Shown: piece after piece, positions 1 to 64,000 of the stretch
Layout of the letters: the number at the start of each line of letters is the position of its first letter
Numbering within the stretch: position 1 is the first letter of the stretch
Source of the DNA: an uncultured Clostridiaceae bacterium
Lineage (GTDB): Bacteria > Bacillota > Clostridia > TANB77 > CAG-508
DNA length: 64,000 nt
NCBI GenBank assembly: GCA_947642455.1
Contig: CANRSN010000008.1
Coordinates: forward strand, 15,389-79,388
Direction of reading: 5' to 3'
Position numbers and translations under genes: made by a program
Notes under the pieces: generated by a model
Told to the model about the DNA's origin: nothing
The model's input: only the letters and a program-made list of their open reading frames with translations
Databases searched by the model: none

Positions 1-20
1 GCAAATTACTGTCCCAGCCA

Positions 21-75
21 GCAAGCAATGAATTTGTACTCCCGCACAAATTTCAATATGGGATTTGCACCCCAT
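21..75 (+). other. oriT-like hairpin region, copy 1 (cut by window start)
   Basis: 'agcaagcaatgaatttgtactcccgcacaaattt' contains IR aatttgt/acaaatt (31-52), followed by hairpin atggg/cccat (58-75). Homologous in sequence and order to 3309-3365, which lies upstream of mobC. Confidence 0.35.
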
Positions 76-121
76 GCCCCAAAAACTAATAAAAATTTAA
101 AATTGAAAGGAATAGAAAATT

Positions 122-448
122 ATGAATGATGAAAAATTAAATTATGTAATAGATATGATAAAAGATATGGATTTAGAAAATAAATTAAGATTAGCAATAT
201 GTATGTGTGATAATTATAGTCATACTAATTTAGAATATGATAAAAAAGAAATGTATGAACGCTTTGATAAATTGTTAAAAGAAATTAATATTGAATACAG
301 AACGACTACTGTCAACTTTGCAAACTATCCTTATACAATTTTTGTATCAAGCAAAATTATGGAAATGGATTCAGTACAGCAAAATCGAGTTGCATTGTAT
401 TTGTTTAATAGTATAAATATTAAAATAACAAATTTTTTTAAGGACTAG
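122..448 (+). CDS. hypothetical protein (108 aa)
   Basis: Intact ORF with a purine-rich stretch 'gaaaggaa' upstream. No motif recognised. Confidence 0.45.
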   Translation: MNDEKLNYVIDMIKDMDLENKLRLAICMCDNYSHTNLEYDKKEMYERFDKLLKEINIEYRTTTVNFANYPYTIFVSSKIMEMDSVQQNRVALYLFNSINIKITNFFKD

Positions 449-535
449 AAAAAAATAAAGAAAGATGTCAAGATATATTGAAAAAAATAAAAGTTGTAAT
501 ACAATAAGGATGTTTTTGGATGCAAAGGAGAAAAA

Positions 536-1279
536 ATGAGATATATAGGAAATAAAACTAATTTATTAAATAATATAAATCAAGTAATAATAGAAAATTG
601 TGATGGTAATGAAAAAGTATTTTGTGATATTTTTTCTGGAACATCTTCTGTAGCTAGATTTTCTAAAAATAGATATAAAATAATTTCAAACGATATGTTG
701 TATTTTTCGTATATACTTCAAAAGGCAACAATACAAAATAATAATTTACCAGAATTTAAAACTTTAAAAGAAAAGTTAAACATTGATAATGTATTTGAAT
801 ATCTGGAAAATGAAAATGTTAAAAATGCTAATTATAAATATTTTACTTATGAAAATTATTCACCAAATGAAAAATGTGATAGAATGTATTTAACAACAGA
901 AAATGCAAAAAGAATTGATTATATAAGAAATACTATAGAAATTTGGAAGGAAAAAAATTTAATTAATAAAAGAGAGTACTATTATCTAATAGCATCATTA
1001 ATTGAAGGAGTTCCTTTTGTATCTAATATTACAGGAACATATGGAGCATATTTAAAAGAATGGGATAATAGAGCCTATAAAAAATTTGAAATGATTCGAT
1101 TAAATGTTATAAATAATTTGTGTGATAACGAATGTTATAAAGAAGATGCAAATCAATTGATAAATAAGATAGAAGGAGATATTTTGTATATTGATCCTCC
1201 CTATAATTCAAGACAATACTTACCAATTAATAGTATAATTAGCATAAAGAGAGTAATAAGTAGAGTTTATAAAAAATAA
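536..1279 (+). pseudogene. N6-adenine DNA methyltransferase (Dam/D12-like), 3'-truncated
   Basis: N-terminal 'MRYIGNKTNLL' and catalytic 'DPPY' are present. The reading frame stops about 25 aa after DPPYNSRQY, so the usual C-terminal region is missing and is replaced by the next gene. Confidence 0.6.
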
Positions 1280-1297
1280 ATTTACAAGGAATTTGCT

Positions 1298-2113
1298 ATG
1301 AATAAAGATAAAAATCCAATAAGTTCATATATGAAAAAGAAATATATTATATTAGCTGTAATAGTGGTACTTTGTATAATATTAGCAATATTTAATAATA
1401 AAAATGATAACGAAATTTACAATAATACTACTAACACATCTAATAAAACTAACACGACTATAAATATTAACGACAGTATTGATAATATTACAAATATAAT
1501 AGACGGAAATGTAATTAATAATAACGATAAAGATATTATTAGCTTAAATAATATCCCACCATATGTTGGCAGTGCTTACATTGAATTAAATAATAATATT
1601 CCTGAATTTGAAGAAAAAGAGTTTACTACCCAACCATTTGAAAATTATAGTAAATTTGATGAATATGGAAGATGTGGTGTTGCGTATGTAAATGTTTGTA
1701 GAGAAATAATGCCACAAGAAAATGAAAAAAGAGGAAAAATTAGCTATAAACCTACTGGATGGGTTCAAAACGAATATCCATATATAATCAATACTAGACA
1801 ATTATATAACCGTTGTCATTTAATTGCTTGGCAATTATCAGCTGAAAATAATAGAAAAGAAAATTTAATAACAGGTACAGCATATTTAAACCAAGCAATG
1901 ATAAAATGGGAAAATGACATTGCTGAATATATAAAAAATAATGAAAAAGATAATTATCATGTCTTATATAGAGTAACACCAATTTTTGAAGGAAAAAATA
2001 AACTAGCAAGCGGTGTTCATATGGAAGCCATGTCAGTCGAAGAAAGAAAAAATGGAGTTTATTTTAATATATATATTTATAATGTACAACCACGGAATCG
2101 AAATAGACTATGA
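1298..2113 (+). CDS. secreted/membrane-anchored DNA/RNA non-specific endonuclease (His-Me finger, EndA/DNA-entry-nuclease-like)
   Basis: N-terminal TM/signal 'YIILAVIVVLCIILAIF'. Motif 'RCHLIAWQLSAENNRKENLITGT', with paralogous 'KCHIIAYSLSA..NIFIGT' in 5653-6495. Confidence 0.7.
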   Translation: MNKDKNPISSYMKKKYIILAVIVVLCIILAIFNNKNDNEIYNNTTNTSNKTNTTININDSIDNITNIIDGNVINNNDKDIISLNNIPPYVGSAYIELNNNIPEFEEKEFTTQPFENYSKFDEYGRCGVAYVNVCREIMPQENEKRGKISYKPTGWVQNEYPYIINTRQLYNRCHLIAWQLSAENNRKENLITGTAYLNQAMIKWENDIAEYIKNNEKDNYHVLYRVTPIFEGKNKLASGVHMEAMSVEERKNGVYFNIYIYNVQPRNRNRL

Positions 2114-2156
2114 AACAGGCAACAATTATGAAAAATTGTTATTAAATGAATAATGA

Positions 2157-2756
2157 TTAAACTTTATGAAAAAGCTTCTCTTCTTTATCATAGTACAAAA
2201 TAGAATTATTATCAGCCCAATAATCAATTAGTTTATTGGGTACTTTTAATGTATCTTTATTATTTTCGCCATAACTTAAGATTGTATAATTATCATTACA
2301 AGAAGTTATATTAAATTTAGTACTTTCAAAATCAATTTCAGAAAAATTAGGTTCATACATAAGTTCTGTAAGTAGCTGATTATGCTCATCTGTCGAAATA
2401 AAACTATCTATCCATTTATTAGTTATCTCATTTTCATAAATGTATTGACTATCTTTAAATCGAACAACTACATCATTATGTAGCAAATCAAATAAATCAT
2501 CAGAAAATAAAGTTTCTTCAAAAATCATATCAGTATTTACATCTTGTAAGTATGCACTATTTAAGCCTTTTTCAACTACGATATATAAATTATCTTCTTT
2601 TCGATACTTTTCTATATCATTTCTGGGCATCATATGGGTTTCAGCAATATTTCCTTTAATATTATTCAAATACTTGGTTAATTCATCAATAAATTGTGAA
2701 GTAAAACTATGAGATTTAACATCATTTACAAGATTAGTAAAAAAATCTAAATTCAA
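2157..2756 (-). CDS. hypothetical protein (199 aa), convergent with the nuclease
   Basis: Intact ORF with no catalytic motif. The middle segment 'LYIVVEKGLNSAYLQDVN..VVVRFKDSQYIYENEIT' resembles small DUF3006-type beta-rich proteins (from memory). Confidence 0.45.
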   Translation of the reverse strand: MNLDFFTNLVNDVKSHSFTSQFIDELTKYLNNIKGNIAETHMMPRNDIEKYRKEDNLYIVVEKGLNSAYLQDVNTDMIFEETLFSDDLFDLLHNDVVVRFKDSQYIYENEITNKWIDSFISTDEHNQLLTELMYEPNFSEIDFESTKFNITSCNDNYTILSYGENNKDTLKVPNKLIDYWADNNSILYYDKEEKLFHKV

Positions 2757-2932
2757 TAAAAATCACACTCCTATTACTTAAAAATTAAATGTGGAAATTA
2801 TTATTAGAAATAATAACAAAAGATTTAAACTAAAAGTATTATATATTGTTTTTCTTAAAATAGCAAGTATTTAAAAAAATTTTATATATAATATGCCAAT
2901 TCTATTGTAAATTCACTGAGGATTATGTATAA

Positions 2933-3220
2933 TTAACTCATAAATTAAATAAGTATGGTAGAGCAAGATTAAATTATCTAAAAACAAATAAAAAAGCAGA
3001 ATATATGATAATGTTTACAAAGGGAATGCTTAATAATCACCTAAAAAAAATACAAGAAACAGCACAAGAAAGATTAGATTTTATGATAAACGAGCTAGTA
3101 AAAAAAGAAAATATTACAGAAGAATTAAAAGCAAAAAATCAATTAGCTTGGGTAGCAGCAATGAATTCTATTAAAGTACAAGCAGAAGAAATTATATATA
3201 ATGAGTTAATTTATGTATAA
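2933..3220 (+). pseudogene. TnpV-like protein, N-terminally truncated
   Basis: The open frame from 2933 reads 'KYGRARLNYLKTNKK..' and ends '..WVAAMNSIKVQAEEIIYNELIYV', which resembles TnpV of Tn4451-type mobilisable transposons. There is no start codon before the conserved region. Confidence 0.45.
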
Positions 3221-3281
3221 AAATTTATCCTAATTTATAACTGATTTTTAGTAAATCAAGAATAATCAGCAAATGTAAAGT

Positions 3282-3365
3282 GTGAGTACAACCTAAAAAT
3301 ATTGATTTAGCAAGCAACGTATTTGTACTCACGCCACAAATACAGGTAAGAATGGGACAAGTCCC
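3282..3365 (+). other. oriT-like hairpin region, copy 2, upstream of mobC/relaxase
   Basis: IR gtgagtaca (3282-3290) / tgtactcac (3324-3332), IR atttgt/acaaat (3321-3341), and hairpin gggac-aa-gtccc (3354-3365). It sits directly 5' of the relaxosome genes. Confidence 0.45.
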
Positions 3366-3437
3366 AAACCCTAATATAAAAAATAGAAAGTGAGATGATA
3401 AATTATAAGAAATAGAAATATAAAAATAAATATCTTT

Positions 3438-3752
3438 TTGAATGAAGAAGAAAATAGAATATTAAATGAGAAAGTAAAAAAGTCTGGATTAAATAAATCA
3501 GAGTTCTTTAGAAAAATAATTTTAGACTATCAGCTAAAAGAAAAACCAGATGAAAAATTTTATGAAATATTATCACAGCTTCGTGGTATGGCAACAAACT
3601 TAAATCAAATGTCAAGAGTTTATAATCAGTATAAAGGCTATGTAAATGAAAATAAGTATGCAACCTTATATAATCAAATACAAAACTTTATATTAGCATT
3701 AGAAGAAGTTTATCTTATACCAACAAGAAATAAAAATGTTAGTGGGTGGTAA
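3438..3752 (+). CDS. mobC: MobC-type relaxosome accessory protein (ribbon-helix-helix)
   Basis: 'NEEENRILNEKVKKSGLNKSEFFRKIIL' and 'LSQLRGMATNLNQMSR' match the MobC pattern. The frame is open from 3402 (I-I-RNRNIKINIF), so the real start may be a non-ATG codon upstream of the TTG at 3438. Confidence 0.7.
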   Translation: MNEEENRILNEKVKKSGLNKSEFFRKIILDYQLKEKPDEKFYEILSQLRGMATNLNQMSRVYNQYKGYVNENKYATLYNQIQNFILALEEVYLIPTRNKNVSGW

Positions 3753-3758
3753 TAAAAT

Positions 3759-5049
3759 ATGGCAGTAACAAAAATATGGAAAGTAAAAGACAGATTAGAC
3801 ATAACAATAAACTATGCAGTAAATCGGAGAAAAAACAGAAGAAAAATTATATGTATCAGGTATAAATTGTATGCCTGATACATCATACCAAGAAATGATA
3901 AATGTAAAAAAGCAATTTTTCAAAACAGATGGAATACAATGCTTTCACGCAGTACAATCTTTTGTAAAAGGAGAAATAACACCAGAGCAAGCACACGAAA
4001 TTGGTATGAAACTTGCTGAAGAATTGTGGGGAGATAAATTTCAAGTAGTAGTTACAACGCACTTGAACACAGATAATTTGCATAACCATTTTGTGCTAAA
4101 TTCTGTTTCCTTTTTGGATGGCAAGAAATTCTGTAACACTAAAAAAGATTATGCAATAATGAGAAAAACATCAGATAGACTTTGTGAAGAATATGGATTA
4201 AATGTATTATCACAAGAAGAAAAATATAATAAATATGCTACAAGCAGATTATATAAGGAACTAATGAAAGATTCTATTGACTATGCAATAGAAAATGCAA
4301 AAGATTATAATGAATTTATAAAAGTACTTCAAGATTTAGATTATATAGTTACAGACAAAAATAATATTCTATCTATAAGGCGTGATCCATACAAAAGAAA
4401 CACGAGAATTAAAAGGCAATTTGGTAACAAATATTCAAAAGAAAATATATACAAGAGAATATTAGAAACACAACCATTATACCCTTATTCTTCTAATCCT
4501 ATGGTACTAATTACTAGAACTCTTGAAAATTATAATAAACAAAAAGAAAAACATTATCAAAACAAAGGCTCTATTGGCTATCTTATATATCAATATGAGA
4601 AACTATTTGACATCAGTACAGAAAGTACTTTAAAATCGAATATAACGAAAATAACACCAGAACTAATAGCAGAGATTAAGAAAATGGACGAGTATTCTAA
4701 TCAAGCAAGATTTCTGGCAAAAAACAATATAAATACAGAGCAAGAATTATTAGATTTTGAAAAAGCTGCGTATGAAAGAGTAAATCCTTTAAAAAGTAAA
4801 ATGGAGAATCTTTGGAAAAAACATAAAAGAGCAAAAACAAATGAAGAAAAACAAGCAATAGAAAACGAGATTATAGAAATTTCTAAACAAATTACACCTA
4901 TTGCAGAAGAAATAAGACATTGTAATAATATACTTCAAAGAGTAGAAAAAATTAAGCGACATCAGTTACACGAGCAAATAGAACGAGAAAAAGCACAATT
5001 TGAAAAAGATCAGGAAAAGAATAAAAAAGACAATAACAAAGCAAGGTAG
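3759..5049 (+). pseudogene. MobA/VirD2-family relaxase with a frame break near 3822-3830
   Basis: 'MAVTKIWKVKDRLDITINYAVN' (frame of 3759) continues as 'GEKTEEKLYVSGINCMPDTSYQ..' in the frame of ORF 3871-5049. The HxH-type motif 'NLHNHFV' is present and the C-terminus is coiled-coil. Confidence 0.7.
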
Positions 5050-5171
5050 ATTATTCTATCTTGTTTTGTAAATTTGTTGAAAAAAGTATAAATTTGTGAT
5101 AGTATATGGAAAGAAAAGTAAATATAAAAAAGAACTTTTCATAAAAAACTATTTATTACATAAGGAGGAAC

Positions 5172-5645
5172 ATGGATAGAATACTTGATATTGAAAACAA
5201 CAAAAGAAACGAAAATGTAGAAGTAAATGCATTTATGAAAGAATTAGAAAATGCTTTAAATACTAATAATCTTGCAAATTCAAAGGGTGTATACACGACA
5301 CTATATGATGAAGTTTTGAATGAGATAAATTTAGCAACAAAATACAAAGGCAAATTAAACAGTATTATAAAAGAATGTATGAAAAATGAGTCTTATGAAA
5401 ATGATTTTTGGTATATTAACTATGATAAATCAAAAAATACATTTTCTATGGATTTATATAGTGATGGAAAGTGTCAAAAGTTCCCAATAACTATGCAAGA
5501 TATAAAAGATTACAACTATAAAGTTGGTATGACATATTGGGCATTTGAAGATGGACGTATGTTAGAAGAAGATGCTATAAAGGATAGTATTAAAATTGAT
5601 GTAGATTCTGCCCTAGCAGATTTAGAACGAAGTAATAAAAAGTGA
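5172..5645 (+). CDS. hypothetical protein (157 aa), apparently co-transcribed with nuclease 2
   Basis: RBS 'aaggagga'. The gene ends 8 nt before the start at 5653. Confidence 0.5.
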   Translation: MDRILDIENNKRNENVEVNAFMKELENALNTNNLANSKGVYTTLYDEVLNEINLATKYKGKLNSIIKECMKNESYENDFWYINYDKSKNTFSMDLYSDGKCQKFPITMQDIKDYNYKVGMTYWAFEDGRMLEEDAIKDSIKIDVDSALADLERSNKK

Positions 5646-5652
5646 GAAATAT

Positions 5653-6495
5653 ATGAATAAAGAAGATTTTGAAAAGGCAATTAATGAGTTAATAAATATA
5701 GAGCTAAACAAAATAAAAAAGCATACAGTTGTTATAAATGATGATAAACCATTATTTAATAAAAAAGATTTTGATACTATCGAAGGAAAACCACAGTATT
5801 TTGAATTAGATAATAATGGAAGAAGTAATGGTGCTATTGCTCTTATTAGCAAAAACACATTACCTTTAATTACAAAGAAAAAATTAAAATACCCAGAACC
5901 TAGTAATTGGAATAAAGCTTTTGAAAACAAAAAGCTTTTTGAAAAATGCCATATAATTGCCTATAGCTTATCAGCAAAACTTGCTAATCAAAAAAATATT
6001 TTCATAGGAACAGTGAAATTAAATAAAAGTTATATGAAAAAAGTTGAAAATGAAGTAAAAAAACACATTAATGATAAGTCTGTGAAAATATTGTATAGGG
6101 TTACTGTTAAATACAAAGGTACTAATAAAATTCCAATAGGAGTATTAATAGAGGCTCAATCTATAGATGATAGCTACAGTGTTTGCAGATTTTGTTATAA
6201 TATTCAAAGGGGTAAAAATTTTAGATATAGTAATGGAATGATTATTGGAGAACAACAAATTTGGTCAAAAGTAGTTCAAACAGTAGCAAATAAAATTGCA
6301 AGAAAAAATAATAGAAAAAGTGGATATATAAATTATACTATAAATACTAAAACAAAAACATTTCATTTATATGATAATGATTGCAAACAGTTGCAGAATG
6401 CTGAACCTAAAAATATACAGGAAACAACTGCAACAGAAAAAGATTTACTAGCAGTTGGATTAAAATATTGCAAAAATTGTGTAAAAGATAATTAA
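5653..6495 (+). CDS. DNA/RNA non-specific endonuclease without a signal peptide, with a Cys/His C-terminal module
   Basis: 'KCHIIAYSLSAKLANQKNIFIGT' is paralogous to 1298-2113. The C-terminus reads 'FHLYDNDC..KYCKNC'. No N-terminal hydrophobic segment. Confidence 0.65.
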   Translation: MNKEDFEKAINELINIELNKIKKHTVVINDDKPLFNKKDFDTIEGKPQYFELDNNGRSNGAIALISKNTLPLITKKKLKYPEPSNWNKAFENKKLFEKCHIIAYSLSAKLANQKNIFIGTVKLNKSYMKKVENEVKKHINDKSVKILYRVTVKYKGTNKIPIGVLIEAQSIDDSYSVCRFCYNIQRGKNFRYSNGMIIGEQQIWSKVVQTVANKIARKNNRKSGYINYTINTKTKTFHLYDNDCKQLQNAEPKNIQETTATEKDLLAVGLKYCKNCVKDN

Positions 6496-6529
6496 AATAT
6501 GATTTATTCCAATACGGAGGATAACTAGA

Positions 6530-7527
6530 ATGAGTAATGAAATTGAAAATAATATGAGTTTATTTAATGTAGAAAATATACAAGATAATAATCAATATAA
6601 TTTCAAATATATAGATTTATTTGCAGGAATTGGAGGTATTAGAACTCCATTTCAAAATTTAGGTGGAAAATGTGTTTTTTCATCTGAAATAGATAAATAT
6701 GCTTCTCAAACATATGAAGCTAATTATGGAGAAAAGCCTAGTGGAGATATAACTAAAATATCAGCTGATACAATACCAAATTTTGATGTTTTGCTAGCAG
6801 GATTTCCTTGTCAAGCATTCTCTATAGCAGGAAAAAGAGAAGGATTTAATGACACAAGAGGAACAATGTTCTTTGAGGTTGAAAGAATATTAGAAGAAAA
6901 ACAACCAAAGTGTTTTCTTTTAGAAAATGTAAAAGGATTAACTAACCATGATAAAGGCAAAACATTTCAAACAATGCTAGATATTTTAGAAAACAAATTG
7001 AAATATAAAGTATATCATAAGGTGCTAAAAATTTTGGATTACCCCAAAACAGAGAAAGAATAATGATAGTAGGATTTAAAAATCATGATATAGATTTCCA
7101 TTTCCCAGATGAATCTAATATTCCAACAAAATTAGGAAATATATTAGAAAAAAATCCAGATGATAAATACACAATATCTGATAAAATTTGGGCAAGTCAT
7201 CAAATGAGAAAAGAACGAAACAGAGAAAAAGGAAATGGATTTGGATATTGCTTATTTAATGAAAATTCTGAATATACTAGCACAATATCAGCCAGATATT
7301 ATAAAGATGGCTCAGAGATTTTAATAGATCAATCTAATAAAGGTAAAAATCCAAGAAAATTGACGCCAAGAGAAGTGGCAAGATTACAAGGCTATCCAGA
7401 TTCTTTTAAAATTGTAGTTAGTGATACACAGGCATATAAGCAATTTGGAAACTCTGTACCAGTAAATATGATTGATGCTGTTGCAAAAAAAATGTATGAA
7501 GCACTAAAAGAAGGAGGAGAAATATAA
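6530..7527 (+). pseudogene. DNA (cytosine-5) methyltransferase split by a frameshift at the A5/T4 run 7027-7035
   Basis: ORF1 carries 'FAGIGG', 'PCQAFS' and 'ENVKGL'. The other frame across the junction reads 'AKNFGLPQNRERIMIVGF', and ORF2 carries 'QFGNSVPV'. Confidence 0.8.
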
Positions 7528-7880
7528 TGAATATTACAGAAAATGAATACAGAAATAATCTATTATTTTATACTACATTGAAAGATTTATTAAAATGTCA
7601 ATTAAATGAGAAAAAATTAATGACATTAGAAGAAACTATTGAACAAAATTCTAATTTGTCTTGTAAAAAAATGAAACAATTACTTTCTACTGGAATAGTT
7701 AAAGAAAATACAAAAGTATATGATGATTTAATGATTTTATTAAATTTAGCAAACAATGATAATTATATAATGTGGAAGGATTTACTATTAGTATCCATAG
7801 AATTATTACTTACAAAAGATTTAATATTAGAAGAATCAACATCATATGCTAGAATAAAATATAAAGAAATATTTAGATGA
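7527..7880 (+). CDS. hypothetical protein (117 aa), start overlaps the methyltransferase stop
   Basis: 'taATG' overlap at 7525-7529. No recognisable motif. Confidence 0.4.
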   Translation: MNITENEYRNNLLFYTTLKDLLKCQLNEKKLMTLEETIEQNSNLSCKKMKQLLSTGIVKENTKVYDDLMILLNLANNDNYIMWKDLLLVSIELLLTKDLILEESTSYARIKYKEIFR

Positions 7881-8520
7881 TATAAAAAAAGAAAATAAAT
7901 TCCCAATCTTTCCAAAAGAACTAGATGGAACCAGTGTAAAATCTAAATTAGGCTTTAAATTTATTAAAGAAGCTAAATACCATAATACGAATTTAGAAAG
8001 TGCAGTATATAAGGAAATGTTTACCCAATCGTATCAAACAACAGAAAAACTAAAACAGATTAATACAAAAGAAGAATTTATAAAGGCTGTTACAGGAGCA
8101 ACTAATTATGAAGTAATAGAAGAAAAATTATCAGCAAATGTAGAAAAGTTTATTACTGAATATACAAAAGAGGAAACAAGAATAAAAGATGAAAATGGGA
8201 CTGATGAAATTGGAACTACTCCTGGAGAAATTGCATTAACATTTTATAAATTGAGTTTATCTAATGAATTAGTTAGTGATGTTATTTTAATAGATCAGCC
8301 AGAAGATGACATAAGTATGAAAAGAATTGAAAATTATATGATTGATTATTTTAATAGTATAAGAGATAAAAAGCAAATAATATTTGTTACTCATAATCCG
8401 TTACTTGTAGTTAACCTAGATGTTGATAATGTAATAAACGTATCTAAAGATAGAAAAAATATGATAAGTATACAATCTGGTTGCATAGAAAGTTCTAATA
8501 TGATAGATTTATTGGCTTAT
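7858..8520 (+). pseudogene. ABC/SMC-type ATPase, C-terminal fragment only
   Basis: Signature-like 'TPGE', Walker B 'VILIDQPEDDIS' and H-loop 'IFVTHNP' are present, but there is no Walker A anywhere upstream. The frame is open only from 7858. The 3' end runs into the IS200-like hairpin. Confidence 0.6.
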
Positions 8521-8755
8521 GAAAACCCCGTGTTTTACACGGGGTTCTAAAAGCTTCTAGCTATGAGTAGAAAAAATCCTCCTTTTTGATATAATAGATG
8601 TGGTCGCCAACCGCAAAAAAATCGAAAAGGAGGATTTTGTCATGAAAGACAATAATAGTTTATCACACAGCACATGGAATTGCAAATACCATTTAGTATT
8701 TGCCTCAAAGTACAGAAGAATGCAAATATATGGACAAATAAAGAAAAGAAAATGA
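8521..8755 (+). mobile_element. tnpA: IS200-like left end plus truncated tnpA (37 codons)
   Basis: Hairpin aaccccgtg/cacggggtt (8524-8546). RBS-sequestering stem aaaaatcctccttttt/aaaaggaggatttt (8571-8638). 'MKDNNSLSHSTWNCKYHLVFASKYRR' matches the Y1 transposase N-terminus and is then stopped. Confidence 0.7.
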
Positions 8756-8786
8756 AAGGCAAAGGGTACGAAGGGAAACAGTAATA

Positions 8787-9068
8787 CGAAAAGGAAGAAC
8801 ATATGAAGAATTTAAAGAGTACATAAGTAAGCATCAAGAATGTGCAATTGTAGAGATGGATACAGTTGAAGGAGTCAAAGGTGGTAAAGTATTTTTAACA
8901 TTAATCTTTAGACAAAGTAGATTTATGCTATATATCTAATGGAAAAGAAGACGATGGAATGTGTAGAGAAAGCATTTCAAAATATAAAAGAAATATTAGG
9001 TATAAAAATATTTAAAAAAGTGTTTGAAGTGATATTAACAGATAATGGCTCAGAGTTCTTCAATCCTC
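8787..9068 (+). pseudogene. DDE (rve/IS30-like) transposase internal fragment, frameshifted
   Basis: 'IVEMDTVEGVKGGKVFLTLIFRQSRFML', then in another frame 'LMEKKTMECV..FEVILTDNGSEFFNP'. There is no N-terminal HTH and no C-terminal end. Confidence 0.5.
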
Positions 9069-9985
9069 TATATTTTAGACTTGGTAAGATTGTGAGTGAG
9101 AATGCAAAATATGGGAATAATTTTATTAAAGATTTTTCTATTGCTTTAAAATTAGAATTTCCAGATAGTACAGGTTTTTCTACTAGAAATCTATCAAGAA
9201 TGAAAAAATTTTATGAAGAATATAAAGATTTATCAAATTTGCCAATGGCGTTGGCAAAATTGCCATGGTCACACAATAATCTTCTTTTAGAAAAAATAAA
9301 GGATTTGAATGTTAGAGAGTGGTATGCAGAAAAATGTTTTGAAAATGGTTGGGCTCATTCTGTTTTAGATCATCAAATAGACTTACAATTATATGAAAGA
9401 CAGGCAATTACCGAAAAACTTACAAATTTCAAAGAGAAATTACCTATTTCACAAAGCGAACTTGCAAGAGATGTAATTAAAGACCCATATATTTTTGAAC
9501 TTGAAGGAATTAAAGAAGAAGCTATCGAAAAAGACATTGAAAATGCGATGATGGAAAGAATAAAAAATGTATTACTAGAATTAGGAAAAGGATTTAGCTT
9601 TGTCGGAAATCAATATAAAATTTCTACTGAAAATCAAGATTATTATATTGATATGTTATTTTACCATTTAGACTTAAGATGTTATATTGTTGTTGAGTTA
9701 AAAAATAATGAATTTAAGCCAGAATATACTGGACAATTAAGTTTTTATGTAACAGCTGTTGATGAAACGTTGAGAAAAGAACAAGACAATCAAACTATTG
9801 GGCTATTACTTTGTAAAGGAAAAGATAAATTATCAGTGGAATGGGCTTTAAAAGGAACAAATGCCCCTATCGGTGTTACTTCTTATGAAGTTAGAAACGA
9901 ATTACCAAAAGAAATATTAGACAAGTTACCTACTGAAGAAGATATAAATAAACATATTGATATAAATGAAGAAAATAAGGAGTAA
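9069..9985 (+). pseudogene. YhcG/DUF1016-type PDDEXK nuclease, N-terminally truncated and fused in frame to the transposase fragment
   Basis: 'FPDSTGFSTRNLSRMKKFYEEY', 'LPWSHNNLLLEK' and 'DMLFYHLDLRCYIVVELK' (D..E-L-K core). Confidence 0.55.
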
Positions 9986-9992
9986 TATAAAT

Positions 9993-10496
9993 ATGGAAGA
10001 TGAAATTTTAGAAATATTGAATATTATAATAAATAATATAAGCAATGAGATTATACCTCAAAATGAAAGAGAAAAGATTGTATATAATATTAATAAAAAT
10101 AGTTCAATTTCTTTTATGGTATTTAAAAATATACTATTAAAGATTACATTTCAAAAAACAAGGATGTTTATTGAAATTAGGAAATTAGAGAATATTAACT
10201 TGGATGAGTTGTCAAAGAAATTTGAAGAAATTAAATACAAAGAAGATAAGTTATACATAAAAATATACATAAACGAAATTAAAGATATAAATAAAATAAA
10301 CAATGAAGTAAAAGAAATATATAAATACTTATATTCAAATGAACCTGTTGAAAATTATGGATGTTGTTCTAGATTTACAGAATGTTCAGATGCATTAAAA
10401 TGTATCAATCCAGATAAGAAATTAGCAAAAGGTTGTCAATATAGAGAAAATCTTGAATCAGGCAAAATATTTTATGGAATAAATAAAAATATATAA
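9993..10496 (+). CDS. hypothetical protein with a Cys-rich C-terminal module
   Basis: C-terminus 'YGCCSRFTECSDALKCINPDKKLAKGCQYRENLESGKIFYG'. The start was chosen at 'MEDEIL'. Confidence 0.45.
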   Translation: MEDEILEILNIIINNISNEIIPQNEREKIVYNINKNSSISFMVFKNILLKITFQKTRMFIEIRKLENINLDELSKKFEEIKYKEDKLYIKIYINEIKDINKINNEVKEIYKYLYSNEPVENYGCCSRFTECSDALKCINPDKKLAKGCQYRENLESGKIFYGINKNI

Positions 10497-10508
10497 AAGG
10501 AGAATCTT

Positions 10509-11591
10509 ATGTTTGGTATTGAAATAAAAACAAGAATTACTGAAGACGGAAAAATTGAAACGATAATAGATGATGGAACAGATTCAAAAAGACATAAAAG
10601 AAATAAAAAAGGTATTAGTATTATAGATAGCATTAAAGATTATTGTGTTATTGATATAGAAACAACGGGACTTGATTCTAAATATGATGAAATTATTGAA
10701 ATTAGTGCATTAAAAGTAAGAGATAATAAAATCATTGATACATATACAAATTTAGTAAAACCTAAGCAAAGAATTTTTGTTAATAATAATGATGATGAAA
10801 CTGATTTTTGCATAGAAGGTGGAGAGAAAGTAAAGTATATAGATAACTTTATAACGGAGTTAACAGGTATAACTAATAAAATGCTTGAAAATGCTCTAGA
10901 TATTAGTGAAGTTTTATCATCATTTAATGAGTTTATAAATAATGATATATTGATAGGTCATAATGTTAATTTTGATATAAATTTTTTATATGATAATAAT
11001 ATGGAATATTTGCAAAAGCCTCTAACAAATAATTTTATAGATACATTAAGAATAGCAAGAAGAATTTTACCAGAATTAAAACACTATAGATTAGATGATT
11101 TGATAGAATATTTTAATAAACAAAAAAGAAATGAACATAGAGCTTTAAATGATTGTATTTTAACTAATGAAGTCTATACTGAATTGATATCTTTAGCAGT
11201 AGATAAGTTTGAAACTGTTGAAAATTTTAAAAATCAATTAAAAAAACATCATTCATCATCTTCAATAAAAGCAAAAGAAATAGTAGCAGAAACTACTGAA
11301 TTTGATGAAGAAAACCCTTTATATGATAAAGTATGTGTTTTTACAGGTACATTAGAAAAAATGTTACGAAAAGATGCGATGCAAAGTGTAGTTAATTTAG
11401 GTGGAATCTGTGGAGATTCTGTTACTTCTAAAACAAATTATTTAATATTGGGAAATAATGAGTATTGCCAAAATATAAAAGGTGGAAAAAGTAATAAACA
11501 GAAGAAAGCAGAGAAACTAAAAGTTAAAGGACAAGATATAGAAATTATATCTGAGAATGTCTTTTATGATATGGTAGAAGGTCGAGAATAA
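10509..11591 (+). CDS. DnaQ-like 3'-5' exonuclease fused to a C-terminal BRCT domain
   Basis: ExoI 'VIDIETTGLD', ExoII 'GHNVNFDINFL', ExoIII 'HRALNDC'. BRCT-like 'VCVFTGTLEKM..KTNYLILGN'. Confidence 0.7.
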   Translation: MFGIEIKTRITEDGKIETIIDDGTDSKRHKRNKKGISIIDSIKDYCVIDIETTGLDSKYDEIIEISALKVRDNKIIDTYTNLVKPKQRIFVNNNDDETDFCIEGGEKVKYIDNFITELTGITNKMLENALDISEVLSSFNEFINNDILIGHNVNFDINFLYDNNMEYLQKPLTNNFIDTLRIARRILPELKHYRLDDLIEYFNKQKRNEHRALNDCILTNEVYTELISLAVDKFETVENFKNQLKKHHSSSSIKAKEIVAETTEFDEENPLYDKVCVFTGTLEKMLRKDAMQSVVNLGGICGDSVTSKTNYLILGNNEYCQNIKGGKSNKQKKAEKLKVKGQDIEIISENVFYDMVEGRE

Positions 11592-11611
11592 TAATAAATA
11601 ATTCAATAAAA

Positions 11612-11914
11612 ATGAAAGAAAATAAACTTACTATATTTATTAATAAGCCAGTTGAAAAGGTATTTGAATATTCACTTGAATCAAACAATGTTCCTAAATG
11701 GATTACTTCGATTAAGGAAGAAATACCAGAAGAAAGACCAGTAAAATTGGGGACAAAATTAAGAAATGTTGGTGTTAATAGTACAGAATGGAATAAATAT
11801 GAGATGATTGAATTTGAATATTTTGAATGGGCAGAAAAGGGGGATTTAGATGGGTTAATGGAGATTTCTGCACTAGAAATATTAAAAGAATTAATTGAGA
11901 AGGAAGTATGGTAA
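11612..11914 (+). CDS. short SRPBCC-like protein
   Basis: The N-terminal pattern 'IFINKPVEKVFEY' is typical of SRPBCC/AHSA1-type proteins. Only 100 aa, so possibly truncated. Confidence 0.35.
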   Translation: MKENKLTIFINKPVEKVFEYSLESNNVPKWITSIKEEIPEERPVKLGTKLRNVGVNSTEWNKYEMIEFEYFEWAEKGDLDGLMEISALEILKELIEKEVW

Positions 11915-11919
11915 TTATT

Positions 11920-12324
11920 ATGGAATTTACTGAGTATGATAATAATAAACTAATCGATTTTTATATAAAAAATGGACTAGAATTTGATGAAAATAAAGGC
12001 TATTTTGGAGATAATATAAGATCATTTGTAATATTAGAAAATGAGCAAATAGTAGGAGCAGTTTCTATTTCTATATATAAAAATAAAAATTTTATCGAGG
12101 CTTTAGCAGTAGCTAAAGAGTATAGAAATAATGGATATGGAAAATTGCTACTAAAAAAAGCTATACAAGAACTAGCAAAACCAGTTTACACCATTTCAAA
12201 AGCAGATGAATTTTATAAAGAAAATGGCTTTGTATATAATAATGTTGATTTAATAGGTGAAGAATGTAAAACCTGTGAAAACTATAATATAACTTGTTTT
12301 CCAAAAGTAATGATATATGAATAA
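11920..12324 (+). CDS. GNAT family N-acetyltransferase
   Basis: 'IEALAVAKEYRNNGYGKLLLKKAI' is the acetyl-CoA-binding motif A. Confidence 0.7.
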   Translation: MEFTEYDNNKLIDFYIKNGLEFDENKGYFGDNIRSFVILENEQIVGAVSISIYKNKNFIEALAVAKEYRNNGYGKLLLKKAIQELAKPVYTISKADEFYKENGFVYNNVDLIGEECKTCENYNITCFPKVMIYE

Positions 12325-12331
12325 TATTTTG

Positions 12332-12361
12332 CGACTAAAAAATGTTTTAATTTTTTAGTCG
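12332..12361. terminator. bidirectional hairpin terminator
   Basis: cgactaaaaaa / ttttttagtcg arms, lying between convergent genes. Confidence 0.6.
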
Positions 12362-12396
12362 TAGCTTTAGCTTTAGTTTTAATATAATAAAGTTGC

Positions 12397-12846
12397 TTAT
12401 AATTCTAACTCAAAACTTTTTTCTCTTTCTTCTTTTTTGACTTGTTTTTCAGCATCTAATGAAGTGCTAGTTTCTTTTTCAAAATCTCTAATAATCTCAT
12501 CTTCAGAAGGTAAGTCAAATTTTTTACATATCCATTTTATGAATTTTTTAGTAGTTTCCTTAAATTTGTCAATTACTTTTTTTAAATGGCTATTTTCTTT
12601 TTCTAACCTATGAATTTTATTTTTATATTGCCATTCTAAATTAAATGATTTATGTTCAAATTCGTGTTCAAGTGTTTTTTTCTTTTCTGTGTATTCATAT
12701 TCTAAATTCTTAACAGTATTATGAAGTTCTTGATTATTAGCAATTATTGAGATTCTTTCTTTTTGGTATTTTTGAGCTTCATCAATAACTTTAGATTGTT
12801 TTGATAATTCGTTATGCAATTTTAGATTTGTTTGATATAATTCCAT
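12397..12846 (-). CDS. coiled-coil protein, possibly a remnant of a Mob/Pre-type C-terminus
   Basis: K/E-rich heptad-like sequence starting at 'MELYQTNLK'. The longer ORF extension to 13119 runs through a structured non-coding region. Confidence 0.35.
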   Translation of the reverse strand: MELYQTNLKLHNELSKQSKVIDEAQKYQKERISIIANNQELHNTVKNLEYEYTEKKKTLEHEFEHKSFNLEWQYKNKIHRLEKENSHLKKVIDKFKETTKKFIKWICKKFDLPSEDEIIRDFEKETSTSLDAEKQVKKEEREKSFELEL

Positions 12847-13096
12847 AATTTTATCATCTTTTGGCTTAATAATTTCATTTTCTACTTTTTCTCTATTAAG
12901 TTTTATGAGTTTAATATCATTTATTAGTATGGCGTTTGGTGGAATTACTACTATAAAAAGATTTAAATCAAGTAGCTCTTGACCAAGCCAAACAAGACAA
13001 CAAACCAAATGACCACAGACAAAATGAGGTTTAGCTAACCGAAAAGGGATGATGTAGCACTGTCGCTTCGATGCATTATCCTTTTTTATGAAAATG

Positions 13097-13174
13097 AAAA
13101 AAACTAAATGCTGTCGCACATTTAGTTTTTCTCGAACATCTATGAATAATGCTTTTTTGTATTTAACTTAAGTT
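13097..13174 (-). ncRNA. candidate ~78-nt sRNA (module A)
   Basis: Bounded by a consensus promoter (13181-13209) and a hairpin aaactaaatg/catttagttt with a U-run on the minus strand (13096-13128). A paralogous module lies at 16159-16232. Confidence 0.3.
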
Positions 13175-13180
13175 AAATAT

Positions 13181-13209
13181 AGTATACTACAATATTTAGT
13201 ATATGTCAA
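13181..13209 (-). promoter_or_regulatory. sigma-A-type promoter TTGACA-N17-TATACT overlapping the palindrome tagtatacta
   Basis: The minus strand reads ttgaca-tatactaaatattgtag-tatact. The palindromes aacttaagtt and tagtatacta lie adjacent to it. Confidence 0.5.
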
Positions 13210-13251
13210 ACGATTTTTTAAAATTCATTTTTGAGCAAAATTTATAAAATT

Positions 13252-13481
13252 TTAATCTTCTTCTACATCTTTAAATAATTTATCTGTAAAAAATTCATTT
13301 AATTCAATGCCAAATCCTTCGCATATATGTAATAAAGTAAAAAGTTTTGGACTAATCTATTGTCATTTTCTATTTTTGAAATTTCCTTTGATGTTAGTTC
13401 AATACCAAGTAATTGTAATTTTTCTGCTAAATCTTGTTGAGATAAATTAGCTTTTAATCTTAATTCTTTTACGTTTTTCAT
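13252..13481 (-). pseudogene. XRE-family HTH regulator with a frame break near 13349-13360
   Basis: 'LRLKANLSQQDLAEKLQLLGIELTSKEISKIENDNR', then in another frame 'SPKLFTLLHICEGFGIELNEFF..'. Confidence 0.65.
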
Positions 13482-13581
13482 TTTTTAAATAAATATTTGC
13501 TCCTTTCAGCAAGTATATAAGAGAAGAAATCTAAACTTCTCTAACACACTAGAGGACTTTTTTACAAAAAGTGCATATTAG

Positions 13582-13610
13582 TTGAAAATATGCAGAATAC
13601 ATACTATAAT
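13582..13610 (+). promoter_or_regulatory. promoter TTGAAA-N17-TATAAT for 13655 gene
   Basis: ttgaaa-atatgcagaatacatac-tataat. Confidence 0.5.
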
Positions 13611-13654
13611 CATATTATGTAACTATAAAATTATTACAGAAAGGTTGGTAAAAA

Positions 13655-14434
13655 ATGATTAAGTATTTTATGCGGAGGACTATTTATAAGGAGTTTGACA
13701 AAGAATCACAGGACATGCTTTTGCAACTGACTTCAAAGCAACACATAATCGTGATACTTTGTTTTATGTTTTGGGCAGTTGCCTTTATTTTCCCATACAT
13801 TCCAGTATTTATAATTGATGTATGTGAAGATATTGAGTTTTCTATGACTACTAAAATAGCAATTATAGCTTTTATGCTAATATGCATGGCTGGATTGCTA
13901 GTATCTATGAAAGTATTTAAAAGAGCTATGATTGTATTCTCACGGTTGTTGGCAGAAAGAATTTATTTTTTAGTATGCACAACCAAAGGCAAAGCTATTT
14001 GTAAAAATGAGTTTAAGATTATCAATAATGTAAACGAAGTGTTATATGAATTTATTGCAACTCAAATGTGTCAGGGATATTGCTACTCAATCTGTTTTGA
14101 CATATGTAAAACATTAAAAAAGGGGTGCATAGAATTTCTTGCAATAAAGAAATTTTCTCCACATGATGATGAAGAAAATGACGGAAAAGATTTTACAATG
14201 CATGTTCTCTATGTAAACAACGGCTGGGCTTTTGATACATATAGTTCTCGTCAATATCCGATTGAGAAATTGCACGAAATCTACAAAGCTAAAATTTATA
14301 AGTCTTTTAGTTTTGATGAAATTAGTAGCAAATCTTATGAAGAATTTAGAGAAGAACAATATCCTGAACTCGCAAAGTGGTCTATTGATAATAACTGTTC
14401 CATGCTTTCAAAAGGTGACAAGGAGGAAACTTAA
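13655..14434 (+). CDS. membrane-anchored protein with a possible papain-like Cys/His domain
   Basis: Two N-terminal hydrophobic helices. 'QGYCYSICF' and 'MHVLYVNNGWAFD' resemble the papain Q..C and H..N..W motifs. Confidence 0.5.
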   Translation: MIKYFMRRTIYKEFDKESQDMLLQLTSKQHIIVILCFMFWAVAFIFPYIPVFIIDVCEDIEFSMTTKIAIIAFMLICMAGLLVSMKVFKRAMIVFSRLLAERIYFLVCTTKGKAICKNEFKIINNVNEVLYEFIATQMCQGYCYSICFDICKTLKKGCIEFLAIKKFSPHDDEENDGKDFTMHVLYVNNGWAFDTYSSRQYPIEKLHEIYKAKIYKSFSFDEISSKSYEEFREEQYPELAKWSIDNNCSMLSKGDKEET

Positions 14435-14441
14435 ACATTTC

Positions 14442-14478
14442 ACGACTGGTTATACAACTTATAACCAGCCGTGTTTTT
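14442..14478 (+). terminator. intrinsic terminator
   Basis: acgactggttata / ataaccagccgt stem followed by a T-run. Confidence 0.6.
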
Positions 14479-14528
14479 ATGTGTAAAGATATGATTTTTT
14501 ATAAATTTGTTATATTATTTTTTACTAT

Positions 14529-14557
14529 TTGACTTTTTTTAAATATCTGTATATAAT
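14529..14557 (+). promoter_or_regulatory. promoter TTGACT-N17-TATAAT
   Basis: ttgact-ttttttaaatatctgta-tataat. Confidence 0.5.
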
Positions 14558-14563
14558 AAATAT

Positions 14564-14662
14564 GGAAAATGAATAACCGTAGTGAATGCGGTTACCACTA
14601 CATATAGTTATAACAACAAATTCGCGATTTGGTAGAGAGCAGAATGTGTTGTTATTTTTATT
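14564..14662 (+). ncRNA. candidate ~100-nt sRNA or leader
   Basis: Lies downstream of the consensus promoter. Hairpin taaccg/cggtta (14574-14594), then stem ataacaaca/tgttgttat (14610-14655) followed by tttttatt. No ORF. Confidence 0.3.
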
Positions 14663-14998
14663 CCTTATCTATTATTGAATTTACATATTTTATGTATAAA
14701 ATCGCCAATAAGGTTACGTTTATAGTTGTAGAAGCCATTAAGGATTTTTTATTTTCTAACATTTCTAACAATTTTTATTTATAACTCCATTTGTAATAGT
14801 AACTGAAATTATATTGTGTATATTACAAAGAATGATAAGAATAATATATTCATTGGAACAGACGATTTAAATAAAACTATTATGAATGATGTTGAAGGTG
14901 AAGTAGAACAATATATAAAAGAAAATAAAGATAAGTATATAAGAATCTAAGAAAAGTTTAAAGAAAAAGTAAAATAAATAAAAGAAAGAGGTAGTAAG

Positions 14999-15613
14999 AT
15001 GAGTGCAAATGATTATTTCAAAAATGATGAATATTGGGCTAATCATATAAATAAAGATTTGGAAGAAGATTTATGGATAGATGAGTATAAGACATACCTG
15101 AATTTAAAAGGTAAATGCTTGGATTTAGGTTGTGGAATTGGGCAATATTCAAAACAACTTATTAAGTATGGATATGATGTAATATCAGCAGATATATCAG
15201 ATATAGCTTTAAATAAAGTTAAAAGTTTTAATGAAAATATAGTGAAATTAGATATGAGAGATAAGTTTCCTTTTCCAGATAATGAATTTGACTTAGTGTT
15301 TGCAAATTTATCTATTCATTATTTTTCTGATGAAGATACTAGAAAGTTAATGCTAGAAATAAAAAGAATTATAAAAGAAGATGGATTATTCATTGGAAGT
15401 GTTAATGGAATTGAAGGATTAAAAGTAATAAGAAGTGAAGCCAAAGAAATTGAATATCATTTTTACGAGTATAAAGATAAACTAATAAGATTATTTGATA
15501 TCAATGATATAGAAAAATATTTAGCTGACTTTAATATTATAAAAATAGATGAGAGAGAAACTATAAGATTCAAAAATAAAAAGAATTATATAGTGTTTAT
15601 TGCAAAAAAATAA
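14999..15613 (+). CDS. class I SAM-dependent methyltransferase
   Basis: Motif I 'CLDLGCGIGQYS', with an acidic residue at 'ISADIS'. Confidence 0.7.
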   Translation: MSANDYFKNDEYWANHINKDLEEDLWIDEYKTYLNLKGKCLDLGCGIGQYSKQLIKYGYDVISADISDIALNKVKSFNENIVKLDMRDKFPFPDNEFDLVFANLSIHYFSDEDTRKLMLEIKRIIKEDGLFIGSVNGIEGLKVIRSEAKEIEYHFYEYKDKLIRLFDINDIEKYLADFNIIKIDERETIRFKNKKNYIVFIAKK

Positions 15614-15638
15614 ACTAAAGGTATTCTTGAATATAAGC

Positions 15639-15667
15639 TTGCAGTTTTATGTGAAATGTTATATAAT
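15639..15667 (+). promoter_or_regulatory. promoter TTGCAG-N17-TATAAT
   Basis: ttgcag-ttttatgtgaaatgtta-tataat. Confidence 0.45.
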
Positions 15668-15711
15668 ATTACTTAAAAAGGACTTTTTTATAACTTAATT
15701 CCTGTATTCAC

Positions 15712-15790
15712 TAATTAGTGGAGGAAGTATCCTCATACTTTTTGGTTTAACATATATAACAAGAAAACAACAATAAAAGGAAATGGAGGA
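15712..15790 (+). repeat. structured leader, copy L (inverted partner at 19321-19398)
   Basis: About 80% identity to the reverse complement of 19321-19398. Includes hairpin gagga-agta-tcctc and the RBS ggagg. Confidence 0.6.
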
Positions 15791-15797
15791 TCTTATT

Positions 15798-16049
15798 ATG
15801 AACGATGAAAAAAAGATGAACAGTTTAAGGACAGTAGTTCGGAATAGCAAATTTATACCTATGCTTGTCCTGATATTCATTGAAATGCTTGCAGTAGGGC
15901 GTGTGCTTTTGTGTATTCTTATTTTGCTTTTTATTACCATTGAATTGGTTTTAAGTGGAATTTTAAAAGACAGTAAAGGAATTGTAGCAGGTAGTGCGTG
16001 GTATGTATTATGGTTAATTGCTTTAATTGTAAACTTGTTCAGAATTTAA
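15798..16049 (+). CDS. small hydrophobic membrane protein (83 aa)
   Basis: RBS 'aatggagg' upstream of the ATG at 15798. Contains 2-3 predicted TM helices. Confidence 0.5.
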   Translation: MNDEKKMNSLRTVVRNSKFIPMLVLIFIEMLAVGRVLLCILILLFITIELVLSGILKDSKGIVAGSAWYVLWLIALIVNLFRI

Positions 16050-16119
16050 TCATCCCAAAAAGAAAATTATTTCTTTTTCCTTGTAAAAGCCAGAAGACAA
16101 GCAAGACTAGAAATAGTTG

Positions 16120-16153
16120 ATAGAAGTGTATTGCTACTGCACTTCTATTTTTT
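16120..16153 (+). terminator. intrinsic terminator of the small membrane gene
   Basis: atagaagtg / cacttctat followed by tttttt. Confidence 0.55.
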
Positions 16154-16158
16154 AGGCA

Positions 16159-16232
16159 AAAAAATAGAACTAAATGTTGCTACCCATTTAGTTCGTGTTA
16201 TTTAAATGACCTCACATTGAATAACTTAAGTT
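16159..16232 (-). ncRNA. candidate ~74-nt sRNA (module B)
   Basis: Promoter at 16239-16266 (minus strand). Hairpin gaactaaatg/catttagttc with a U-run on the minus strand (16158-16194). The 5' end 'atttaacttaagtta' is shared with module A. Confidence 0.3.
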
Positions 16233-16238
16233 AAATAT

Positions 16239-16266
16239 AGTATACTACTTTTTGATTATATGTCAA
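16239..16266 (-). promoter_or_regulatory. promoter TTGACA-N16-TATACT overlapping the palindrome tagtatacta
   Basis: The minus strand reads ttgaca-tataatcaaaaagtag-tatact. Confidence 0.45.
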
Positions 16267-16284
16267 ATGAAATTTATGTTATCA

Positions 16285-16347
16285 GTTTTTTGAAAAAGGT
16301 GTCAATAGTTTTTTGAAAAAGGTGTCAATAGTTTTTTGAAAAAGGTC
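16285..16347. repeat. 23-bp tandem direct repeat, 2.7 copies
   Basis: gttttttgaaaaaggtgtcaata occurs twice, followed by the partial copy gttttttgaaaaaggtc. Confidence 0.9.
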
Positions 16348-16457
16348 GAAAAAATCAATAAAAAATGATATACTAATTATGTTAATTTTTTAATCCTGTT
16401 TTACAGGTTGATATATAGACTGCAAATGTAAAATAATTATTTTAAGGAGGGTTTTAT

Positions 16458-16946
16458 ATGTTGATTCTGATTTTAGGGATAACAATAATTATGTTTATTA
16501 CATTTCTTGTGTTACGTAGAAGATACGCTGATAGGTACTCTGAAAGTTATCTTACTGTGTATGATTTCTTTTCAACAATGTGTTGGATATCTGGTATCAT
16601 ATGTGTAGGCTTAATTATTATAATTTGTTACTTAGTAACAAATGTAGCGACCGAAAGTGTTATTGATAGCAAAATTGCAATGTACCAAGAAGAAAATGCA
16701 TATATTGAACAAGACATTGACAAAATTATCAAACAATATTTGGAACATGAACATGACACATTTTCTGACCTAAAAATGGAAGAAAGCTCAATTACTTTGG
16801 TTACATTTTTTCCAGAACTCAAGTCTGATACTCTTGTACAGCAACAATTAGAAATTTATGTTGCTAACAATGCCAAGATAAAAAGCTTGAAGGAGAAGAA
16901 AATTAATCTTATCAAGATTAGATGGATACTTTATTTTGGTAAATAA
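16458..16946 (+). CDS. membrane protein (two N-terminal TM helices plus a coiled-coil tail)
   Basis: RBS 'aaggagg'. Hydrophobic N-terminus. Confidence 0.5.
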   Translation: MLILILGITIIMFITFLVLRRRYADRYSESYLTVYDFFSTMCWISGIICVGLIIIICYLVTNVATESVIDSKIAMYQEENAYIEQDIDKIIKQYLEHEHDTFSDLKMEESSITLVTFFPELKSDTLVQQQLEIYVANNAKIKSLKEKKINLIKIRWILYFGK

Positions 16947-16993
16947 TTGAAACACAAAGACTGTTTGTTGCTGAAAAGATATCAAACATTTTT

Positions 16994-17157
16994 TATACAA
17001 TAAGAAAGTCATACTGACTTTTCTTATTGTATAAAAAGCTTCGCAAACATTGTGCACAAATTTAAAAAAAATTTGGCACAGAACAAATTTACGGAAAGCC
17101 AAAGAGAAGAGTTAAAGTTGTGCTAAATTAAAGGCTTTCCGATTTGTTCTATTTTTT
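16994..17157 (+). repeat. three-hairpin intergenic element H1
   Basis: Hairpin A tatacaataagaaagtca/tgacttttcttattgtata, linker aaaagcttcgc, hairpin B, and hairpin C gaacaaatttacggaaagcc/ggctttccgatttgttc followed by a T-run. Homologous to 18971-19131. Confidence 0.7.
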
Positions 17158-17168
17158 AGTCATTTCTA

Positions 17169-17196
17169 TTGCGATTTATTAAAATTATGATATACT
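17169..17196 (+). promoter_or_regulatory. promoter TTGCGA-N16-(TG)TATACT
   Basis: ttgcga-tttattaaaattatga-tatact. Confidence 0.4.
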
Positions 17197-17231
17197 TTAA
17201 TACATCATAAAAATGCAAGGAGGAAACGAAA

Positions 17232-18203
17232 ATGACAAATGGCATTATTTCAAAAGCAAATTCAAAAGAGAAGGAAATGTTAGAACGGTTAAAACTATTA
17301 GAGCAAAGCTTAGTAAGCAAATCAGAAATTAGTATTATTGGTCATGATAACATTGACGTTGATGCTGTTTTATCTGGAGTGTTACTTTCAAGGTTGCTCA
17401 AGTTCTTGAACATCAATGCTAACTTCATAATTTTACAACCTATTAGAAAACATAATACCTACGAAATTGTAAGTGAGTTAACGGGTGTTAATATGTATTC
17501 TTATGAAGAAAAAAACGAAAAAGAGTTACGGAATCTCTTTTTAGTTGACCACTATGAGACAACACACAAAGGGAAGGTGGTTGGATGCATTGATCATCAT
17601 CCAACAGAAAAAGAAAATACGTATGAATTTTCATATGTAAGAAACAGTTCAGCTACAGCCTATTTGGTTTATGAATTGATGAAAATAGCAAATTATCCTT
17701 TAACAGCCGAAGAAGCTAAAATGATTATTGTTTCAATGATGATAGATACAACAGCATTTAAAAGTAGTAAAACAGTATCAGAGGAAGTTGAAGTTGCAAA
17801 AATTCTTGCAAAAAAATTTAATCTTGACTATGAGTATTTAGAAAGGTATTGTCTTTGCTTAACTCCTATTGAAAAAATGAACATTGATGAAATAACGTCA
17901 AATGGACAAAAGGAGTATAATTATAATGCACATAAGGTAAAGTCTGCTTATTTGCAACTTTATGGTATGCCAGATGAAGCAACAATAAACAAATGGCTTA
18001 CTTATTTAAAAAGTAAAGTTTCAGGTAAAACATCAAGTATCGAAATGATGGTATTTATTATTTTTGATACAAAATCAAATATTACTTATGAATATCAAGT
18101 AATGCAGTATTATGCAAAAAAGATTATTCATAATGGAATATTATCAAGAGGAAAAGATATTATGCCTGAAATTGAAAAAAGATATTGCAATGTAAAAAGC
18201 TAA
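17232..18203 (+). CDS. DHH-family phosphoesterase
   Basis: 'IIGHDNIDVDAV' (motif I/II), 'CIDHHPT' (DHH), and a DHHA-like C-terminal half. Confidence 0.7.
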   Translation: MTNGIISKANSKEKEMLERLKLLEQSLVSKSEISIIGHDNIDVDAVLSGVLLSRLLKFLNINANFIILQPIRKHNTYEIVSELTGVNMYSYEEKNEKELRNLFLVDHYETTHKGKVVGCIDHHPTEKENTYEFSYVRNSSATAYLVYELMKIANYPLTAEEAKMIIVSMMIDTTAFKSSKTVSEEVEVAKILAKKFNLDYEYLERYCLCLTPIEKMNIDEITSNGQKEYNYNAHKVKSAYLQLYGMPDEATINKWLTYLKSKVSGKTSSIEMMVFIIFDTKSNITYEYQVMQYYAKKIIHNGILSRGKDIMPEIEKRYCNVKS

Positions 18204-18417
18204 GCTAAGAAAGATTTTGGTAATCAAAGGAATTTGCTGAATTTTTATACCGTTAGTAAGCAAAATTATTAAAAAACTAAACAATTTTGTCTAGTTTTTT
18301 AGATCTCTTTAATTAATATTAAGCTAGAATAAGTCATATCTGTATGACATAAAAGTTTCTAGAGGAAAAATAGAAGAAACTTTTAAAACTATTTTACACT
18401 ATGATGATTCTAAAATG

Positions 18418-18446
18418 TTGACATTTTATGTAAAATATGATATAAT
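18418..18446 (+). promoter_or_regulatory. promoter TTGACA-N17-(TG)TATAAT
   Basis: ttgaca-ttttatgtaaaatatga-tataat. Confidence 0.55.
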
Positions 18447-18594
18447 AAACATGTACAATATATTTATTTGAGATTGAGAATATTTTCTTGATTGATTCGC
18501 CACATTATAGGTGGTAAGAAATCAAGAGTAGCTCATTGAAGGAAAAAATAGTAAAACAAAAAATAATAAGAATAATTTACAGGAGGATTTTACT

Positions 18595-18864
18595 ATGAAG
18601 GCATTTGAAGTACGGAAAGCATCTGTTCAGCCACAGTACGATGTAGCAATGAAAGACATTGAACAGGCAAAGGAATGGGGATGGAAAAGTGCCCATGTAG
18701 GTCGTGGTACTTTGTACACTGAAGTTGCAGAAATGCTCGCCAATGATGGTTTTGATATCAAAATTGTCAAAAGAGCCAATGACTGCATGTCGTACAATGA
18801 GGTTTCTTGGGAAAATGCAGAAGAAGGCAAGAGGGGAACTATTACTTATGTAGATGAAACTTAG
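18595..18864 (+). CDS. hypothetical protein (89 aa), may continue to 18911 after a frame break
   Basis: RBS 'aggagg'. Past the TAG, the other frame encodes the acidic tail 'EEGTNEEDETDTETE' ending in taataa. Confidence 0.5.
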   Translation: MKAFEVRKASVQPQYDVAMKDIEQAKEWGWKSAHVGRGTLYTEVAEMLANDGFDIKIVKRANDCMSYNEVSWENAEEGKRGTITYVDET

Positions 18865-18970
18865 AAGAGGGAACCAACGAAGAAGATGAAACCGACACTG
18901 AAACTGAATAATAAGGCAAACGCAATGTGAAACTCTTGGAGAGGACTGGTATTACACTAGTTCTCTTTTT

Positions 18971-19131
18971 TATACAATAGGAAAGCATAGCAATTTGTTA
19001 TACTTTCCTATTATATAAAAGCTTCGCCAAACGTTCCATACAAAATTGCTAAAGCAATTTTGGCGGCGAACAAAGACGAGGCATAAAAAGTAATCTAAAA
19101 GGTAAATGTTTTAATCATGCCTCTTTTGTTC
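18971..19131 (+). repeat. three-hairpin intergenic element H2
   Basis: Same architecture as H1. The stems have different sequences but remain complementary (gaacaaagacgaggcat/atgcctcttttgttc). Confidence 0.7.
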
Positions 19132-19320
19132 TATACTTTCTAAGTCATAGAAAAGCTCTAAACAGAACTCTATGAAGTCTGTAAAGGCTAAGTTAGTTGG
19201 AACGGAAATTAAAGCAATTGCTATGAATTGCATTCAAATCATAATTGAAATAAAAAAATTTTTAAATATATTAGAGGAGTGATAGAATAATATACCACTC
19301 CATTCACTAAAAATTTCTCA

Positions 19321-19398
19321 TTAATTCCTCCATTTTTAATAGTTGTTTACTTGTTCTATATGTGTTAAACCAAAAAGTTAGAGGATATCCCTCACACT
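19321..19398 (-). repeat. structured leader, copy R (inverted partner of 15712-15790), followed by only a 4-codon ORF
   Basis: The reverse complement aligns with 15712-15790. After ggagg, the sequence ATGAGAAATTTTTAG follows. Confidence 0.6.
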
Positions 19399-19484
19399 TT
19401 AAATTTAACAAATTTAGTAAAATTAATTGTAATTTTAAATGAGTATGTTATACTTATATAAAGTAAAAACGTAGGAGGTAAAAA

Positions 19485-21083
19485 TTGAAAACAAAAAACA
19501 TTGGCTTAATAATTGTGATATTTATAATAATGTCACTAATTATAACAGTAAGTAACATTTATGAAAATACTGAGGAAACCCAAAAACAGGGAGCTAAAGC
19601 AGAACAATTTAAAATAATATCAAGTACAGAAAATAAAGACCTAGAAAAAATATTATTAGATTATGCAAAAAATGAAAAAATAAACTTGAAAATAGAATAT
19701 GCAGGAACAATTGATATAATGGATAAAATAAATTCTGGAGAACAATATGATGCAGTATGGGCTTCAAATTCAATATGGTTATACATGTTAGAAAACAGTA
19801 GCAAAATAAAAAATTCAAAATCAATAAGTATAAATCCAGTAGTATTTGGAATAAAAAAATCAAAAGCAAGAGAGTTAGGATTTATAGAAAAAGAGGTTTA
19901 TACAAAAGACATACTACAAGCAATAGAACAAGGAAAGTTAAAATTTACAATGTCATCAGCAACAAGAACAAATACAGGAGCTACAGCATATTTAGGTTTT
20001 TTAAATACTTTAGCAGGTTCTCCAGAAGTATTAACAAAAGAGCATTTAAGTTCAAGTCAAATAAAACAATCACTTACAAAATTCTTTACAGGAGTAACAC
20101 GTTCATCAGGGAGTGACGAATTTTTAGATAGTATGTTTATAAATGGAGATTATGAAGCAGTAATTACGTATGAGACTTCAATAATAAATATCAACAAAAG
20201 GTTACAAGAAAGTGGAAAAGAGCCATTATATATTGTATATGCAAAAGATGGTGTATCAATTTCAGACTCTCCATTTGCATATATAGATAATAAAAATGAG
20301 AAAAAAGCAGAAGAATTTCAAAAAATACAATCATATTTATTAAGTATGGAAGGACAAAATGAATTAGTAAAAACAGGTAGAAGAGTGTGGTATGGCGGAA
20401 TAAATGAAAATGTAGATAAAACAGTATTTAATCCAGAATGGGGAATAGATACTACTAAATATATAGTACCTGTAAAATATCCAAATGCACAAGTAATAAA
20501 AGAGGCTTTAGCGGTATATCAAGAAGAGTTTAGAAAACCAGTTCATACAATATTTTGTTTAGATTATTCTGGTAGTATGTATGGAGATGGAAACAAGCAA
20601 TTAGTAAAGGCAATGGAATATATATTAACACAAGAAAGTGCAAAAAAAGATTTATTACAATTTTCAAGTAAAGACAAAATTACAGTAATAACATTTTCAA
20701 ATAAAATATTAAATACTTGGAATACTTTAGATGGAAGTAAGACTTCACAAATAATAAATAAAATAAAGGAAGAACGTCCAGTAGGAGGAACAGATATATA
20801 TACAACAGCACAAAAGGCACTAGAAATATTAGAAAAGGAAGATATGAATACATATAATACATCAATTATATTAATGACAGATGGAAACTCGAATAGGGGA
20901 TCATATAGAGACTTAGAAAATGCATACAACAAAGTAAATATAGATATTCCAATATATAGTATAATGTTTGGAGAAGCATCAGACAAACAATTAAATGAAA
21001 TAGCAAATTTAACAAATGCAAAAGTTTTTGATGGAAGAACAAATTTATTACAAGCATTCAAAGAAGTGAGAGGCTATAATTAA
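19485..21083 (+). CDS. membrane-anchored periplasmic-binding-protein-like plus von Willebrand factor A domain protein
   Basis: TTG start with RBS aggagg. N-terminal TM helix. MIDAS 'DYSGSM', 'GGTDI' and 'LMTDG'. Confidence 0.75.
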   Translation: MKTKNIGLIIVIFIIMSLIITVSNIYENTEETQKQGAKAEQFKIISSTENKDLEKILLDYAKNEKINLKIEYAGTIDIMDKINSGEQYDAVWASNSIWLYMLENSSKIKNSKSISINPVVFGIKKSKARELGFIEKEVYTKDILQAIEQGKLKFTMSSATRTNTGATAYLGFLNTLAGSPEVLTKEHLSSSQIKQSLTKFFTGVTRSSGSDEFLDSMFINGDYEAVITYETSIININKRLQESGKEPLYIVYAKDGVSISDSPFAYIDNKNEKKAEEFQKIQSYLLSMEGQNELVKTGRRVWYGGINENVDKTVFNPEWGIDTTKYIVPVKYPNAQVIKEALAVYQEEFRKPVHTIFCLDYSGSMYGDGNKQLVKAMEYILTQESAKKDLLQFSSKDKITVITFSNKILNTWNTLDGSKTSQIINKIKEERPVGGTDIYTTAQKALEILEKEDMNTYNTSIILMTDGNSNRGSYRDLENAYNKVNIDIPIYSIMFGEASDKQLNEIANLTNAKVFDGRTNLLQAFKEVRGYN

Positions 21084-21095
21084 GGAGGAAAAACA

Positions 21096-21725
21096 TTGAA
21101 AAAGCCACATATATATTCAGCCTTATTAGGTGGAACATTTTTTGCAATACCATATTTGGCACTAGGAGTGGAAGTTATACCAGCAACGTTACTAGGAATA
21201 TCAGCATTTGGAGCAGGTATGTTAGTATTTAGAAATATAGGTAATAGTAAAATTACATACGAATTACAAGAAGAAGCAGATATAATAAAAAAATCAAAAG
21301 AAAATACAATAAGACTTAAAGAGATTTCAAAATTAGTAGAAGATGAAAATCTAATAAAAAATGTAAATACAATATACGAAACCTCTAATAAGATAATAAA
21401 AGCAATAGAAAGTAAGCCAACTAAAATTTCTGGTGCTAGAAATTTTTTGAATTACTATTTACCAGTTACCATAAAAATTTTAGAAAGGTATGACGAAATA
21501 GAAAACCAAAAGCTAACAACAAATGACAGTAAAAGATTTATGAATTCTATTGAGAATATGGTAGAAAAAATAAAAAATGCTTTTGAGATTCAACTAAATA
21601 ACATATATCAGCCAGAAATGATAGATACAGATGCAGAAATAAAGGTATTTGAGGCAATGCTTAAGTCAGATGGTTTTTTAGAAGATATAAATATAGATAA
21701 AAGCGCAGAGAACAAAAATATGTAA
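21096..21725 (+). CDS. xpaC: XpaC-like (5-bromo-4-chloroindolyl phosphate hydrolysis family) membrane protein
   Basis: Two N-terminal TM helices plus a helical C-terminal domain. It lies next to a TelA/YaaN-like gene, as in the B. subtilis yaaN-xpaC pair. The assignment rests on recalled similarity. Confidence 0.5.
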   Translation: MKKPHIYSALLGGTFFAIPYLALGVEVIPATLLGISAFGAGMLVFRNIGNSKITYELQEEADIIKKSKENTIRLKEISKLVEDENLIKNVNTIYETSNKIIKAIESKPTKISGARNFLNYYLPVTIKILERYDEIENQKLTTNDSKRFMNSIENMVEKIKNAFEIQLNNIYQPEMIDTDAEIKVFEAMLKSDGFLEDINIDKSAENKNM

Positions 21726-21779
21726 TGTTAAGTAAAAGCTAAGTAATCACGTATAAAAATAGCACTTTGGAATTAAAAA

Positions 21780-22934
21780 ATGGAAAGGAAGGATGAAAAG
21801 TTGAAAGCAAAAAAAGAAATATGGATAGGTCTGGGAATACTTATAATTTTAATCCTAGTAGTAATTGGAATAAAATTAGTATTAGATAGCAAAGAAATAT
21901 CAGAGGCAGACTTAAAACCAGTATATATTGCAACAGGTGGAGGAAAAGAAAATTTTTTAGCAGATGAGGAAATTCAAAAAATAGTAAAAACAAAATATAA
22001 ATTAAATCCAATATATGATAATTGGAGTAATGGAAAGCTAATAAAAAATCCATTAGTAAGGGAAGATGGAACAACTAAGTATGATGTAATGTTTGCTTCA
22101 GATCAACGTTTTTACGACTATTACAAAGTATCACCAGATAAAACAAAAGGAGAAGCAGATCGTTATAATGTATTAAAAGGAGGGCTTACTTTAAATACAC
22201 CAATAGTTATATATAGCTGGGATACAGTAGTAGATGCCTTAATAGAGCAAAATATTGTTACAAAAAAAGGTGAAGTTTATTATATTACAGATATGAATAA
22301 ATTAATACAATACATATTAGAAGGAAAAAAATGGTCAGACATAGGGTTAGATATGTTATATGGAAGTATAAATATAGATTCAACAGATCCTGTAACTTCA
22401 TCACCAGGTGCAACTTACTATGGATTACTACTGTCCATAATGTGTGAAGGGAATGTTACAGAAGAAAAATTAAGAGAAAATTTACCAAAACTAAAAGAAT
22501 TTTATATAAAATCAGGATATATGAATAATACCCCAGCAGATTTATTTGAATTATATTTAAAAACTGGAGTTGGTGGAAAACCAATGATAGTAGATTATGA
22601 AAAAAGTGTAATAGATTTTGCAAATTCTAATCCAGATGGATGGAATCAGGTAAAAGATAAAATAAGAATTTTATATCCAACACCAACAATTTGGAATTCT
22701 CACTGTGTGGCAACTTTTACGGAAAATGGAAATGAATATTATAATATTTACAATGACTCACAAATTCAACAAATAGCGTGGTCAAAATATGGATTTAGAA
22801 CAGGTGTTACAGGTGGAAATTACGATGTTACACAAGTAAACGTATCAGGAATACCACAAAGTATAGATAGTACAGTATCAAGCTTAAAAATGAATATGTA
22901 TGAAGAATTGATTGCATATTTAAGTAATAAATAA
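21780..22934 (+). CDS. membrane-anchored substrate-binding-protein-like protein
   Basis: N-terminal TM helix. The PBP-like body resembles the N-terminal half of 19485-21083 ('DPVTSSPGATYYGLL' versus 'TRTNTGATAYLGFL'). Confidence 0.55.
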   Translation: MERKDEKLKAKKEIWIGLGILIILILVVIGIKLVLDSKEISEADLKPVYIATGGGKENFLADEEIQKIVKTKYKLNPIYDNWSNGKLIKNPLVREDGTTKYDVMFASDQRFYDYYKVSPDKTKGEADRYNVLKGGLTLNTPIVIYSWDTVVDALIEQNIVTKKGEVYYITDMNKLIQYILEGKKWSDIGLDMLYGSINIDSTDPVTSSPGATYYGLLLSIMCEGNVTEEKLRENLPKLKEFYIKSGYMNNTPADLFELYLKTGVGGKPMIVDYEKSVIDFANSNPDGWNQVKDKIRILYPTPTIWNSHCVATFTENGNEYYNIYNDSQIQQIAWSKYGFRTGVTGGNYDVTQVNVSGIPQSIDSTVSSLKMNMYEELIAYLSNK

Positions 22935-22951
22935 AAGAAAGGAAGATAAAA

Positions 22952-24118
22952 ATGGAAGAAAATATTGAATTAAAAGTAGTATCTGATATAGATACAAAAG
23001 AAGTTGAAACAGCATTATTACAAACTAAAAAAGTAACAGAGGAGGTAGTAGAAAAATCATTAAATTATGATGCATTATTACCAGAAGAGAAGAAAGCAAT
23101 AGACGAATTCTTGGAAAAAGTAGATGTAAGTAATACTGCACAAGTTTTACAATATGGAGCAAGTGCACAAAATAATATATCTAAGTTTTCAGATAGTGTA
23201 CTTCAAGATGTGAAAACAAAAAGTACAGGAGAAGTTGGAAATTTATTATCAGATTTAGTTGTTCAAATAAAAGATTTTGACACAGATATAGAAGAAGGAG
23301 GAAAAACAGGATTATTTGCAATATTTAACTCTGCTAAAAAACAAGTAGAAAAGATAGTAGCAAAATATAATAAGGTAGAAAATAATATAGCTAAAATAGA
23401 AAAAGAGTTAGAAAGTCATAAAATTCAAATGATGAAGGATATAGCTATATTTGATACAATGTATGAAAAAAATTTACAATATTTTAAAGAATTGTCTTTA
23501 TACATAATTGCTGGAGAGAAAAAGCTAGAAGAATTAAGAAATGTTGTATTGCCAGAAATGCAGAAAAAAGCTACAGAAAGTAAAGATCAGATAGATGCAC
23601 AAGCAGTAAATGATATGGTAAATACAATAAATCGTTTTGAAAAGAAAATATATGATTTAAAAACTACAAGAATAATATCAATTCAAATGGCACCACAAAT
23701 TAGATTAATACAAAATAATGATAGTGAATTGGTTGAAAAAATACAAAGTTCTTTAATAAATACAATTCCACTTTGGAAAAATCAAATAGTAATAGCACTA
23801 GGTTTAACTAATGCAAAAAGTGCTTTGGGAGCTCAAAAACAAGTAACTGATATGACAAATGAAATGTTAAAGAAAAATAGTGAATTGTTAAAACAAGGAA
23901 CAATAGAAATTGCAGCAGAATCAGAAAAGGCTATCGTCGATGTTGCAACACTTCAAAAAACAAATCAAGATATTATAGAAACTTTAGATAAGGTAATCGA
24001 AATCCATGAAGAAGGTAGAACTCAAAGAAAAATAGCAGAGGCAGAATTAGAAAATATAGAAGGTCAATTAAAAGATAAACTTTTAGAAATAAAAATTGCT
24101 AGTGGAAAAGAGGAATAA
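22952..24118 (+). CDS. telA: TelA/YaaN-family toxic anion resistance protein
   Basis: The length, all-helical character and conserved N-terminal region 'VLQYGASAQNNISKFSD' fit the TelA family (from memory). Confidence 0.65.
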   Translation: MEENIELKVVSDIDTKEVETALLQTKKVTEEVVEKSLNYDALLPEEKKAIDEFLEKVDVSNTAQVLQYGASAQNNISKFSDSVLQDVKTKSTGEVGNLLSDLVVQIKDFDTDIEEGGKTGLFAIFNSAKKQVEKIVAKYNKVENNIAKIEKELESHKIQMMKDIAIFDTMYEKNLQYFKELSLYIIAGEKKLEELRNVVLPEMQKKATESKDQIDAQAVNDMVNTINRFEKKIYDLKTTRIISIQMAPQIRLIQNNDSELVEKIQSSLINTIPLWKNQIVIALGLTNAKSALGAQKQVTDMTNEMLKKNSELLKQGTIEIAAESEKAIVDVATLQKTNQDIIETLDKVIEIHEEGRTQRKIAEAELENIEGQLKDKLLEIKIASGKEE

Positions 24119-24258
24119 TGTTTCGTAGTAGTTACAATATTTTATTAAAAAATTACATAAAGTATTGCAAATTTATGTCAAGTATGCTAAAATATAGCGT
24201 AGATGGTAAGAACCATAATGTAAATAAGTATAAAAAACACATTTTTAAGGAGGACAAT

Positions 24259-25713
24259 ATGAAAGTGAAGCGGTTATTTTTAAATCTTTTAGTATCAACT
24301 TTTATAGCAATTGGTGGTATTACAGCAAATGCAACAGAAAACGAGCGGGCAGAATTGCCATATGTAGTGGAAGAAGGCAGTGTATATTTTGATAGCTGTG
24401 AGAATTTTGGCAGTGGGGCAAGTAGAGTAGTAAACAAGGAAAATGAGTATGTCACTGTTCCCTGTTATGCAGGTATTAATGGCTATGCTTATGTAGATGC
24501 TAATGGTCATACTATGGAATATAAGTATGACGAAGCCACAAATAATATTGAAATTCCCGAAGCGCCACAAGGTGCAGTAATGTTATTTAAACATTTTAGG
24601 AGCGAGAATTACAGAAATGGCTGGGTTGCAGCAGATAAGGTGAAAGAAAGAGAAGAAAATGGCATTTCAGAAATTCCTGAAGCAGAAGTAGAAACAGAGA
24701 ATGAAGTAGAGCTTCAGCCAGATGTGTTATTGGATGAAGAAACACAGAAAATGGAATTTACAGAATATTCTAATGAAACTGTACCAGAGTTAGAAACACA
24801 GCAGGAACCAAAAGTTGCAGTAGTTGTGCAACCTATTATACCAACAGTAAAAGTTATTGATGCAACATCTGAGGGAAAAGAAAAAAGGCAAAGGCAATAT
24901 GATATTGCAAAGGCAAAAGCTCAGGAGCTTGAAGGAGAAACCGAAGCTAACAATGAAAATCAGGAGACTTCAAATGAGGTTGAAACAATATCAGGAGAGG
25001 AGACTAAATCTGCAGTAAGGGTAATAGATGCAACATCTGAAGGAAAGGAAAGACGTCGCAAAGAAGCACAGAGCGAAATGGAACAGGAGACTTCAAATGA
25101 GGTTGAAACAATATCAGGAGAGGAGACTAAATCTGCAGTAAGGGTAATAGATGCAACATCTGAAGGAAAGGAAAGACGTCGCAAAGAAACACAGAGCGAA
25201 ATGGTAGCAAAGGTAGCACGTGAAGAGAAAGAAGATATAATATCAAATACTTCACAAACTATAGTGGATAACATATTAGAAAATATTGACATAAAGAATG
25301 AGTTAGAACCTCAAGTAGCAACCAATAGTGAAATTAGCGAAGAAACAACTGAAGGAGGAAGTCAACCACCAGCAAACAATGAAAATATTGAGGTAGCAAT
25401 AGAAGGAGGAAGTCAACCGCCAGCAGACAATGAAAATGTTGAGGTAGCAATAGAAGGAGGAAGTCAACCGCCAACTGATAATGAAAATGTTGAAGGAGTA
25501 ACTGAAGTAAACAACGAAGTTGTAACAAGTGTGAGCGAAACAGGAAATAGCCAAGTGGCTAAACTTATAAATGTAACAATAAACAACAGCGATGGTACTG
25601 TTAATCAAATACAAGTAGCAGTAAATATTCCAAATGAGTTTGTCAGTGAAGAGGAATTAAATCAATTAATTGATATGCTAGATTTAGCGAATATCAATAT
25701 TTATCAAAAATAG
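24259..25713 (+). CDS. secreted acidic tandem-repeat protein
   Basis: RBS aaggagg. Signal peptide 'MKVKRLFLNLLVSTFIAIGGITANA'. Contains 41-aa x2 and 17-aa x3 repeats. Confidence 0.7.
   Translation: MKVKRLFLNLLVSTFIAIGGITANATENERAELPYVVEEGSVYFDSCENFGSGASRVVNKENEYVTVPCYAGINGYAYVDANGHTMEYKYDEATNNIEIPEAPQGAVMLFKHFRSENYRNGWVAADKVKEREENGISEIPEAEVETENEVELQPDVLLDEETQKMEFTEYSNETVPELETQQEPKVAVVVQPIIPTVKVIDATSEGKEKRQRQYDIAKAKAQELEGETEANNENQETSNEVETISGEETKSAVRVIDATSEGKERRRKEAQSEMEQETSNEVETISGEETKSAVRVIDATSEGKERRRKETQSEMVAKVAREEKEDIISNTSQTIVDNILENIDIKNELEPQVATNSEISEETTEGGSQPPANNENIEVAIEGGSQPPADNENVEVAIEGGSQPPTDNENVEGVTEVNNEVVTSVSETGNSQVAKLINVTINNSDGTVNQIQVAVNIPNEFVSEEELNQLIDMLDLANINIYQK
24961..25206 (+). 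repeat. 123-bp near-identical tandem repeat x2 inside a CDS
   Basis: 'caggagacttcaaatgaggttgaaac...' restarts at 25084. A diverged partial copy lies around 24852. Confidence 0.9.
25351..25503 (+). repeat. 51-bp tandem repeat x3 inside a CDS
   Basis: 'gaaggaggaagtcaacc(a/g)cc...' begins at 25351, 25402 and 25453. Confidence 0.9.
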
Positions 25714-25821
25714 AATATAGGAAAATAAAATATTGAAAAAAAATTAAAAATGTGATAATATAATAGCCAATGAGATGTAAGTACATTTCGTTGGCTATTT
25801 GTACCTATAGAGGTGAAAAAA

Positions 25822-26683
25822 ATGATAAAATTTACAAAAATGGAAGGGCTAGGTAATGACTATGTTTATATTGATTGCTATTCAAAAGAGCAACAAATAA
25901 AAAACATGTCTAACCTAGCTCAAATTATTAGTAACAGGCATTATGGAGTTGGTTCAGATGGATTAATTCTAATTTGCAAAAGTAAAGTTGCAGATTTTAA
26001 AATGAGAATGTTCAACAATGATGGAAGTGAAGCAGAAATGTGTGGAAATGGGATCAGGTGTGTTCGGGAAATTTGTATATGACAAAAATCTTACACAAAA
26101 AGAAGAAATAACTGTAGAAACATTAGCAGGAATAAAAAAATTAAAACTAAACATAGAAAATAAAAAAGTTAAAACAGTTAAAGTTGATATGGGAGAGCCT
26201 ATTTTAGAACCAGAGAAAATACCAGTAATTACAGAAAAATGTGATATACCTGTTAAAGATCTAGATTTACAGATAATAGATAAAAAATTTAGTTTTACTT
26301 GCATATCTATGGGAAACCCACATGCAGTTACTTTTATAGATAATATAAAAGAATTCGAATTAGAGAAATATGGAAGTATAGTAGAAACGGATAAGCATTT
26401 TCCTAAAAAAGTAAATGTTGAATTTATAAAATTAGTAAATGAAACATATATGCAAATGAGAGTATGGGAAAGAGGTTCAGGAGAAACTTTAGCTTGTGGA
26501 ACAGGTGCATGTGCCACAGTTGTAGCAGCAATATTAAATGGTTATGCAAGTAAAAATACATCCATAACAGTTGAATTATTAGGAGGAAAACTAGAAATAG
26601 AGTGGAATGAGACTGATAATCATATATATATGACAGGTCCAGCAAATATAGTATTTGAGGGAAATATGGAAATAGAATACTAA
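25822..26683 (+). pseudogene. dapF: diaminopimelate epimerase with a 1-nt frame break near 26060-26070
   Basis: '[10 protein letters not shown]' and 'MCGNGIRC' are in one frame. '[10 protein letters not shown]...NPHAV...ACGTGACA' is in the +1 frame. Removing one base restores 'CGNGIRC(F/V)GKFVYD'. Confidence 0.85.
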
Positions 26684-26813
26684 TAACACAGCAGATAATA
26701 TATCTGAGTACTTACAATTAATGAAATAAAAAATATTACTTAATAGAAAAATTAATGAGGTTATAGGTAAATCCTCTTGAAAACCTAAATAAAAAAAGAA
26801 TGGAATAAAAATT

Positions 26814-28031
26814 ATGATAAAATTAAATGAAAATTATTTAAAATTACAAGATAGCTATTTATTCTCAACAATAGCTAAAAAGGTATCTGAATTTCAAGAA
26901 AAAAATCCAAACAAAAGAGTGATAAAATTAGGAATTGGAGATGTAACACTTCCAATTGCACCAACTATAATAGAAAACATAAAAAAATCAGCAGATGAAA
27001 TGTCAAAAAAAGAGACGTTCAAAGGTTATGGACCAGAGCAAGGATATGATTTCCTTAGAGAAAAAATAGTCCAATTTGACTATAAAACAAGAAAAATAGA
27101 AATTGAAAAAGATGAAATCTTTGTGTCAGATGGAGCAAAATGTGATACAGCAAATATACAAGAATTATTTTCAGTAGATAACATTGTAGCCATTACAGAC
27201 CCAGTATATCCAGTATATTTAGATACAAATGTAATGGCAGGGAGAAGTGGAAATTTTAATAAAGAAACAGGAAAGTTTGATAAAATTGTATATATGAAAG
27301 TATGTGCAGAAAATGACTTTAAACCAGAAATTCCAAAAGAAAAAGTAGACTTAATATATTTGTGTTTTCCAAACAATCCTACAGGAACAGTATTAAATAA
27401 AATAGAGTTAAAAAAATGGGTAGACTATGCAAAAGAAAATAAAGCTATAATTTTATTTGATTCAGCATATGAGGGCTTTATTGTAGAAGATAATGTACCA
27501 CATAGTATATATGAAATAGAAGGTGCAAAAGAAGTCGCAATAGAATTTAGAAGTTTTTCAAAAACAGCAGGATTTACAGGTTTACGTTGTGCATATACAG
27601 TTGTACCAAAAGAATTAAAAATAGATGGAATAAGTTTAAACAAATTGTGGAATAGACGACAAACTACCAAATTTAATGGAGTATCATATATAATTCAAAA
27701 AGCAGCAGAAGCTGTATATACAGAAGAAGGACAAAAACAGATTAAACAAAATATAGAGTATTATAGAGAAAATGCAAGAATAATAAGAGAAGGATTAATA
27801 AGTGCTGGATATACTGTATATGGAGGAGTAAATGCACCATATATATGGTTAAAAGTACCAAACAATATGAAGTCTTGGGAATTTTTTGATGAGCTATTAA
27901 GTAAAGCTAATGTAGTAGGAACTCCAGGCTCTGGTTTTGGACCAAGTGGAGAGGGGTATTTTAGATTAACAGCATTTGGAAATAGAGAAGATACAATTGA
28001 AGCAATACAAAGAATAAAAAAACTAAAATAA
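26814..28031 (+). CDS. dapL: LL-diaminopimelate aminotransferase
   Basis: '[20 protein letters not shown]', 'LGIGDVTLP' and the PLP-lysine motif '[12 protein letters not shown]'. Confidence 0.85.
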
Positions 28032-28046
28032 TCAGAAACTATCAGC

Positions 28047-28263
28047 AAAAAAGAGTACAATTTGTTACATTTCACAGATATAATATTCACTTAAGTACTA
28101 TAATATTTATTTTGACAAAGTTTTGCTTAAGGGAAGCTCCTAAAGTGGACACGACCCAGAGCTACCTACGAAGCCAGTAAGAAACTTTGTCAAAATAAAT
28201 ATTATAGTACTTATATGATTCTGATTCTAATCTGTGAAATGTAACAAAATGTACTCTTTTTTT
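28047..28263 (-). repeat. nested-palindrome element P1 (core on the minus strand)
   Basis: Outer arms 28047-28079 / 28230-28263, inner arms 28090-28124 / 28183-28213. They enclose the core 'gggaagctcctaaagtggacacgacccagagctacctacgaagccagtaag'. Confidence 0.85.
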
Positions 28264-28393
28264 ACCGAGAAACTATTGATTTTTAACTAAAAATGTGATA
28301 ACATATATACGTTAAATTACCTTATACTTAGTTTTAGGAGAACACACCACTAAAACTCAGTTTAGGGCATATAAAGAAGTAGGAGGTGTAAAA

Positions 28394-28657
28394 ATGACAA
28401 AAGAGAGAAAACAAGAAATCATTAATACTCATAAAAGAGATGAAAAAGACACTGGTTCACCAGAAGTACAAATAGCTCTTTTAACAGAAAGAATTAATGA
28501 ACTTACAGAACACTTAAAAATTCATAAAAAAGACAATCACTCAAGAAGAGGTTTACTAAAAATGGTAGGAGCAAGAAGAAGTCTATTAAAATATTTAAGT
28601 GAAAAAGATGTTCAAAGATATAGAGATATAGTTGAAAAACTAGGATTAAGAAAATAA
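28394..28657 (+). CDS. rpsO: 30S ribosomal protein S15
   Basis: '[34 protein letters not shown]'. Confidence 0.95.
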
Positions 28658-28663
28658 AACCAA

Positions 28664-28702
28664 AGGACGTTTTGCGACTAAAAAGTAAAACGTCCTATTT
28701 TT
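28664..28702 (+). terminator. rpsO intrinsic terminator/attenuator
   Basis: aggacgtttt / aaaacgtcct followed by attttt. Confidence 0.7.
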
Positions 28703-28824
28703 AAAAAACAAAAAATAGCAATACATAATTAGTAGGTAGCTTGTACAAAATATTAAAAAGAATAATATTTTGTAGAGGTTACACTAATAAAGTATTGTTA
28801 AAATCAAAAAAAGGAGAATGAATT

Positions 28825-30933
28825 ATGTATAAAACATATGAAACAGAATTAGCAGGAAGAAAATTAACAATAGAAACTGGAAAAATAGCAGGGCTAGCAA
28901 ATGGAAGTGTATTAGTAAGGTATGGAGAAACAGTAGTAATGGTAAACGTTACAGCTGCAAAAGAGCCAAAAGAAGGAATAGACTTTTTCCCACTTTCAGT
29001 AGACTATGAAGAAAAGTTATATGCTGTAGGAAAAATACCAGGAAGTTTTATGAAAAGAGAAGGAAAGCCAGCAGACAAAGCAATATTAACATCAAGAGCA
29101 ATAGACAGACCATTAAGACCATTATTTCCAAAAGACTTTAGAAATGATGTATGTGTTGTAGCAACAGTATTATCTGTAGAGCAAGACAATAGCCCAGAAG
29201 TATGTGCAATGATAGGAGCATCAGCAGCATTATCAATATCAGACATACCATTTGGAGGACCAACAGCAGCAGTAAATGTAGGTTATGTAGACAATGAAAT
29301 AATAATAAATCCAACAGTAGAGCAAAGAGAACAATCAAAACTAACATTAACAGTAGCAGCAACACAGGAAAAAATAACAATGATAGAAGCAGGAGCAGAC
29401 GAAATATCAAATGAAACAATGTTAGAAGCAATAAAGAAGGCACATACTGAAATAAAAAAAATATGTGACTTTATTACAGAAATAAAAAATGAAATAGGAA
29501 AACCAAAATTTGAATATAAATCATTTGCTACAGATCAAGAAGTATATAAAGAAATAGAAACAAACTTTAAAGAAAGAATGCACAAAGATATACAAACTAC
29601 AGACAAAGAAGTTAGAGATGAAAACATAGAAAAAATAACAGAAGATATAATTAACTATTATATAGAAAAATATGGAGAAGAAGAAACAGAAAGCAAAAAG
29701 CAAGACATAGCAGATAGTATACATGACTTAGAGAAAAAATGTGTTAGAGAAATGATATTAACAGAACATAAACGTCCAGATGGAAGAAAATTAGACGAAA
29801 TAAGACCATTATCATGTGAAGTAGGAATACTTCCAAGAGTACATGGAAGTGCAATATTTACAAGAGGTCAAACACAAGTAATGTCAATAGCAACATTAGG
29901 AATGAAAAGTGAAGAGCAAATGTTAGATGGAGTTGATGAAGAAACATCAAAAAGGTATATACATCACTATAACTTCCCATCATATTCAGTAGGGGAAGCA
30001 AGACCATCACGTGGGCCAGGAAGAAGAGAAGTAGGTCATGGAGCATTAGCAGAAAAAGCATTAGTTCCAGTAATTCCATCAGAAGAGGAATTTCCATATA
30101 CAATTAGAGTTGTATCAGAAGTATTATCTTCAAATGGTTCAACATCACAAGCAAGTATATGTGGAAGTACACTTGCACTAATGGATGCAGGAGTTCCTAT
30201 CAAAAAGCCAGTAGCAGGAATATCAACAGGTTTAGTAACAAGCAAAGAAAATCCAAACGAATATGTAATGCTTACAGACATACAAGGAATAGAGGACTTT
30301 TTCGGAGACATGGACTTCAAAGTAGGGGGAACAAAAGATGGAATTACAGCAATACAAGTAGATATCAAAATAGATGGATTAACATATGAAATAATAGAAG
30401 AAGCATTTGCAAGAACAAAAGTTGCAAGAGACTATATATTAGACAATATAATGGCACCTGTAATAAGCAATCCAAGAGAAGAACTTTCAAAATATGCACC
30501 AAGAATTGAAACATTAACAATACCAGTAGATAAAATAAAAGATGTTATAGGTCCAGGCGGAAAAATGATAAACAAAATAATAGATGCAACAGGGGTAAAA
30601 ATCGACATAGAAGAAGATGGACGAGTATGTATTTATTCAGTAGAAGGACAAGATGGACCAAAAGCATTAAAAATGATAGAAGAAATTACAAGAGAAATAG
30701 AAGAAGGAAAAGTATATGATGGTAAAGTCTCAAGAATAGCAACATTTGGAGCATTTGTAGATTTAGGAGCAGGAAAAGAAGGTTTACTTCATATTTCAAA
30801 AATTTCTAGCAAAAGAGTAGAAAATGTTGAAGATGTACTATCAGTAGGTGATGAAGTAACAGTAAAAGTTATAGAAATAGATCATCAAGGAAGAATTAAT
30901 TTAAGTATGAAAGACTTAGAAATACATGAATAA
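28825..30933 (+). CDS. pnp: polyribonucleotide nucleotidyltransferase (PNPase)
   Basis: Two RNase PH domains, a KH domain ('[11 protein letters not shown]') and an S1 domain ('[18 protein letters not shown]'). Confidence 0.95.
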
Positions 30934-31037
30934 TCAGATTTATAAAAAGATAAATATTATATGCTTAAAATATATATTTTTACAATCTGCAGTTGTAACA
31001 AACAAATCTTAAATTTTTATTAATAAGCAAAAAATCG

Positions 31038-31066
31038 TTGAAAAAAAGAGGATAAAATAGTATAAT
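31038..31066 (+). promoter_or_regulatory. promoter TTGAAA-N17-TATAAT
   Basis: ttgaaa-aaaagaggataaaatag-tataat. Confidence 0.5.
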
Positions 31067-31130
31067 GTTTTTAAATCATAAATATAATATTAGTATATAA
31101 TAATTAATACAAATAAATGAGGAGTGAAAA

Positions 31131-32354
31131 ATGGAATATATATATATAATACAACAAGCATTAGTTTGGGTAGTAACAATATTTTGGCTATACCAATTAA
31201 TAGTAAGTATATGTTCTCTAATAAAATTAAAAGATAAACCAATATTAGAAGAAAAAGAAAATAGATTCATGCTAATAATTCCAGCACATAATGAAGCAAC
31301 AGTTGTAAGAAATTTAATAGAAAGTTTAAAAAAACAAAACTACAAAAAAGAATTATATGATATCTATGTTATTGCAGATAACTGTACAGACAATACAGCA
31401 CAAATAGCAAGAGAAGCAGGAGCTATTGTATACGAAAGGTTTGATGAAGCAAGAAAAACAAAAGGTTATGCAATGCAATGGTTTTTAAATCAAAAAATAG
31501 AAGAGGATGCACCATATGACGCATTTTGTGTATTTGATGCAGACAATATAGTAAATGAAAACTTTTTAATAGCAATGAATAAAAAGCTATGCCAAGGTGA
31601 AGATGTAGTACAAGGTTATAGAGACATAAAAAATCCTACAGACAGCTGGGTATCTGCTGGGTATGCAATATTTTATTGGACAATGAACAGATTTTATCAT
31701 TTAGCACGATACAACTTAGGGCTTTCTCCATTAATAAATGGAACAGGTTTTATGGTAAAATTTGATGTAGTAAAACCAGAAGGCTGGAACACAAAAACAC
31801 TTACTGAAGACATAGAATTTTCACTAAAAAGAATAATAGCAGGTAAAAAATTAGGTTGGGCAACAGATGCAATAGTATATGATGAACAACCAGTTGGTTT
31901 TAAGCAATCTTGGTCACAAAGAACAAGATGGACAGTAGGGCATATACAATGTATGAAAGAATATACAGGATTACTTGCTTTAGCTGTAAAAGAAAAGAAA
32001 ACATTAATGAATTTTGATGGTTTACTATATATATTGGGAAGTATACCAATGTTTGTACTAACACTAATATTATTAGCATTAAACTTTGTAATGTATATAA
32101 TAAATGGTAACACTTGGGATTTAGTAATAAATTGCTTAAGGTATTTAATACCAACATTTATGTTACCAATATTAACAGCAATACTAATTATGATATTAGA
32201 CAAAAAGCCAATAAAACCTATGATAAAAGGCTTAATATTTTATCCATTATTCCTAGGCTCTTGGTTACTAATAAACTTTAAATGCTTATTCAAAAGAGAA
32301 ACAAAATGGGAGAAAATTGACCATGTTAGAGATATAAAAATTAATGAAGTATAA
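31131..32354 (+). CDS. family 2 glycosyltransferase, integral membrane (processive synthase-like)
   Basis: 'IIPAHNEA', 'FDADN', 'QRTRW' and multiple C-terminal TM helices. Confidence 0.8.
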   Translation: MEYIYIIQQALVWVVTIFWLYQLIVSICSLIKLKDKPILEEKENRFMLIIPAHNEATVVRNLIESLKKQNYKKELYDIYVIADNCTDNTAQIAREAGAIVYERFDEARKTKGYAMQWFLNQKIEEDAPYDAFCVFDADNIVNENFLIAMNKKLCQGEDVVQGYRDIKNPTDSWVSAGYAIFYWTMNRFYHLARYNLGLSPLINGTGFMVKFDVVKPEGWNTKTLTEDIEFSLKRIIAGKKLGWATDAIVYDEQPVGFKQSWSQRTRWTVGHIQCMKEYTGLLALAVKEKKTLMNFDGLLYILGSIPMFVLTLILLALNFVMYIINGNTWDLVINCLRYLIPTFMLPILTAILIMILDKKPIKPMIKGLIFYPLFLGSWLLINFKCLFKRETKWEKIDHVRDIKINEV

Positions 32355-32364
32355 AATGAACTAT

Positions 32365-32402
32365 AAAACGAACAGAGGGAGAACCTTGCTGTTCGTTTTT
32401 TT
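32365..32402 (+). terminator. intrinsic terminator
   Basis: aaaacgaacag / ctgttcgtttt followed by a T-run. Confidence 0.7.
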
Positions 32403-32562
32403 ATTGTCTAACTTTTGGGTAACAGTTCATCAAATGCTCCCAAAAAATTTGCCAGAATGCAAACATTATGTTAATACTAATGGCTGGAGGGGAAATTTGT
32501 GGAATTTGTCAATAGATCTGATCTTGTCAATACTAAGTGTTAAGGCAACCGTGGTGTGGAAA

Positions 32563-35013
32563 TCAAGAGCCTATTTCCACCACAGTTACACCCATTTCGC
32601 CTTCGCCAAAAGTGCCAAGGCGAAAACTTTTAACATGAGGGTGTTTCTTCAAAAAAGAATGAATACCTTCACGGAGTTTTCCAGTACCTTTTCCATGAAC
32701 TATGCGAACAGGAGATAGTTTAGCAATATAGCAATCGTCTAAATATTTATCAATAACGAAAATAGCTTCATCAACATTTTGACCAATAACATTAATTTCA
32801 GGAAGTACATTTTTAGCCTTAGAAAAACTATTATAATTTGATTTAGTATGTACATTTTTAGTAGTTGTATTGGAAGATGCTATACTTTTAATATCACTAA
32901 TTTTTATATTAAGTCTAGTACTACCAACTTGAACTTGTAAAGAATTACTTTTTCCAGATAGAGAATATATAGTAGCAGGTTCACTAATAGTTTTCAAATA
33001 TACAGTCATACCAACTTTTAAAATATCTTTAGTAATTAAAGAAGATTGATTTTGAGAATTCTCTTCTTTAATATTAGTAGCAGACAATGATTCATTCAAT
33101 TTATTTCGTAATTTATTAGCTTTAGTAAGTGAGCCAATAGAAAAATTTTGTCTTATAATATTTGCAATTTCAGAATCATTAAGTTTATTAATGTCAAGTT
33201 TATCTAAAAACTTAAACTTATTATAAATAGTATTTAATTCCTTAATAGTATAATTAGCTTCTTGCTTTGCAGAAAGTATTATTTTTTGAGCCTCAATTTT
33301 TGCATTTTCTGATAATTGTTTTTGTTTTTCTTCAAGATTATATGTCTTTTTTTCTAAAGATTTTCTTAATAATTCAATCTGATTAGAATTTTTTTGTATT
33401 TCTTCTTTTTCTTTTTCAATTTCGATTTTATCATCATAAATATTTTTAATAAGTTCTTCAATACTTAAATCATCATTATTTAGCAATTCTTTAGCTCTAT
33501 TCAAAATATTATCAGAAAGTCCTAGTTTTTTACTAATTTCAAAAGCATTACTTTTTCCAGGGATACCGATTAATAGCTTGTATGTTGGTTTTAAGTGTTC
33601 AATATCAAATTCAGAACTTGCATTTTCAAAACCATTAGTAATAAGAGCATATTTTTTAATTTCTTGATAATGAGTAGTAGCCAAAGTAATACAGCCCAAA
33701 TTATTAAAATATTCTAAAATACTAATAGCAAGATTTGCACCTTCTAAAGGGTCTGTTCCAGAACCAAGTTCATCTAGTAGAATAAGACTATTTTGTGTGG
33801 CATTTTGTAATATATTGACGATATTTGTCATATGTGAAGAAAATGTGCTTAAAGATTCTTGAATACTTTGTTCATCTCCAATATCTGCATAAATATAATC
33901 AAATACATATATACTAGACTGATCATTAGCAGGAACAAAAAGCCCACAATAAGCCATTAAGCAAAGTAAGCCACATGTTTTTAAAGTTACAGTTTTTCCA
34001 CCAGTATTAGGTCCTGTAATAATTAAAGATGTATAATTTGAGCCAATTTCAATATCAATAGGAACCACAGAATTTTTATTAATTAAAGGATGACGAGCTT
34101 TAATTAAATTAATTTGCTGGTGGTTATTTATTTTAGGACATATTCCTTCAATTTGCTTAGAAAAAGAGGCTTTAGCAAATATAAAATCTAAAGAACCTAT
34201 TACATTCACATTTGAAGAGAGTTCATTAGTATAATCAAATAATAAACAAGACAAATTTTTTAAAATTTGCTCTATTTCAAGAGATTCTTCAATTTTTAGA
34301 TTATTAATTTTATTATTTATTTCAAATACTGCCATAGGTTCTATAAATACAGTAGAACCACTAGAAGACATATCATGAATAAAGCCTTTTATATTACCTC
34401 TATATTCTTCTTTTATAGGTATAACATATCTATCATTTCTAATAGTGATAATAGGTTCCATTATGTATTTTGAATATGTATGTAACATATTTCCTAAAAT
34501 ATTTTTGATATCGGCTTCTAAATTTCTTCTATTTCTACGAAGATTTAAAAGTTTTGAAGAAGCATCATCTGAAATGTTGTCTTCATCTATAATACTAGAA
34601 AATATTTTATTTTCTATGTTTGGGTTTGTATATAATTGAGAAAAATATGTATCCAAAATTTGAAATTGTGATAAATCAAATTCTGTATCTTTGTATAGAT
34701 ATTCTTTTAGTTCTCTACATAGTTTTAGAATTTTTGCTATGTCCAATAATGATTTAGTAGTAAGAGAATTATGGCTTATAAGAGTTTTTGTAGCTATAGA
34801 TATGTCAGAAATTTCATGTAAAGGTGGTACAGATTTTCTAAAACATAAATCTGTTGCTTCAAGTGTTTCATTTAATAGTTTTTGAACTTCGTTTTTATTA
34901 AAAGTAGGTACTAAATTTTCTGCTTTTTCTTTTCCTATATATGTTTTACAATGTGTAGAAAGCATTGTTTTTATTTCATTAAATTCTAATTTTTTTAAGT
35001 AATCTTCTGTCAT
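32563..35013 (-). CDS. mutS2: endonuclease MutS2
   Basis: Walker A 'GPNTGGKT', and a C-terminal Smr domain 'VRIVHGKGTGKLR'. The start was chosen at the second ATG ('MTEDYLKK'), which is preceded by ggaaggg. Confidence 0.9.
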   Translation of the reverse strand: MTEDYLKKLEFNEIKTMLSTHCKTYIGKEKAENLVPTFNKNEVQKLLNETLEATDLCFRKSVPPLHEISDISIATKTLISHNSLTTKSLLDIAKILKLCRELKEYLYKDTEFDLSQFQILDTYFSQLYTNPNIENKIFSSIIDEDNISDDASSKLLNLRRNRRNLEADIKNILGNMLHTYSKYIMEPIITIRNDRYVIPIKEEYRGNIKGFIHDMSSSGSTVFIEPMAVFEINNKINNLKIEESLEIEQILKNLSCLLFDYTNELSSNVNVIGSLDFIFAKASFSKQIEGICPKINNHQQINLIKARHPLINKNSVVPIDIEIGSNYTSLIITGPNTGGKTVTLKTCGLLCLMAYCGLFVPANDQSSIYVFDYIYADIGDEQSIQESLSTFSSHMTNIVNILQNATQNSLILLDELGSGTDPLEGANLAISILEYFNNLGCITLATTHYQEIKKYALITNGFENASSEFDIEHLKPTYKLLIGIPGKSNAFEISKKLGLSDNILNRAKELLNNDDLSIEELIKNIYDDKIEIEKEKEEIQKNSNQIELLRKSLEKKTYNLEEKQKQLSENAKIEAQKIILSAKQEANYTIKELNTIYNKFKFLDKLDINKLNDSEIANIIRQNFSIGSLTKANKLRNKLNESLSATNIKEENSQNQSSLITKDILKVGMTVYLKTISEPATIYSLSGKSNSLQVQVGSTRLNIKISDIKSIASSNTTTKNVHTKSNYNSFSKAKNVLPEINVIGQNVDEAIFVIDKYLDDCYIAKLSPVRIVHGKGTGKLREGIHSFLKKHPHVKSFRLGTFGEGEMGVTVVEIGS

Positions 35014-35169
35014 TTTTAAATTCCCTTCCAACTAACATTTTTCAAAATTTTTTATAGTTAGTTTTTCATTATAATTTTTCATAAGGTGGAGGAGGTTGAT
35101 ATGGGTTTTCTTTTATGATAATATACATAAAAGCGTACGTCAATACTATCTTATATTTATTATATATTT

Positions 35170-35232
35170 TTTTTAGAATAAATATTATATTGCCTAAAAT
35201 ATATAATTTTACAAACTGTGAATTGTAAAGAA
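35170..35232. repeat. fragment of the P-element arm
   Basis: 'ataaatattatattgcctaaaatatataattttacaaactgtgaattgt' matches the reverse complement of the P4 left arm (63789-63834). Confidence 0.55.
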
Positions 35233-35274
35233 TAAAACTTCGTCAAGTAAAAAGTTAAAAATTTAATAAATATA

Positions 35275-35303
35275 TTGACAAATAGTATCAAATATAGTAT
35301 CAT
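35275..35303 (+). promoter_or_regulatory. promoter TTGACA-N17-TATCAT for hicAB
   Basis: ttgaca-aatagtatcaaatatag-tatcat. Confidence 0.5.
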
Positions 35304-35379
35304 AATAATAGACGATGCATTCGTACTTGTGAGGGTATTTTGTGATGGAAGATACAACAAACAAAAGGAGGAATGTAAG

Positions 35380-35608
35380 ATGTCAGACATCAACAAGTTG
35401 ATACTAAAGATGAAAAGACAGCCAAACGGAATAAGATTTCAGGAATTGGCTAAAGTATTAGAATACAACGGATATACAATGAAATCAAAAAAATGGAACA
35501 TCACATCGAAATTTCATAAATGAAAAAGGAGATGTAATAACAATAAAGGAAGATAATCCATTGAAAGCTGTTTATGTGAAAGATGTACTTAGAAGAATAG
35601 GCGAATAA
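35380..35608 (+). pseudogene. hicA: HicA mRNA-interferase toxin, frameshifted in the A7 run 35487-35493
   Basis: 'MSDINKLILKMKRQPNGIRFQELAKVLEYNGYTMKSKK', then in the other frame 'GTSHRNFINEKGDVITIKEDNPLKAVYVKDVLRRIGE'. Confidence 0.8.
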
Positions 35609-35668
35609 AAGTCTATTCTTTAGAGTATACTTATTATACAAATAAAAGGAGTTAAGGAGGTGCCTTTT

Positions 35669-36016
35669 ATGAAAAGTATTAAAGAATATATGGAATTACC
35701 ATATAATTATATTATTCAACCAGTTAATGATGAAAGTGGTTTTTATTTTTATGCTCGTGTTTTAGAATTAGATGGGTGTCAAAGTACAGGAGATACGTTT
35801 GAAGAAGCATATGAAAATTTAAGAGAAGCAATGGAAGGTTGGATAGAAACGAAAATAGAAAATGGTTTTGAAGTACCTTTACCAGTAGGATATGATGATT
35901 TTAGTGGTAAATTTATAGTAAGAATACCAAAATCATTACATTATAGATTAACAGTAGAAGCAGAACAAGAAGGAGTATCACTAAATCAATATGCATTATA
36001 CAAATTGAGTAAATAG
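35669..36016 (+). CDS. hicB: HicB antitoxin
   Basis: 'ARVLELDGCQSTGDTFEEAYENLREAMEGWIE', plus a C-terminal RHH-like 'IPKSLHYRLTVEAEQEGVSLNQY'. Confidence 0.85.
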   Translation: MKSIKEYMELPYNYIIQPVNDESGFYFYARVLELDGCQSTGDTFEEAYENLREAMEGWIETKIENGFEVPLPVGYDDFSGKFIVRIPKSLHYRLTVEAEQEGVSLNQYALYKLSK

Positions 36017-36355
36017 CTTTCACATAAACCAAAAAATATAGATAGAGTTTATCAGAAATGGTAGGCTCTTTTATTATTGGTATTAATAATACTAGATAAA
36101 TTAATATATAAAGTACACTTACATAAAACTTCCTTTTATACATGTATTAGAAACAAAGACAATTCTAGTTAAGTCTTTATAAATTGTATGTAGTGATATA
36201 TAAAACATAGCAATGGAAGCATAAGGTTGTGATACTAATTCCGACACAGGGAAGAAATATATATATTCCCAAAAACAGTAAAACCTGACCAGTCAGACTA
36301 ATAGAAAAAAGCAGCAAAAAGTTATATAAATATAAAAAAGAAAAAAGAGGTACAA

Positions 36356-37282
36356 ATGGAAAATATAGAAATAGTATCAACGGGAAAATATTTACCCAAA
36401 ATAGAGGTATTAAATAAAGAATTAGCACAAAAATATAGTGTAACAGAAGAATATATAGAAAAGAGAACAGGAATAAAAAAGAGGTATTTTGTAAAAGAAG
36501 AGAGCTTAATACAAGTAGCAGTAAAAGCAGCAAAAGATGCATTAAAAAATAATATAAAAAGTGAAGAAATAGAACTTATAATAGTAGCAACAACAACAAC
36601 ACAAAATCTAATGCCGGGGATATCAAATTTAATACAAAAAGAATTAAAAATAGAAAAATGTATATGTTTAGATATTTTAGCAGGTTGCAGTGGGTATATA
36701 AATGCGTTTGATATAGCAAGGAATTATATAGCAATAGGAAAAATAAAAGCAGCTATGGTGATAGGTGTAGACATATTATCAGAATATGTAAATAAAGAAG
36801 ATGTAGGAACAGCAATAATATTATCAGATGGAGCAGGTGCAACAATAATACAAAAAAATGATAAAGAAAAGAAATATGAAAGTAATATAAAAAGTGATGG
36901 AGAAAACTCAGAAATATTAACTTGCAAAACAGATGAAAAAATATATATGGATGGAAAAGCAATATATAAATATGCAGTTACTGAAACTGTAAAAAATGTA
37001 ATAGAGTTGTTAGAAAATTCAAAAGAAAGTTTAGAAAATATAAAATATATAGTGCCACATCAATCAAATATAAAAATAATAAATTCAATAGCAACAAGGT
37101 TAGGAATAAAAAAAGAGAAAATGTACACAAATCTTCAAAATGTAGGAAATACTTTTTGTGCTAGTATACCAATAGTTTTATCTGAAATGTTTGAGAAAAA
37201 TGAATTAACAAGAGGAGACAAAATTGTTTTATTAGGATATGGAGGAGGGCTAAATACAGGAAGTATATTAATTGAAATATAA
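36356..37282 (+). CDS. fabH: 3-oxoacyl-ACP synthase III
   Basis: Active-site 'LAGCSGY', 'VPHQSN' and 'GNTFCASIP'. Confidence 0.9.
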   Translation: MENIEIVSTGKYLPKIEVLNKELAQKYSVTEEYIEKRTGIKKRYFVKEESLIQVAVKAAKDALKNNIKSEEIELIIVATTTTQNLMPGISNLIQKELKIEKCICLDILAGCSGYINAFDIARNYIAIGKIKAAMVIGVDILSEYVNKEDVGTAIILSDGAGATIIQKNDKEKKYESNIKSDGENSEILTCKTDEKIYMDGKAIYKYAVTETVKNVIELLENSKESLENIKYIVPHQSNIKIINSIATRLGIKKEKMYTNLQNVGNTFCASIPIVLSEMFEKNELTRGDKIVLLGYGGGLNTGSILIEI

Positions 37283-37305
37283 AATGAGAAAGGAATGATA
37301 GCAAA

Positions 37306-38202
37306 ATGAAAACTGCATTTTTATTTCCAGGTCAAGGAGTTCAAGTAGCTGGAATGGGAAAAGAGATATTTGATAAATATGAAGAAGTAAGAGACGTTTT
37401 TAAAAAAGCCTCTGAAATAGCACAAATGGATATAGAAAAAATATGCTTTGAAGGTGAAGGGATAAATGAAACACAAAATACGCAAATTGCTATAGCAACT
37501 ACAAGTTTAGCAATGCTTGAAGTGCTAAAAAATAAAGGAATACAAGCAGATATGGCAGTAGGGTTAAGTCTTGGGGAATACCCAGCATTAATATATGGAG
37601 GATATTTAAGTTTTGAAGATGGAATAAGACTTTTGAAAAAAAGAGGATATTATATGGGAAATTATATTCCAAAAGAGGATTATTCAATGGCAGCAGTTAT
37701 AGGGTTAGATAATAATGTTATAGAAAAAGTTTGTGATGATATTAGAAAAAGTGGCAAATTTGTAGTACCTGCTAATTATAATTATTCAGCTCAAACTGCT
37801 ATATCAGGAAATACAGATGCAATAGAAGAAGCAATGGAAAGATTAAAAGAAAAGGGAGCTAAAAAAGTAATAAAACTAAATACAAGTGGTCCTTTTCATA
37901 CAGAAAAATTAAGTATGGCAAAAGAAATGTATGAAAGAGAATTAGAACAAGTAAATTTTAAAATGGGAAGAGTACCTGTAATTAAAAATATAGATGGAAA
38001 TTTATATACAGAGAAAGACAATATAAAAGAAATTCTAGCAAAACATATAGTAAGTCCTGTAAGATTTGATAGAGCTATAAAATTAATGTTTGATAACAAA
38101 ATAGATAATTTTATAGAAGTAGGACCAGGGAAAGTTTTAACAGGGTTTGTAAAAAAAGAGAATAAAGAAGCAAATGTATGTAATGCAAGTGAATTATTAT
38201 AA
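37306..38202 (+). CDS. fabD: malonyl-CoA:ACP transacylase
   Basis: 'FLFPGQGVQ' and 'GLSLGEY'. Confidence 0.9.
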   Translation: MKTAFLFPGQGVQVAGMGKEIFDKYEEVRDVFKKASEIAQMDIEKICFEGEGINETQNTQIAIATTSLAMLEVLKNKGIQADMAVGLSLGEYPALIYGGYLSFEDGIRLLKKRGYYMGNYIPKEDYSMAAVIGLDNNVIEKVCDDIRKSGKFVVPANYNYSAQTAISGNTDAIEEAMERLKEKGAKKVIKLNTSGPFHTEKLSMAKEMYERELEQVNFKMGRVPVIKNIDGNLYTEKDNIKEILAKHIVSPVRFDRAIKLMFDNKIDNFIEVGPGKVLTGFVKKENKEANVCNASELL

Positions 38203-38250
38203 ATGAATTTGTTCACCAGTGTTAATTTATAAGAAGGGAATGGTATAAAA

Positions 38251-39000
38251 ATGGAAGAAAGTAGAAAGGTAGCATTAATTACAGGAGGATCAAGAGGAAT
38301 AGGTAAACAAGTAGCAATGAAGTTTGCAAAAAAAGGCTTCAATATTGCAATAAATTATGTCTCAGATAAAACAGATGTTAATTCTTTAGAAAGTGAAATA
38401 AAATCTCAAAATAGTGAAATTGAAGTTTTATTAATAAAAACAGATGTTACTTCATATGAAGATTCAGAAAATATGGTAAAACAAATAGTAGAGAAGTTTG
38501 GAAGAATAGATGTATTAGTAAATAATGCAGGAATAACAAAAGATGCACTTTTAATGAGAATGAAAGAAGAAGATTTTGATAAAGTAATACAAGTAAATTT
38601 AAAAGGCACATTTAATGTTACTAAAGCAGTTGTTCCATATATGATGAAAAGGAAAAGTGGGAATATAGTTAATTTATCTTCTGTTGTGGGTGTAACTGGA
38701 AATGCAGGGCAATGTAATTATTCAGCATCAAAGGCAGGAATTATTGGATTTACAAAAAGTTTAGCAAGAGAGCTTGCATCAAGAAATATTAGACTAAATG
38801 CAGTAGCTCCAGGTTTTATAAAAACAGATATGACAGAAGTTTTGTCAGATTCAATTAAGGAAGGAATTAATGAGCAGATACCATTAAAAAGAATGGGAAC
38901 AGCGCAAGAAGTGGCAAATGTTATTTATTTTTTAGGAAGTGAACAAAGTTCATATATAACAGGGCAAGTTATAAATATAGATGGTGGAATGGTAATGTAA
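38251..39000 (+). CDS. fabG: 3-oxoacyl-ACP reductase
   Basis: 'ITGGSRGIG', 'NNAGI' and 'YSASKAG'. Confidence 0.9.
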   Translation: MEESRKVALITGGSRGIGKQVAMKFAKKGFNIAINYVSDKTDVNSLESEIKSQNSEIEVLLIKTDVTSYEDSENMVKQIVEKFGRIDVLVNNAGITKDALLMRMKEEDFDKVIQVNLKGTFNVTKAVVPYMMKRKSGNIVNLSSVVGVTGNAGQCNYSASKAGIIGFTKSLARELASRNIRLNAVAPGFIKTDMTEVLSDSIKEGINEQIPLKRMGTAQEVANVIYFLGSEQSSYITGQVINIDGGMVM

Positions 39001-39075
39001 TAATAAATATGTATAACAAACAAAGAGAACCATCCATAGTGTTTGTTTTCCAGTAAGAAAGGAATGTGATTAAAA

Positions 39076-40314
39076 GTGGAAAGAAGAGTAGTAGTAACAG
39101 GTTTAGGTGCTATAACGCCAATAGGAAATAATGTAGAAGAATTTTGGAAAGGTATAAAAGAAGGAAAATGTGGAATTGATGAAATTACACATTTTGATAC
39201 AACTGATTATAAAGTGAAATTGGCAGCAGAGGTAAAAGATTATAATCCTGATGATTATTTTGATAGAAAATCATCAAAAAGAATGGATATATTTTCACAG
39301 TTTGCAATTATTGCCTCAAGAGAAGCTATGAAAGATTCTGGAATCAATTCAGAAAATACTGATATGGAGAGAGTTGGGGCTATTGTTAGTACAGGAATAG
39401 GAGGACTTCCAACTATTGAAAAAGATAATAGGGCTTTAGTAGAAAAAGGACCAGATAGGGTGTCTCCAATGTATATACCAATGGCAATAGTAAATATGGC
39501 AGCAGGTAATGTGGCAATAGATTTAGGAATAAAGGGTGAATCTATGGCAATAGTAACAGCATGTGCAAGTGGTACTCATTCAATAGGAGAAAGTTATAGA
39601 ATGATAAAACATGGATATCAAGATGTTATGTTTGCAGGAGGAACAGAAGGTTCTATAACACCAACAGGTATAGCAGGTTTTACAAATATTAAGGCTTTAA
39701 CCCAGCAAGCAGATAAAACAAGAGCTAGTATTCCTTTTGATAAAGAAAGAAGCGGGTTTGTAATGGGTGAAGGTTCTGGAGTAGTAGTATTAGAAGAATT
39801 AGAACATGCTAAAAGAAGAGGGGCAAAAATTTATGCAGAGGTAGTTGGATATGGTGCAACCTCTGATGCATATCATATTACATCACCAAACCCAGATGGA
39901 AGCGGAGCTGCTAAAGCAATGAAAATTGCAATGGATGAGGCAAATGTTAAACCAGAAGATATAACATATATTAATGCACATGGAACATCAACACATTTAA
40001 ATGATTTAGGGGAAACTTTAGCTGTAAAGTTAGCCTTAGGAGAAGCAAGTAAAAAAGTAATGATGAGTTCTACAAAAGGAAATACAGGTCATCTACTAGG
40101 AGCAGCAGGGGGAATAGAGACAATAGTAATTGTAAAAGCAATACAAGATAATTTTGTACCAGCAACTATAAATTACAAAGTACAAGATGAAGAATGTGAT
40201 TTAGATATTGTACCAAATGTAGGAAGAAATGTAGAAGTAAAATATGCAATGTCAAATTCTTTAGGGTTTGGGGGACATAATAGTTCTATACTTTTGAAGA
40301 AATATGAAGAGTAA
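39076..40314 (+). CDS. fabF: 3-oxoacyl-ACP synthase II
   Basis: GTG start. 'TACASG', 'NAHGTST' and 'GHLLGAAG'. Confidence 0.9.
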   Translation: MERRVVVTGLGAITPIGNNVEEFWKGIKEGKCGIDEITHFDTTDYKVKLAAEVKDYNPDDYFDRKSSKRMDIFSQFAIIASREAMKDSGINSENTDMERVGAIVSTGIGGLPTIEKDNRALVEKGPDRVSPMYIPMAIVNMAAGNVAIDLGIKGESMAIVTACASGTHSIGESYRMIKHGYQDVMFAGGTEGSITPTGIAGFTNIKALTQQADKTRASIPFDKERSGFVMGEGSGVVVLEELEHAKRRGAKIYAEVVGYGATSDAYHITSPNPDGSGAAKAMKIAMDEANVKPEDITYINAHGTSTHLNDLGETLAVKLALGEASKKVMMSSTKGNTGHLLGAAGGIETIVIVKAIQDNFVPATINYKVQDEECDLDIVPNVGRNVEVKYAMSNSLGFGGHNSSILLKKYEE

Positions 40315-40425
40315 AAGAAAATTAGTTCTATACTTTTGAAAAGTATAATGAGTGAAAAAAACTGATTCTGTATTTTTAAAAAGTATGGAGAGTAAAACTA
40401 AAGGATATAAAGAAAGGATTTTATT

Positions 40426-40860
40426 ATGAATTTTGATGATATCAAAAAATTAATGGAAGATATGGGAAATTCAAAGATTGATAGCTTAGATATTGAATTT
40501 CCAGATGGAATTAAAATTAGTATGAAAAAAGAAAAAGAGGTAAATATTATTCAAAAAGAACAAGAAGTTCCAAATATAATGATAAAAAATGAATCAAATA
40601 ATAATATTAATGAAAAGCCTGAAGAGTGTAAAATAATTAAATCTCCAATGGTAGGTACATTTTATAGTAGTAATTCACCAAAAGAAGAACCTTTTGTAAA
40701 AATAGGAGATAAAGTAAAAAAAGGTCAAGTTTTATGTATTGTTGAGGCTATGAAATTAATGAATGAAATTGAATCTGAGTTTGATGGAGAAATAGTAGAT
40801 ATATGCGTAAAAAATGAAGATATGGTGGAATATGGAATGCCATTATTCAAAATAAAGTAG
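40426..40860 (+). CDS. accB: biotin carboxyl carrier protein
   Basis: Biotinylation motif '[10 protein letters not shown]'. Confidence 0.9.
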
Positions 40861-40870
40861 GAGGTATACA

Positions 40871-41293
40871 ATGTTAGACATAAATGAAATTATGAAAATA
40901 ATTCCTCAAAGAGCTCCTTTTTTAATGATAGATAAGGTTGAAGAATTTACACCTGGAGAGAGTTGTGTAGCATACAAAAATGTATGTATTAATGAACCAC
41001 ATTTTGCAGGACATTTCCCAAACCAACCAATTATGCCAGGAGTATTAATAGTAGAAGCATTAGCACAAACTGGTGCAGTTGCTATATTGTCAATGGAAGA
41101 AAATAAGGGAAAGAATGCTTTATTTGGCGGAATTGATAAATTTAAGTTTAAAAAACAAGTAGTACCAGGAGATACCCTAAAATTAGAAATAAAAATAATT
41201 AAGAGAAAAGGTCCAATAGGAGTAGGAGAAGCAATAGCTACAGTAGATGGAAAAGTTGCAGCAAAAGGAGAACTTACTTTTGCAGTGGTGTAA
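40871..41293 (+). CDS. fabZ: 3-hydroxyacyl-ACP dehydratase
   Basis: '[23 protein letters not shown]'. Confidence 0.9.
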
Positions 41294-41378
41294 TATTACA
41301 TTTTATAGTTAAAATTGTTTTAGTAATTTTGGGCACAATGTTTAGTAAAGTCTTTTATATATGAAAGTTTACATATAT

Positions 41379-41401
41379 AAAAGCAGGCTATTGCCTGCTT
41401 T
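41379..41401. terminator. bidirectional hairpin terminator
   Basis: aaaagcaggc-tatt-gcctgctttt. Confidence 0.6.
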
Positions 41402-41657
41402 AATTACTTTCCATCTTTACACAAATGGAATTGCTCTGTCTAATAGGTGGCATTTCTGAAATCCATTTTATATCGATATCTTTTTCCAAAACTTGAAGAA
41501 TTGATATAATGTCTTCCTTTGAACATTCACTATTCAGGAAAAACATTGATGGAAAGCTATCATTGTTAGAGATATAGATGTGTAACAATTCTGAAACTAG
41601 CTTCCTTGTACAAGGGTACATTTGAATTAATAAAAAGAATTGCTCATACTTCTTCAT
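41400..41657 (-). CDS. hypothetical protein (85 aa), antisense insert in the fab cluster
   Basis: Intact ORF, 6 nt downstream of 41664-42014. No motif recognised. Confidence 0.45.
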   Translation of the reverse strand: MKKYEQFFLLIQMYPCTRKLVSELLHIYISNNDSFPSMFFLNSECSKEDIISILQVLEKDIDIKWISEMPPIRQSNSICVKMESN

Positions 41658-41663
41658 GATATA

Positions 41664-42014
41664 TCACCTTTCCTCTCTGAAATAGTAATTTGTTTTTTTA
41701 GTAGTGTCTTTTTCAAAAAGGGAAAATCCGCATTTATCTAATATTTGTTCTACATAGTTATCTTTATCAAAATATTTTTTATTTATTACTGATAAAGGAT
41801 GTAAAAAAGAAAGATAAAGTGAAGGATATTTAGTTAGCATTGGTGAAAATGCAACTTTGAATTCTTTTTTTAAGAGCCCTTGTCTAAAATATGCCCAGAA
41901 AATTTTGTGACATATTAAGAAGTGAAACTGAGCCTGTTTTTCAGAATAGATGTAAAATTCTGACCAAACTAAAAGAATCCGATTGAGTTTTAATAGGTAA
42001 TGATGAAATTTCAT
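41664..42014 (-). CDS. hypothetical protein (about 116 aa), antisense insert in the fab cluster
   Basis: RBS 'aaaggtgg' precedes 'MKFHHYLLKL'. No motif recognised. Confidence 0.45.
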   Translation of the reverse strand: MKFHHYLLKLNRILLVWSEFYIYSEKQAQFHFLICHKIFWAYFRQGLLKKEFKVAFSPMLTKYPSLYLSFLHPLSVINKKYFDKDNYVEQILDKCGFSLFEKDTTKKTNYYFREER

Positions 42015-42095
42015 ATGTTTACCACCTTTCAATGATTTTAATATATTATACACCTAAATTATGTAAATGTCAAAATATTATATAGGAGGATAAAA

Positions 42096-43436
42096 ATGTT
42101 AAAAAAAATATTAATAGCAAATAGAGGAGAAATAGCTGTAAGAATAATAAGAGCATGTAGAGAGATGGGAATAAAAACAGTTGCAGTATATTCTGAAGCG
42201 GACAAAACAGCATTGCACACAAAACTTGCAGATGAAGCAGTGTGTATAGGGTCAGCTCCATCTAATAAAAGTTATTTAAATATAAAAGCAATAATAGAGA
42301 CAGCTTGTCTAACTGGATGTGATAGTATTCACCCAGGTTTTGGTTTTTTATCTGAAAATAGTCACTTTGCAAAAATATGTGATGAAATTGGCATAAAATT
42401 TATAGGTCCATCTTATAAACTTATAGATTTATTAGGAAATAAATCTAAAGCAAAAGAAACTATGAAAAAAGTAGGTGTACCAGTAGTGCCAGGATCAGAT
42501 GGTTTAATCAACTCAAAAGAGGAAAGTAAAAAATTAGCACAAAAAATAGGGTATCCAGTAATATTAAAGGCATCAGCAGGAGGAGGCGGAAAGGGAATAA
42601 GGATTGCATACAATGAACAAGAATTGGAACACGAATATGATATAGTTAAACAAGAAGCTCTTATTTCTTTTGGTGATAGTAGTTTATATATAGAAAAATA
42701 CATAGAAAATCCACGTCATGTAGAAATACAAATATTAGCAGATGAACATAAAAATGCAGTTCATTTAGGAGAAAGAGACTGTAGTGTACAAAGAAGAAAT
42801 CAAAAGGTATTAGAAGAGTCACCAAGTGCAGCAATAAATGAAGAAATTAGAAAAAAAATGGGTGAAATTGCAGTAAAAGCAGTTAAAGAAATAGGATATA
42901 CAAATGCAGGAACAATAGAATTTTTAGTAGATAAAAATAAGGATTTTTACTTTATGGAAATGAATACTAGAGTACAAGTTGAGCATCCTGTAACAGAATT
43001 TGTAACAGGTATTGATATAATAAAAGAACAAATAAAAATAGCAAGTGGAGAAAAATTGGAATTTACACAAGAAGATATAAAATTTACAGGTCATAGTTTA
43101 GAAGCAAGAGTAAATGCTGAAAATCCAGCTAAAAATTTCATGCCATGCCCAGGGAAGATATTAGGAATAAACCTTCCGGGAGGAAATGGAATTAGAATAG
43201 ATACTGCAATATATGCAGGATATACAGTACCACAAAATTATGATTCAATGCTTGCTAAAGTTATAGTGCATGGTAAAGACAGAAATGAGTCAATTGCCAA
43301 AATGAAAAGTGCATTATCAGAATTTGTTATAGATGGAATTGAGACAAATATAGATTTTCTTTTAAGTATATTAGAAAATGAAGATTTTAAAAACAATAAT
43401 TATGATACATCTTTTATAAAAACAATGGGAATTTAG
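42096..43436 (+). CDS. accC: biotin carboxylase
   Basis: 'ILIANRGEIAVRIIRAC' and ATP-grasp 'GGGGKGIRI'. Confidence 0.95.
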   Translation: MLKKILIANRGEIAVRIIRACREMGIKTVAVYSEADKTALHTKLADEAVCIGSAPSNKSYLNIKAIIETACLTGCDSIHPGFGFLSENSHFAKICDEIGIKFIGPSYKLIDLLGNKSKAKETMKKVGVPVVPGSDGLINSKEESKKLAQKIGYPVILKASAGGGGKGIRIAYNEQELEHEYDIVKQEALISFGDSSLYIEKYIENPRHVEIQILADEHKNAVHLGERDCSVQRRNQKVLEESPSAAINEEIRKKMGEIAVKAVKEIGYTNAGTIEFLVDKNKDFYFMEMNTRVQVEHPVTEFVTGIDIIKEQIKIASGEKLEFTQEDIKFTGHSLEARVNAENPAKNFMPCPGKILGINLPGGNGIRIDTAIYAGYTVPQNYDSMLAKVIVHGKDRNESIAKMKSALSEFVIDGIETNIDFLLSILENEDFKNNNYDTSFIKTMGI

Positions 43437-43547
43437 AAAAATCATATATAAGTACTATTAATACTAAAAGAGTTATTAGATGTAAAATATAAAATTTAAG
43501 AAAGGAGTGTATGATATATAAGTTATTAAATATCATAAAGTAAAAGT

Positions 43548-44618
43548 ATGGAAAAAGGTATAAGAGTAGGGGAAAAGGTATCAAAGTACCCAATTATTCA
43601 AGGTGGAATGGGTGTAGGAATTTCAGGGTATAGACTAGCTGGAAATGTTGCAAAAGAAGGAGGAATTGGTATAATATCGACAGCAGATATAGGTTATAGA
43701 GAAGAAGATTTTTACAAAAATCCAGTGGAAGCAAATTTAAGAGCAATAGACAAAGAAATAGATAAGGCAAGAGAGATTTCACCAGATGGTATAATAGGAA
43801 TAAATATTATGTGTGCATTAAACAATTATGCAGAAATGGTTAAGGAGGTTGTAAAAAAAGGAATTGATTTAATAATTTCTGGAGCAGGTCTTCCAAAAGA
43901 TTTACCAGAGTATGTAAAAGGTACTAAAACAAAAATAGCTCCAATAATTTCATCTGCAAGAGGAGCAAAATTAATTACAAAGCTATGGAGAACAAAACAT
44001 GATTATATACCAGATATGATAGTAATAGAAGGACCAGAGGCAGGAGGTCACTTGGGGTTTAAATTAGAGGAGCTAGGAGAAGGTGAAAATCCAATACCTT
44101 TGAATGAAAGACCAAAATTAGAAGAGATTACTGTAGAAGTTATAGAAGAAATGAAGAAAGTTGAAGCAGAGACTGGAAAGGAAATACCAGTAATAGTAGC
44201 AGGTGGAATTTATACTAAACAAGATATTGAAAAGTTTATAAACTTAGGTGCAAGTGGTGTTCAAATGGCAACAAGATTTGTTGCAACACAAGAGTGTGAT
44301 GCTTCTTATGAATATAAACAAGCATATGTGAATTGTAAAAAGGAAGATATAGAAATTGTTAAGAGTCCAGTAGGAATGCCAGGAAGAGCAATAAAAAATA
44401 AATTTATAGAGACTGTAAAAAGTAGCAAGCCAAAAATAGATAAATGCTTAAGATGTATACAAACTTGTAATGTCAAAGAAACTCCATATTGCATAACAAG
44501 AGCATTGATAAATGCAGTAAAAGGTAATATAGATAACGCATTACTTTTTTGTGGAAGCAATGCGTATAGAATAGATAAAATTATAACTGTTAGAGAATTA
44601 ATGCAAGAATTAAATTAA
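43548..44618 (+). CDS. fabK: enoyl-ACP reductase II (FMN, NPD family)
   Basis: 'IIQGGMGVGIS' and 'GPEAGGHLG'. It lies inside the fab cluster. Confidence 0.75.
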   Translation: MEKGIRVGEKVSKYPIIQGGMGVGISGYRLAGNVAKEGGIGIISTADIGYREEDFYKNPVEANLRAIDKEIDKAREISPDGIIGINIMCALNNYAEMVKEVVKKGIDLIISGAGLPKDLPEYVKGTKTKIAPIISSARGAKLITKLWRTKHDYIPDMIVIEGPEAGGHLGFKLEELGEGENPIPLNERPKLEEITVEVIEEMKKVEAETGKEIPVIVAGGIYTKQDIEKFINLGASGVQMATRFVATQECDASYEYKQAYVNCKKEDIEIVKSPVGMPGRAIKNKFIETVKSSKPKIDKCLRCIQTCNVKETPYCITRALINAVKGNIDNALLFCGSNAYRIDKIITVRELMQELN

Positions 44619-44659
44619 AAGATAGTTAGCAGATAATACATAGATAAAAGGAGATCATC

Positions 44660-45535
44660 ATGATAATCGATAAAATAAGAAAAATAAATAGTGATAATTC
44701 TGAAAAATCAGATGATAGCAAAAGAGTAAAGAATACTACTGCTTCAGATATGTTAGTAGGAAAATGGGTTAAATGTGATAGTTGTAAAGAAATTTTATAT
44801 AAAGAACAGGTTCATGAAAATTTGAGTGTATGCCCAAACTGTGGTAAACATTTTAGAATTTCATCTAGAAGAAGAATAAAGCAGATAGCAGATGAAGGCA
44901 GTTTTGAAGAGATAGGAGAGAATATTTTTACAAATGATCCATTAAATTTTGAAGGTTATTTGAAAAAAATAGATATGCTAAAGGAAAAAACTAAAATACA
45001 AGAAGCTGTAACATGTGGTAAATGCAAAATAGAAGGGCAAGAGGCAATTCTTTGTGTAATGGATAGTAACTTTTTAATGGGAAGCATGGGAAGAGTAGTA
45101 GGTGAAAGAATAACTCTTGCTGTAGAAGAGTCAATAAAAAATAAATTACCTATAGTTATATTTTGTGTTTCTGGTGGTGCTAGAATGCAAGAAGGGATAG
45201 TTTCTTTAATGCAAATGGCAAAAACTTCAAGTGCTCTTGCAAGACTAAATGAAGAAGGAATTTTGTATATTTCTGTTTTAACAGACCCAACAACAGGTGG
45301 AGTTACTGCGTCTTTTGCAAGTCTGGGAGACATTATTCTTGCAGAACCAGACGCTTTAATAGGTTTTGCAGGACCAAGAGTAATAGAGCAAACTATAGGA
45401 GAAAAATTGCCAGATGGATTTCAAAAGTCAGAATTTTTGTTAAAGCATGGGTTTATTGATAAAATTGTAGAAAGAAAGGAAATGAAAAGTACTATAGCAA
45501 AACTGCTACATCTACATAAGAAAGTAACTTACTAA
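44660..45535 (+). CDS. accD: acetyl-CoA carboxylase carboxyltransferase beta
   Basis: Zn ribbon '[14 protein letters not shown]' and 'SGGARMQEG'. Confidence 0.9.
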
Positions 45536-45644
45536 CTTTGTACAAATATATAATATAATACCTCTGATTGCTACAAAAGGTTAATATAATAAATATATTA
45601 GTATAAAATTAAGTAAAAAATTTATTTTACAAGGAGTGTGTACA

Positions 45645-46445
45645 ATGAAAGAAATATCAGCATGGGAGAAAGTAAAGCTAGCAAGGCTACCAGAAAGACC
45701 AAAAGCATTAGACTATATAAATGAAATTTTTGATGATTTTATAGAACTTCATGGAGATAGACTTTTTGGAGATGATAAGTCTATAGTTGGTGGAATTGCA
45801 ACTATAAAAATTGACAATAAAGATGTTGCAGTAACTGTTATTGGAGAGCAAAAAGGAAAAAAGGCAAAAGAAAATATGGAAAGAAATTTTGGTATGCCAA
45901 ATCCAGAAGGATACAGAAAATCTATAAGGCTTATGAAACAGGCAGAAAAGTTTAAAAGACCAATTATAACTTTTATAGATACACCAGGGGCATATCCGGG
46001 AATAGGAGCAGAAGAAAGAGGTCAGGGAGAGGCTATTGCAAAATCTATGATGGAAATGTCAACTTTGGGTGTGCCAATAATAGCTATTGTTATAGGAGAA
46101 GGCTCAAGTGGTGGAGCTCTTGCAATTTGTGTAGGGGATAGAATAGCAATGCTTGAAAATTCAGTTTATTCTATTTTGTCACCAGAGGGTTTTGCAAGTA
46201 TTTTGTATAAAGATTCTTCAAAAGCAAGTGATGCTGCAGAAAATATGAAAATTACTGCAAAAGACTTGAAAGAGTTAAAAATTATAGATAAAATAATATG
46301 TGAACCTGAAGGAGGAGCACAAAAGGATTTAAAGCAAGTAGCACAAAATATAAAAGATTACATTACTAGCCAAATAAGTGAACTAATAGAATTAGATACA
46401 AAAGAGCTGTTAAATAATAGATATGATAAATTCAGAAAAATGTAA
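45645..46445 (+). CDS. accA: acetyl-CoA carboxylase carboxyltransferase alpha
   Basis: '[23 protein letters not shown]' and '[10 protein letters not shown]'. The start is at the ATG after aaggag. Confidence 0.9.
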
Positions 46446-46477
46446 AATTAAATTTATTTAGAAAATAGGAGGAAAGT

Positions 46478-47248
46478 ATGATATTAAAAGGTAAGAAAGT
46501 ATTAATAATGGGAATAAGAAATAAATGGAGTATAGCTTGGGGTGCTGCACAATCAGCATATGAAAATGGTGCAGAGGTAATATTTACACATAATTCAATG
46601 GAAAATGAAGATAAAATAAAAGAATTAATTAGTCAAATTCCAAATGCGAAATCTTTTGCATGTGATGCTTCAAGTGATGAAAGTATAAAAAATTGTCTAG
46701 AAAATATAAAATCTGAATATGGAAAAATAGATGGAGTTTTACATAGTATAGCTCATGCAAATACAGACGATTTAAGAAATGACTTTATATTAACTTCAAG
46801 AGATGGCTATGCACATGCTTGTGATGTTAGTGCATATTCGCTTGTTGCAACTGCAAGAATTGCAAAAGAAATTGACATGTTAAATGAAGGTGCAAGTATT
46901 GTTGCTTTTACATATTATGGAGCAGAAAAAGCAATTGAAGGTTATAATGTAATGGGTGTTGCAAAAGCAGCACTAGAAGCAAGTATTAGATATTTAGCTG
47001 TTAATTTAGGAAAAGAGGGAATTAGAGTAAATGGAATTTCAGCAGGACCTATAAAAACATTGTCAGCAAAAGGAATTAAAGATTTTGGAACAATTTTAGA
47101 TGTTGTGGAACAAAAAGCTCCACTTCATAAAAATGTAACAACAAAACAAGTAGGGGATGCTACTAGTTTCTTATTTAGTAATTTGTCTTCTGCAATTACA
47201 GGTGAAATTATTCATGTGGATAATGGTTTTTCAATTGTAGGAGTTTAA
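46478..47248 (+). CDS. fabI: enoyl-ACP reductase FabI (NADH)
   Basis: 'GIRNKWSIAWG' and 'YNVMGVAKAALEA'. Confidence 0.85.
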   Translation: MILKGKKVLIMGIRNKWSIAWGAAQSAYENGAEVIFTHNSMENEDKIKELISQIPNAKSFACDASSDESIKNCLENIKSEYGKIDGVLHSIAHANTDDLRNDFILTSRDGYAHACDVSAYSLVATARIAKEIDMLNEGASIVAFTYYGAEKAIEGYNVMGVAKAALEASIRYLAVNLGKEGIRVNGISAGPIKTLSAKGIKDFGTILDVVEQKAPLHKNVTTKQVGDATSFLFSNLSSAITGEIIHVDNGFSIVGV

Positions 47249-47263
47249 TTTAATAACAATATT

Positions 47264-47486
47264 CAGAAAAAAAGAGTACAATTTGTTATAATTCATAGTT
47301 TGAAATTATAAACCTATAGGCAATATAATATTTATTTTAACGAAGTTTTTTACTGGCTTCGCCAATCGCTCTGGGTCACTTCTACTGTGGGAGCTTCCCT
47401 GCGCAAAACTTCGTTAAAATAAATATTATATTGCTTAAATAGATATTAATATCTTGAATTATAACAAATTGTACTCTTTTTTTCTG
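47264..47486 (+). repeat. nested-palindrome element P2 (core on the plus strand)
   Basis: Outer arms cagaaaaaaagagtacaatttgttataattca / tgaattataacaaattgtactctttttttctg, inner arms 47320-47348 / 47406-47434, core 47349-47405. Confidence 0.85.
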
Positions 47487-47574
47487 AATAATATAAGTCA
47501 TATAAAAGAGAATATTATTCCAATAAAATGGAATAATATTCTTTATATATGTTTGTAAAAGAAGGTGTTAAAAC

Positions 47575-47817
47575 TTGAAAATATCTTGGATAAAATATGA
47601 AAAGGATGATGTAAATTTTGTAATACCAGAAAGATTGGGAATGAAAGTTGAAAAATTAGAAAATCCAGAAGAAGTAGATGATAAAATGAAAGAGCTAATA
47701 AATCAAAATTATAAAACAATAATATTATCAAATGAAATAGCAGGTTTTTCCAATGACATAATAAGAAAATATAAAAATAATTCAGAAGTAAATATAATAA
47801 TAGGTACCAGAAAATAA
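47575..47817 (+). CDS. small V-ATPase subunit F-like protein
   Basis: TTG start. 'TIILSNEIAGF' resembles the ATP-synt_F fold (weak, from memory). Confidence 0.35.
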   Translation: MKISWIKYEKDDVNFVIPERLGMKVEKLENPEEVDDKMKELINQNYKTIILSNEIAGFSNDIIRKYKNNSEVNIIIGTRK

Positions 47818-47929
47818 AATTTTAAAGTATAAAAATAGATAAATTGAATAACTTATTATAAGAAAATTGTAGTTACAATTCATAGCTTGTAAAATTATAT
47901 ATTTTAGGAAATAGAATATTGGAGGAAAA

Positions 47930-48493
47930 ATGGGCTTAGCTAATAGTGAAGAAGAAATAACTAAAGAAGAAAAGTTTGTAAATGACTTTGGTAGTAAGTT
48001 ATATAAGCAAAGAAGAGAGAAATATTACGAAGAATTAGTTTTTTTATGTATTGGAACAGACAAAATTACAGGAGATTGTTTTGGTCCACTTGTGGGAACA
48101 AAACTCATAGAATATTTAAAAGAATATAATATTTTTAATATAAATATTTATGGAGATTTGGAAAATCCTATTAATTATGAAAATATTAATGAAAAAATAA
48201 ATATAGTAAATAAATATCATCATAATGCTTGCATTGTGGTTATCGATGCTGCATTATCAAAAAAAGAAAATATAGGAAATATATATGTATCAAATGAAAA
48301 GACAGTTTTAGGAAGTGTTTTAAATAAGAAAAAGTACGGAATAGGTGATATTTCTATAAAGGCAGTTGTAGGTAGAGATTTTAAAATACCAAAATACAAT
48401 TTTTTTACTCTTCAAAATATTTCTTTAAATATGGTTATGAAACTTGCAAATATAGTGTCAGAAGGAATTTGTGATGTTATAAAATATGGGTAA
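47930..48493 (+). CDS. yyaC: spore protease YyaC
   Basis: 'FLCIGTDKITGDCFGPLVG' and 'VVIDAALS'. Confidence 0.8.
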   Translation: MGLANSEEEITKEEKFVNDFGSKLYKQRREKYYEELVFLCIGTDKITGDCFGPLVGTKLIEYLKEYNIFNINIYGDLENPINYENINEKINIVNKYHHNACIVVIDAALSKKENIGNIYVSNEKTVLGSVLNKKKYGIGDISIKAVVGRDFKIPKYNFFTLQNISLNMVMKLANIVSEGICDVIKYG

Positions 48494-48644
48494 GTTTATT
48501 TTTGCAATTCACAGCCTAATATCTATTTAGGTTATTTATTTTTAGAATTTATAAAACAATAAAAGCATGAATTTATAGTAAAAATGTATATAAATATGAA
48601 AAGTGGAAAAGATTTATATAAACAGTTTGAAAGGATGAGTTTAT

Positions 48645-49001
48645 ATGGATATACACAATATGAAAAATATGGTAGTATTAAAAAATTTACCATCAAATAT
48701 AATAGAAGAGGCTTTTGTTGTTTTAAAAAATAATGTGAAAATACATAAAACAGAAACAGTAGATAAAATAAAAGGAAAACAGAAAATGGAACCAAAGGAA
48801 ACGAAATTAAATAATAATGAATATGTAATAAAAGAGGCAGAACTTATAATATCAGAATATATGAATAAAATTAATAAAAAAGAATTTGATAATATATGTA
48901 ATAATAAGAAGTTGGAAATGAAGTGTAAGAGACTAAAGGCTATTTCTTGCTTTTTAGGAGCATTTTCAATACTTGCTAGTATATGTATTTTATTTGGATA
49001 G
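48645..49001 (+). CDS. hypothetical protein with a C-terminal TM helix
   Basis: Intact ORF, followed by a strong terminator. Confidence 0.5.
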   Translation: MDIHNMKNMVVLKNLPSNIIEEAFVVLKNNVKIHKTETVDKIKGKQKMEPKETKLNNNEYVIKEAELIISEYMNKINKKEFDNICNNKKLEMKCKRLKAISCFLGAFSILASICILFG

Positions 49002-49020
49002 GGACTTTTGGCTATGTGTC

Positions 49021-49062
49021 TGTGTGTTATAAATAGATATTAATAACACACAGATTTTTTTG
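49021..49062 (+). terminator. intrinsic terminator
   Basis: ctgtgtgttat / ataacacacag followed by attttttt. Confidence 0.75.
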
Positions 49063-49077
49063 AGGTATCATATAATC

Positions 49078-49222
49078 AGCAAAAAAGAATACAATTTGTT
49101 TCATTTCATAGATTAAAATCAGAATTATATAAGTACTATAATAACGTTTTTTACTGGCTTCGTGGGTAGCTCTGAGTCATGCCTACTATAGAAGCCATAA
49201 AAGTTTTGTAATAATAATATGA
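49078..49222 (+). repeat. nested-palindrome element P3 (right half deleted)
   Basis: The left outer arm and core 'ttactggcttcgtgggtagctctgagtcatgcctactatagaagcc' are present. The right arms are missing. Confidence 0.75.
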
Positions 49223-49269
49223 TTTTCGAATATACATGTGATAAAGAGGTGTTAATATTGGAAAAAACA

Positions 49270-50328
49270 ATGAGCTCGGAAGAAAGAATAAGACGAGCTG
49301 AGGAGATATACAACAGAAGGAGAGAAAGATATAATGGAAATATAAGAGTGTCAAGTTCTTCAGTAAACGTCAACTCAAAACCAGAGTATGCAATATTTAA
49401 AAAAGTAATATTACAAGTTTTAATATGTCTATTAATATATTTAATTTTTTACTTAATAAAAAATTCAAATTACATATTTTCAGCAGATGTATTAGAAAAA
49501 ACAAAAGAATTTTTATCATATGACATAAATTTTCAAAATGTATATGAAGTCGTAAGTACATATTATAACAATGCAATTAAATGGCTAGAAGAATTTAATA
49601 AAAATCAAGAGAATAATGAGTTGGTAGAAAATCAACTGGAAAATAATCAACAAGAAAATAGCCAAGCGGAAAATAGTCAGCAAGGAAAAGATGAAGAACA
49701 AAAAAATAGTGAGGGCAAGCAGGGAGAACAAAATGGGGAACAAGAAAAAGATGAAAAAACGGAAAACGAAAACTTACAAGAAGAAAGTGGTAATACAGCT
49801 GGTTCAGAAGATGGAGAACAAACGGTACAAACCTCTCAATTAGTGGGAATTGGAGGAGGAGAAGACGAAAACCATCAGGATGAAGTACCAGCTCCACAAG
49901 TACAATTATCACAAATGGAAATAGATGCAAATGAAATAAAACAAAATTATAGTTTTGCAATTCCATTAAAAGGTACAATAAGTTCAAGATATGGACCAAG
50001 GCAAGCAACAGAAATTGTTTCTGGTAATCACAAAGGAATTGATATAGCAGTAAATGAAGGAACTGTATTTTGTGCAGCAATGGAAGGAACTGTAACAGAG
50101 GTGTCTGGAGAAGGAAGCTATGGCAACCATATATATATTCAAAATGGTGATGTAGTAACATTATATGCACACTGTAAAAAGATATATTTACAAAAGGGGC
50201 AAAAAGTGACTCAAGGAATGCAAATTGGCGAAGTAGGTAGTACAGGAAATGTTACAGGTCCTCATTTGCATTTTGAAATAAGAAAGGCTGGTAGAGTAGT
50301 AAATCCAGAGTATGTACTGGCTTTTTAA
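49270..50328 (+). CDS. M23 family metallopeptidase with an N-terminal TM helix and a Q/E/N-rich linker
   Basis: 'NHKGIDIA' and 'GNVTGPHLHFEI'. The start is uncertain (TTG 49258 or ATG 49270). Confidence 0.8.
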   Translation: MSSEERIRRAEEIYNRRRERYNGNIRVSSSSVNVNSKPEYAIFKKVILQVLICLLIYLIFYLIKNSNYIFSADVLEKTKEFLSYDINFQNVYEVVSTYYNNAIKWLEEFNKNQENNELVENQLENNQQENSQAENSQQGKDEEQKNSEGKQGEQNGEQEKDEKTENENLQEESGNTAGSEDGEQTVQTSQLVGIGGGEDENHQDEVPAPQVQLSQMEIDANEIKQNYSFAIPLKGTISSRYGPRQATEIVSGNHKGIDIAVNEGTVFCAAMEGTVTEVSGEGSYGNHIYIQNGDVVTLYAHCKKIYLQKGQKVTQGMQIGEVGSTGNVTGPHLHFEIRKAGRVVNPEYVLAF

Positions 50329-50390
50329 TATAATTTGCACAATAGTAGAGAGACAGAGCATTAGAAAATACAGAGAGGATGAGGTTTTGT

Positions 50391-51083
50391 ATGCAAATAA
50401 AATTAAATACGAAAATCTTTTTAATAATTATACTCTTCATAATAACGAAACAAATAGAAATATATTCAATATTAATGTTTTTTGCAATAGTACATGAACT
50501 AGGTCATTTATTAGTAGGAGTGATACTAGGATTCAAACCTAAAAAATTTACGATATTACCATTTGGGGCAACTATATGCTTTAAAGTCTCTAATAATGAT
50601 TATAATAGAAAAATAAAAAATGGAAGTAGGTTATCAATAAAGAAATTGATAATAGCACTAGCAGGACCAGTTACAAATTTACTAATTATACTAGCATTTA
50701 TAATGTTCAATTTTGAACCTTTTGGAATAAGTAAAGAGTTAATAGTTTATAGTAATATATTAATTGCAATTTTCAATTTAATTCCTATTTATCCACTAGA
50801 TGGTGGCAGAATAATAAAGAATATATTACATATTTTCTATGGTCTAAAAAAAGCATACATATATACAAATAAGATTTCAAATATTGTAGTAATTATATTA
50901 ACTGCAATTTCAAGTATAGCAATATTATATTTCAAAAATATATCTATTTTAATAATACTTGCATACTTATGGTGGATTGTAATTTTAGAAAATAAAAAAC
51001 ATAAAAGTAAAATGAGAATATATAGGTTGATGGAAAATAAAGACGAAATTACATATAATGTAAAAAATGCTCTAAACAAGTAG
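50391..51083 (+). CDS. M50 site-2 protease (SpoIVFB-like)
   Basis: 'HELGH', 'NLIPIYPLDGGR' and multiple TM helices. Confidence 0.8.
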   Translation: MQIKLNTKIFLIIILFIITKQIEIYSILMFFAIVHELGHLLVGVILGFKPKKFTILPFGATICFKVSNNDYNRKIKNGSRLSIKKLIIALAGPVTNLLIILAFIMFNFEPFGISKELIVYSNILIAIFNLIPIYPLDGGRIIKNILHIFYGLKKAYIYTNKISNIVVIILTAISSIAILYFKNISILIILAYLWWIVILENKKHKSKMRIYRLMENKDEITYNVKNALNK

Positions 51084-51190
51084 AAAATAGGAGATTTTTG
51101 TCGAAAAAATAAGCCGAAAAGTACTTGTAAAATTCTGGAAAATATTATACAATTGAGGGCGTAGTTTAATAAAAGGAGGATAAAAAACAA

Positions 51191-51469
51191 ATGAAAAAGT
51201 TATATGGCAGCATTGAAATTAACAAAAATTTAGAAGAGGAAGGAAAATCAATTACAAAGTATATTGACTATTATAAATTGAAAGATGAAAAATATGGATT
51301 TGAAATTGTAAAAAAGAATGATTTAAAACAAAATGTGCAAGTAACAAATATAAATGATATAACTGAAAATGAAAGTAAAATAAATAATTTTCTAAATATC
51401 TTAGTAGATTTAGAAATAACACCAGAAAGAGAAGATGTAATAGAAGATTTAGTTAAAAAACATATTTGA
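51191..51469 (+). CDS. hypothetical protein (92 aa)
   Basis: RBS aaaggagga. Intact ORF. Confidence 0.5.
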   Translation: MKKLYGSIEINKNLEEEGKSITKYIDYYKLKDEKYGFEIVKKNDLKQNVQVTNINDITENESKINNFLNILVDLEITPEREDVIEDLVKKHI

Positions 51470-51533
51470 AAAGTTGATATAATATTAAATTCTAATTTTT
51501 GTGCCAGTTACTGACATAAAAATTAGAATTTTT

Positions 51534-51590
51534 TATATAATAGGAAAGCATAACAATTTGTTATACTTTCCTATTATATAAAAGCTTTGC
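51534..51590 (+). repeat. H-element hairpin A plus linker only (H3)
   Basis: 'tatataataggaaagcataacaatttgttatactttcctattatataaaagctttgc' is nearly identical to 18971-19027. Confidence 0.75.
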
Positions 51591-51604
51591 TAAGCTATAG
51601 AATA

Positions 51605-51847
51605 TTACATTGGTCCGTCCCTTTTGGGACATTTTTGTCCCGATTTGCTCCGTCCCAAATTCTCCAATTCTTTACATTTTATTTTGTATTCTATTTGTTG
51701 AGTTAAACAACGATAATACATATAAGTTTGTTCATATTGCATAATAGGGTTAAACATTGGATTATCGTAAAATGGATTATCATTTGTATCAAATTGTGAA
51801 TATGGGGGAAATCCACCAAAAGTATTAAAATCATAATTCTTATCCAT
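51605..51847 (-). CDS. hypothetical small protein (80 aa)
   Basis: Intact ORF. Its N/P/F/Y-rich N-terminus resembles spore-coat-associated small proteins (weak). Confidence 0.4.
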   Translation of the reverse strand: MDKNYDFNTFGGFPPYSQFDTNDNPFYDNPMFNPIMQYEQTYMYYRCLTQQIEYKIKCKELENLGRSKSGQKCPKRDGPM

Positions 51848-51927
51848 ATTGAAATCAGTCCTTATATAATATATTTAGGTTTTTTATGGGGGTTACCTAT
51901 AAACCCATGCTGTAAATAAAAGTAAAT

Positions 51928-53001
51928 TTATAAATTTAAATTAAAGATAGGAAAGCAGTTAATAAAAAGTAATGTATAGGTACTCGCAAAAATAGCTTGT
52001 AGAAATTTACCTATAATATATGGTTTTATTGAAACCTTTGATTTTGAAGTTATACTAAATACTTGAAATAGAATAGAAATACCTCCAAAACCAAGTAAAA
52101 AAGCACAAAGTATAATATTTATAGAAATTGTTTTACAAGGTATACTACAAATTAAACTAGCACCATTAGTTAATTCAATAATTCCAGATACAAAGGCTGT
52201 AGAAAATTTAAAGTTGGTAATACCAAAAATTTTGAAAATAGGGGTAAACATTTGTGCAATAATCTGCAAAATATTACTTGTGTTTAAAATAGATAAAATA
52301 ACGCTAAAAAGAACAACAAAGCCACCAATCATTATTACACTATTTATTGCAGACATGATGCTTTTACTTAAAACTTCACCTAAGTTAGAAAGATGTACAT
52401 TATTGGTAGTTGTTGAAGGATTTAATTTAGTATAATGTACTTTTACTTTTCTAGTTTTCTTGTATTTCCAGAATCTAAAACAAATTCCAACAGAAATACA
52501 AGCTAAAAGATGAGTAATGAAAAGTAATATTCCTATTAATGAATTGCCAAAAAGTGTAACTCCAACAGTGCCTATTATGAATAATGGACCAGAATTGTTT
52601 GTAAAAGCAAGCATTCTTTCTGCTTCTTCATTAGTGCATAAACCTTCTTCTTTAAAGTTTGTTACTATTTTTGCACCAATAGGGTAACCACTAATTATTC
52701 CCATTATGAAAGCATATGCACCACAACCAGGAACATTAAATATTGGTCTCATTATGGGATTTAATAGTTTACCAATTTTAGAAACAATGTTTGTGTGTGA
52801 AAGTAATTCTGTTGCTATAAAAAATGGAAGAAGTGATGGAACTACATTGTTAGCCCACAGGACAAGCCCAGTTTTTGCAGCAGATAAGTTACTTTTTGAG
52901 AATATGACTAGAAATATCGTAAATAGGCAAAAGGCTAATGGAATGAGATTTCTTTTTACAGATAAAAAAATAAATTTGGGTTTATGACAAATAGCTTTCA
53001 T
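51928..53001 (-). CDS. ylbJ: sporulation integral membrane protein YlbJ (nucleoside-recognition domain)
   Basis: Polytopic membrane protein. 'WANNVVPSLLPFFI' and 'SGYPIGAK'. Confidence 0.75.
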   Translation of the reverse strand: MKAICHKPKFIFLSVKRNLIPLAFCLFTIFLVIFSKSNLSAAKTGLVLWANNVVPSLLPFFIATELLSHTNIVSKIGKLLNPIMRPIFNVPGCGAYAFIMGIISGYPIGAKIVTNFKEEGLCTNEEAERMLAFTNNSGPLFIIGTVGVTLFGNSLIGILLFITHLLACISVGICFRFWKYKKTRKVKVHYTKLNPSTTTNNVHLSNLGEVLSKSIMSAINSVIMIGGFVVLFSVILSILNTSNILQIIAQMFTPIFKIFGITNFKFSTAFVSGIIELTNGASLICSIPCKTISINIILCAFLLGFGGISILFQVFSITSKSKVSIKPYIIGKFLQAIFASTYTLLFINCFPIFNLNL

Positions 53002-53211
53002 ATATAGTTATAAGTCCTTTCTATAATGTTTTATTTATGCTAATATAAATAGGTCAAATAGTTTACTATAGTATATTAGTAATTTTAAAAGTTATGATAT
53101 GAATCTGGCAATTAATTTGAAATAAAAAATATTGCAAATATAAGGATTTTTTGTTATTATATAAAAAGTGCAAAATATAATTGCATAGAAACAAAAATAA
53201 AGGAGAGCAAG

Positions 53212-56200
53212 ATGGACATAATAACAACAAAATTAGGAGAACTCCAGAAATTTCAAGAATACATCGAAAAAATAAAAGAAAAAAGCAGTCCGATAACAAT
53301 ATCGGGCTTATCTGACGTTGGAAAAATAAGCATAGCATATGCAACAAAAGAATATAGCAAAAAGCCAATATGTATAATAACATACAATGAATTACAAGCA
53401 AAAAAAATAATAAAAGATTTAAGTTATTTTGAAAAAGAGCAAAACATCAGTTATTTCCCAAAAAGAGAAATAGCAACATATGACTATATAGCACAAAGTA
53501 ACGACTTACCATATGAAAGAATAGAAACCTTAAATAAAATAAAAAATGGGAAAGCAAAAATAGTAGTAACAACAATAGAAGCAGTGATGCAAAAAATGGT
53601 AACAAAAAATACATTATACAAAAATATATTAAAATTCAAAGTAGGAGATACATACAATATAGAAAAACTAAAACAAGAGTTGGTATATTTAGGGTATGAG
53701 AGAAATGATTTAGTAGAAGGAAGAGGGCAATTTAGTGTAAGAGGAGGAATTGTAGATATATCTATAAGTGCAAAAAAAGGAATAAGAATAGAGTTTTGGG
53801 GAGATGAAATTGATTCAATAAGGCAATTTAATATAGATAGTCAACGTTCCACAGAAATGTTAGAAAATGTGGATATATACCCTTCACACGAATTTTTAAT
53901 AGAAGAAAACATAAACAAAATATGTGAAAAGATATTAGAAGATAAGCTACAAACAAAGCAATTAGATCAAATAAGGCAAGAAGATATAGAACAAATAAGA
54001 GCAGGAAATTATATTAGTAAAATAGACAAATACTTTAATTATTTTTATAAAAAGCAAGGAAGTTTTTTAGACTATATAGATAAATATTTAATTTTAATAG
54101 ATGAATATTCAAAAATAAATCAAAGGCAAGAAAATATAATAATTGAAAACAATAATTTAATAAAAGCATTAGTAGATAAACAAAGAATAGTGCCACATTC
54201 AATACAAAATATAAGTGAATACAAATATACTTTAGAAGAAAATCAAGTAATATATTTAGAAAAACAGGATTTTGGAATATCAAAAACAAGTAGTACAAAA
54301 TTTAATTTTAATTACAGAGATGTCAATTACTATAAAAGTGAAATGGAAATATTATTTGATGACATAAAAAAATCAAAAAAGCAAATAATAGTATTAGCAG
54401 GAAATGAAGAAAATGCAAGAAGATTTAGTATATTACTAAATGAACAAGAAATAAAAAACAAGTATATAAAAAACTTAGAAAATGTACAATGCAAAAAAGG
54501 TGAAGTTATTGTATCAGAAGGAAGGCTTTCAGAGGGTTTTGAATGTTATGATTTAAACTTAATTGTAATAACTGGTGAGGAACTATTTGAAACAAATATA
54601 AAAAAAAGAAGAAAGATGTCTTTAGCCTTTAAAGAAGGAGAAAAGGTTGTATTTGCAGACCTAAAAATAGGTGATTATGTAGTACATAAATCACATGGAA
54701 TAGGTCAATTTATAGGTGTAAATACAATAAAAACAGATGGAATTACAAAAGATTATATAAAAATAAGATATAAAAATGATGATATGTTATATATCCCTAC
54801 AAACGATTTAGATAATATCAGAAAGTTTATAGGAGCAGGGGAAAATACGCCAAAAATAAGCAAATTAGGTGGTAAAGACTGGGAAAATACAAAATCAAAA
54901 GTAAAAAGAAATCTACAAGAAGTTGCAAAAGAACTAATAGATTTATATGCAAAAAGGCAGAAAATAAAAGGGTTTGCATTTTCAAAAGATACAGACTGGC
55001 AAAAGCAATTTGAAGATAGTTTTCCATATGCAGAAACAGAAGATCAACTTCGTTGTATAGAAGAAACTAAAAAAGATATGGAACAACCACGTCCAATGGA
55101 TAGGTTATTATGTGGAGATGTAGGGTATGGAAAAACAGAAGTTGCAATACGTGCAGCATTTAAGGCTGTAATGGATCAAAAACAAGTTGCATATTTAGTA
55201 CCCACAACAGTACTTGCAAACCAACAATATGAAGGATTTAAAAGTAGAATGGAAGGTTTTGCAATAAAAGTTGAATTATTAAATAGGTTTAGAACAAAAA
55301 AAGAGCAAGCAGAAGTAATAAAAAAGTTAAAATTAGGGGAAGTTGATGTTGTAATAGGTACACACAGGTTATTAAGTAAAGATGTTGAATTTAAAGATTT
55401 AGGACTTCTTATAATAGATGAAGAACACAGATTTGGAGTAAAGGATAAAGAAAAAATAAAGCAATATAAAGCAAATGTTGATGTGCTTACAATGACAGCA
55501 ACTCCAATACCTAGAACACTTCATATGTCAATTGTTGGAGTAAGAGACATGTCAGTTATATATGAACCACCACAAAACAGAAGACCAGTTCAAACATATA
55601 TTTTAGAATATGATGAAGAAGTAGTAAAGGAAGCAATTACAAAAGAATTGGAAAGAGGAGGGCAAGTTTTTTATCTATTTAACAATGTAGAAGGAATAGA
55701 AAAAAAGGCAGATCAAATATCAGATTTAGTACCAGAAGCAAATGTTACTGTAGCACATGGTAAAATGTCAGGCAATGAACTAGAAGAGATAATGATGGAT
55801 TTTATAGATGGGAATACAAATGTATTAGTTTGTACAACAATATTAGAATCTGGAATTGACATTCCAAATGCAAATACTATAATAGTGGAAAATGCAGATA
55901 GACTGGGTTTAGCACAACTATATCAAATTAGAGGAAGAGTTGGAAGAGCAAATAAACAAGCATATGCATATATTACCTATAAAAGAGACAAACTATTAAC
56001 AGAAGTTGCAGATAAAAGGTTGAAAGCAATAAAAGAATTTACAGAGTTTGGTTCAGGTTTTAAAATTGCTATGCGTGACTTAGAAATAAGGGGAGCTGGA
56101 AGTTTACTAGGAGAAATTCAACATGGTCATATGGAACAGGTTGGATATGATACATATTGCAAATTATTGGATGATGTAATAAAACAAATGCAAGGAATAG

Positions 56201-56670
56201 AAGTATATGAAGAACAAGATGTTCAAATAGATTTAAATGTATCAAGCTATATACCAGAAGAATTTATTAGTGATAGTAGTCAGAAAATAGAGATTTATCA
56301 GGATATTGCATTATGTAGAACTGAACAAGATGTTCAAAATATTATTGATGAAATAATTGACAGATTTGGTAGCATGCCAAAAGAGGTTGAAAATTTAATT
56401 GAAATAGCCAGAATTAAGGAAATGTGTAAAAAAGCAAATGTAGTGAAAGTATCTCAAAAAAGAGACAGTGTAGTATATATATTTGATGCACAAAAATTTA
56501 ATGTTGATTTAGTAAACATTTTAGTTAAAGAATATGGCAATAAAATAAAATTTTCGCCAGGAAGTCAACCATATGTAACATACAAATTGCAAGGGGCAAG
56601 AGGAACAGGAGAAGCTCCTAAGCTTAGTTTAAATGAGGTTAAGGAATTTTTAGAAATTATGGGAAAATAG
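53212..56670 (+). CDS. mfd: transcription-repair coupling factor
   Basis: 'LCGDVGYGKTEVA', 'IIDEEHRFGV', 'QLYQIRGRVGR' and a CarD-like segment 'GDYVVHKSHGIGQF'. Confidence 0.95.
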   Translation: MDIITTKLGELQKFQEYIEKIKEKSSPITISGLSDVGKISIAYATKEYSKKPICIITYNELQAKKIIKDLSYFEKEQNISYFPKREIATYDYIAQSNDLPYERIETLNKIKNGKAKIVVTTIEAVMQKMVTKNTLYKNILKFKVGDTYNIEKLKQELVYLGYERNDLVEGRGQFSVRGGIVDISISAKKGIRIEFWGDEIDSIRQFNIDSQRSTEMLENVDIYPSHEFLIEENINKICEKILEDKLQTKQLDQIRQEDIEQIRAGNYISKIDKYFNYFYKKQGSFLDYIDKYLILIDEYSKINQRQENIIIENNNLIKALVDKQRIVPHSIQNISEYKYTLEENQVIYLEKQDFGISKTSSTKFNFNYRDVNYYKSEMEILFDDIKKSKKQIIVLAGNEENARRFSILLNEQEIKNKYIKNLENVQCKKGEVIVSEGRLSEGFECYDLNLIVITGEELFETNIKKRRKMSLAFKEGEKVVFADLKIGDYVVHKSHGIGQFIGVNTIKTDGITKDYIKIRYKNDDMLYIPTNDLDNIRKFIGAGENTPKISKLGGKDWENTKSKVKRNLQEVAKELIDLYAKRQKIKGFAFSKDTDWQKQFEDSFPYAETEDQLRCIEETKKDMEQPRPMDRLLCGDVGYGKTEVAIRAAFKAVMDQKQVAYLVPTTVLANQQYEGFKSRMEGFAIKVELLNRFRTKKEQAEVIKKLKLGEVDVVIGTHRLLSKDVEFKDLGLLIIDEEHRFGVKDKEKIKQYKANVDVLTMTATPIPRTLHMSIVGVRDMSVIYEPPQNRRPVQTYILEYDEEVVKEAITKELERGGQVFYLFNNVEGIEKKADQISDLVPEANVTVAHGKMSGNELEEIMMDFIDGNTNVLVCTTILESGIDIPNANTIIVENADRLGLAQLYQIRGRVGRANKQAYAYITYKRDKLLTEVADKRLKAIKEFTEFGSGFKIAMRDLEIRGAGSLLGEIQHGHMEQVGYDTYCKLLDDVIKQMQGIEVYEEQDVQIDLNVSSYIPEEFISDSSQKIEIYQDIALCRTEQDVQNIIDEIIDRFGSMPKEVENLIEIARIKEMCKKANVVKVSQKRDSVVYIFDAQKFNVDLVNILVKEYGNKIKFSPGSQPYVTYKLQGARGTGEAPKLSLNEVKEFLEIMGK

Positions 56671-56767
56671 TTATTTATTTTTGCATATATTAATTTTCTT
56701 AATGTAAAAAAGTATAAAAACTTAATTTCTGTAGGATTTAAAAGTACCAAGAAAGGATGAATTTGAA

Positions 56768-57556
56768 ATGCAGGTAATATCTAGTAAAGATAATGATATT
56801 GTTAAAAATATAAAAAAACTAAAAGAGAAAAAGTATAGAGACTTAAATAAGGAGTTTATTGTAGAAGGAATTAAGCTAGTAGAAGAAGCGGTACAGGAAA
56901 ATGTGGAAATTAAGAAAATTATAATTTGCGAAGATTGTGCAAATAGTGGATTGTTTGATAAAAATTTGATGTATGAAATTGCAAAACATGATTGTATTTA
57001 TGTAACAGAAAAAGTTTTTCAAACAATATCAGATGTAACAAATCCTCAAGGAATTTTAGCTGTTGTTGCTCAAAATGCTACTGAACAAATAAAATATGAT
57101 GAAGATATTATTCTTGTATTAGATGGAATTCAAGATCCAGGAAATTTAGGTACTATTCTTAGAACTTTAGATAGTGTAAATTTAAAACAAGTAATAATTA
57201 CAGATAAAACAGCAGATCCATACAATCCTAAAGTAGTTCGTTCAACTATGGGTGCAATTTATAGAGTAAATGTAATTCAAACTGAAGATTTGCCTAATTT
57301 ATTGAAAATTATAAAAAAACATAAATATAATATAGTTTCTACTTCATTAGATACCAAAAATAGTATATATGATATAGATTACAAAAAAACAGCTATTGTT
57401 ATAGGAAATGAAGCAAATGGAGTGTCAAAAGAAGTTTTAGATATGTCTGATAAAAAAATTAAAATTCCTATGCTAGGTAAAACAGAAAGTTTAAATGCTG
57501 GAGTTGCAACTGGAATTGTACTATATGAGTATGTTAGACAAATTAAAATGAAATAA
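56768..57556 (+). CDS. TrmH/SpoU-family RNA 2'-O-methyltransferase
   Basis: 'LDGIQDPGNLGTILRT', 'IVIGNEANGVS' and 'SLNAGVATGIVLYE'. Confidence 0.85.
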   Translation: MQVISSKDNDIVKNIKKLKEKKYRDLNKEFIVEGIKLVEEAVQENVEIKKIIICEDCANSGLFDKNLMYEIAKHDCIYVTEKVFQTISDVTNPQGILAVVAQNATEQIKYDEDIILVLDGIQDPGNLGTILRTLDSVNLKQVIITDKTADPYNPKVVRSTMGAIYRVNVIQTEDLPNLLKIIKKHKYNIVSTSLDTKNSIYDIDYKKTAIVIGNEANGVSKEVLDMSDKKIKIPMLGKTESLNAGVATGIVLYEYVRQIKMK

Positions 57557-57643
57557 AATGGTTAAATGTAAAGAAATAGATTTTGAGATTCTATGGTCAT
57601 TAATTGAACAGAGAATGGTAGAAATAGAATCCATATAATTAAT

Positions 57644-57682
57644 ATAGAGCTTAGTATAAAAAAATGAATACTAAGCTCTATT
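57644..57682. terminator. bidirectional terminator between convergent genes
   Basis: atagagcttagtat / atactaagctctat. Confidence 0.7.
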
Positions 57683-57750
57683 TATATGACTTAGAAAGTA
57701 TAATAGCTTCCATGCGCAAAACGAAGCATTTGTTCATGTTACTGTTATTC

Positions 57751-59142
57751 TTAGAATTCGCAGTTTTTTGGTGTTCTAGGGAAAGGAATAACATCACGTA
57801 TATTTTGCATACCTGTTAAATACATCATCATTCTTTCAAAACCTAAACCAAAACCAGAATGTTTGATGCTTCCAAAGCGACGTAAATCTAAATACCACCA
57901 GTAATCTTCTTCATTTAAGCCAAGCTCTTTCATACGTGTTTTTAATTTTTCTAGATCTTCTTCTCTTTGGCTACCTCCAATTAATTCTCCAATACCAGGC
58001 ACTAATAGGTCAGTAGCAGCTACAGTTTTACCATCTGGATTTTGTTTCATATAAAATGCCTTTATTTCTTTTGGATAGTCTGTAACAAATACAGGTTTTC
58101 CAAAAACAACTTCACTTAAATATCTTTCATGTTCTGTTTGAATATCTGCTCCCCAAAATACTTTATATTCGAAATTATCATTATTTTTTTCTAATTCTTT
58201 TATAGCATCTGTATATGTAATTCTACCAAACTCAGAATTTACTACATGATTTAATCTTTCTAATAGACCAGGGGCAATAAACTTATCAAAGAATTCCATT
58301 TCTTCTGGTACATTTTCTAATACATAAGAAATGATGTATTTTATCATATCTTCTGCTAAGTCCATGTCATCATTTAAGTCAGCAAAACACATTTCAGGTT
58401 CGATCATCCAAAATTCGGCAGCATGTTTTACAGTATTTGAATTTTCTGCTCTAAAAGTTGGACCAAATGTATATACATTTCTGAATGCGAATGCGTAATT
58501 TTCGACATCTAGTTGTCCACTTACAGTAAGATGTGCATTTTTTCCAAAAAAGTCTTTGCTAAAGTCAACTGCACCATCTTCAGTTTTAGGAAGTTCATTA
58601 AAGTCTAAAGAAGAAACACTAAACATTTCTCCAGCACCTTCTGCATCGCTACTTGTAATTATTGGTGTATGAACATAAACAAAACCTCTTTCATTGAAAA
58701 ATTTGTGTATTGCAAATGATAATACACTACGTACTCTAAATACTGCATTAAATGTATTTGTACGTGGACGTAAATGTGATATTGTTCGTAAATATTCAAA
58801 TGAGTGTCTCTTTTTTTGAAGAGGATAGTCACTATCTGAAATGTTACATATTTCAATTTTACTAGCTTTTATTTCAAATGGTTGTTTTGCATTTTCTGTT
58901 TTTACAACTGTTCCTGTAACTATTATAGATGAACTTATTGAAAGTTTGCAAATTTGCTCAAAGTTTTCCAATTTTTCATCAAATACTATTTGTACATTTG
59001 TGTAAAATGAACCATCATTTAATTCTATAAAACCAAATGATTTTGAGTCTCTTACTGTTTTTACCCAGCCAGATACTTGCACTTGTGTACCTATATACTT
59101 TTCTTCATTTCGATATAAATTTTTTACTAATGTATTTTCCAT
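57751..59142 (-). CDS. asnS: asparagine--tRNA ligase
   Basis: Class II aaRS motifs '[19 protein letters not shown]' and '[12 protein letters not shown]'. Confidence 0.9.
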
Positions 59143-59251
59143 AGTTTACCTCCGTCTTTTATTATTAAATATAAGATTTAATAATGTTTTTATTTTTTAT
59201 ATAGTATAACATATTTATCATTTTTTGCAATATAATTTGTTAAATAAAAAC

Positions 59252-59280
59252 TTGACATATTATGTAAAACAATATATAAT
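59252..59280 (+). promoter_or_regulatory. promoter TTGACA-N17-TATAAT
   Basis: ttgaca-tattatgtaaaacaata-tataat. Confidence 0.6.
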
Positions 59281-59333
59281 ATTAATCGGAGCAAATAGTA
59301 AATAATCTTAGTATACTAGGATAAAAAAGGAGA

Positions 59334-59873
59334 ATGAATATGAATACTAATAATGAAAGTTTGAAAAAAATGGCAAATGAAGAAATTCGGAAATTTTTCA
59401 CTGGCGAGAATATTCAAGTAAGAGTTGATTACAATTTAGAAGGTAGAATTGAAAGGATTATATTAGAAAATCAAGAAGATAAAAAGAATGCTAAAATTGA
59501 GAGTAATGACAAAGTAGAAACTGATGATGATTACATAATTGTTAATAAAGAACTGGAAGTAACAAATATAATGAATAAAATTGGGATTCCTGTAAGATTA
59601 AAAGGTTATAAATACTTGAGAACAGCTATAATAGAGATAATGGATAAACCAGAACTAATAGAATCCTTATCAAAGGCGTTATATCCTCGGATAGCTGAGA
59701 TATATGACACAAGACCGCAAAGAGTTCAACGTGCTATTCGCACTGCAATAAGTGTTACATGGAAAAAAATACAACCAGAGGTAATTAAAGATATATTTGG
59801 ATATGACATTTCAGAAAAGCCAACTAATTGGCAATTTATATCTATGATAACAGATCTATTTTTGTTGCAATAA
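59334..59873 (+). CDS. Spo0A C-terminal (DNA-binding) domain protein lacking a receiver domain
   Basis: 'IGIPVRLKGYKYLRTAIIEI', 'LYPRIAEIYDTRPQRVQRAIRTAI' and 'KPTNWQFIS' match the Spo0A_C helix pattern. The 80-aa N-terminal region has no receiver motifs. Confidence 0.7.
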   Translation: MNMNTNNESLKKMANEEIRKFFTGENIQVRVDYNLEGRIERIILENQEDKKNAKIESNDKVETDDDYIIVNKELEVTNIMNKIGIPVRLKGYKYLRTAIIEIMDKPELIESLSKALYPRIAEIYDTRPQRVQRAIRTAISVTWKKIQPEVIKDIFGYDISEKPTNWQFISMITDLFLLQ

Positions 59874-59894
59874 AAAGTATCATATTTCATAAAA

Positions 59895-59927
59895 ATGACA
59901 TAGAGTGTATTCTCTGTGTCATTTTTG
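59895..59927 (+). terminator. intrinsic terminator
   Basis: atgacatagag / ctctgtgtcat followed by ttttt. Confidence 0.7.
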
Positions 59928-60090
59928 TTGTTACAATTAACATTTTATAAAATTATATTTCTTAAATAGAAATTGGACTGTGAATTGTAACTTTGTTGTT
60001 ATAACTATTTATTAAAATTAGCAAAATAATATTGGCACAAAAATTAAAATGTGATATACTATCAAAAACAGTATGGGGAGGGTTGACCAA

Positions 60091-62400
60091 ATGGCAAAGG
60101 CGACAAAAGAAATAGAAAAAAAATTAGAAAATATTGGGCTAAATATAGAAAAAGTACCAGCTTGTTTATCAAAAAGAGAAAGTATAAAATTTAGAGCAAG
60201 TAAAACATATGATGATACAAGTTATAAAATATATAAATATATAGATGTAAAAGACATAGAAATATTCATAACATCGTCAGATAGAATGGACGACTTAAAT
60301 CAAAAATTTAAAAAAGCAGACTATTTAATAAATTATATTAAGGTAGAAGAAGAGCAGAGAGTAGAAGACATAGAAAAATACACTACATTTTTAGAACTAT
60401 TAAAAAAATTAGACCTAGAAAAATTAGCAGAATTAGAACAAAGGCAAAAAAAGAGAGATAAAGAAATTCCATATGAAGTAAAATATAAAGAAAGTTACAT
60501 ATGGCAAATATTTTATTCAGTAGAATCAGACAAATACTTTATGTTGTTTCCAAGTAAAGAAAATAATGTAGAAAGCTTATTTTACCTTATTAAGAGAAAA
60601 ATACAAGCACAAAAAACGAAAAAGAAAGAATTAATATATGTACCAATTAGTCAAGCAGATTATACAAATAATTTTTTAAAAAAATCAGAAATATCAGATC
60701 TAGAAAATTACCTATGGCTATTTACAAAATCTTGGCCAACAATATATGAAGTACAAGATAAAAATGAAAAAATAAGTTTACAAATAATAGGGCAAACAGA
60801 AGTATATGAAAAGATGAAAAGCGACTACAAAATAGAATTAAAAGATAAAGAAGAAGCAAGTAAATGCTATAAAATGATAAAAGCATTATTCATATTGCAA
60901 AGTGAAATGCAGCAAGAATACAATTTTAAAACAAGTATAAGTGAAAATGGTGGGATAGAATTCTATTGTGGTTTTAAAAGAATAAACTATGACAACTTAT
61001 CAGAATTTATAAAACAAGAGTTTTTAAGGAATAAAACAGAATTTGAAAAACTTTCAACAGAAACACTGTTTGAAATAGAAAAATTAGAGTTATTAAATAG
61101 AACAATAAAAAAACAAAATGAAGAATATATGGTTAAAGAAAGGCAAATAGTTACATTTTTAGAATGCAAAAAAAGTTTTCTAGGAAAAGTAAAATACTTT
61201 TTTCAGGGGAAAAAAGCTAATAAGAAAATGACAAAAAAGACAAGTGAAGAAAAAATCAAAGAATTTGTAGAAAATGAGCAACAAGAAATCAAAATAGAAG
61301 AAGAAATTATACAAACAAAAGAGTTATATACAATAGAAGATTTATTAGAACTTGGAAAAAAATTAGAAGATAAAAGAAGCAAATATAAAAATATACAAAT
61401 GGATATAAAAGCAGCAGAGAATAAAAAAGAAAATTTGCAAAGAAAAATAAAAAATGCAACATTATATATAAATGAAATAGAGAGTCATAAAAAAAGCATA
61501 TTTGATTTTTGGAAATATGCAAATAAAGATGAAGTAGCGCTATTAACAGAAAGTGAAGAAAAAGAGAAGAATAAAGAAAACGAGAAATTAAAAAAAGTAT
61601 TTGAATATGAAGAAGATATAGAAGAATTAGGAGAAAAAGTAGATGAAAGACAAAGAGAATATTTATCTAAAAATGAATGTGATGCAGTTTTTGCAATAAA
61701 AGTAGATACAGGAGCTTTCAAAATTTTAGATAAACAAAATATTCAAAGAAAAGATATTATAGCACTTGAAAAAGATTTAAAAATGTTAAAACAAGAATAT
61801 GAATATGACATAGAAGATATAGAAGACAAAGATTTTGATATATTCGGAAATGTAGTTGAAGATAAAACAAAAATAAAAATATTAAATAATAGAAAACATA
61901 GAGAATTAGAAAGACAAAAATATGAAATATTAAATATTAATAAAGACACTACTATAGAAGATTATCAAAAGACAATTGAAAATTATTTAACATTATTAAA
62001 AGAAAGTTATGGAAAAATAACTTCAGCTTATGATATGCCAGTATATATAAATGGCTTAAAAGAGACAGAAGAAAAAGGATTCACAATTTGTAATATAAAT
62101 CCAAAAGAAGTTATAGAAAATGCAGAAAATGGAGAAGTGAATTTATATAGGTACAATATCAAAGAAAATATGCCAATAATATATTATAGTAATATTATAT
62201 TTTTTGATAATAAATACGAAACTCTTCCACTTGGAATGGATGTATCTACAGAAGTATTATTGAATTTAAATAATTTTGAAACTAAATTAATTTCAAGAAA
62301 AGATTTTAGAATTAATAGAGTTATTAATGAACAAGAAAATGAAATTAAAATAGTACATTTATATGAATATTCATTATCAAATGTATGTGGGAAGGAATGA
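60091..62400 (+). CDS. large coiled-coil protein of unknown function (about 770 aa)
   Basis: Intact ORF with RBS ggggagg. Long K/E-rich heptad regions. No enzymatic motif seen. Confidence 0.6.
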   Translation: MAKATKEIEKKLENIGLNIEKVPACLSKRESIKFRASKTYDDTSYKIYKYIDVKDIEIFITSSDRMDDLNQKFKKADYLINYIKVEEEQRVEDIEKYTTFLELLKKLDLEKLAELEQRQKKRDKEIPYEVKYKESYIWQIFYSVESDKYFMLFPSKENNVESLFYLIKRKIQAQKTKKKELIYVPISQADYTNNFLKKSEISDLENYLWLFTKSWPTIYEVQDKNEKISLQIIGQTEVYEKMKSDYKIELKDKEEASKCYKMIKALFILQSEMQQEYNFKTSISENGGIEFYCGFKRINYDNLSEFIKQEFLRNKTEFEKLSTETLFEIEKLELLNRTIKKQNEEYMVKERQIVTFLECKKSFLGKVKYFFQGKKANKKMTKKTSEEKIKEFVENEQQEIKIEEEIIQTKELYTIEDLLELGKKLEDKRSKYKNIQMDIKAAENKKENLQRKIKNATLYINEIESHKKSIFDFWKYANKDEVALLTESEEKEKNKENEKLKKVFEYEEDIEELGEKVDERQREYLSKNECDAVFAIKVDTGAFKILDKQNIQRKDIIALEKDLKMLKQEYEYDIEDIEDKDFDIFGNVVEDKTKIKILNNRKHRELERQKYEILNINKDTTIEDYQKTIENYLTLLKESYGKITSAYDMPVYINGLKETEEKGFTICNINPKEVIENAENGEVNLYRYNIKENMPIIYYSNIIFFDNKYETLPLGMDVSTEVLLNLNNFETKLISRKDFRINRVINEQENEIKIVHLYEYSLSNVCGKE

Positions 62401-62407
62401 ATTAAAA

Positions 62408-63571
62408 ATGATAAATAGAGCAATTATTATTGTATTAGATGGTTTTGGAGTAGGAGAACTTCCAGATGCAAATAAATATAAAGATGAAGGAAGTAATACT
62501 TTAAAAGGAATATATAATAATGTGAAATTAAATTTACCTAATATGAAAAAGTTAGGGTTATATAATATAGAAGGAATTGGAATACCAGAACATGAGGAAA
62601 ATCCAATTGGAATGTATGGAAAAGCTGTAGAACAAGCGGAAGGTAAAAACAGTCCTGTGGGTCATTGGGAAATTTCAGGATATATTCAACATCCAGCATT
62701 TACAACATATCCTAATGCTTTTCCAGAAAAAATGTTAAATGAATTTAAAGAGAAAACAGGGGTACAAGGAATTTTATGTAATGAAGTAGGTTCAGGAACA
62801 GAAATACTAAAAAGATTTGGAGAAGAACATATAAAAACAGGTTTCCCAATAATATATACTTCGGCAGATAGCGTATTTCAAATTGCTGCACATGAAGATA
62901 TTATACCAGTAGAAAAATTATACGAAATATGTTTAGTTGCACGAAAAATGCTAGCGAAAAAAGAATACAATGTAGGTACAGTTATTGCAAGACCTTTTAT
63001 TGGTACAAGTAGTGAAAACTTTATAAGAACATATAATAGGAGAGATTTTGAGTCAGAGAGTTTTGGAAGAACTATGCTAGATGTGATAAGTGAAAATGGT
63101 AAAGATGTAATAGCAATAGGAAAAATAGAAGATTTATTTTCAGGTAGAGGTATCACAAAAGCTATTCATACAAAAGGAAATGAAGATGGAATTGAAAAAA
63201 CATTACAAGAATTGAAAGAAGATACATCAGGCTTAATATTTACAAACTTAGTAGACTTTGATATGCTTTATGGTCATAGAAATGATATAATTGGCTATGG
63301 TAAAGCACTTGAGTATTTTGATAGCAAGTTACCAGATATAATTGGCAATCTAAAGGAAGACGACTTATTAATAATAACAGCAGATCATGGAAATGATCCA
63401 TCAACACCTAGCACAGATCACTCAAGAGAGTATATTCCTATATTAATGTATAATAAAAATATGAAAAAAGGTGTAAATATAGGAATAAGAGAAACATATG
63501 CAGATATATCAGCCACTATATTAGAAGAATTAGGATTTGAAAAATTGAAAAATGGAGAAAGAATTTTATAA
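62408..63571 (+). CDS. deoB: phosphopentomutase
   Basis: 'IIVLDGFGVGE', 'SPVGHWE', 'NLVDFDMLYGHRND' and 'TADHGNDP'. Confidence 0.9.
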   Translation: MINRAIIIVLDGFGVGELPDANKYKDEGSNTLKGIYNNVKLNLPNMKKLGLYNIEGIGIPEHEENPIGMYGKAVEQAEGKNSPVGHWEISGYIQHPAFTTYPNAFPEKMLNEFKEKTGVQGILCNEVGSGTEILKRFGEEHIKTGFPIIYTSADSVFQIAAHEDIIPVEKLYEICLVARKMLAKKEYNVGTVIARPFIGTSSENFIRTYNRRDFESESFGRTMLDVISENGKDVIAIGKIEDLFSGRGITKAIHTKGNEDGIEKTLQELKEDTSGLIFTNLVDFDMLYGHRNDIIGYGKALEYFDSKLPDIIGNLKEDDLLIITADHGNDPSTPSTDHSREYIPILMYNKNMKKGVNIGIRETYADISATILEELGFEKLKNGERIL

Positions 63572-63587
63572 TTTAGGGGGAAAACAA

Positions 63588-63755
63588 ATGAATAAAGAAA
63601 AAAGAGGAATACCATTGGTTTTATTAATATTTATAATATTAGTTGTTATTGGAATAATAATATTTGTTATAATGGCTATGGGAAAAAATGATACTGAAGA
63701 AGAACAACATAATCAAAATCAAATAGCTTGCCAAAGATGTGTTCTTGAAACATAA
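63588..63755 (+). CDS. small membrane protein (55 aa)
   Basis: RBS taggggg. Single TM helix 'IPLVLLIFIILVVIGIIIFVIMAM'. Confidence 0.45.
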   Translation: MNKEKRGIPLVLLIFIILVVIGIIIFVIMAMGKNDTEEEQHNQNQIACQRCVLET

Positions 63756-63769
63756 AAGTATCACTAAAC

Positions 63770-64000
63770 ATTCCAAACAAAATTACTAAAACAATTCACA
63801 GCTTAATTTATATTTAGGCAATATGATATTTATTGATGTGTAACCATTCAGATGTCTTAAACTATTTGCTGTGTTATTAATATTTATTTTTAGAAGTTTC
63901 TTACTGGCTTCGTGGGTAGCTCTGGGTCGTGTCCACTCTAGAAGCTTCCCTGCACAAGATTTCTAAAAATAAATATTAATAAATTAGGCAGAATATAAAT
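63770..64000 (+). repeat. nested-palindrome element P4 (runs off the window end)
   Basis: Inner arms 63882-63900 / 63957-63984. Core 'ttactggcttcgtgggtagctctgggtcgtgtccactctagaagcttccctgcacaag'. Confidence 0.8.

Follow-up and report, generated by a model that had tools for sequence, protein, structure and literature searches.

The window, which is the whole 64,000-nucleotide stretch of DNA analyzed here, contains two related modules, copies A and B, that are 72% alike across 378 aligned columns. They share 27 identical nucleotides (13164-13190 and 16222-16248), and a 26-nt version of this repeat matches twice in the window against 0 expected from 100 shuffles. Conservation between the copies is highest from the -35 box through the palindrome and at the hairpin. 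The G+C content is 27%. Each copy carries a minus-strand promoter of the sigma-70 type that matches the consensus at 11 of 12 positions, with TTGACA-17-TATACT in copy A (13209 to 13181) and TTGACA-16-TATACT in copy B (16266 to 16239). Promoter-like sites are not rare per se, with 35 found by the consensus scan and 27.7 ± 4.2 in shuffles; terminator-like sites in the region number 5 against an expected 0.6 ± 0.7, and the scan places minus-strand hairpins of this kind at 13133 to 13096 (A) and 16194 to 16167 (B). The motif tagtatacta occurs at 13180-13189 (A) and 16238-16247 (B), and aacttaagtt forms the core of a perfect palindrome of 20 nt in A (13160-13179) and 12 nt in B (16222-16233). The predicted RNAs of 83 nt (A) and 77 nt (B) combine an open 5' part with a strong terminal hairpin (z scores of -4.5 and -3.3, respectively). 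Neither module has a minus-strand ORF of at least 30 aa between promoter and hairpin, and a listed 240-aa minus-strand ORF (12397-13119) has its GTG start inside the hairpin of copy A itself. The first-pass annotation had proposed twin modules of promoter, palindrome, and minus-strand hairpin with a U-run and without an ORF between promoter and terminator, all of which was borne out. It had also drawn paralogous segments of 190 to 230 bp. The repeat is real, but the segments are not sRNA genes alone, as they include the 3' remnant of a putative toxin gene and its terminator. The parts of both copies are listed below.

13204-13209, minus strand: copy A, -35 box TTGACA of the sRNA promoter (11/12 match, spacer 17)
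13181-13186, minus strand: copy A, -10 box TATACT within the palindrome tagtatacta (promoter scan and sequence)
13160-13179, no strand: copy A, 20-nt perfect palindrome TATTTAACTTAAGTTAAATA spanning the likely transcription start at about 13174 (sequence)
13092-13174, minus strand: copy A, predicted antitoxin sRNA of about 80 nt with predicted ends, comprising an open 5' part, a terminator hairpin, and a U-run (fold -20.3 kcal/mol, z -4.5)
13134-13153, minus strand: copy A, core of an antisense segment that is complementary to the toxin Shine-Dalgarno sequence, start codon, and initial codons (match to the initiation region of the toxin at intact locus L023)
13096-13133, no strand: copy A, hairpin T2, the predicted sRNA terminator, with core 13102-13127 and loop 13111-13118 (terminator scan and fold)
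13047-13081, plus strand: copy A, hairpin T1, the predicted terminator of the former toxin mRNA (fold -18.4 kcal/mol, z -4.6)
12924-13034, plus strand: copy A, toxin pseudogene (alignment with the intact 43-aa gene of L023 and frame reading)
16261-16266, minus strand: copy B, -35 box TTGACA (11/12 match, spacer 16)
16239-16244, minus strand: copy B, -10 box TATACT within tagtatacta (promoter scan and sequence)
16222-16233, no strand: copy B, palindrome of 12 nt, TAACTTAAGTTA, located at the probable start, about 16232 (sequence)
16156-16232, minus strand: copy B, predicted antitoxin sRNA of about 75 nt (fold -16.8 kcal/mol, z -3.3)
16195-16225, minus strand: copy B, antisense segment directed at the initiation region of an MTSFELIW-type toxin of 28 aa (alignment with L071)
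16167-16194, no strand: copy B, hairpin T2, called on both strands (terminator scan and fold)
16120-16148, plus strand: copy B, hairpin T1, from the mRNA of the former toxin gene (fold -13.3 kcal/mol, z -3.7)
16086-16110, plus strand: copy B, remains of the lost 28-aa toxin gene, namely its final 8 codons and the stop codon TAG at 16108-16110 (alignment with L071)

A search of Rfam gave 0 hits in the window at the gathering score, the best sub-threshold overlaps being SpF36 (25.5 bits; gathering score, 48) and RsaA (21.1 bits; gathering score, 50). Assembled contigs from mouse gut RNA libraries (shares of 0.05 to 0.10), inspected over 11500-17500, cover 12923-13283, 13092-13239, 16085-16275, and 16123-16229; they carry no strand or end information and may derive from DNA.

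The sRNA genes of both copies have close counterparts at intact loci. By alignment, that of copy A is 100% identical to the sRNA gene of locus L023, and that of copy B is near-identical to the sRNA gene of locus L071. Intact relatives have two convergent promoters, TTGTTT-17-TATAAT before a small peptide gene and TTGACA-16/17-TATACT on the other strand, and only the sRNA promoter survives in the window. Homology of the copy A pseudogene starts at codon 6 of the intact 43-aa gene; promoter, 5' untranslated region (UTR), Shine-Dalgarno sequence, and start codon are all missing, and a 6-nt deletion and an in-frame TAA (12954-12956) accompany the original stop TAG (13032-13034). Module B had been assigned a small hydrophobic-protein gene as its convergent partner, but the 88-aa ORF at 15783-16049 is not the partner; that role falls to the lost toxin gene, now reduced to its last 8 codons and terminator. 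Both predicted toxin genes in the window are dead, A being 5' truncated and interrupted by a stop and B being reduced to 8 codons, which makes A and B orphan (predicted) antitoxin genes. A sequence search found four copies in the bacterium's own genome. Those on contigs C33 and C28 have convergent ORFs of 42 and 28 aa behind GGAGG, and a third, divergent intact locus lies on contig C67.

We gathered loci of this family by the sRNA promoter itself, with the -35 box included in the pattern. The resulting collection holds at least 128 copies from uncultured gut Clostridia. The promoter pattern occurs in at least 122 stretches of species-representative genomes and in 58 of the 401 genomes of the order, all belonging to one taxonomic family, while the reversed control gave 0 hits. 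An intact convergent ORF for a peptide of 22 to 46 aa, preceded by a strong Shine-Dalgarno sequence, is present in 95 of 118 usable copies, a proportion conditional on the choices of promoter and motif, since the motif for calling ORFs came from the earliest examples. In 77 of 78 loci a U-run follows the first hairpin, and the median predicted sRNA length is 70 nt after the promoter pattern. At least two hairpins lie between sRNA nt 29 and the toxin stop in 64 of 79 loci. Among the one-hairpin loci (n = 14), 3 belong to a class with peptides of 22 to 24 aa and look like one shared terminator; the other 11 belong to the main class, with a second hairpin below the threshold of the caller. These loci form a large, undescribed family of apparently par-like modules.

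The convergent ORF behaves as a coding sequence, with 77, 54, and 103 variable sites at the three codon positions. Main-class peptides begin with M-x3-(D/E)-L-(I/V)-W-(R/H)-L-(I/V)-x-L-L-L and continue into a polar, charged tail rich in D, E, K, N, and Q. Trp occupies position 8, which is part of the ORF-calling motif, in 59 of 60 distinct main-class peptides. A canonical transmembrane stretch is absent from this class, in which the uncharged run is about 9 to 11 residues long (9 residues between R9 and E19 in the 28-aa form). A sister class within the same locus frame has hydrophobic peptides of 22 to 24 aa with an acidic end. The 22- to 46-aa peptides fall into 151 database clusters, none of which is named. 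A comparison with Pfam and NCBIfam at E values of up to 10 gave no significant match, the sole hits being DUF4576 (E = 0.06) and DfrA36 (E = 0.1), and PHROGs, PADLOC, and the ESM Atlas were negative or at noise level. The PXXXG motif is absent from every family peptide listed, and the peptide motif strings were not found in the literature.

The sRNA and the peptide gene are tied together by complementarity at the translation initiation region. The 5' segment of the sRNA is antisense to the Shine-Dalgarno sequence, start codon, and first ~8 codons of its own peptide gene, and the two co-vary locus by locus. Across 79 unique pairs, cognate duplexes reach -27.8 ± 4.5 kcal/mol, compared with -14.7 ± 5.5 for non-cognate pairs and -12.3 ± 3.5 for shuffled sRNAs. 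When the whole mRNA is considered, the best duplex site covers the start codon in all 79 pairs. The cognate site ranks among the top 8 for 77 of the 79 pairs but ranks first in just 38 because near-identical relatives are present. Kinship among the loci inflates these counts; with one representative per cluster, the cognate was best for 19 of 24 at 80% clustering and for 6 of 6 at 70%, with clusters built on the initiation region segment from -9 to +14, as a longer segment merged nearly everything. Read on the plus strand, the antisense core of copy A is a direct repeat of the toxin initiation region. In predicted duplexes, sRNA A reaches -17.7 kcal/mol with the toxin mRNA of C33, and the antisense segment of copy B reaches -21.6 kcal/mol with that of the intact C28 paralogue at its initiation region; the cognate pairs of C33 and C28 reach -21.8 and -35.0 kcal/mol.

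A second site of complementarity lies in the hairpin loops. The T1 and T2 loops share a run of at least 5 nt on one DNA strand in 62 of the 64 two-hairpin loci, compared with 19% of non-cognate pairs. Because the run is common to one DNA strand, the loops of the two RNAs are complementary. About 20 different shared loop motifs occur in the family. Both window copies retain the complementarity, with GCGACAG/CUGUCGC in A and GUAGCAA/UUGCUAC in B. In copy A, the T2 loop motif GCGACAG also occurs in T1, the loop region of which (CUGUCGC) is complementary to the sRNA T2 loop, and the A-run and T-run flanks make T2 bidirectional. In copy B, the T1 loop UUGCUAC complements the GUAGCAA of the sRNA T2 loop. 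Gene conversion, rather than selection on pairing, could account for part of the likeness between the repeats of one locus, and recombination between the two within-locus repeats does occur at one locus (L159).

Taken together, we estimate a probability of about 80% that the modules are genes for ~75- to 80-nt antitoxin sRNAs of an undescribed par-like type I toxin-antitoxin family of uncultured gut Clostridia. The weak promoter (TTGTTT-17-TATAAT) would produce a short mRNA for the 22- to 46-aa peptide, and the consensus promoter on the opposite strand would drive the sRNA towards the peptide gene. We infer that the first RNA-RNA contact would be made by the complementary loops of the two terminator hairpins. 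Pairing of the Shine-Dalgarno sequence, start codon, and first ~8 codons with the open 5' part of the sRNA would follow and block translation; this 5' part is antisense to the initiation region and is encoded ~250 nt away as a direct repeat of it. The toxin 5' UTR may itself fold so that its own 5' CCUUU masks the Shine-Dalgarno sequence AAAGG. In this candidate fold, 97.9% of cells are paired overall and 99.6% at the CCUUU-AAAGG helix, the columns of which hardly vary; two pairs of the inner helix show compensatory changes that rest on 3 sequences per pair, and a competing hairpin fits nearly as well (96.6% paired). The first-pass annotation had likened the RNAs to antisense or type I toxin-antitoxin control RNAs and to plasmid counter-transcripts, which fits, as the convergent peptide gene of the intact relatives co-varies with the sRNA at both the initiation region and the terminator loop. 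It was also right that the predicted 3' ends abut the convergent mRNA without overlapping it, since the RNAs would pair through a second copy of the initiation region, as par RNAs do.

The sRNA could instead be an ordinary translational repressor of a non-toxin micro-protein, either regulatory or membrane associated, with no role in addiction or killing. The main-class peptides, which are amphipathic and acidic, not clearly membrane spanning, and without a match to any toxin family, are compatible with such a role. The decay of the loci argues against it. In 21 of 116 evaluable copies, the sRNA gene has been kept and the ORF lost, through 5' truncation, internal deletion, frameshift, or (twice) a change of the Trp codon to TAG, and this repeated loss is what would be expected of a harmful gene. 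The loci are also multi-copy and patchy, with a presence in 58 of 401 genomes and with 3 intact and 3 decayed copies in one genome, and the sister class encodes classic hydrophobic 22- to 24-aa peptides with an acidic end. Type I systems usually combine a consensus promoter for the antitoxin with a weak one for the toxin, as is seen here. We consider a non-toxin target quite improbable. If the sRNAs are type I antitoxins, orphans A and B may still damp related intact toxins elsewhere in the same genome.

The sRNA start site carries a further conserved feature. A 2-fold symmetric site overlaps the promoter or start site of the sRNA gene, and a perfect palindrome of at least 8 nt is found in 66 of 80 distinct start regions, compared with 21% in shuffles and 8% in a neighboring segment. 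The palindrome cores differ (CTTAAG, CTTAATTAAG, CTTATAAG, CTCGAG, and GACGTC, among others), and the site is conserved as a palindrome despite sequence turnover. This conservation would suit a model in which the neighboring XRE repressor switches the sRNAs through the palindromes and the sRNAs target other island mRNAs, such as the leader at 15712-15797. An HTH gene of the Cro/C1 type does end just upstream of copy A and of the copy on C33, and at 15 of 111 loci an HTH/XRE-type gene ends no more than 60 nt upstream of the promoter; however, the other 96 have no such gene at that distance. The HTH-type genes are of three types, representatives of two of which match HTH_26/HTH_3, and one type goes with two different palindrome types. 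The XRE gene in the window is a frame-shifted chimera. As for the proposed leader target, pairing of the sRNAs with 15712-15830 does not exceed that of shuffles (17 and 20 of 200 did as well), and what the sRNA 5' part does match is the initiation region of the toxin of its own family. Elsewhere in the own genome, sRNAs A and B have no extended complementarity, the best non-family matches spanning 16 to 20 nt (E ≥ 0.015). The link that the annotation drew between the XRE gene and the promoter palindrome therefore finds little support, and we regard XRE-switched control of other island mRNAs as very unlikely.

It is extremely doubtful that the modules, instead of being RNA genes, mark a mobile insert of ~3 kb (13215-16091) as its terminal direct repeats, att sites, or oriT: direct repeats ~3.06 kb apart do flank accessory genes (a methyltransferase and unknown ORFs), and RNA and DNA contigs from relatives bridge parts of the region, but A and B come from different subfamilies that have only 27 identical bases and the hairpin in common, almost every relative is a lone copy coupled to a peptide gene and not one of a pair around cargo, and blastn searches of phage and plasmid collections in distant mode returned no match to the modules.

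A wider reading would join these observations into a new par-like superfamily with two fast-diversifying RNA addresses, in which orphans are kept as anti-addiction immunity and the palindrome serves as a DNA-level switch. We consider this combination unlikely. If it holds, specificity would be written twice, in a loop-loop address and in a repeated copy of the initiation region. Orphans would neutralize related toxins, whether resident or arriving on mobile DNA. A dimeric protein or site-specific methylation would read the palindrome, turning the antitoxin off and releasing the toxin under a defined signal.

Type I systems are already known as a kind; the family is new and is known from sequence alone. 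A keyword search of the literature for a described equivalent returned only general reviews and the Helicobacter aapA1 system. In the excerpted text of a review on Clostridia, in silico searches found homologues of known type I toxins to be absent from most clostridial species (PMC6563280), and among the abundant, uncultured Clostridia of the gut the family would partly fill this gap. The two separate RNA-RNA contacts, through their natural covariation, would provide ready-made compensatory mutants for the two-step binding model of par-type systems. For annotation, the gain is a 22- to 46-aa peptide family that covers the 151 unnamed database clusters. The frequency of orphan (predicted) antitoxin genes (21/116) bears on module decay and cross-protection.

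Convergent pairs of an sRNA and a small toxin are found in Bacillus subtilis as txpA/RatA and bsrG/SR4, the RNAs of which pair by true 3' overlap. The modules described here likewise combine a convergent sRNA with a small predicted toxin in a Gram-positive host, but they differ in the absence of such an overlap and of any family match. SR4 affects both translation and decay, according to excerpts of PMC3834814. In Clostridioides difficile, as described in excerpts of PMC6563280, the CD2517.1-RCd8, CD2907.1-RCd9, and CD0956.2-RCd10 pairs and prophage copies are convergent toxin and antitoxin genes, the toxins being 50 to 53 aa long (homologs, 30 to 56 aa) with a lysine-rich C terminus and the antitoxins having a long overlapping complementary region that suggests mRNA degradation. 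The likenesses to the systems as described there are a host among the Clostridia, convergent genes, a link to mobile DNA, and small, unannotated proteins without homology to other type I toxins (PMC6563280). The genes of the present family, in contrast, do not overlap, and pairing would run through the repeated copy of the initiation region.

In the SprA1/SprA1AS pair of Staphylococcus aureus (PepA1), the antitoxin is convergent at the 3' end of the toxin gene, the RNAs overlap at their 3' ends, and a non-overlapping 5' domain of SprA1AS acts on the ribosome-binding region of the toxin. The present modules resemble this pair in the convergent antitoxin at the toxin 3' end and in a 5' domain directed against the ribosome-binding region; they differ from it in lacking the 3' overlap and any sequence or family match. 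Excerpts of PMC7472228 mention the SprA1/SprA1AS pair and describe par, which has convergent promoters, one shared bidirectional intrinsic terminator, complementary terminator loops, direct repeats over the initiation site, and a toxin mRNA with an intramolecular 5' stem-loop that sequesters the Shine-Dalgarno sequence. Unlike par, the subfamilies in the window have two separate hairpins with complementary loops, a single shared one being confined to the 22- to 24-aa class, and one long repeat (~30 to 45 nt) takes the place of DRa and DRb. The palindrome at the sRNA start site is conserved, and the RNA has no Rfam match. The peptides, unlike Fst/Ldr, have no PXXXG motif and no Pfam/NCBIfam match, and those of the main class lack a transmembrane helix of ~20 residues.

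The predicted regulatory logic is nonetheless that of the par (Fst/RNA II) type I toxin-antitoxin system. As in par of the Enterococcus faecalis plasmid pAD1 (Fst mRNA RNA I and RNA II), to the extent covered by excerpts of PMC7472228, promoters converge and the antitoxin RNA is short, the terminator stem-loops are complementary, and a second complementarity arises from DNA direct repeats and lies over the toxin translation initiation site. The 5' structure of the toxin mRNA that can mask the Shine-Dalgarno sequence may have a counterpart here in the candidate fold with its competing hairpin. Both systems encode a short peptide with a hydrophobic N-terminal part, a conserved Trp, and a charged tail, and in both, poorly conserved pairing sites would set specificity (PMC7472228).

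Copies A and B, the paralogous minus-strand modules at about 12983-13215 and 16091-16275, are probably (about 0.8 on our own estimate) two orphan antitoxin small RNA genes, as predicted from sequence, belonging to a new type I toxin-antitoxin family that is par-like and occurs in gut Clostridia. The first-pass annotation had described two segments that each carry a minus-strand promoter and a hairpin followed by a U-run, and our repeat, promoter and terminator scans located both. The copies share 27 identical nucleotides (13164-13190 and 16222-16248 in a repeat search of the window), and a 26-nt version of this stretch has 2 matches in the window compared with 0 expected from 100 shuffles. The consensus scans placed the following elements.

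13209 to 13181, minus strand: promoter of copy A, TTGACA-17-TATACT (11/12)
13133 to 13096, minus strand: terminator-like hairpin and U-run of copy A
16266 to 16239, minus strand: promoter of copy B, TTGACA-16-TATACT (11/12)
16194 to 16167, minus strand: terminator-like hairpin and U-run of copy B

In this AT-rich region, sites resembling promoters are frequent (35 versus 27.7 ± 4.2 in shuffles), and those resembling terminators are not (5 versus 0.6 ± 0.7). The predicted RNAs, 83 nt for A and 77 nt for B, have an open 5' part and then a strong hairpin (z of -4.5 and -3.3, respectively); an Rfam search with them matched no family. The RNA data covered consisted of contigs, which record neither strand nor transcript ends. 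The small RNA B -35 box is immediately preceded by three 23-nt tandem units (TGAAAAAGGTGTCAATAGTTTTT; 16268-16346), each with TTGACAcc on the minus strand, a repeated -35-like box.

We aligned both copies with intact loci of relatives. Homology of copy A to L023 starts at 12924 (toxin codon 6) and extends past 13250, with 100% identity from 13095 across the small RNA gene and promoter. Relative to L023, the copy A toxin gene lacks its promoter, 5' UTR, Shine-Dalgarno sequence and start codon, and a 6-nt deletion creates an in-frame TAA at 12954-12956. Copy B matches L071 only from about 16086, the last 8 toxin codons, and its homology continues over both hairpins (T1, the terminator of the plus-strand toxin mRNA, and T2, that of the small RNA), the small RNA gene and the promoter. 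Complementarity of the T1 and T2 loops is retained in both copies. Because of these toxin gene losses, A and B are read as orphan antitoxin genes plus the stumps of their toxin genes. Such loss is repeated among relatives, in some of which the toxin gene carries a Trp codon changed to TAG (L084 and L104), a frameshift (L109 and L160) or an internal deletion (L152), and in many of which it is 5'-truncated. An ORF of 88 aa (15783-16049), which contains two hydrophobic stretches and for which a Pfam search returned no match, occupies the expected site of the 5' part of toxin B.

The genome itself (2.22 Mb, 85 contigs, 27.4% G+C) holds four module copies. In those on contigs C33 and C28, an opposite-strand small ORF of 42 and 28 aa, respectively, with a GGAGG Shine-Dalgarno sequence, faces the small RNA gene. 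On the toxin strand, the stretch from the palindrome to the small RNA hairpin repeats, in direct orientation, the Shine-Dalgarno sequence, start codon and first codons of the ORF, so that a transcript of the opposite strand would be antisense to this initiation region. L159, a relative with one deletion between the two repeats, has the small RNA promoter and palindrome joined straight to the Shine-Dalgarno sequence and start of the toxin gene, as if recombination of the initiation region with the copy of it inside the small RNA gene had removed the DNA in between. Contig C22 (about 23700-23950) retains a toxin gene remnant with an internal deletion, in which the toxin promoter and 5' UTR start run straight into the last third of the ORF and then its terminator, with no small RNA gene downstream. 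An own-genome scan also found a third, more divergent intact locus.

About 4590-5070 of the reverse complement of contig C67, minus strand: divergent intact member

This locus encodes a 29-aa peptide with a GTG start and has a TATAAT -10 box, a start-site palindrome of the GCTAGC/TAGCTA type and an 8-nt loop motif (GCGGGAAC) common to both hairpins.

The first predicted RNA contact joins the small RNA 5' part to the toxin initiation region. For 79 unique pairs, RNAduplex energies were -27.8 ± 4.5 kcal/mol for cognate pairing, -14.7 ± 5.5 kcal/mol for non-cognate pairing and -12.3 ± 3.5 kcal/mol for shuffled small RNAs. The cognate site ranked first in 38/79 pairs and among the top 8 in 77/79, and the best site on the whole mRNA took in the start codon in all 79. 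When relatedness was allowed for by clustering the -9 to +14 segment and keeping one representative per cluster, the cognate was best in 19/24 (80% identity) and 6/6 (70%). Small RNA A gave -17.7 kcal/mol with the C33 toxin (C33 cognate, -21.8), and small RNA B gave -21.6 kcal/mol with the C28 toxin (C28 cognate, -35.0). The orphan RNAs could thus pair, more weakly, with intact paralogues in their own genome.

The second predicted contact involves the terminator loops. At least two hairpins lie between the small RNA pairing segment and the toxin stop at 64 loci. At 62 of these, compared with 19% of non-cognate pairs, the T2 and T1 loops have in common a run of at least 5 nt when read on one DNA strand, which makes the corresponding RNA loops complementary. 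About 20 kinds of motif are shared in this way, including TGACCA, GTGGTAG, CGGTAG, TGCGACAG, TAGGG, ATTGCGA, AGCGA, TGATCA and GTAGCAA. At 77/78 loci, a U-run follows the first hairpin. In the class with 22-24-aa peptides, a sole hairpin was found and seems to serve both RNAs as terminator. With two co-varying contacts, the general idea of small control RNAs of the type I toxin-antitoxin kind holds. The toxin 5' UTR may in addition adopt a fold in which a small hairpin is enclosed by pairing between a 5' CCUUU and the Shine-Dalgarno AAAGG (97.9% of cells paired; compensatory changes in two pairs, three sequences each). Masking of the Shine-Dalgarno sequence by this fold is only moderately supported, because a competing hairpin, without covariation, fits 96.6% of cells.

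The start-site palindrome had been proposed as an operator for the adjacent XRE repressor, and this link has little support. Only 15/111 loci have a helix-turn-helix (HTH) gene whose end lies no more than 60 nt upstream, one HTH type occurs with two palindrome types, and the window's own XRE gene is a frame-shifted chimera.

13254 to 13481, minus strand: XRE-type chimera beside copy A, in two frames with a junction near 13345

Its N-terminal HTH part is a 60-aa ORF (HTH_3, 26 bits), and its final ~26 codons, in another frame, fall within the block common to the C33 copy; the XRE gene next to C33 has this C-terminal part alone in common with it. Palindromy itself is kept while the sequence turns over (cores include CTTAAG, CTTAATTAAG, CTTATAAG, CTCGAG and GACGTC): a perfect palindrome of at least 8 nt occurs in 66/80 distinct start regions versus 21% of shuffles and 8% of adjacent segments. 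A duplex-level or DNA-level role, rather than a simple RNA hairpin, is tentatively favored because the symmetry is continuous through the center, the copy A palindrome extends upstream of the likely start, and the RNA 5' end is unpaired in folds. In part of the family, the palindrome 3' half is in addition complementary, G-U pairs included, to the conserved (D/E)-L-(I/V)-W codons.

The exact 25-base promoter pattern occurs in at least 122 stretches of species-representative genomes. Titles among the matches listed are of uncultured Clostridia, "Clostridium sp.," Eubacteriales, and Bacillota or Bacilli MAGs, some naming animal or human gut sources. In an order-level sample, 58/401 genomes carry the pattern, all in one family (57/275 there versus 0/125 in four others), and a reversed-pattern control gave 0 matches. 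The exact pattern misses the C67 locus, and the true number of family members is therefore higher than this census shows. Searched as DNA, the intact C33 locus matches 31/42 genomes of the genus, with both promoter ends conserved and the middle variable. After 10 of 128 promoter matches too close to a contig end were left out, the 118 usable loci comprised 84 with an intact ORF starting M-x3-[DE]L[IVM][WF], 11 with an intact ORF for a hydrophobic 22-24-aa peptide whose end is acidic, and 23 without an intact ORF, 2 of which have <190 nt of downstream sequence and are not judgeable. Variable sites of the ORF number 77, 54 and 103 by codon position, which was counted as support. The 43-aa peptide form has 151 database clusters at an E value of ≤0.01, none with a Pfam domain or name; searches of the peptide against Pfam, NCBIfam, PHROGs, PADLOC and the ESM Atlas, and of phage and plasmid collections, found no match. 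In relatives, loci L036 and L051 are tandem arrays with three toxin genes of the 22-24-aa class and at least two small RNA genes in about 1 kb.

The neighborhood of copies A and B suggests a variable island, as relatives have contigs that bridge parts of the 13.2-17.1-kb interval. Accessory-type genes at 8939-12324 encode a YhcG PDDEXK nuclease, a DEDDh exonuclease-BRCT fusion, a GNAT acetyltransferase and a methyltransferase. Just past an ORF ending at 16946, a perfect 18-nt inverted repeat with a 12-nt spacer (TTTTTATACAATAAGAAA / TTTCTTATTGTATAAAAA; 16990-17037) is probably a terminator.

A review of Clostridia states that homology searches in this class recover hardly any of the known type I toxins, and describes C. 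difficile systems with overlapping pairs and lysine-rich toxins (PMC6563280), from which the present family differs. A motif-string search of the literature did not find the peptide motifs. We do not place the family within Fst/Ldr: it gives no profile match and has no PXXXG motif, the hydrophobic stretch of its main-class peptides is short, and two terminators, not the single one of par, occur in the window's subfamilies. In par of pAD1, as described, the promoters are convergent, the terminator stem-loops are complementary and initiate the interaction, direct repeats provide complementarity over the toxin initiation site, and the Shine-Dalgarno sequence is masked by a 5' structure (PMC7472228). 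The first three of these features have predicted counterparts here and the fourth a candidate one, and by this analogy the predicted regulatory logic of the family matches that of par.

Follow-up and report, generated by a model that had tools for sequence, protein, structure and literature searches.

Three-hairpin repeats located on terminator T-runs form a previously uncatalogued family in gut Clostridia

INTRODUCTION

The BOX elements of Streptococcus pneumoniae, described together with RUP and SPRITE (Croucher et al. 2011, PMC3049150), are small, non-coding, multi-copy intergenic repeats of modular build (boxA-boxB-boxC) with extensive secondary structure; they are co-transcribed with their neighbours, carry no transposase of their own, and are regarded as parasites that turn over slowly. 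REP units, in turn, are palindromic extragenic sequences that lie at gene 3′ ends, often in clusters (BIME), and affect termination and mRNA stability; a hairpin-binding HUH enzyme (RAYT/TnpA-REP) has been proposed to mobilise them in trans. They measure 20–40 nt and bear a GTAG or CGTC tag (PMC3733652). Repeats of the bcr1 type are also mentioned in the literature (PMC3184786). Integron attC sites are imperfect palindromes of 55–140 nt between genes that act as single-stranded DNA, and in which structure is conserved more than sequence. bcr1 itself, the subject of work by Okstad et al. in 2004, is reportedly a ~155-nt repeat of the Bacillus cereus group that is intergenic and transcribed, has a stable predicted fold and shows traits of a mobile element. 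It is accompanied by a TTTAT target duplication and occurs in one species group only. Group IIC introns preferentially insert directly downstream of intrinsic terminator stem-loops, in terminator orientation; they measure at least 600 nt, possess domains I–VI and usually encode a reverse transcriptase. The IS200/IS605-derived PATEs are strand-specific, contain hairpins, lack terminal inverted repeats and target duplications and insert 3′ of a short target, and in IS200/IS605 the left-end and right-end hairpins resemble each other; such elements go with a Y1 TnpA encoded in the genome.

Here, we analyse three copies (H1, H2 and H3) of a hairpin-rich element in a 64-kb window, i.e. the whole stretch of DNA under study, in which H1 and H2 lie on either side of a gene for a DHH-family phosphoesterase. 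The element is a previously uncatalogued repeat that is class-wide in gut Clostridia, and the DHH gene is an ordinary gene that merely lies between two copies and is not part of the element.

RESULTS

Copies of the element in the window

The three-hairpin repeat reported in the initial annotation is present with slightly adjusted boundaries (Table 1), and its copies fold far better than shuffled sequences, with minimum free energies of −55.6 (H1), −48.6 (H2) and −47.2 kcal/mol (H3), Z-scores of −8.4, −5.9 and −9.0, respectively, and none of 200 shuffles equally stable. All shared anchors that had been put forward, TATACAATA(A/G)GAAAG, AAAAGCTTCGC and GAACAAA...TTTGTTC, were recovered, and the third copy, initially described as hairpin A only at 51534–51590, corresponds to the 3′-truncated H3. 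The sequence beyond H3 is unrelated to the element; H3 sits between convergent genes, and its arrangement is the same in other assemblies. Hairpin A of H2 and that of H3 share 94% identity over 65 nt, and the arms of hairpin C of H2 have near-identical counterparts in five other loci (L019, L063, L086, L089 and L106). The family covariance model gave scores of 125 bits (H2), 112 bits (H1) and 49 bits (H3), and with filters off it gave no other comparably scoring site in the window. The 12-mer CAATTTGTTATA, correctly placed by the initial annotation in a hairpin A loop, lies at 18991 in the loop of H2 and recurs exactly at 51554, 47279 and 47460 (minus strand); with at most one mismatch it has 9 matches against 2.7 expected, a count reached by none of 100 shuffles. 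A Fusobacterium or SFB origin, raised by the GC content, was discarded; the window matches a rodent-gut MAG and also carries sporulation genes.

Table 1. Coordinates of the elements, their modules and the adjacent features within the 64-kb window
Feature	Position	Strand	Remarks
Terminator-like hairpin of upstream 162-aa ORF	16963–16989	+	TGTTTG...CAAACA; T-run extends into the start of H1
H1, three-hairpin element	16990–17149	+	T-run beyond hairpin C to 17157
H1 hairpin A	16990–17037	+	Near-perfect palindrome TTTTTATACAATAAGAAAG-loop-CTTTTCTTATTGTATAAAAA
H1 linker	17038–17051	+	Conserved GCTTCGC motif
H1 hairpin B	17052–17079	+	GTGCACAAATTT...AAATTTGGCAC; predicted fold, covarying helix 2
H1 hairpin C and T-rich tail	17081–17157 (stem to 17149)	+	GAACAAATTTACGGAAAGCC...GGCTTTCCGATTTGTTC; terminator-like 3′ module
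Promoter-like site of DHH gene	17169–17196	+	TTGCGA-16-TATACT
DHH-family phosphoesterase gene, 323 aa	17232–18203	+	Pfam DHH E = 8.7e-11
89-aa ORF, function unassigned	18595–18864	+	Consensus promoter 18418–18446; its terminator precedes H2
Terminator-like hairpin of 89-aa ORF	18940–18965	+	AGAGGACT...AGTTCTCT; T-run common to hairpin A of H2
H2, three-hairpin element	18966–19131	+	
H2 hairpin A	18966–19020	+	Expanded loop containing CAATTTGTTATA
H2 linker	19021–19035	+	GCTTCGCCAAACGTT
H2 hairpin B	19036–19066	+	Centroid fold and family covariation
H2 hairpin C	19068–19131	+	GAACAAAGACGAGGCAT...ATGCCTCTTTTGTTC
Terminator hairpin of 92-aa DUF6514 ORF	51488–51528	+	Directly upstream of H3
H3, 3′-truncated copy	51529–51595	+	Hairpin A 51529–51583 and first 12 nt of linker (GCTTTGCTAAGC)

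Architecture and selection on the secondary structure

The full unit is a non-coding, strand-specific sequence of ~125–175 nt that consists of three modules. Hairpin A is a perfect palindrome of 41–55 nt whose arm TTTTATATAATAGGAAA is conserved in AT-rich and GC-rich hosts alike. Next come a short single-stranded linker (consensus GCTYCGC), the covarying hairpin B, in which the shape is kept and the sequence is not, and finally hairpin C, an intrinsic-terminator-like stem that ends in CTTTGTTC or CTTTTTT. Among GC-rich members hairpin C amounts to a canonical terminator (a 9-bp stem with a GCAA-type loop, then CTTT(G/T)TT), and in H1 and H2 its stem carries a 30–40-nt loop, for which a simple terminator scan makes no call. 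Taken as a whole, the unit goes beyond a terminator.

The secondary structure of the repeat family is under selection. Pairing extends to 94% of cells in the seed alignment of AT-rich members, as against 45–52% in slid controls; 17 pairs have changed on both sides (6–9 in controls) and the covariation score is 0.261 (0.03–0.07 in controls). On four of five measures the observed values were reached by none of 500 shuffles, the exception being the count of further pair types, which was reached by 25 of 500. Hairpins A and C were recovered from an independent GC-rich set with pairs such as GC:8 UA:5 CG:4 AU:1, and the symmetry of hairpin A is kept by paired changes (T:A to C:G, G:C to A:T). The compensatory change initially seen between H1 and H2 is real and is confirmed at the level of the family, with covariation far above that of shuffled and slid controls. 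The excess of G-U pairs over A-C mismatches (57 versus 20) speaks for folding of the strand shown, and the loop of hairpin A is biased in orientation, with 37 loops of the CTCC type and 6 of the GGAG type.

Distribution and copy number

The prediction of further copies was amply borne out. Scanning with the hairpin A pattern returned at least 111 loci in ~60 species-level Clostridia assemblies, with Lachnospiraceae, Eubacterium, Butyrivibrio, Faecalicatena, Mediterraneibacter, Aminipila, Oscillospiraceae and others among the matches listed, and at least 15 contigs of a single rabbit MAG were matched. The covariance model identified >70 full-length units in ~60 genomes at scores of 75–170 bits. 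Many genomes contain several units, and the family as a whole is multi-copy, at tens of copies per genome. Over H1 and H2, the depth of rodent-gut metagenomes was 20–30x that of the flanks and derived from at least 17–25 distinct contigs, such metagenomic estimates of copy number being open to added depth from related species. Within a genome, copies are 60% to 98% identical, and the near-identical sets found in some genomes suggest recent amplification. Both copy number and positions vary between genomes. Cultured carriers include Faecalicatena contorta JCM 6483, Mediterraneibacter hominis NSJ-55, Butyrivibrio proteoclasticus P6B7 and Mobilitalea sibirica DSM 26468, and the Lachnospiraceae MAG JAZOTM01 lineage is among those with near-identical copies.

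No Rfam 15 family matched the elements in the 64-kb window or in 18 loci that included GC-rich copies, in either gathering or E-value mode, and the best sub-threshold matches, to miRNA and snoRNA families, were dismissed as chance. Plasmid and phage collections gave no blastn match, and a strict pattern had no matches in viral contigs; a relaxed pattern returned four weak short hairpins from one sample (24–30 bits) that are not the family. Literature searches by topic and by literal motif retrieved no description of the element.

Position on terminator T-runs

Units are placed right on a pre-existing terminator's T-run and point in the same direction as the upstream gene. Across the context set (n = 74), 57 of 68 upstream genes share the orientation of the element, and the gap has a median of 53 nt. 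The mean fold energy of the 42 nt upstream of the elements is −12.5 kcal/mol, compared with −3.8 kcal/mol downstream and −4.1 kcal/mol at random positions, and a stem of at least 6 bp ends within 4 nt of the element in 74% of cases (29% at random positions). Units occur singly, in 3′-truncated form, inside operons or in head-to-tail arrays, the last comprising two to four units with a period of ~153 nt at several loci and the junction ...TTGTTC|TATAATAGGAAA. One copy between trpG and trpD lies downstream of a T-box leader and must therefore be co-transcribed, and some copies end 10–40 nt before the start codon of the downstream gene. Clustering of 1163 ORFs around the 111 loci listed revealed no protein family recurrent beside the elements except ABC transporters. 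With regard to replication-strand bias, the G-rich strand carries 59 of the 74 elements, an excess that is confounded with gene orientation.

Evidence bearing on mobility

The ends of the unit, 5′-TTTTTATATAATAGG and TTGTTC(TATA)-3′, are not inverted copies of each other, i.e. terminal inverted repeats are absent, and the flanks of the elements contain no constant target-site duplication. No candidate transposase was found among the ~40 window ORFs scanned, and none recurred among the 1163 ORFs near the 111 loci listed. Metagenome joints yielded no clean empty site, all assemblies that encode identical flanking proteins have the same arrangement without presence/absence polymorphism, and all-against-all comparison of the flanks between loci retrieved occupied orthologues only. 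A relative of locus L074 that lacks the element was discarded as an empty site, its left flank not being homologous. As neither an empty site nor a presence/absence polymorphism was found in the strains and loci examined, mobility is a property that we only infer.

DISCUSSION

Origin and mode of spread

We consider it reasonably probable that H1, H2 and H3 are non-autonomous, structure-dependent interspersed repeats of the BOX/REP/bcr kind, with side effects on termination or RNA processing. A putative trans-acting enzyme that recognises the structure, or hairpin A, would copy the units next to terminator T-runs, and on read-through transcription a unit would provide an extra terminator together with a long double-stranded RNA hairpin, with insulation or processing of the transcript as the expected effect. 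H1 and H2 would then represent independent old insertions behind the terminators of two consecutive transcription units (the 162-aa ORF and the 89-aa ORF). A bolder proposal, which we regard as possible but doubtful, is that the family constitutes an undescribed class-wide element, either copied in trans onto terminator T-runs via a hairpin-recognising enzyme or spread horizontally through gut Clostridia as a multi-copy unit of regulatory RNA that comprises promoter, RNA and terminator. Under either version, recognition would fall to hairpin A (TTTTATATAATAGGAAA-loop-TTTCCTATTATATAAAA).

Alternative explanations

The initial annotation took H1 and H2 for the boundaries of a DHH cassette, which would make them recombination sites (attC-like or composite-transposon ends) delimiting a mobile gene. 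Such a reading draws on the direct orientation of the two elements 1977 bp apart, on a DHH neighbourhood that differs between relatives, on 1942-bp Logan contigs that span exactly 17079–19020, and on weak joints of 22–30 nt in metagenomes (e.g. 17151 to 19027). However, identity between H1 and H2 is only 66%, as against 76–78% between either of them and copies in other species' genomes; nearer to foreign copies than to each other, they are thus not the duplicated ends of one event. The DHH protein has 287 homologues, many of them fused to CinA/PncC, and those at 87%, 74% and 68% identity reside in three different neighbourhoods, none with an H element; homology to the DHH locus of the 87% relative is limited to 17179–18187, starting inside the promoter-like site just past H1. 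Further points against a cassette are the separate promoter-like sites of the DHH gene and the 89-aa ORF, the hairpin C end GTTCTAT, which does not fit the attC consensus GTTRRRY, and the absence of any integrase, transposase or other recombinase among the ~40 window ORFs scanned. The interpretation of the 1942-bp contigs as a circle was rejected: their ends, which fall precisely within H1 and past hairpin A of H2, are explained as assembly-graph breaks at repeats. Neither a circular junction nor an empty site was seen in metagenome joints or other assemblies, the order H1-DHH-ORF89-H2 is identical in every strain recovered, and copies elsewhere do not bracket single genes, multi-copy loci having their units in direct, inverted or tandem order with no set spacing. 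The cassette reading is largely refuted and appears to us highly improbable; no gene travels with the units.

If the elements were a multi-copy family of small RNA or cis-regulatory RNA genes, TATAAT/TATAAA in the arms of hairpin A would be the −10 element, and the transcript would start near the linker, present GCUYCGC as a single-stranded seed, continue through hairpin B and end at terminator C; in a variant, a global RNA-binding factor would bind the whole unit as a 3′-UTR or leader module. The canonical terminator of GC-rich members, the strand-specific covariation with G-U pairs in excess, the conserved linker, the CU-rich, anti-Shine-Dalgarno-like loops of hairpin A (biased 37 to 6), the copies located 10–40 nt before a start codon and the fragments of other copies in metatranscriptome contigs are all consistent with an RNA gene, whereas the lack of a conserved −35 element (a promoter scan of H1 and H2 gave nothing convincing), the tandem arrays, 3′-truncated units and copies inside operons, the non-conserved gene neighbourhood, the amplification-like near-identical copies in some genomes and the absence of the family from Rfam 15 argue against it, and we judge it rather unlikely. 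It may be observed that the conserved hairpin A, the linker, the biased loop orientation and the 3′ terminator, which count against the repeat reading, also fit a functional RNA gene. RNA evidence was uninformative, as rodent metatranscriptome contigs are too sparse and the ‘RNA?’ runs of a human-gut carrier display a flat, DNA-like depth. Alternatively, the units may be host-domesticated punctuation that persists through its use by the host, hairpin A binding a conserved host protein (e.g. a nucleoid protein, an Xer-like protein or a replication factor) with the other modules as accessories. Conservation of the hairpin A arm across families while hairpins B and C drift, and the paired changes that preserve its symmetry (T:A to C:G, G:C to A:T), would favour such a role, but copy number and positions differ between genomes and arrays and truncated copies exist; we deem it improbable. 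We know of no protein that binds hairpin A, which we take to resemble the Firmicutes dif arm, but with inverted geometry. Finally, the location of all three copies at gene 3′ ends and the terminator-like hairpin C might suggest ordinary terminators of coincidental similarity; this is already refuted by copy number, architecture and covariation, as the same three modules and anchors recur in >70 copies from ~60 genomes (75–170 bits) and the elements lie downstream of a separate terminator, leaving it a practically negligible chance.

Implications

Short-read assemblies are broken by a repeat that many gut Clostridia carry in tens of copies, as exemplified by the 1942-bp contigs; the repeat can also be mistaken for the border of a cassette or island. 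It probably shapes transcript ends and operon insulation in these abundant gut bacteria. The strict placement at terminators and the palindrome, near-invariant between families, speak for a specific recognition machinery. It could be an undescribed system of transposition or an undescribed factor that binds RNA or DNA, and a comparison of genomes that carry the element with those that lack it could reveal candidates. The family covariance model would immediately improve the annotation of Clostridia genomes and MAGs.

Comparison with known systems

Several described classes were rejected on their defining features. A classical MITE is small, non-coding and multi-copy, with insertion polymorphism between strains; the first three traits are seen here, no empty site was found in the strains and loci examined, and the terminal inverted repeats and target-site duplication are missing. 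The elements resemble attC sites as imperfect palindromes between genes with structure conserved over sequence; however, the attC core sites RYYYAAC/GTTRRRY are absent, hairpin C starting with ...CAGAAC or GCGAAC and ending in GTTCTAT, GTTCTGG or GTTCTTG, in which the fourth base is C and not a purine. Unlike integrons, moreover, there is no intI among the ~40 window ORFs scanned, the flanked genes have their own promoters, and the copies are dispersed instead of forming one integrase-adjacent array. With group IIC introns the ~160-nt element has only the terminator preference in common, and neither Intron_gpII nor group-II-D1D4 of Rfam matched in the window or in the 18 loci. The REP comparison extends to palindromic extragenic units at gene 3′ ends that are often clustered, whereas the Clostridia unit is a ~125–175-nt composite of three different hairpins with no RAYT gene linked to it so far, and the GTAG/CGTC tag is absent from hairpin A (41–55 nt).

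Compatible with a PATE are the lack of duplication, the placement after TTTTTA (a target rule derived from array junctions only) and the head-to-tail array junctions; insertion 3′ of a short target, possibly TTTTTA, would explain head-to-tail arrays at one target. In contrast to IS200/IS605, hairpins A and C are dissimilar and no Y1 transposase was found nearby. From bcr1, the family differs in the absence of a duplication and in its class-wide distribution. The Clostridia family is modular, intergenic, multi-copy, strongly folded and without a gene of its own, which places it in a BOX-like class, an assignment of class and not of homology, and, like BOX, it is co-transcribed with neighbours and has no transposase of its own. 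Its sequence is unrelated to that of BOX, and whereas BOX is essentially confined to pneumococcus and S. mitis, the Clostridia family spans many families and is set apart by its strict position on terminator T-runs, its strand-specific build with a 3′ terminator module and a hairpin A that is conserved across hosts.

Copies of the element in the window

The element comprises a hairpin A, a linker, a hairpin B and a hairpin C, and the two full copies reported in the initial annotation, H1 and H2, are present with the anchors ascribed to them and fold as predicted. Hairpins predicted for H1, H2 and H3 have minimum free energies of -55.6, -48.6 and -47.2 kcal/mol and fold z-scores of -8.4, -5.9 and -9.0, respectively; in no case did any of 200 dinucleotide shuffles reach this stability. 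H3, noted earlier as a third copy limited to hairpin A, was recovered with the start of the linker, and its hairpin A is 94% identical to that of H2 over 65 nt in a repeat scan. A covariance model of the element, run with filters off, has no match in the window beyond H1, H2 and the partial H3.

Table. Positions of the element copies and other features in the window
Feature	Position	Remarks
H1	16990-17157	Anchors present
H2	18966-19131	Anchors present
H3	51529-51595	Hairpin A and start of linker, divergent afterwards
DHH gene	17232-18203	323 aa
89-aa ORF	18595-18864	Upstream of H2
23-bp tandem repeat	16284-16346	Perfect, 2.7 copies (AGTTTTTTGAAAAAGGTGTCAAT), upstream of 162-aa ORF
Gate-domain (nucleoside recognition) gene	51928-53001	Minus strand, adjoins H3
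~230-nt palindrome family	28041-28262	Core inverted relative to 47259 copy
~230-nt palindrome family	47259-47487	
~230-nt palindrome family	49072-49195	Partial
~230-nt palindrome family	63879-63963	Partial
Raised depth, gut metagenomes	14640-14780; 15585-15801; 18421-18449	2-6x flanks; last stretch overlaps consensus promoter of 89-aa ORF
531-aa ORF	24118-25713	No Pfam match; internal tandem duplication 24845-25204 (121-123 nt, 99% identity)
Defence-island- or mobile-element-like block	536-11591	D12 adenine methyltransferase; two non-specific endonuclease-domain ORFs; YhcG PDDEXK nuclease; DEDDh exonuclease-BRCT protein
MobA/VirD2 relaxase nuclease domain	3871-5049	In block
C5 cytosine methylase	6530-7063 and 7063-7527	In block; split in two ORFs

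Family size and distribution

One genome per prokaryotic species was scanned with the hairpin-A pattern TATAYAATARGAAA-N8-30-TTTCYTATTRTATAAAA, which returned at least 111 loci. When these were fetched and searched with a covariance model based on 19 complete copies (A2, R1), over 70 full-length units were identified. The matches listed are from Bacillota throughout, mostly Clostridia, in at least about 60 assemblies, and include Lachnospiraceae, Eubacterium, Butyrivibrio, Faecalicatena, Mediterraneibacter, Acetatifactor, Aminipila, Oscillospiraceae, Geosporobacter and Mobilitalea, as well as many gut MAGs of rabbit, ruminant, chicken and Hadza origin; some assemblies are each represented by many contigs. 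On one side the palindrome runs on into the linker and hairpins B and C seen in H1/H2, the sequence reading AAAAGCTTCGCTAAACATTCCACACAAATTTT...AAAATTTGGCGGGCGAACAAAGACGAGGCATGA...TCATGCCTCTTTTGTTC in AT-rich hosts, a near-copy of H2, and AAAAGCGCTCCGCTAAGGATGCGCACTCGCGCG...CGCGCTCAGCGCGAGCATATCGCAAGCGATATGCTTTTTT in GC-rich Lachnospiraceae. The element spans many Clostridia families, with subfamilies common to different genomes, and copies within a single genome are 60-98% identical, near-identical sets occurring in some.

In rodent-gut metagenomes, H1/H2 are covered 20-30 times as deeply as the unique flanks, with at least 17-25 distinct contigs contributing; as these data are metagenomic, a per-genome copy number in the tens is an estimate. 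Several runs yield 1942-bp Logan contigs that cover 17079-19020 exactly, which indicates that the assembly graph branches within H1 and again where hairpin A of H2 ends.

Secondary structure under selection

The secondary structure of the element is under selection, as the initial annotation had proposed from compensatory changes. Covariation was counted over the 42 pairs of an RNAalifold consensus, on a MAFFT alignment (A2) made without fitting to a structure. Standard pairs occupy 94.0% of cells, 17 pairs are changed on both sides and the covariation score is 0.261, versus 45-52%, 6-9 and 0.03-0.07, respectively, when partners are slid by 1-3 columns. For four of five measures, no column shuffle out of 500 attains the observed value; for the fifth, the number of further pair types, 25 of 500 do. 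Swaps are clear in hairpin B (e.g. GC:10/CG:8, AU:9/UA:9), and 18 GC-rich copies, aligned independently, again give hairpins A and C (e.g. a pair with GC:8 UA:5 CG:4 AU:1). Hairpin A, the sole module conserved in sequence, seldom varies, and a change in one arm is then accompanied by its counterpart in the other (T:A to C:G, G:C to A:T). On the strand shown, G-U pairs outnumber A-C mismatches (57 vs 20), an excess that points to folding of this strand, as RNA or single-stranded DNA. Hairpin C of GC-rich copies is a textbook intrinsic terminator with a 9-bp stem and a GCAA-type loop followed by CTTTGTTC or CTTTTTT; in H1/H2 the same stem base, GAACAAA/TTTGTTC, encloses an AU-rich loop of 30-40 nt.

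Docking at terminators and arrays

The position of the element on terminator T-runs is fixed. Among 74 oriented units, the upstream gene is co-oriented with the element in 57 of 68 cases at a median gap of 53 nt, and the 42 nt upstream have a mean fold of -12.5 kcal/mol, versus -3.8 for downstream sequence and -4.1 for randomly placed sequence. Stems of 6 bp or more end within 4 nt of the element in 74% of units (29% at random positions), and in the flanks the terminator stem of the upstream gene runs directly into the TTTTT that opens hairpin A, also at H1 (162-aa ORF), H2 (89-aa ORF) and H3 (DUF6514 ORF). Of the downstream genes, 38 are co-oriented and 23 convergent. Of the 74 units, 59 are on the G-rich strand, a bias inseparable from gene orientation. 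Intra-operon copies exist, one of them between trpG and trpD, 3' of a T-box leader, and 3'-truncated, H3-like copies are common.

In rabbit-gut MAGs (loci L024, L051, L090, L021, L045, L104), arrays of 2-4 units repeat head to tail every ~153 nt and are joined as ...TTGTTC|TATAATAGGAAA, the left arm of the next hairpin A beginning with TTGTTC/TTGTTA instead of TTTTTA. Such arrays could be the expected product of repeated insertion 3' of the same TTTTTA, with unequal recombination an alternative source. There is no gene in cis with the element: clustering of 1163 ORFs from the 111 loci listed gave no protein family recurring beside it except common ABC transporters.

The DHH locus

H1 and H2 had been taken for boundaries of a DHH-phosphoesterase cassette, a reading that does not hold. 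They are 66.5% identical (62% without hairpin A), and, among the loci listed, the closest copies lie in other MAGs: one from an unrelated MAG for H1 (L037, 76%), and L086, L063 and L019 for H2 (76-78%). Because each is closer to foreign copies, H1 and H2 are old members of different subfamilies and did not arise as a pair of ends in a single event. Many of the 287 homologues of the DHH protein carry a fused CinA/PncC domain, and relatives at 87%, 74% and 68% identity lie in three distinct neighbourhoods, all without an H element. DNA homology to the closest relative is limited to 17179 (the DHH promoter)-18187, and a separate promoter-like site serves each of DHH and the 89-aa ORF, that of the ORF being a perfect TTGACA-17-TGnTATAAT. 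Strain comparison, suggested for cassette presence or absence, gave the order H1-DHH-ORF89-H2 in every assembly encoding identical flanking proteins, and no metagenome joint cleanly removes or circularises 17158-18965. The joints listed have sides of just 22-30 nt and are best read as other repeat copies. We conclude that DHH lies in a variable region, with elements by chance behind terminators on both its sides.

Many close relatives of the DHH protein (up to 86% identity) are ~480 aa long with a C-terminal CinA/PncC, a nicotinamide-nucleotide amidohydrolase domain; in the window, the 390 nt after the gene, up to 18594, are free of ORFs. In one mouse and one rat metagenome a contig joins ~16450-16454 straight to 17175, with a shorter side of 22-28 nt, which would be a candidate variant without the 162-aa ORF and H1. 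The 23-bp repeat varies in copy number among assemblies, and blast alignments break at 16300 and 16330. A Gate-domain gene also directly follows DHH-CinA in the 74% relative (L118), which, together with the one at H3, may hint at rearrangement between element copies.

Host and other repeats

The G+C content of 23-34%, the sporulation-type genes (DUF1256, M50 peptidase, Spo0A_C) and matches to MAG GCA_949742625.1 and to mouse and rat gut metagenomes indicate that the host is an uncultured low-GC rodent-gut member of the Clostridia. GC skew is positive throughout and the plus strand holds almost all genes. No integrase or transposase was found among ~40 window ORFs scanned, and the left 12 kb hold a relaxase fragment and methyltransferases.

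A separate repeat family is a long imperfect palindrome of ~230 nt with outer arms CAGAAAAAAAGAGTACAATTTGTTA..., inner arms AATATTTATTTTAACGAAGTTTT... and an asymmetric core of ~55 nt. Its exact 12-mer CAATTTGTTATA recurs in the loop of hairpin A in both H2 and H3, and its GGCTTCGCCAA recurs in some H-element linkers. The three stretches of raised depth indicate that more small repeats lie in the region.

Proposed mechanism

The element is a multi-copy, non-coding, strand-specific three-module unit with arrays and truncated copies, from which we infer a non-autonomous interspersed repeat of the BOX/REP/bcr kind. A putative trans-acting activity would recognise hairpin A, propagate the unit and set it beside terminator T-runs. 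On read-through, the transcript of the unit would act as a second terminator and could also form a perfect ~20-bp RNA duplex, which, as an analogy with Correia elements suggests, would probably be a substrate of RNase III. No empty site was found in metagenome joints, assemblies with the same flanking proteins or locus-versus-locus flank comparisons.

The main rival holds that the element is a multi-copy small-RNA or leader unit. The terminator in hairpin C, the conserved linker and the G-U excess would all suit such a unit, as would the CU-rich loop of hairpin A (CTCC-type 37 vs GGAG-type 6), but arrays, truncated copies and intra-operon copies speak against it, as do the missing -35 element and the absence of conserved neighbours.

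Comparison with known systems

Rfam 15 has no matching family for AT-rich or GC-rich queries, the element was not found in plasmid, phage and viral collections, and full-text searches, including the literal motif, returned no published description. Judged by what defines them, the element is neither an attC site nor a classical MITE. Group IIC introns prefer terminators as sites, a preference in common with the element, but their ribozyme is absent from it. In its working the element comes nearest to pneumococcal BOX elements (PMC3049150) and to REP/BIME, but neither shares its sequence or defining tag with the element. We file the element with small structured interspersed repeats, among which its class-wide spread, invariant palindrome and terminator docking are unusual; it represents an apparently uncatalogued family, abundant in gut Clostridia, with a targeting rule open to test.

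Follow-up and report, generated by a model that had tools for sequence, protein, structure and literature searches.

A dispersed nested palindrome of ~225 bp, probably a lineage-restricted MITE, in one uncultured species of gut Clostridia

Results

Copies of the repeat

Downstream of fabI in the window (the whole stretch of 64,000 nucleotides that was analysed) lies P2, a complete copy of a palindromic repeat that spans 223 bp with CAG...CTG ends (47264-47486, plus strand) and was delimited by its core, terminal motif, folding and inverted repeats. It starts 15 nt past the fabI stop codon and upstream of fabI's own terminator-like hairpin, which is placed outside the element (47507-47544, plus strand). 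The left outer arm, terminal inverted repeat included (47264-47295, plus strand), is the perfect complement of the right one, which also includes the terminal repeat (47455-47486, minus strand), both being 32 bp long; the inner arms of 33 bp (47317-47349, plus strand, and 47405-47437, minus strand) form a second inverted repeat with 97% complementarity. Between the inner arms is a core of a variant type (47350-47401, plus strand), with CCAATC and ACTTCT in place of the blocks TRGGTA and RTGYCY of the other copies. The predicted folding energy of P2 is -96 kcal/mol (z-score -15) for the plus strand and -94 kcal/mol (z-score -17) for the minus strand. The left flank AACAATATT (47255-47263) and the right flank AATAATATA (47487-47495) match at 7/9 positions, for which the empirical p value in the window is ~0.01.

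The core was searched for with the pattern TTACTGGCTTCG-N6-GCTCTGRGTC, which has exactly four matches in the window, at 28153-28180 (minus strand) and starting at 47350, 49151 and 63901; none appeared in 100 dinucleotide-preserving shuffles of the sequence, so that the chance expectation for the window is none. Four repeats had been proposed in an earlier note made from the sequence alone, and this number stands, as does their description as nested palindromes; a repeat finder listed no longer inverted repeats in the window than these nested ones. With nhmmer, neither a core profile nor one built on the whole element revealed further copies in the window; the sole additional match was weak and arm-like (35173-35229, minus strand, E = 0.09), a possible solitary arm fragment with the sequence AATAAATATTATATTGCCTAAA..., similar to a P2-type arm in its inner and linker portion.

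Each core forms the loop of a nested hairpin of ~225 bp. A complete copy is built of five parts: an outer stem of ~32 bp, to which the terminal repeat and an A7/T7 run belong, linkers that are asymmetric, an inner stem (31-33 bp) and, in the loop, a core of ~52 nt; the palindrome makes up ~75% of the element as two nested stems. The terminal motif AAAAGAGTACAATTTGTTA is found at both ends of P1 and P2 and only at the left end of P3, and the terminal inverted repeats of P1 and P2 read CAG(A/C)AAAAAAGAGTACAATTTGTTA.

P1 is a complete copy of 225 bp (28043-28267, minus strand), recognised by core and terminal-motif matches, inverted repeats and nhmmer. It is oriented opposite to P2, P3 and P4, scoring 236 bits on the minus strand vs 98 on the plus strand by nhmmer, which indicates that the whole element is inverted. 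This copy is located between dapL and rpsO, 11 nt past the dapL stop codon and upstream of rpsO and pnp; its outer arms are 33 bp long and its inner arms at least 31 bp, while the core, non-palindromic and relatively GC-rich, was placed at 28130-28180 (minus strand) by the core pattern and nhmmer. P1 is flanked by a 9-bp direct repeat, AGAAACTAT, a candidate target-site duplication whose left copy (28034-28042) and right copy (28268-28276) match at 9/9 positions, the empirical p value in the window being ~1e-4 when the flanks are aligned in a fixed register. DapL homologues and the identical RpsO protein were used to look for an empty P1 site, and led only to contigs of the same species, all of them carrying P1. 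Near this locus, several assemblies split dapF (diaminopimelate epimerase; window 25969-26683, corresponding to 9009-9870 of contig L057) into two ORFs, of 86 and 220 aa, that overlap, which suggests a frameshift or a pseudogene beside dapL.

P3 is a truncated or decayed copy (49078 to ~49222, plus strand), in which the left arm and the core (49151-49196) are intact, the latter without TTCCCTG, and the right arm is largely unrecognisable. It sits 76 nt past the stop codon of an ORF at 48645-49001, after that ORF's terminator. Position 49190 of the P3 core is polymorphic, being A in the window and G in contigs L014 and L077. Of note, the M23 peptidase gene downstream shares its ribosome-binding site (AAAGAGGTG) and start region with the decayed right arm (49200-49270); the translation signals of this gene may now come from what was once P3.

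P4 is a full-length but divergent copy of ~227 bp (~63813 to ~64039, plus strand) which runs past the end of the window at 64000, and was completed from a contig of another assembly, L077, reached via the SpoU gene. Its core was located at 63901-63952 (plus strand) by the core pattern, and its inner arms (63874-63895 and 63961-63982) form a perfect inverted repeat; its outer arms are just 41-45% identical to those of P1 and P2, yet complementary to each other. A single-base strain polymorphism is present in the right arm at window position 63983 (17216 in L077), where the window has AATAAATTAGG and L077 has AATAACTTAGG. P4 lies 3' of a 67-aa ORF, and the claim that all copies follow genes thus holds at every site.

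Distribution and the empty P2 site

The host belongs to the uncultured low-GC gut Clostridia, its nearest named FabI homologue (84% identity) being that of Candidatus Merdicola faecigallinarum. Contigs with identical genes were found in metagenome assemblies and in the MAGs GCA_948585425.1 and GCA_949742625.1. Every contig of this species either carries P1 and P2 or is broken inside them, and no insertion polymorphism within the species was seen among the strains sampled. P1 and P2 are identical or nearly so across these strains; since the strains are >99.9% identical over the region, this invariance is uninformative on selection. Contig breaks were considered as a sign of high copy number and dropped, as perfect palindromes alone can break assembly graphs at k = 31.

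We also considered the retention of P2 and P3 in the ~98%-identical contig L078 (MAG GCA_949742625.1) as evidence of selection, and dropped it because the divergence of L078 is confined to 57768-59153. That tract, a gene for an asparaginyl/aspartyl-type tRNA synthetase, is ~17% divergent in L078 and its flanking 11 kb are >99.9% identical; beyond it, L078 has Hydrolase_2, HTH and small ORFs in place of Spo0A_C and deoB. The divergent tract could be the result of recombination or horizontal transfer, or a chimeric MAG contig.

Outside the species, exact scans for the core yielded 13 loci in a collection of genomes from 185,579 species, 15 in JGI metagenomes and 1 in IMG/VR, all of them chance matches in which the rest of the core is missing; the DNA around them is unrelated and for the most part GC-rich or coding. 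The loci of relatives with 88-94% FabI identity were devoid of both the core and the terminal repeat; the viral contigs had no terminal repeat and no second half of the core, and blastn of P2 against plasmid and phage collections returned only a chance match of 49 nt in AT-rich sequence. By these comparisons the family looks confined to one lineage.

The closest relative that was fetched, represented by contigs L065 and L066 (FabI 97% identical in protein, ~92% in DNA), lacks P2. Both flanks of the empty site align, the native fabI terminator included, and the gap between fabI and the next gene measures 95 nt in these contigs vs 327 nt in the window. P3 is absent as well from L065, which reaches past the next two genes. 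The absence of P2 and P3 in the closest relative implies at least two insertions younger than the split from the nearest sampled relative; at the P2 site itself, the alignment would be compatible with insertion in the host or with precise excision or deletion in the ~8%-divergent relative, which cannot be told apart. The empty-site alignment leans slightly towards no target duplication for P2 and is compatible with either case.

In another sample, contig L019 (1566-1574, window 47379-47387) carries a P2 core with four clustered substitutions (CACTTCTACTG to CATGTCCACTC), by which the second variable block of the core approaches the P1/P4 type at 5/6 positions. This mosaic suggests an exchange between copies, possibly by gene conversion, on a low-coverage contig that could be chimeric.

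Pairing of the arms

The arms were described in the earlier note as self-complementary within each copy and divergent between copies, and this was confirmed by counting changes of pairs. With P4 included, 20/67 arm pairs have changed on both sides, compared to 7.8 +/- 2.1 in shuffles (0/500 reached 20) and 1-4 in slid controls. Between the stems of P1 and P2, six pairs have changed on both sides, two on one side to G-U, and none is broken. P4 moreover displays one-nucleotide indels at mirrored positions of both inner arms (TATAAT vs TATTAAT; GACAAAG vs TAGAAG).

Conservation, folding and coding potential of the core

In all copies the core is non-palindromic and has a GC content far above that of the genome. 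Its conservation, as claimed beforehand, depends on the pair of copies compared: it is evident between P1 and P4, whose cores are 88% identical over a 58-column block (the 51-nt core proper differs at 3 positions, giving an identity of 88-94%) with outer arms at 41-45%, and it fails between P1 and P2, where the core is 74% identical vs 82-91% for the outer arms.

A helix between GGCUUC and GRAGCY can pair in 4/4 copies in the sense strand when G-U is allowed, with one-sided changes, all transitions, at 2/6 of its pairs. Among the four copies no pair of the core helices has changed on both sides and all measures were within those of shuffled controls, so the constraint at the RNA level that had been read from this helix was not upheld. 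A second candidate helix of 7 bp cannot be formed by P2. Core-only folds gave z-scores of +0.5, -1.3, 0.0 and -2.7, 2/4 copies being no better than shuffled sequence. The sense strand is more stable than the antisense strand on folding in 4/4 copies; nevertheless, the argument for a strand drawn from G-U pairs failed, since the tally of G-U-type vs A-C-type arm mismatches (15 vs 7) is not significant and the sense strand is rich in G and T.

Rfam 15 gave 0 matches over the whole window at gathering thresholds, in agreement with the earlier statement that no named RNA family could be recognised. In E-value mode, only matches far below threshold to generic long-hairpin models (e.g. plant microRNA precursors) appeared, inconsistent between copies.

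In the complete copies, P1 and P2, ORFs do not exceed 39 aa, and start codons are not conserved in any frame. One antisense frame runs uninterrupted through the core of 4/4 copies to a shared stop codon (...TQSY(P/L)RSQ*), at the conserved TTA of TTACTGG, and a sense frame reads as a hydrophobic (I)IFILTKF(L/F)TGF... stretch. Six-frame translations of all four copies had no match in a database of 5.8 billion proteins. The core was thus rejected as coding sequence, with a start codon that is not conserved, differences between the P1 and P4 cores that are non-synonymous, and no protein match.

We also noted a promoter-like motif, TT(G/A)(A/G)AA-N18-TATAAT, in the left arm directed towards the core in P1 (by eye), P2 and P3, and absent in P4; such motifs number 29 in the DNA of the window against 20.7 expected. 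An internal promoter in the left arm, restricted to P1-P3, was therefore rejected as indistinguishable from AT-rich background.

Other features of the window

A second dispersed family of palindromes is represented at 18966-19024 and 51529-51587 by near-perfect hairpins of ~55 bp that are ~97% identical to each other (TTTTATA(T/C)AATAGGAAAGCATA(A/G)CAA / TTGTTATACTTTCCTATTATATAAAA), with related palindromes at 16990-17037 and 51482-51536; these may be terminators or another small repeat family.

From position 1 to ~11600, and extending just upstream into contig L037 (7569-9353), the window holds an apparent integrated mobilisable element encoding a Dam-type methylase, two NS_2 endonucleases, a MobA/VirD2 relaxase, a YhcG nuclease and an exonuclease-BRCT protein, together with a C5 cytosine methylase that is split (6530-7063 and 7063-7527). 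A serine recombinase gene is located by this element, immediately beyond the window. The palindromic elements described above are all situated outside the region of the mobilisable element.

In the ORF at 24118-25713, a tandem repeat (25081-25402) varies in copy number between strains, the window being ~174 bp (58 aa) longer than contigs L057 and L067, with a protein of 531 vs 473 aa.

Discussion

By definition, a MITE has a core enclosed by terminal inverted repeats, target duplications, and a long stem-loop at the RNA level (PMC3184786). We consider it likely that the four repeats are copies of a non-autonomous palindromic transposable element of this sort, of ~225 bp, restricted to one lineage and forming a family not described before. 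The element is small and devoid of an ORF, has terminal inverted repeats, occurs in dispersed copies and shows a lineage-restricted presence; moreover, the inversion of P1 as a whole speaks for a MITE, because insertion is expected in either orientation. The target duplication is clean at P1 only (9/9), with 7/9 at P2 and right ends that were not scorable in P3 and P4. Between the two readings that had been offered at the outset, a MITE or a structured-RNA core, the former gained from the terminal inverted repeats, the 9-bp flanking repeat, the lack of an ORF, the dispersal and the empty site, and the latter lost ground with the lack of covariation. Against a MITE stand the lack of a cognate transposase gene in the window and the fetched flanks, the clean duplication at P1 alone, the P2 empty site, for which excision or deletion in the relative would serve equally well, the lack of insertion polymorphism among strains of the species, and P4, with terminal repeats that are nearly unrecognisable (41-45%) and a core 88-94% identical to the P1 core. 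The pattern of P4 is opposite to that of a plain MITE, in which the terminal repeats should be the conserved part, and for this reason it leaves room for a functional central module.

We propose that a transposase encoded elsewhere in the genome would recognise the terminal inverted repeats 5'-CAG(A/C)AAAAAAGAGTACAATTTGTTA; a putative parent element would be bounded by CAGAAAAAAAGAGTACAATTTGTTA. No transposase gene was found in the window or in the fetched flanks, nor any full-length IS with matching terminal repeats there. The element would have inserted into AT-rich intergenic DNA with a 9-bp target duplication, and its 52-nt core would be the non-palindromic centre of the founder element, passed down and probably exchanged between copies by gene conversion. 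Located just past stop codons, the copies are probably co-transcribed, giving a long hairpin between an A-run and a U-run, which could end transcription or serve RNase III as a double-stranded RNA target.

The arms are probably held complementary by template switching within the palindrome. Copying of one arm onto the other is proposed because matched indels are hard to obtain via independent mutation and selection: mismatches and indels in one arm would be copied to the other by template switching (quasipalindrome correction) or by hairpin repair. Template switching at quasipalindromes is described as homogenising the arms of repeats in two reports (PMC7202029, PMC8604942). In this process, DNA of one arm is copied from the other and several changes, indels included, are introduced at once, which fits both the compensated substitutions and the matched indels observed here. 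The process is known there for short quasipalindromes of E. coli and yeast, and by analogy it would be acting here on the 85-bp arms of a mobile element.

The features shared with bacterial MITEs (PMC3184786) are the small size, the lack of a transposase, terminal inverted repeats around a core, direct repeats, an intergenic location and a predicted stem-loop; in contrast, ~75% of our element is palindromic in two nested stems rather than in short terminal repeats, the P4 core has outlasted its terminal repeats, and no parent IS is known. Among known families, bcr1 of the Bacillus cereus group, of ~155 bp with 5-bp direct repeats and compensatory changes in its hairpin (PMC3184786), is similar in being a MITE-like repeat of Bacillota with a distribution that varies between relatives, direct repeats, and compensatory changes that keep the hairpin; by its description (PMC3184786), it is set apart by its length and its 5-bp repeats, the element here having ~225 bp and 9-bp repeats. 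The Correia elements of Neisseria, RUP, BOX and SPRITE of Streptococcus pneumoniae and ERIC of enterobacteria are likewise dispersed intergenic hairpin repeats co-transcribed with their neighbours, and differ by their descriptions in host and length. Some of these elements act as terminators or RNase III targets, and the target duplication of Correia and RUP is TA, compared to 9 bp here. The earlier note likewise did not recognise the core as REP, BOX, RUP or Correia. REP/REPIN elements, mobilised by RAYT transposases, have a short GC-rich REP hairpin as their conserved unit, no target duplication and a RAYT gene; they were discarded, the arms here being AT-rich and variable, P1 having a 9-bp repeat and the window containing no tyrosine (Y1) transposase gene. 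Palindromic elements derived from IS200/IS605 have only subterminal hairpins, without terminal inverted repeats or target duplication, and were ruled out by the terminal inverted repeats and flanking direct repeats found here. As judged from sequence and published descriptions, the element appears to match no family tested or named.

The pattern of P4 is the point at which another reading is best weighed, that of core and inner stem as a functional structured RNA, either a small RNA or a cis-acting 3'-UTR element, spread or captured by a mobile element; selection on such an RNA would account for the conserved core and the maintained hairpin. P4 keeps its core and perfect inner arms with outer arms down to 41-45%, the core is non-palindromic and GC-rich compared to the genome, the GGCUUC/GRAGCY pairing and the greater stability of the sense fold are seen in 4/4 copies, and the promoter-like motif of P1, P2 and P3 is aimed at the core. 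Nevertheless we regard this reading as unlikely: no pair of the core helices has changed on both sides and all of them behave as shuffled controls do, core-only z-scores are mostly unremarkable (+0.5, -1.3, 0.0, -2.7), the second candidate helix is destroyed in P2, the mismatch tally of 15 vs 7 is not significant, the promoter-like motif is missing from P4 and common in AT-rich DNA, Rfam has no match, P1 is antisense to the surrounding transcription, and P1 and P2 differ more in the core than in the arms. It is to the same degree doubtful that the primary entity is a selected RNA or single-stranded DNA module of core plus inner stem, carried by differing outer arms, for which a 3'-UTR-derived small RNA, a signal of RNA stability or processing, or a protein-binding site may be candidates. 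Such a module would explain why P4 retains core and perfect inner arms despite its changed terminal repeats, why pairing persists despite divergence, and the apparent exchange of cores in L019. We would speak of a new class of RNA or mobile element only if the core turned out to be selected in its own right.

Slightly less probable still is that the elements are host-recruited terminators or hairpins at mRNA ends, in a role like that of REP or SPRITE, kept for that function and no longer mobile. The position of all copies directly 3' of genes would agree with it, as would the folding of the complete copies at -96 to -99.5 kcal/mol with A7 and T7 runs at their sides, like a bidirectional terminator, the (near) identity of P1 and P2 in the sampled strains and the maintenance of hairpin pairing through sequence divergence; however, fabI has a conserved terminator of its own 3' of P2, found also in the relative without P2, P3 sits behind an existing terminator and has lost one arm, the invariance comes from strains that are >99.9% identical over the region and is thus silent on selection, and the 9-bp flanking repeats and terminal inverted repeats point to an origin by transposition. 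That the core encodes a small peptide, whether the antisense ...TQSY(P/L)RSQ* or the hydrophobic one of the sense frame, we find barely credible: the antisense frame is open in 4/4 copies with a common stop codon and the sense frame is readable, but neither frame has a conserved start codon, 3/3 changes that set the P1 core apart from that of P4 are non-synonymous when read in the antisense frame, and 0 matches in any frame were found among 5.8 billion proteins.

If the repeats are indeed a MITE family, they would provide a strain or lineage marker in poorly known uncultured gut Clostridia and would explain contig breaks in short-read assemblies of the host. They would also be an example of arm-to-arm homogenisation, matched indels included, in a bacterial palindromic element, and may, by placing long hairpins in the 3' UTRs of core genes (e.g. 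dapL and fabI), affect termination or the decay of mRNA.
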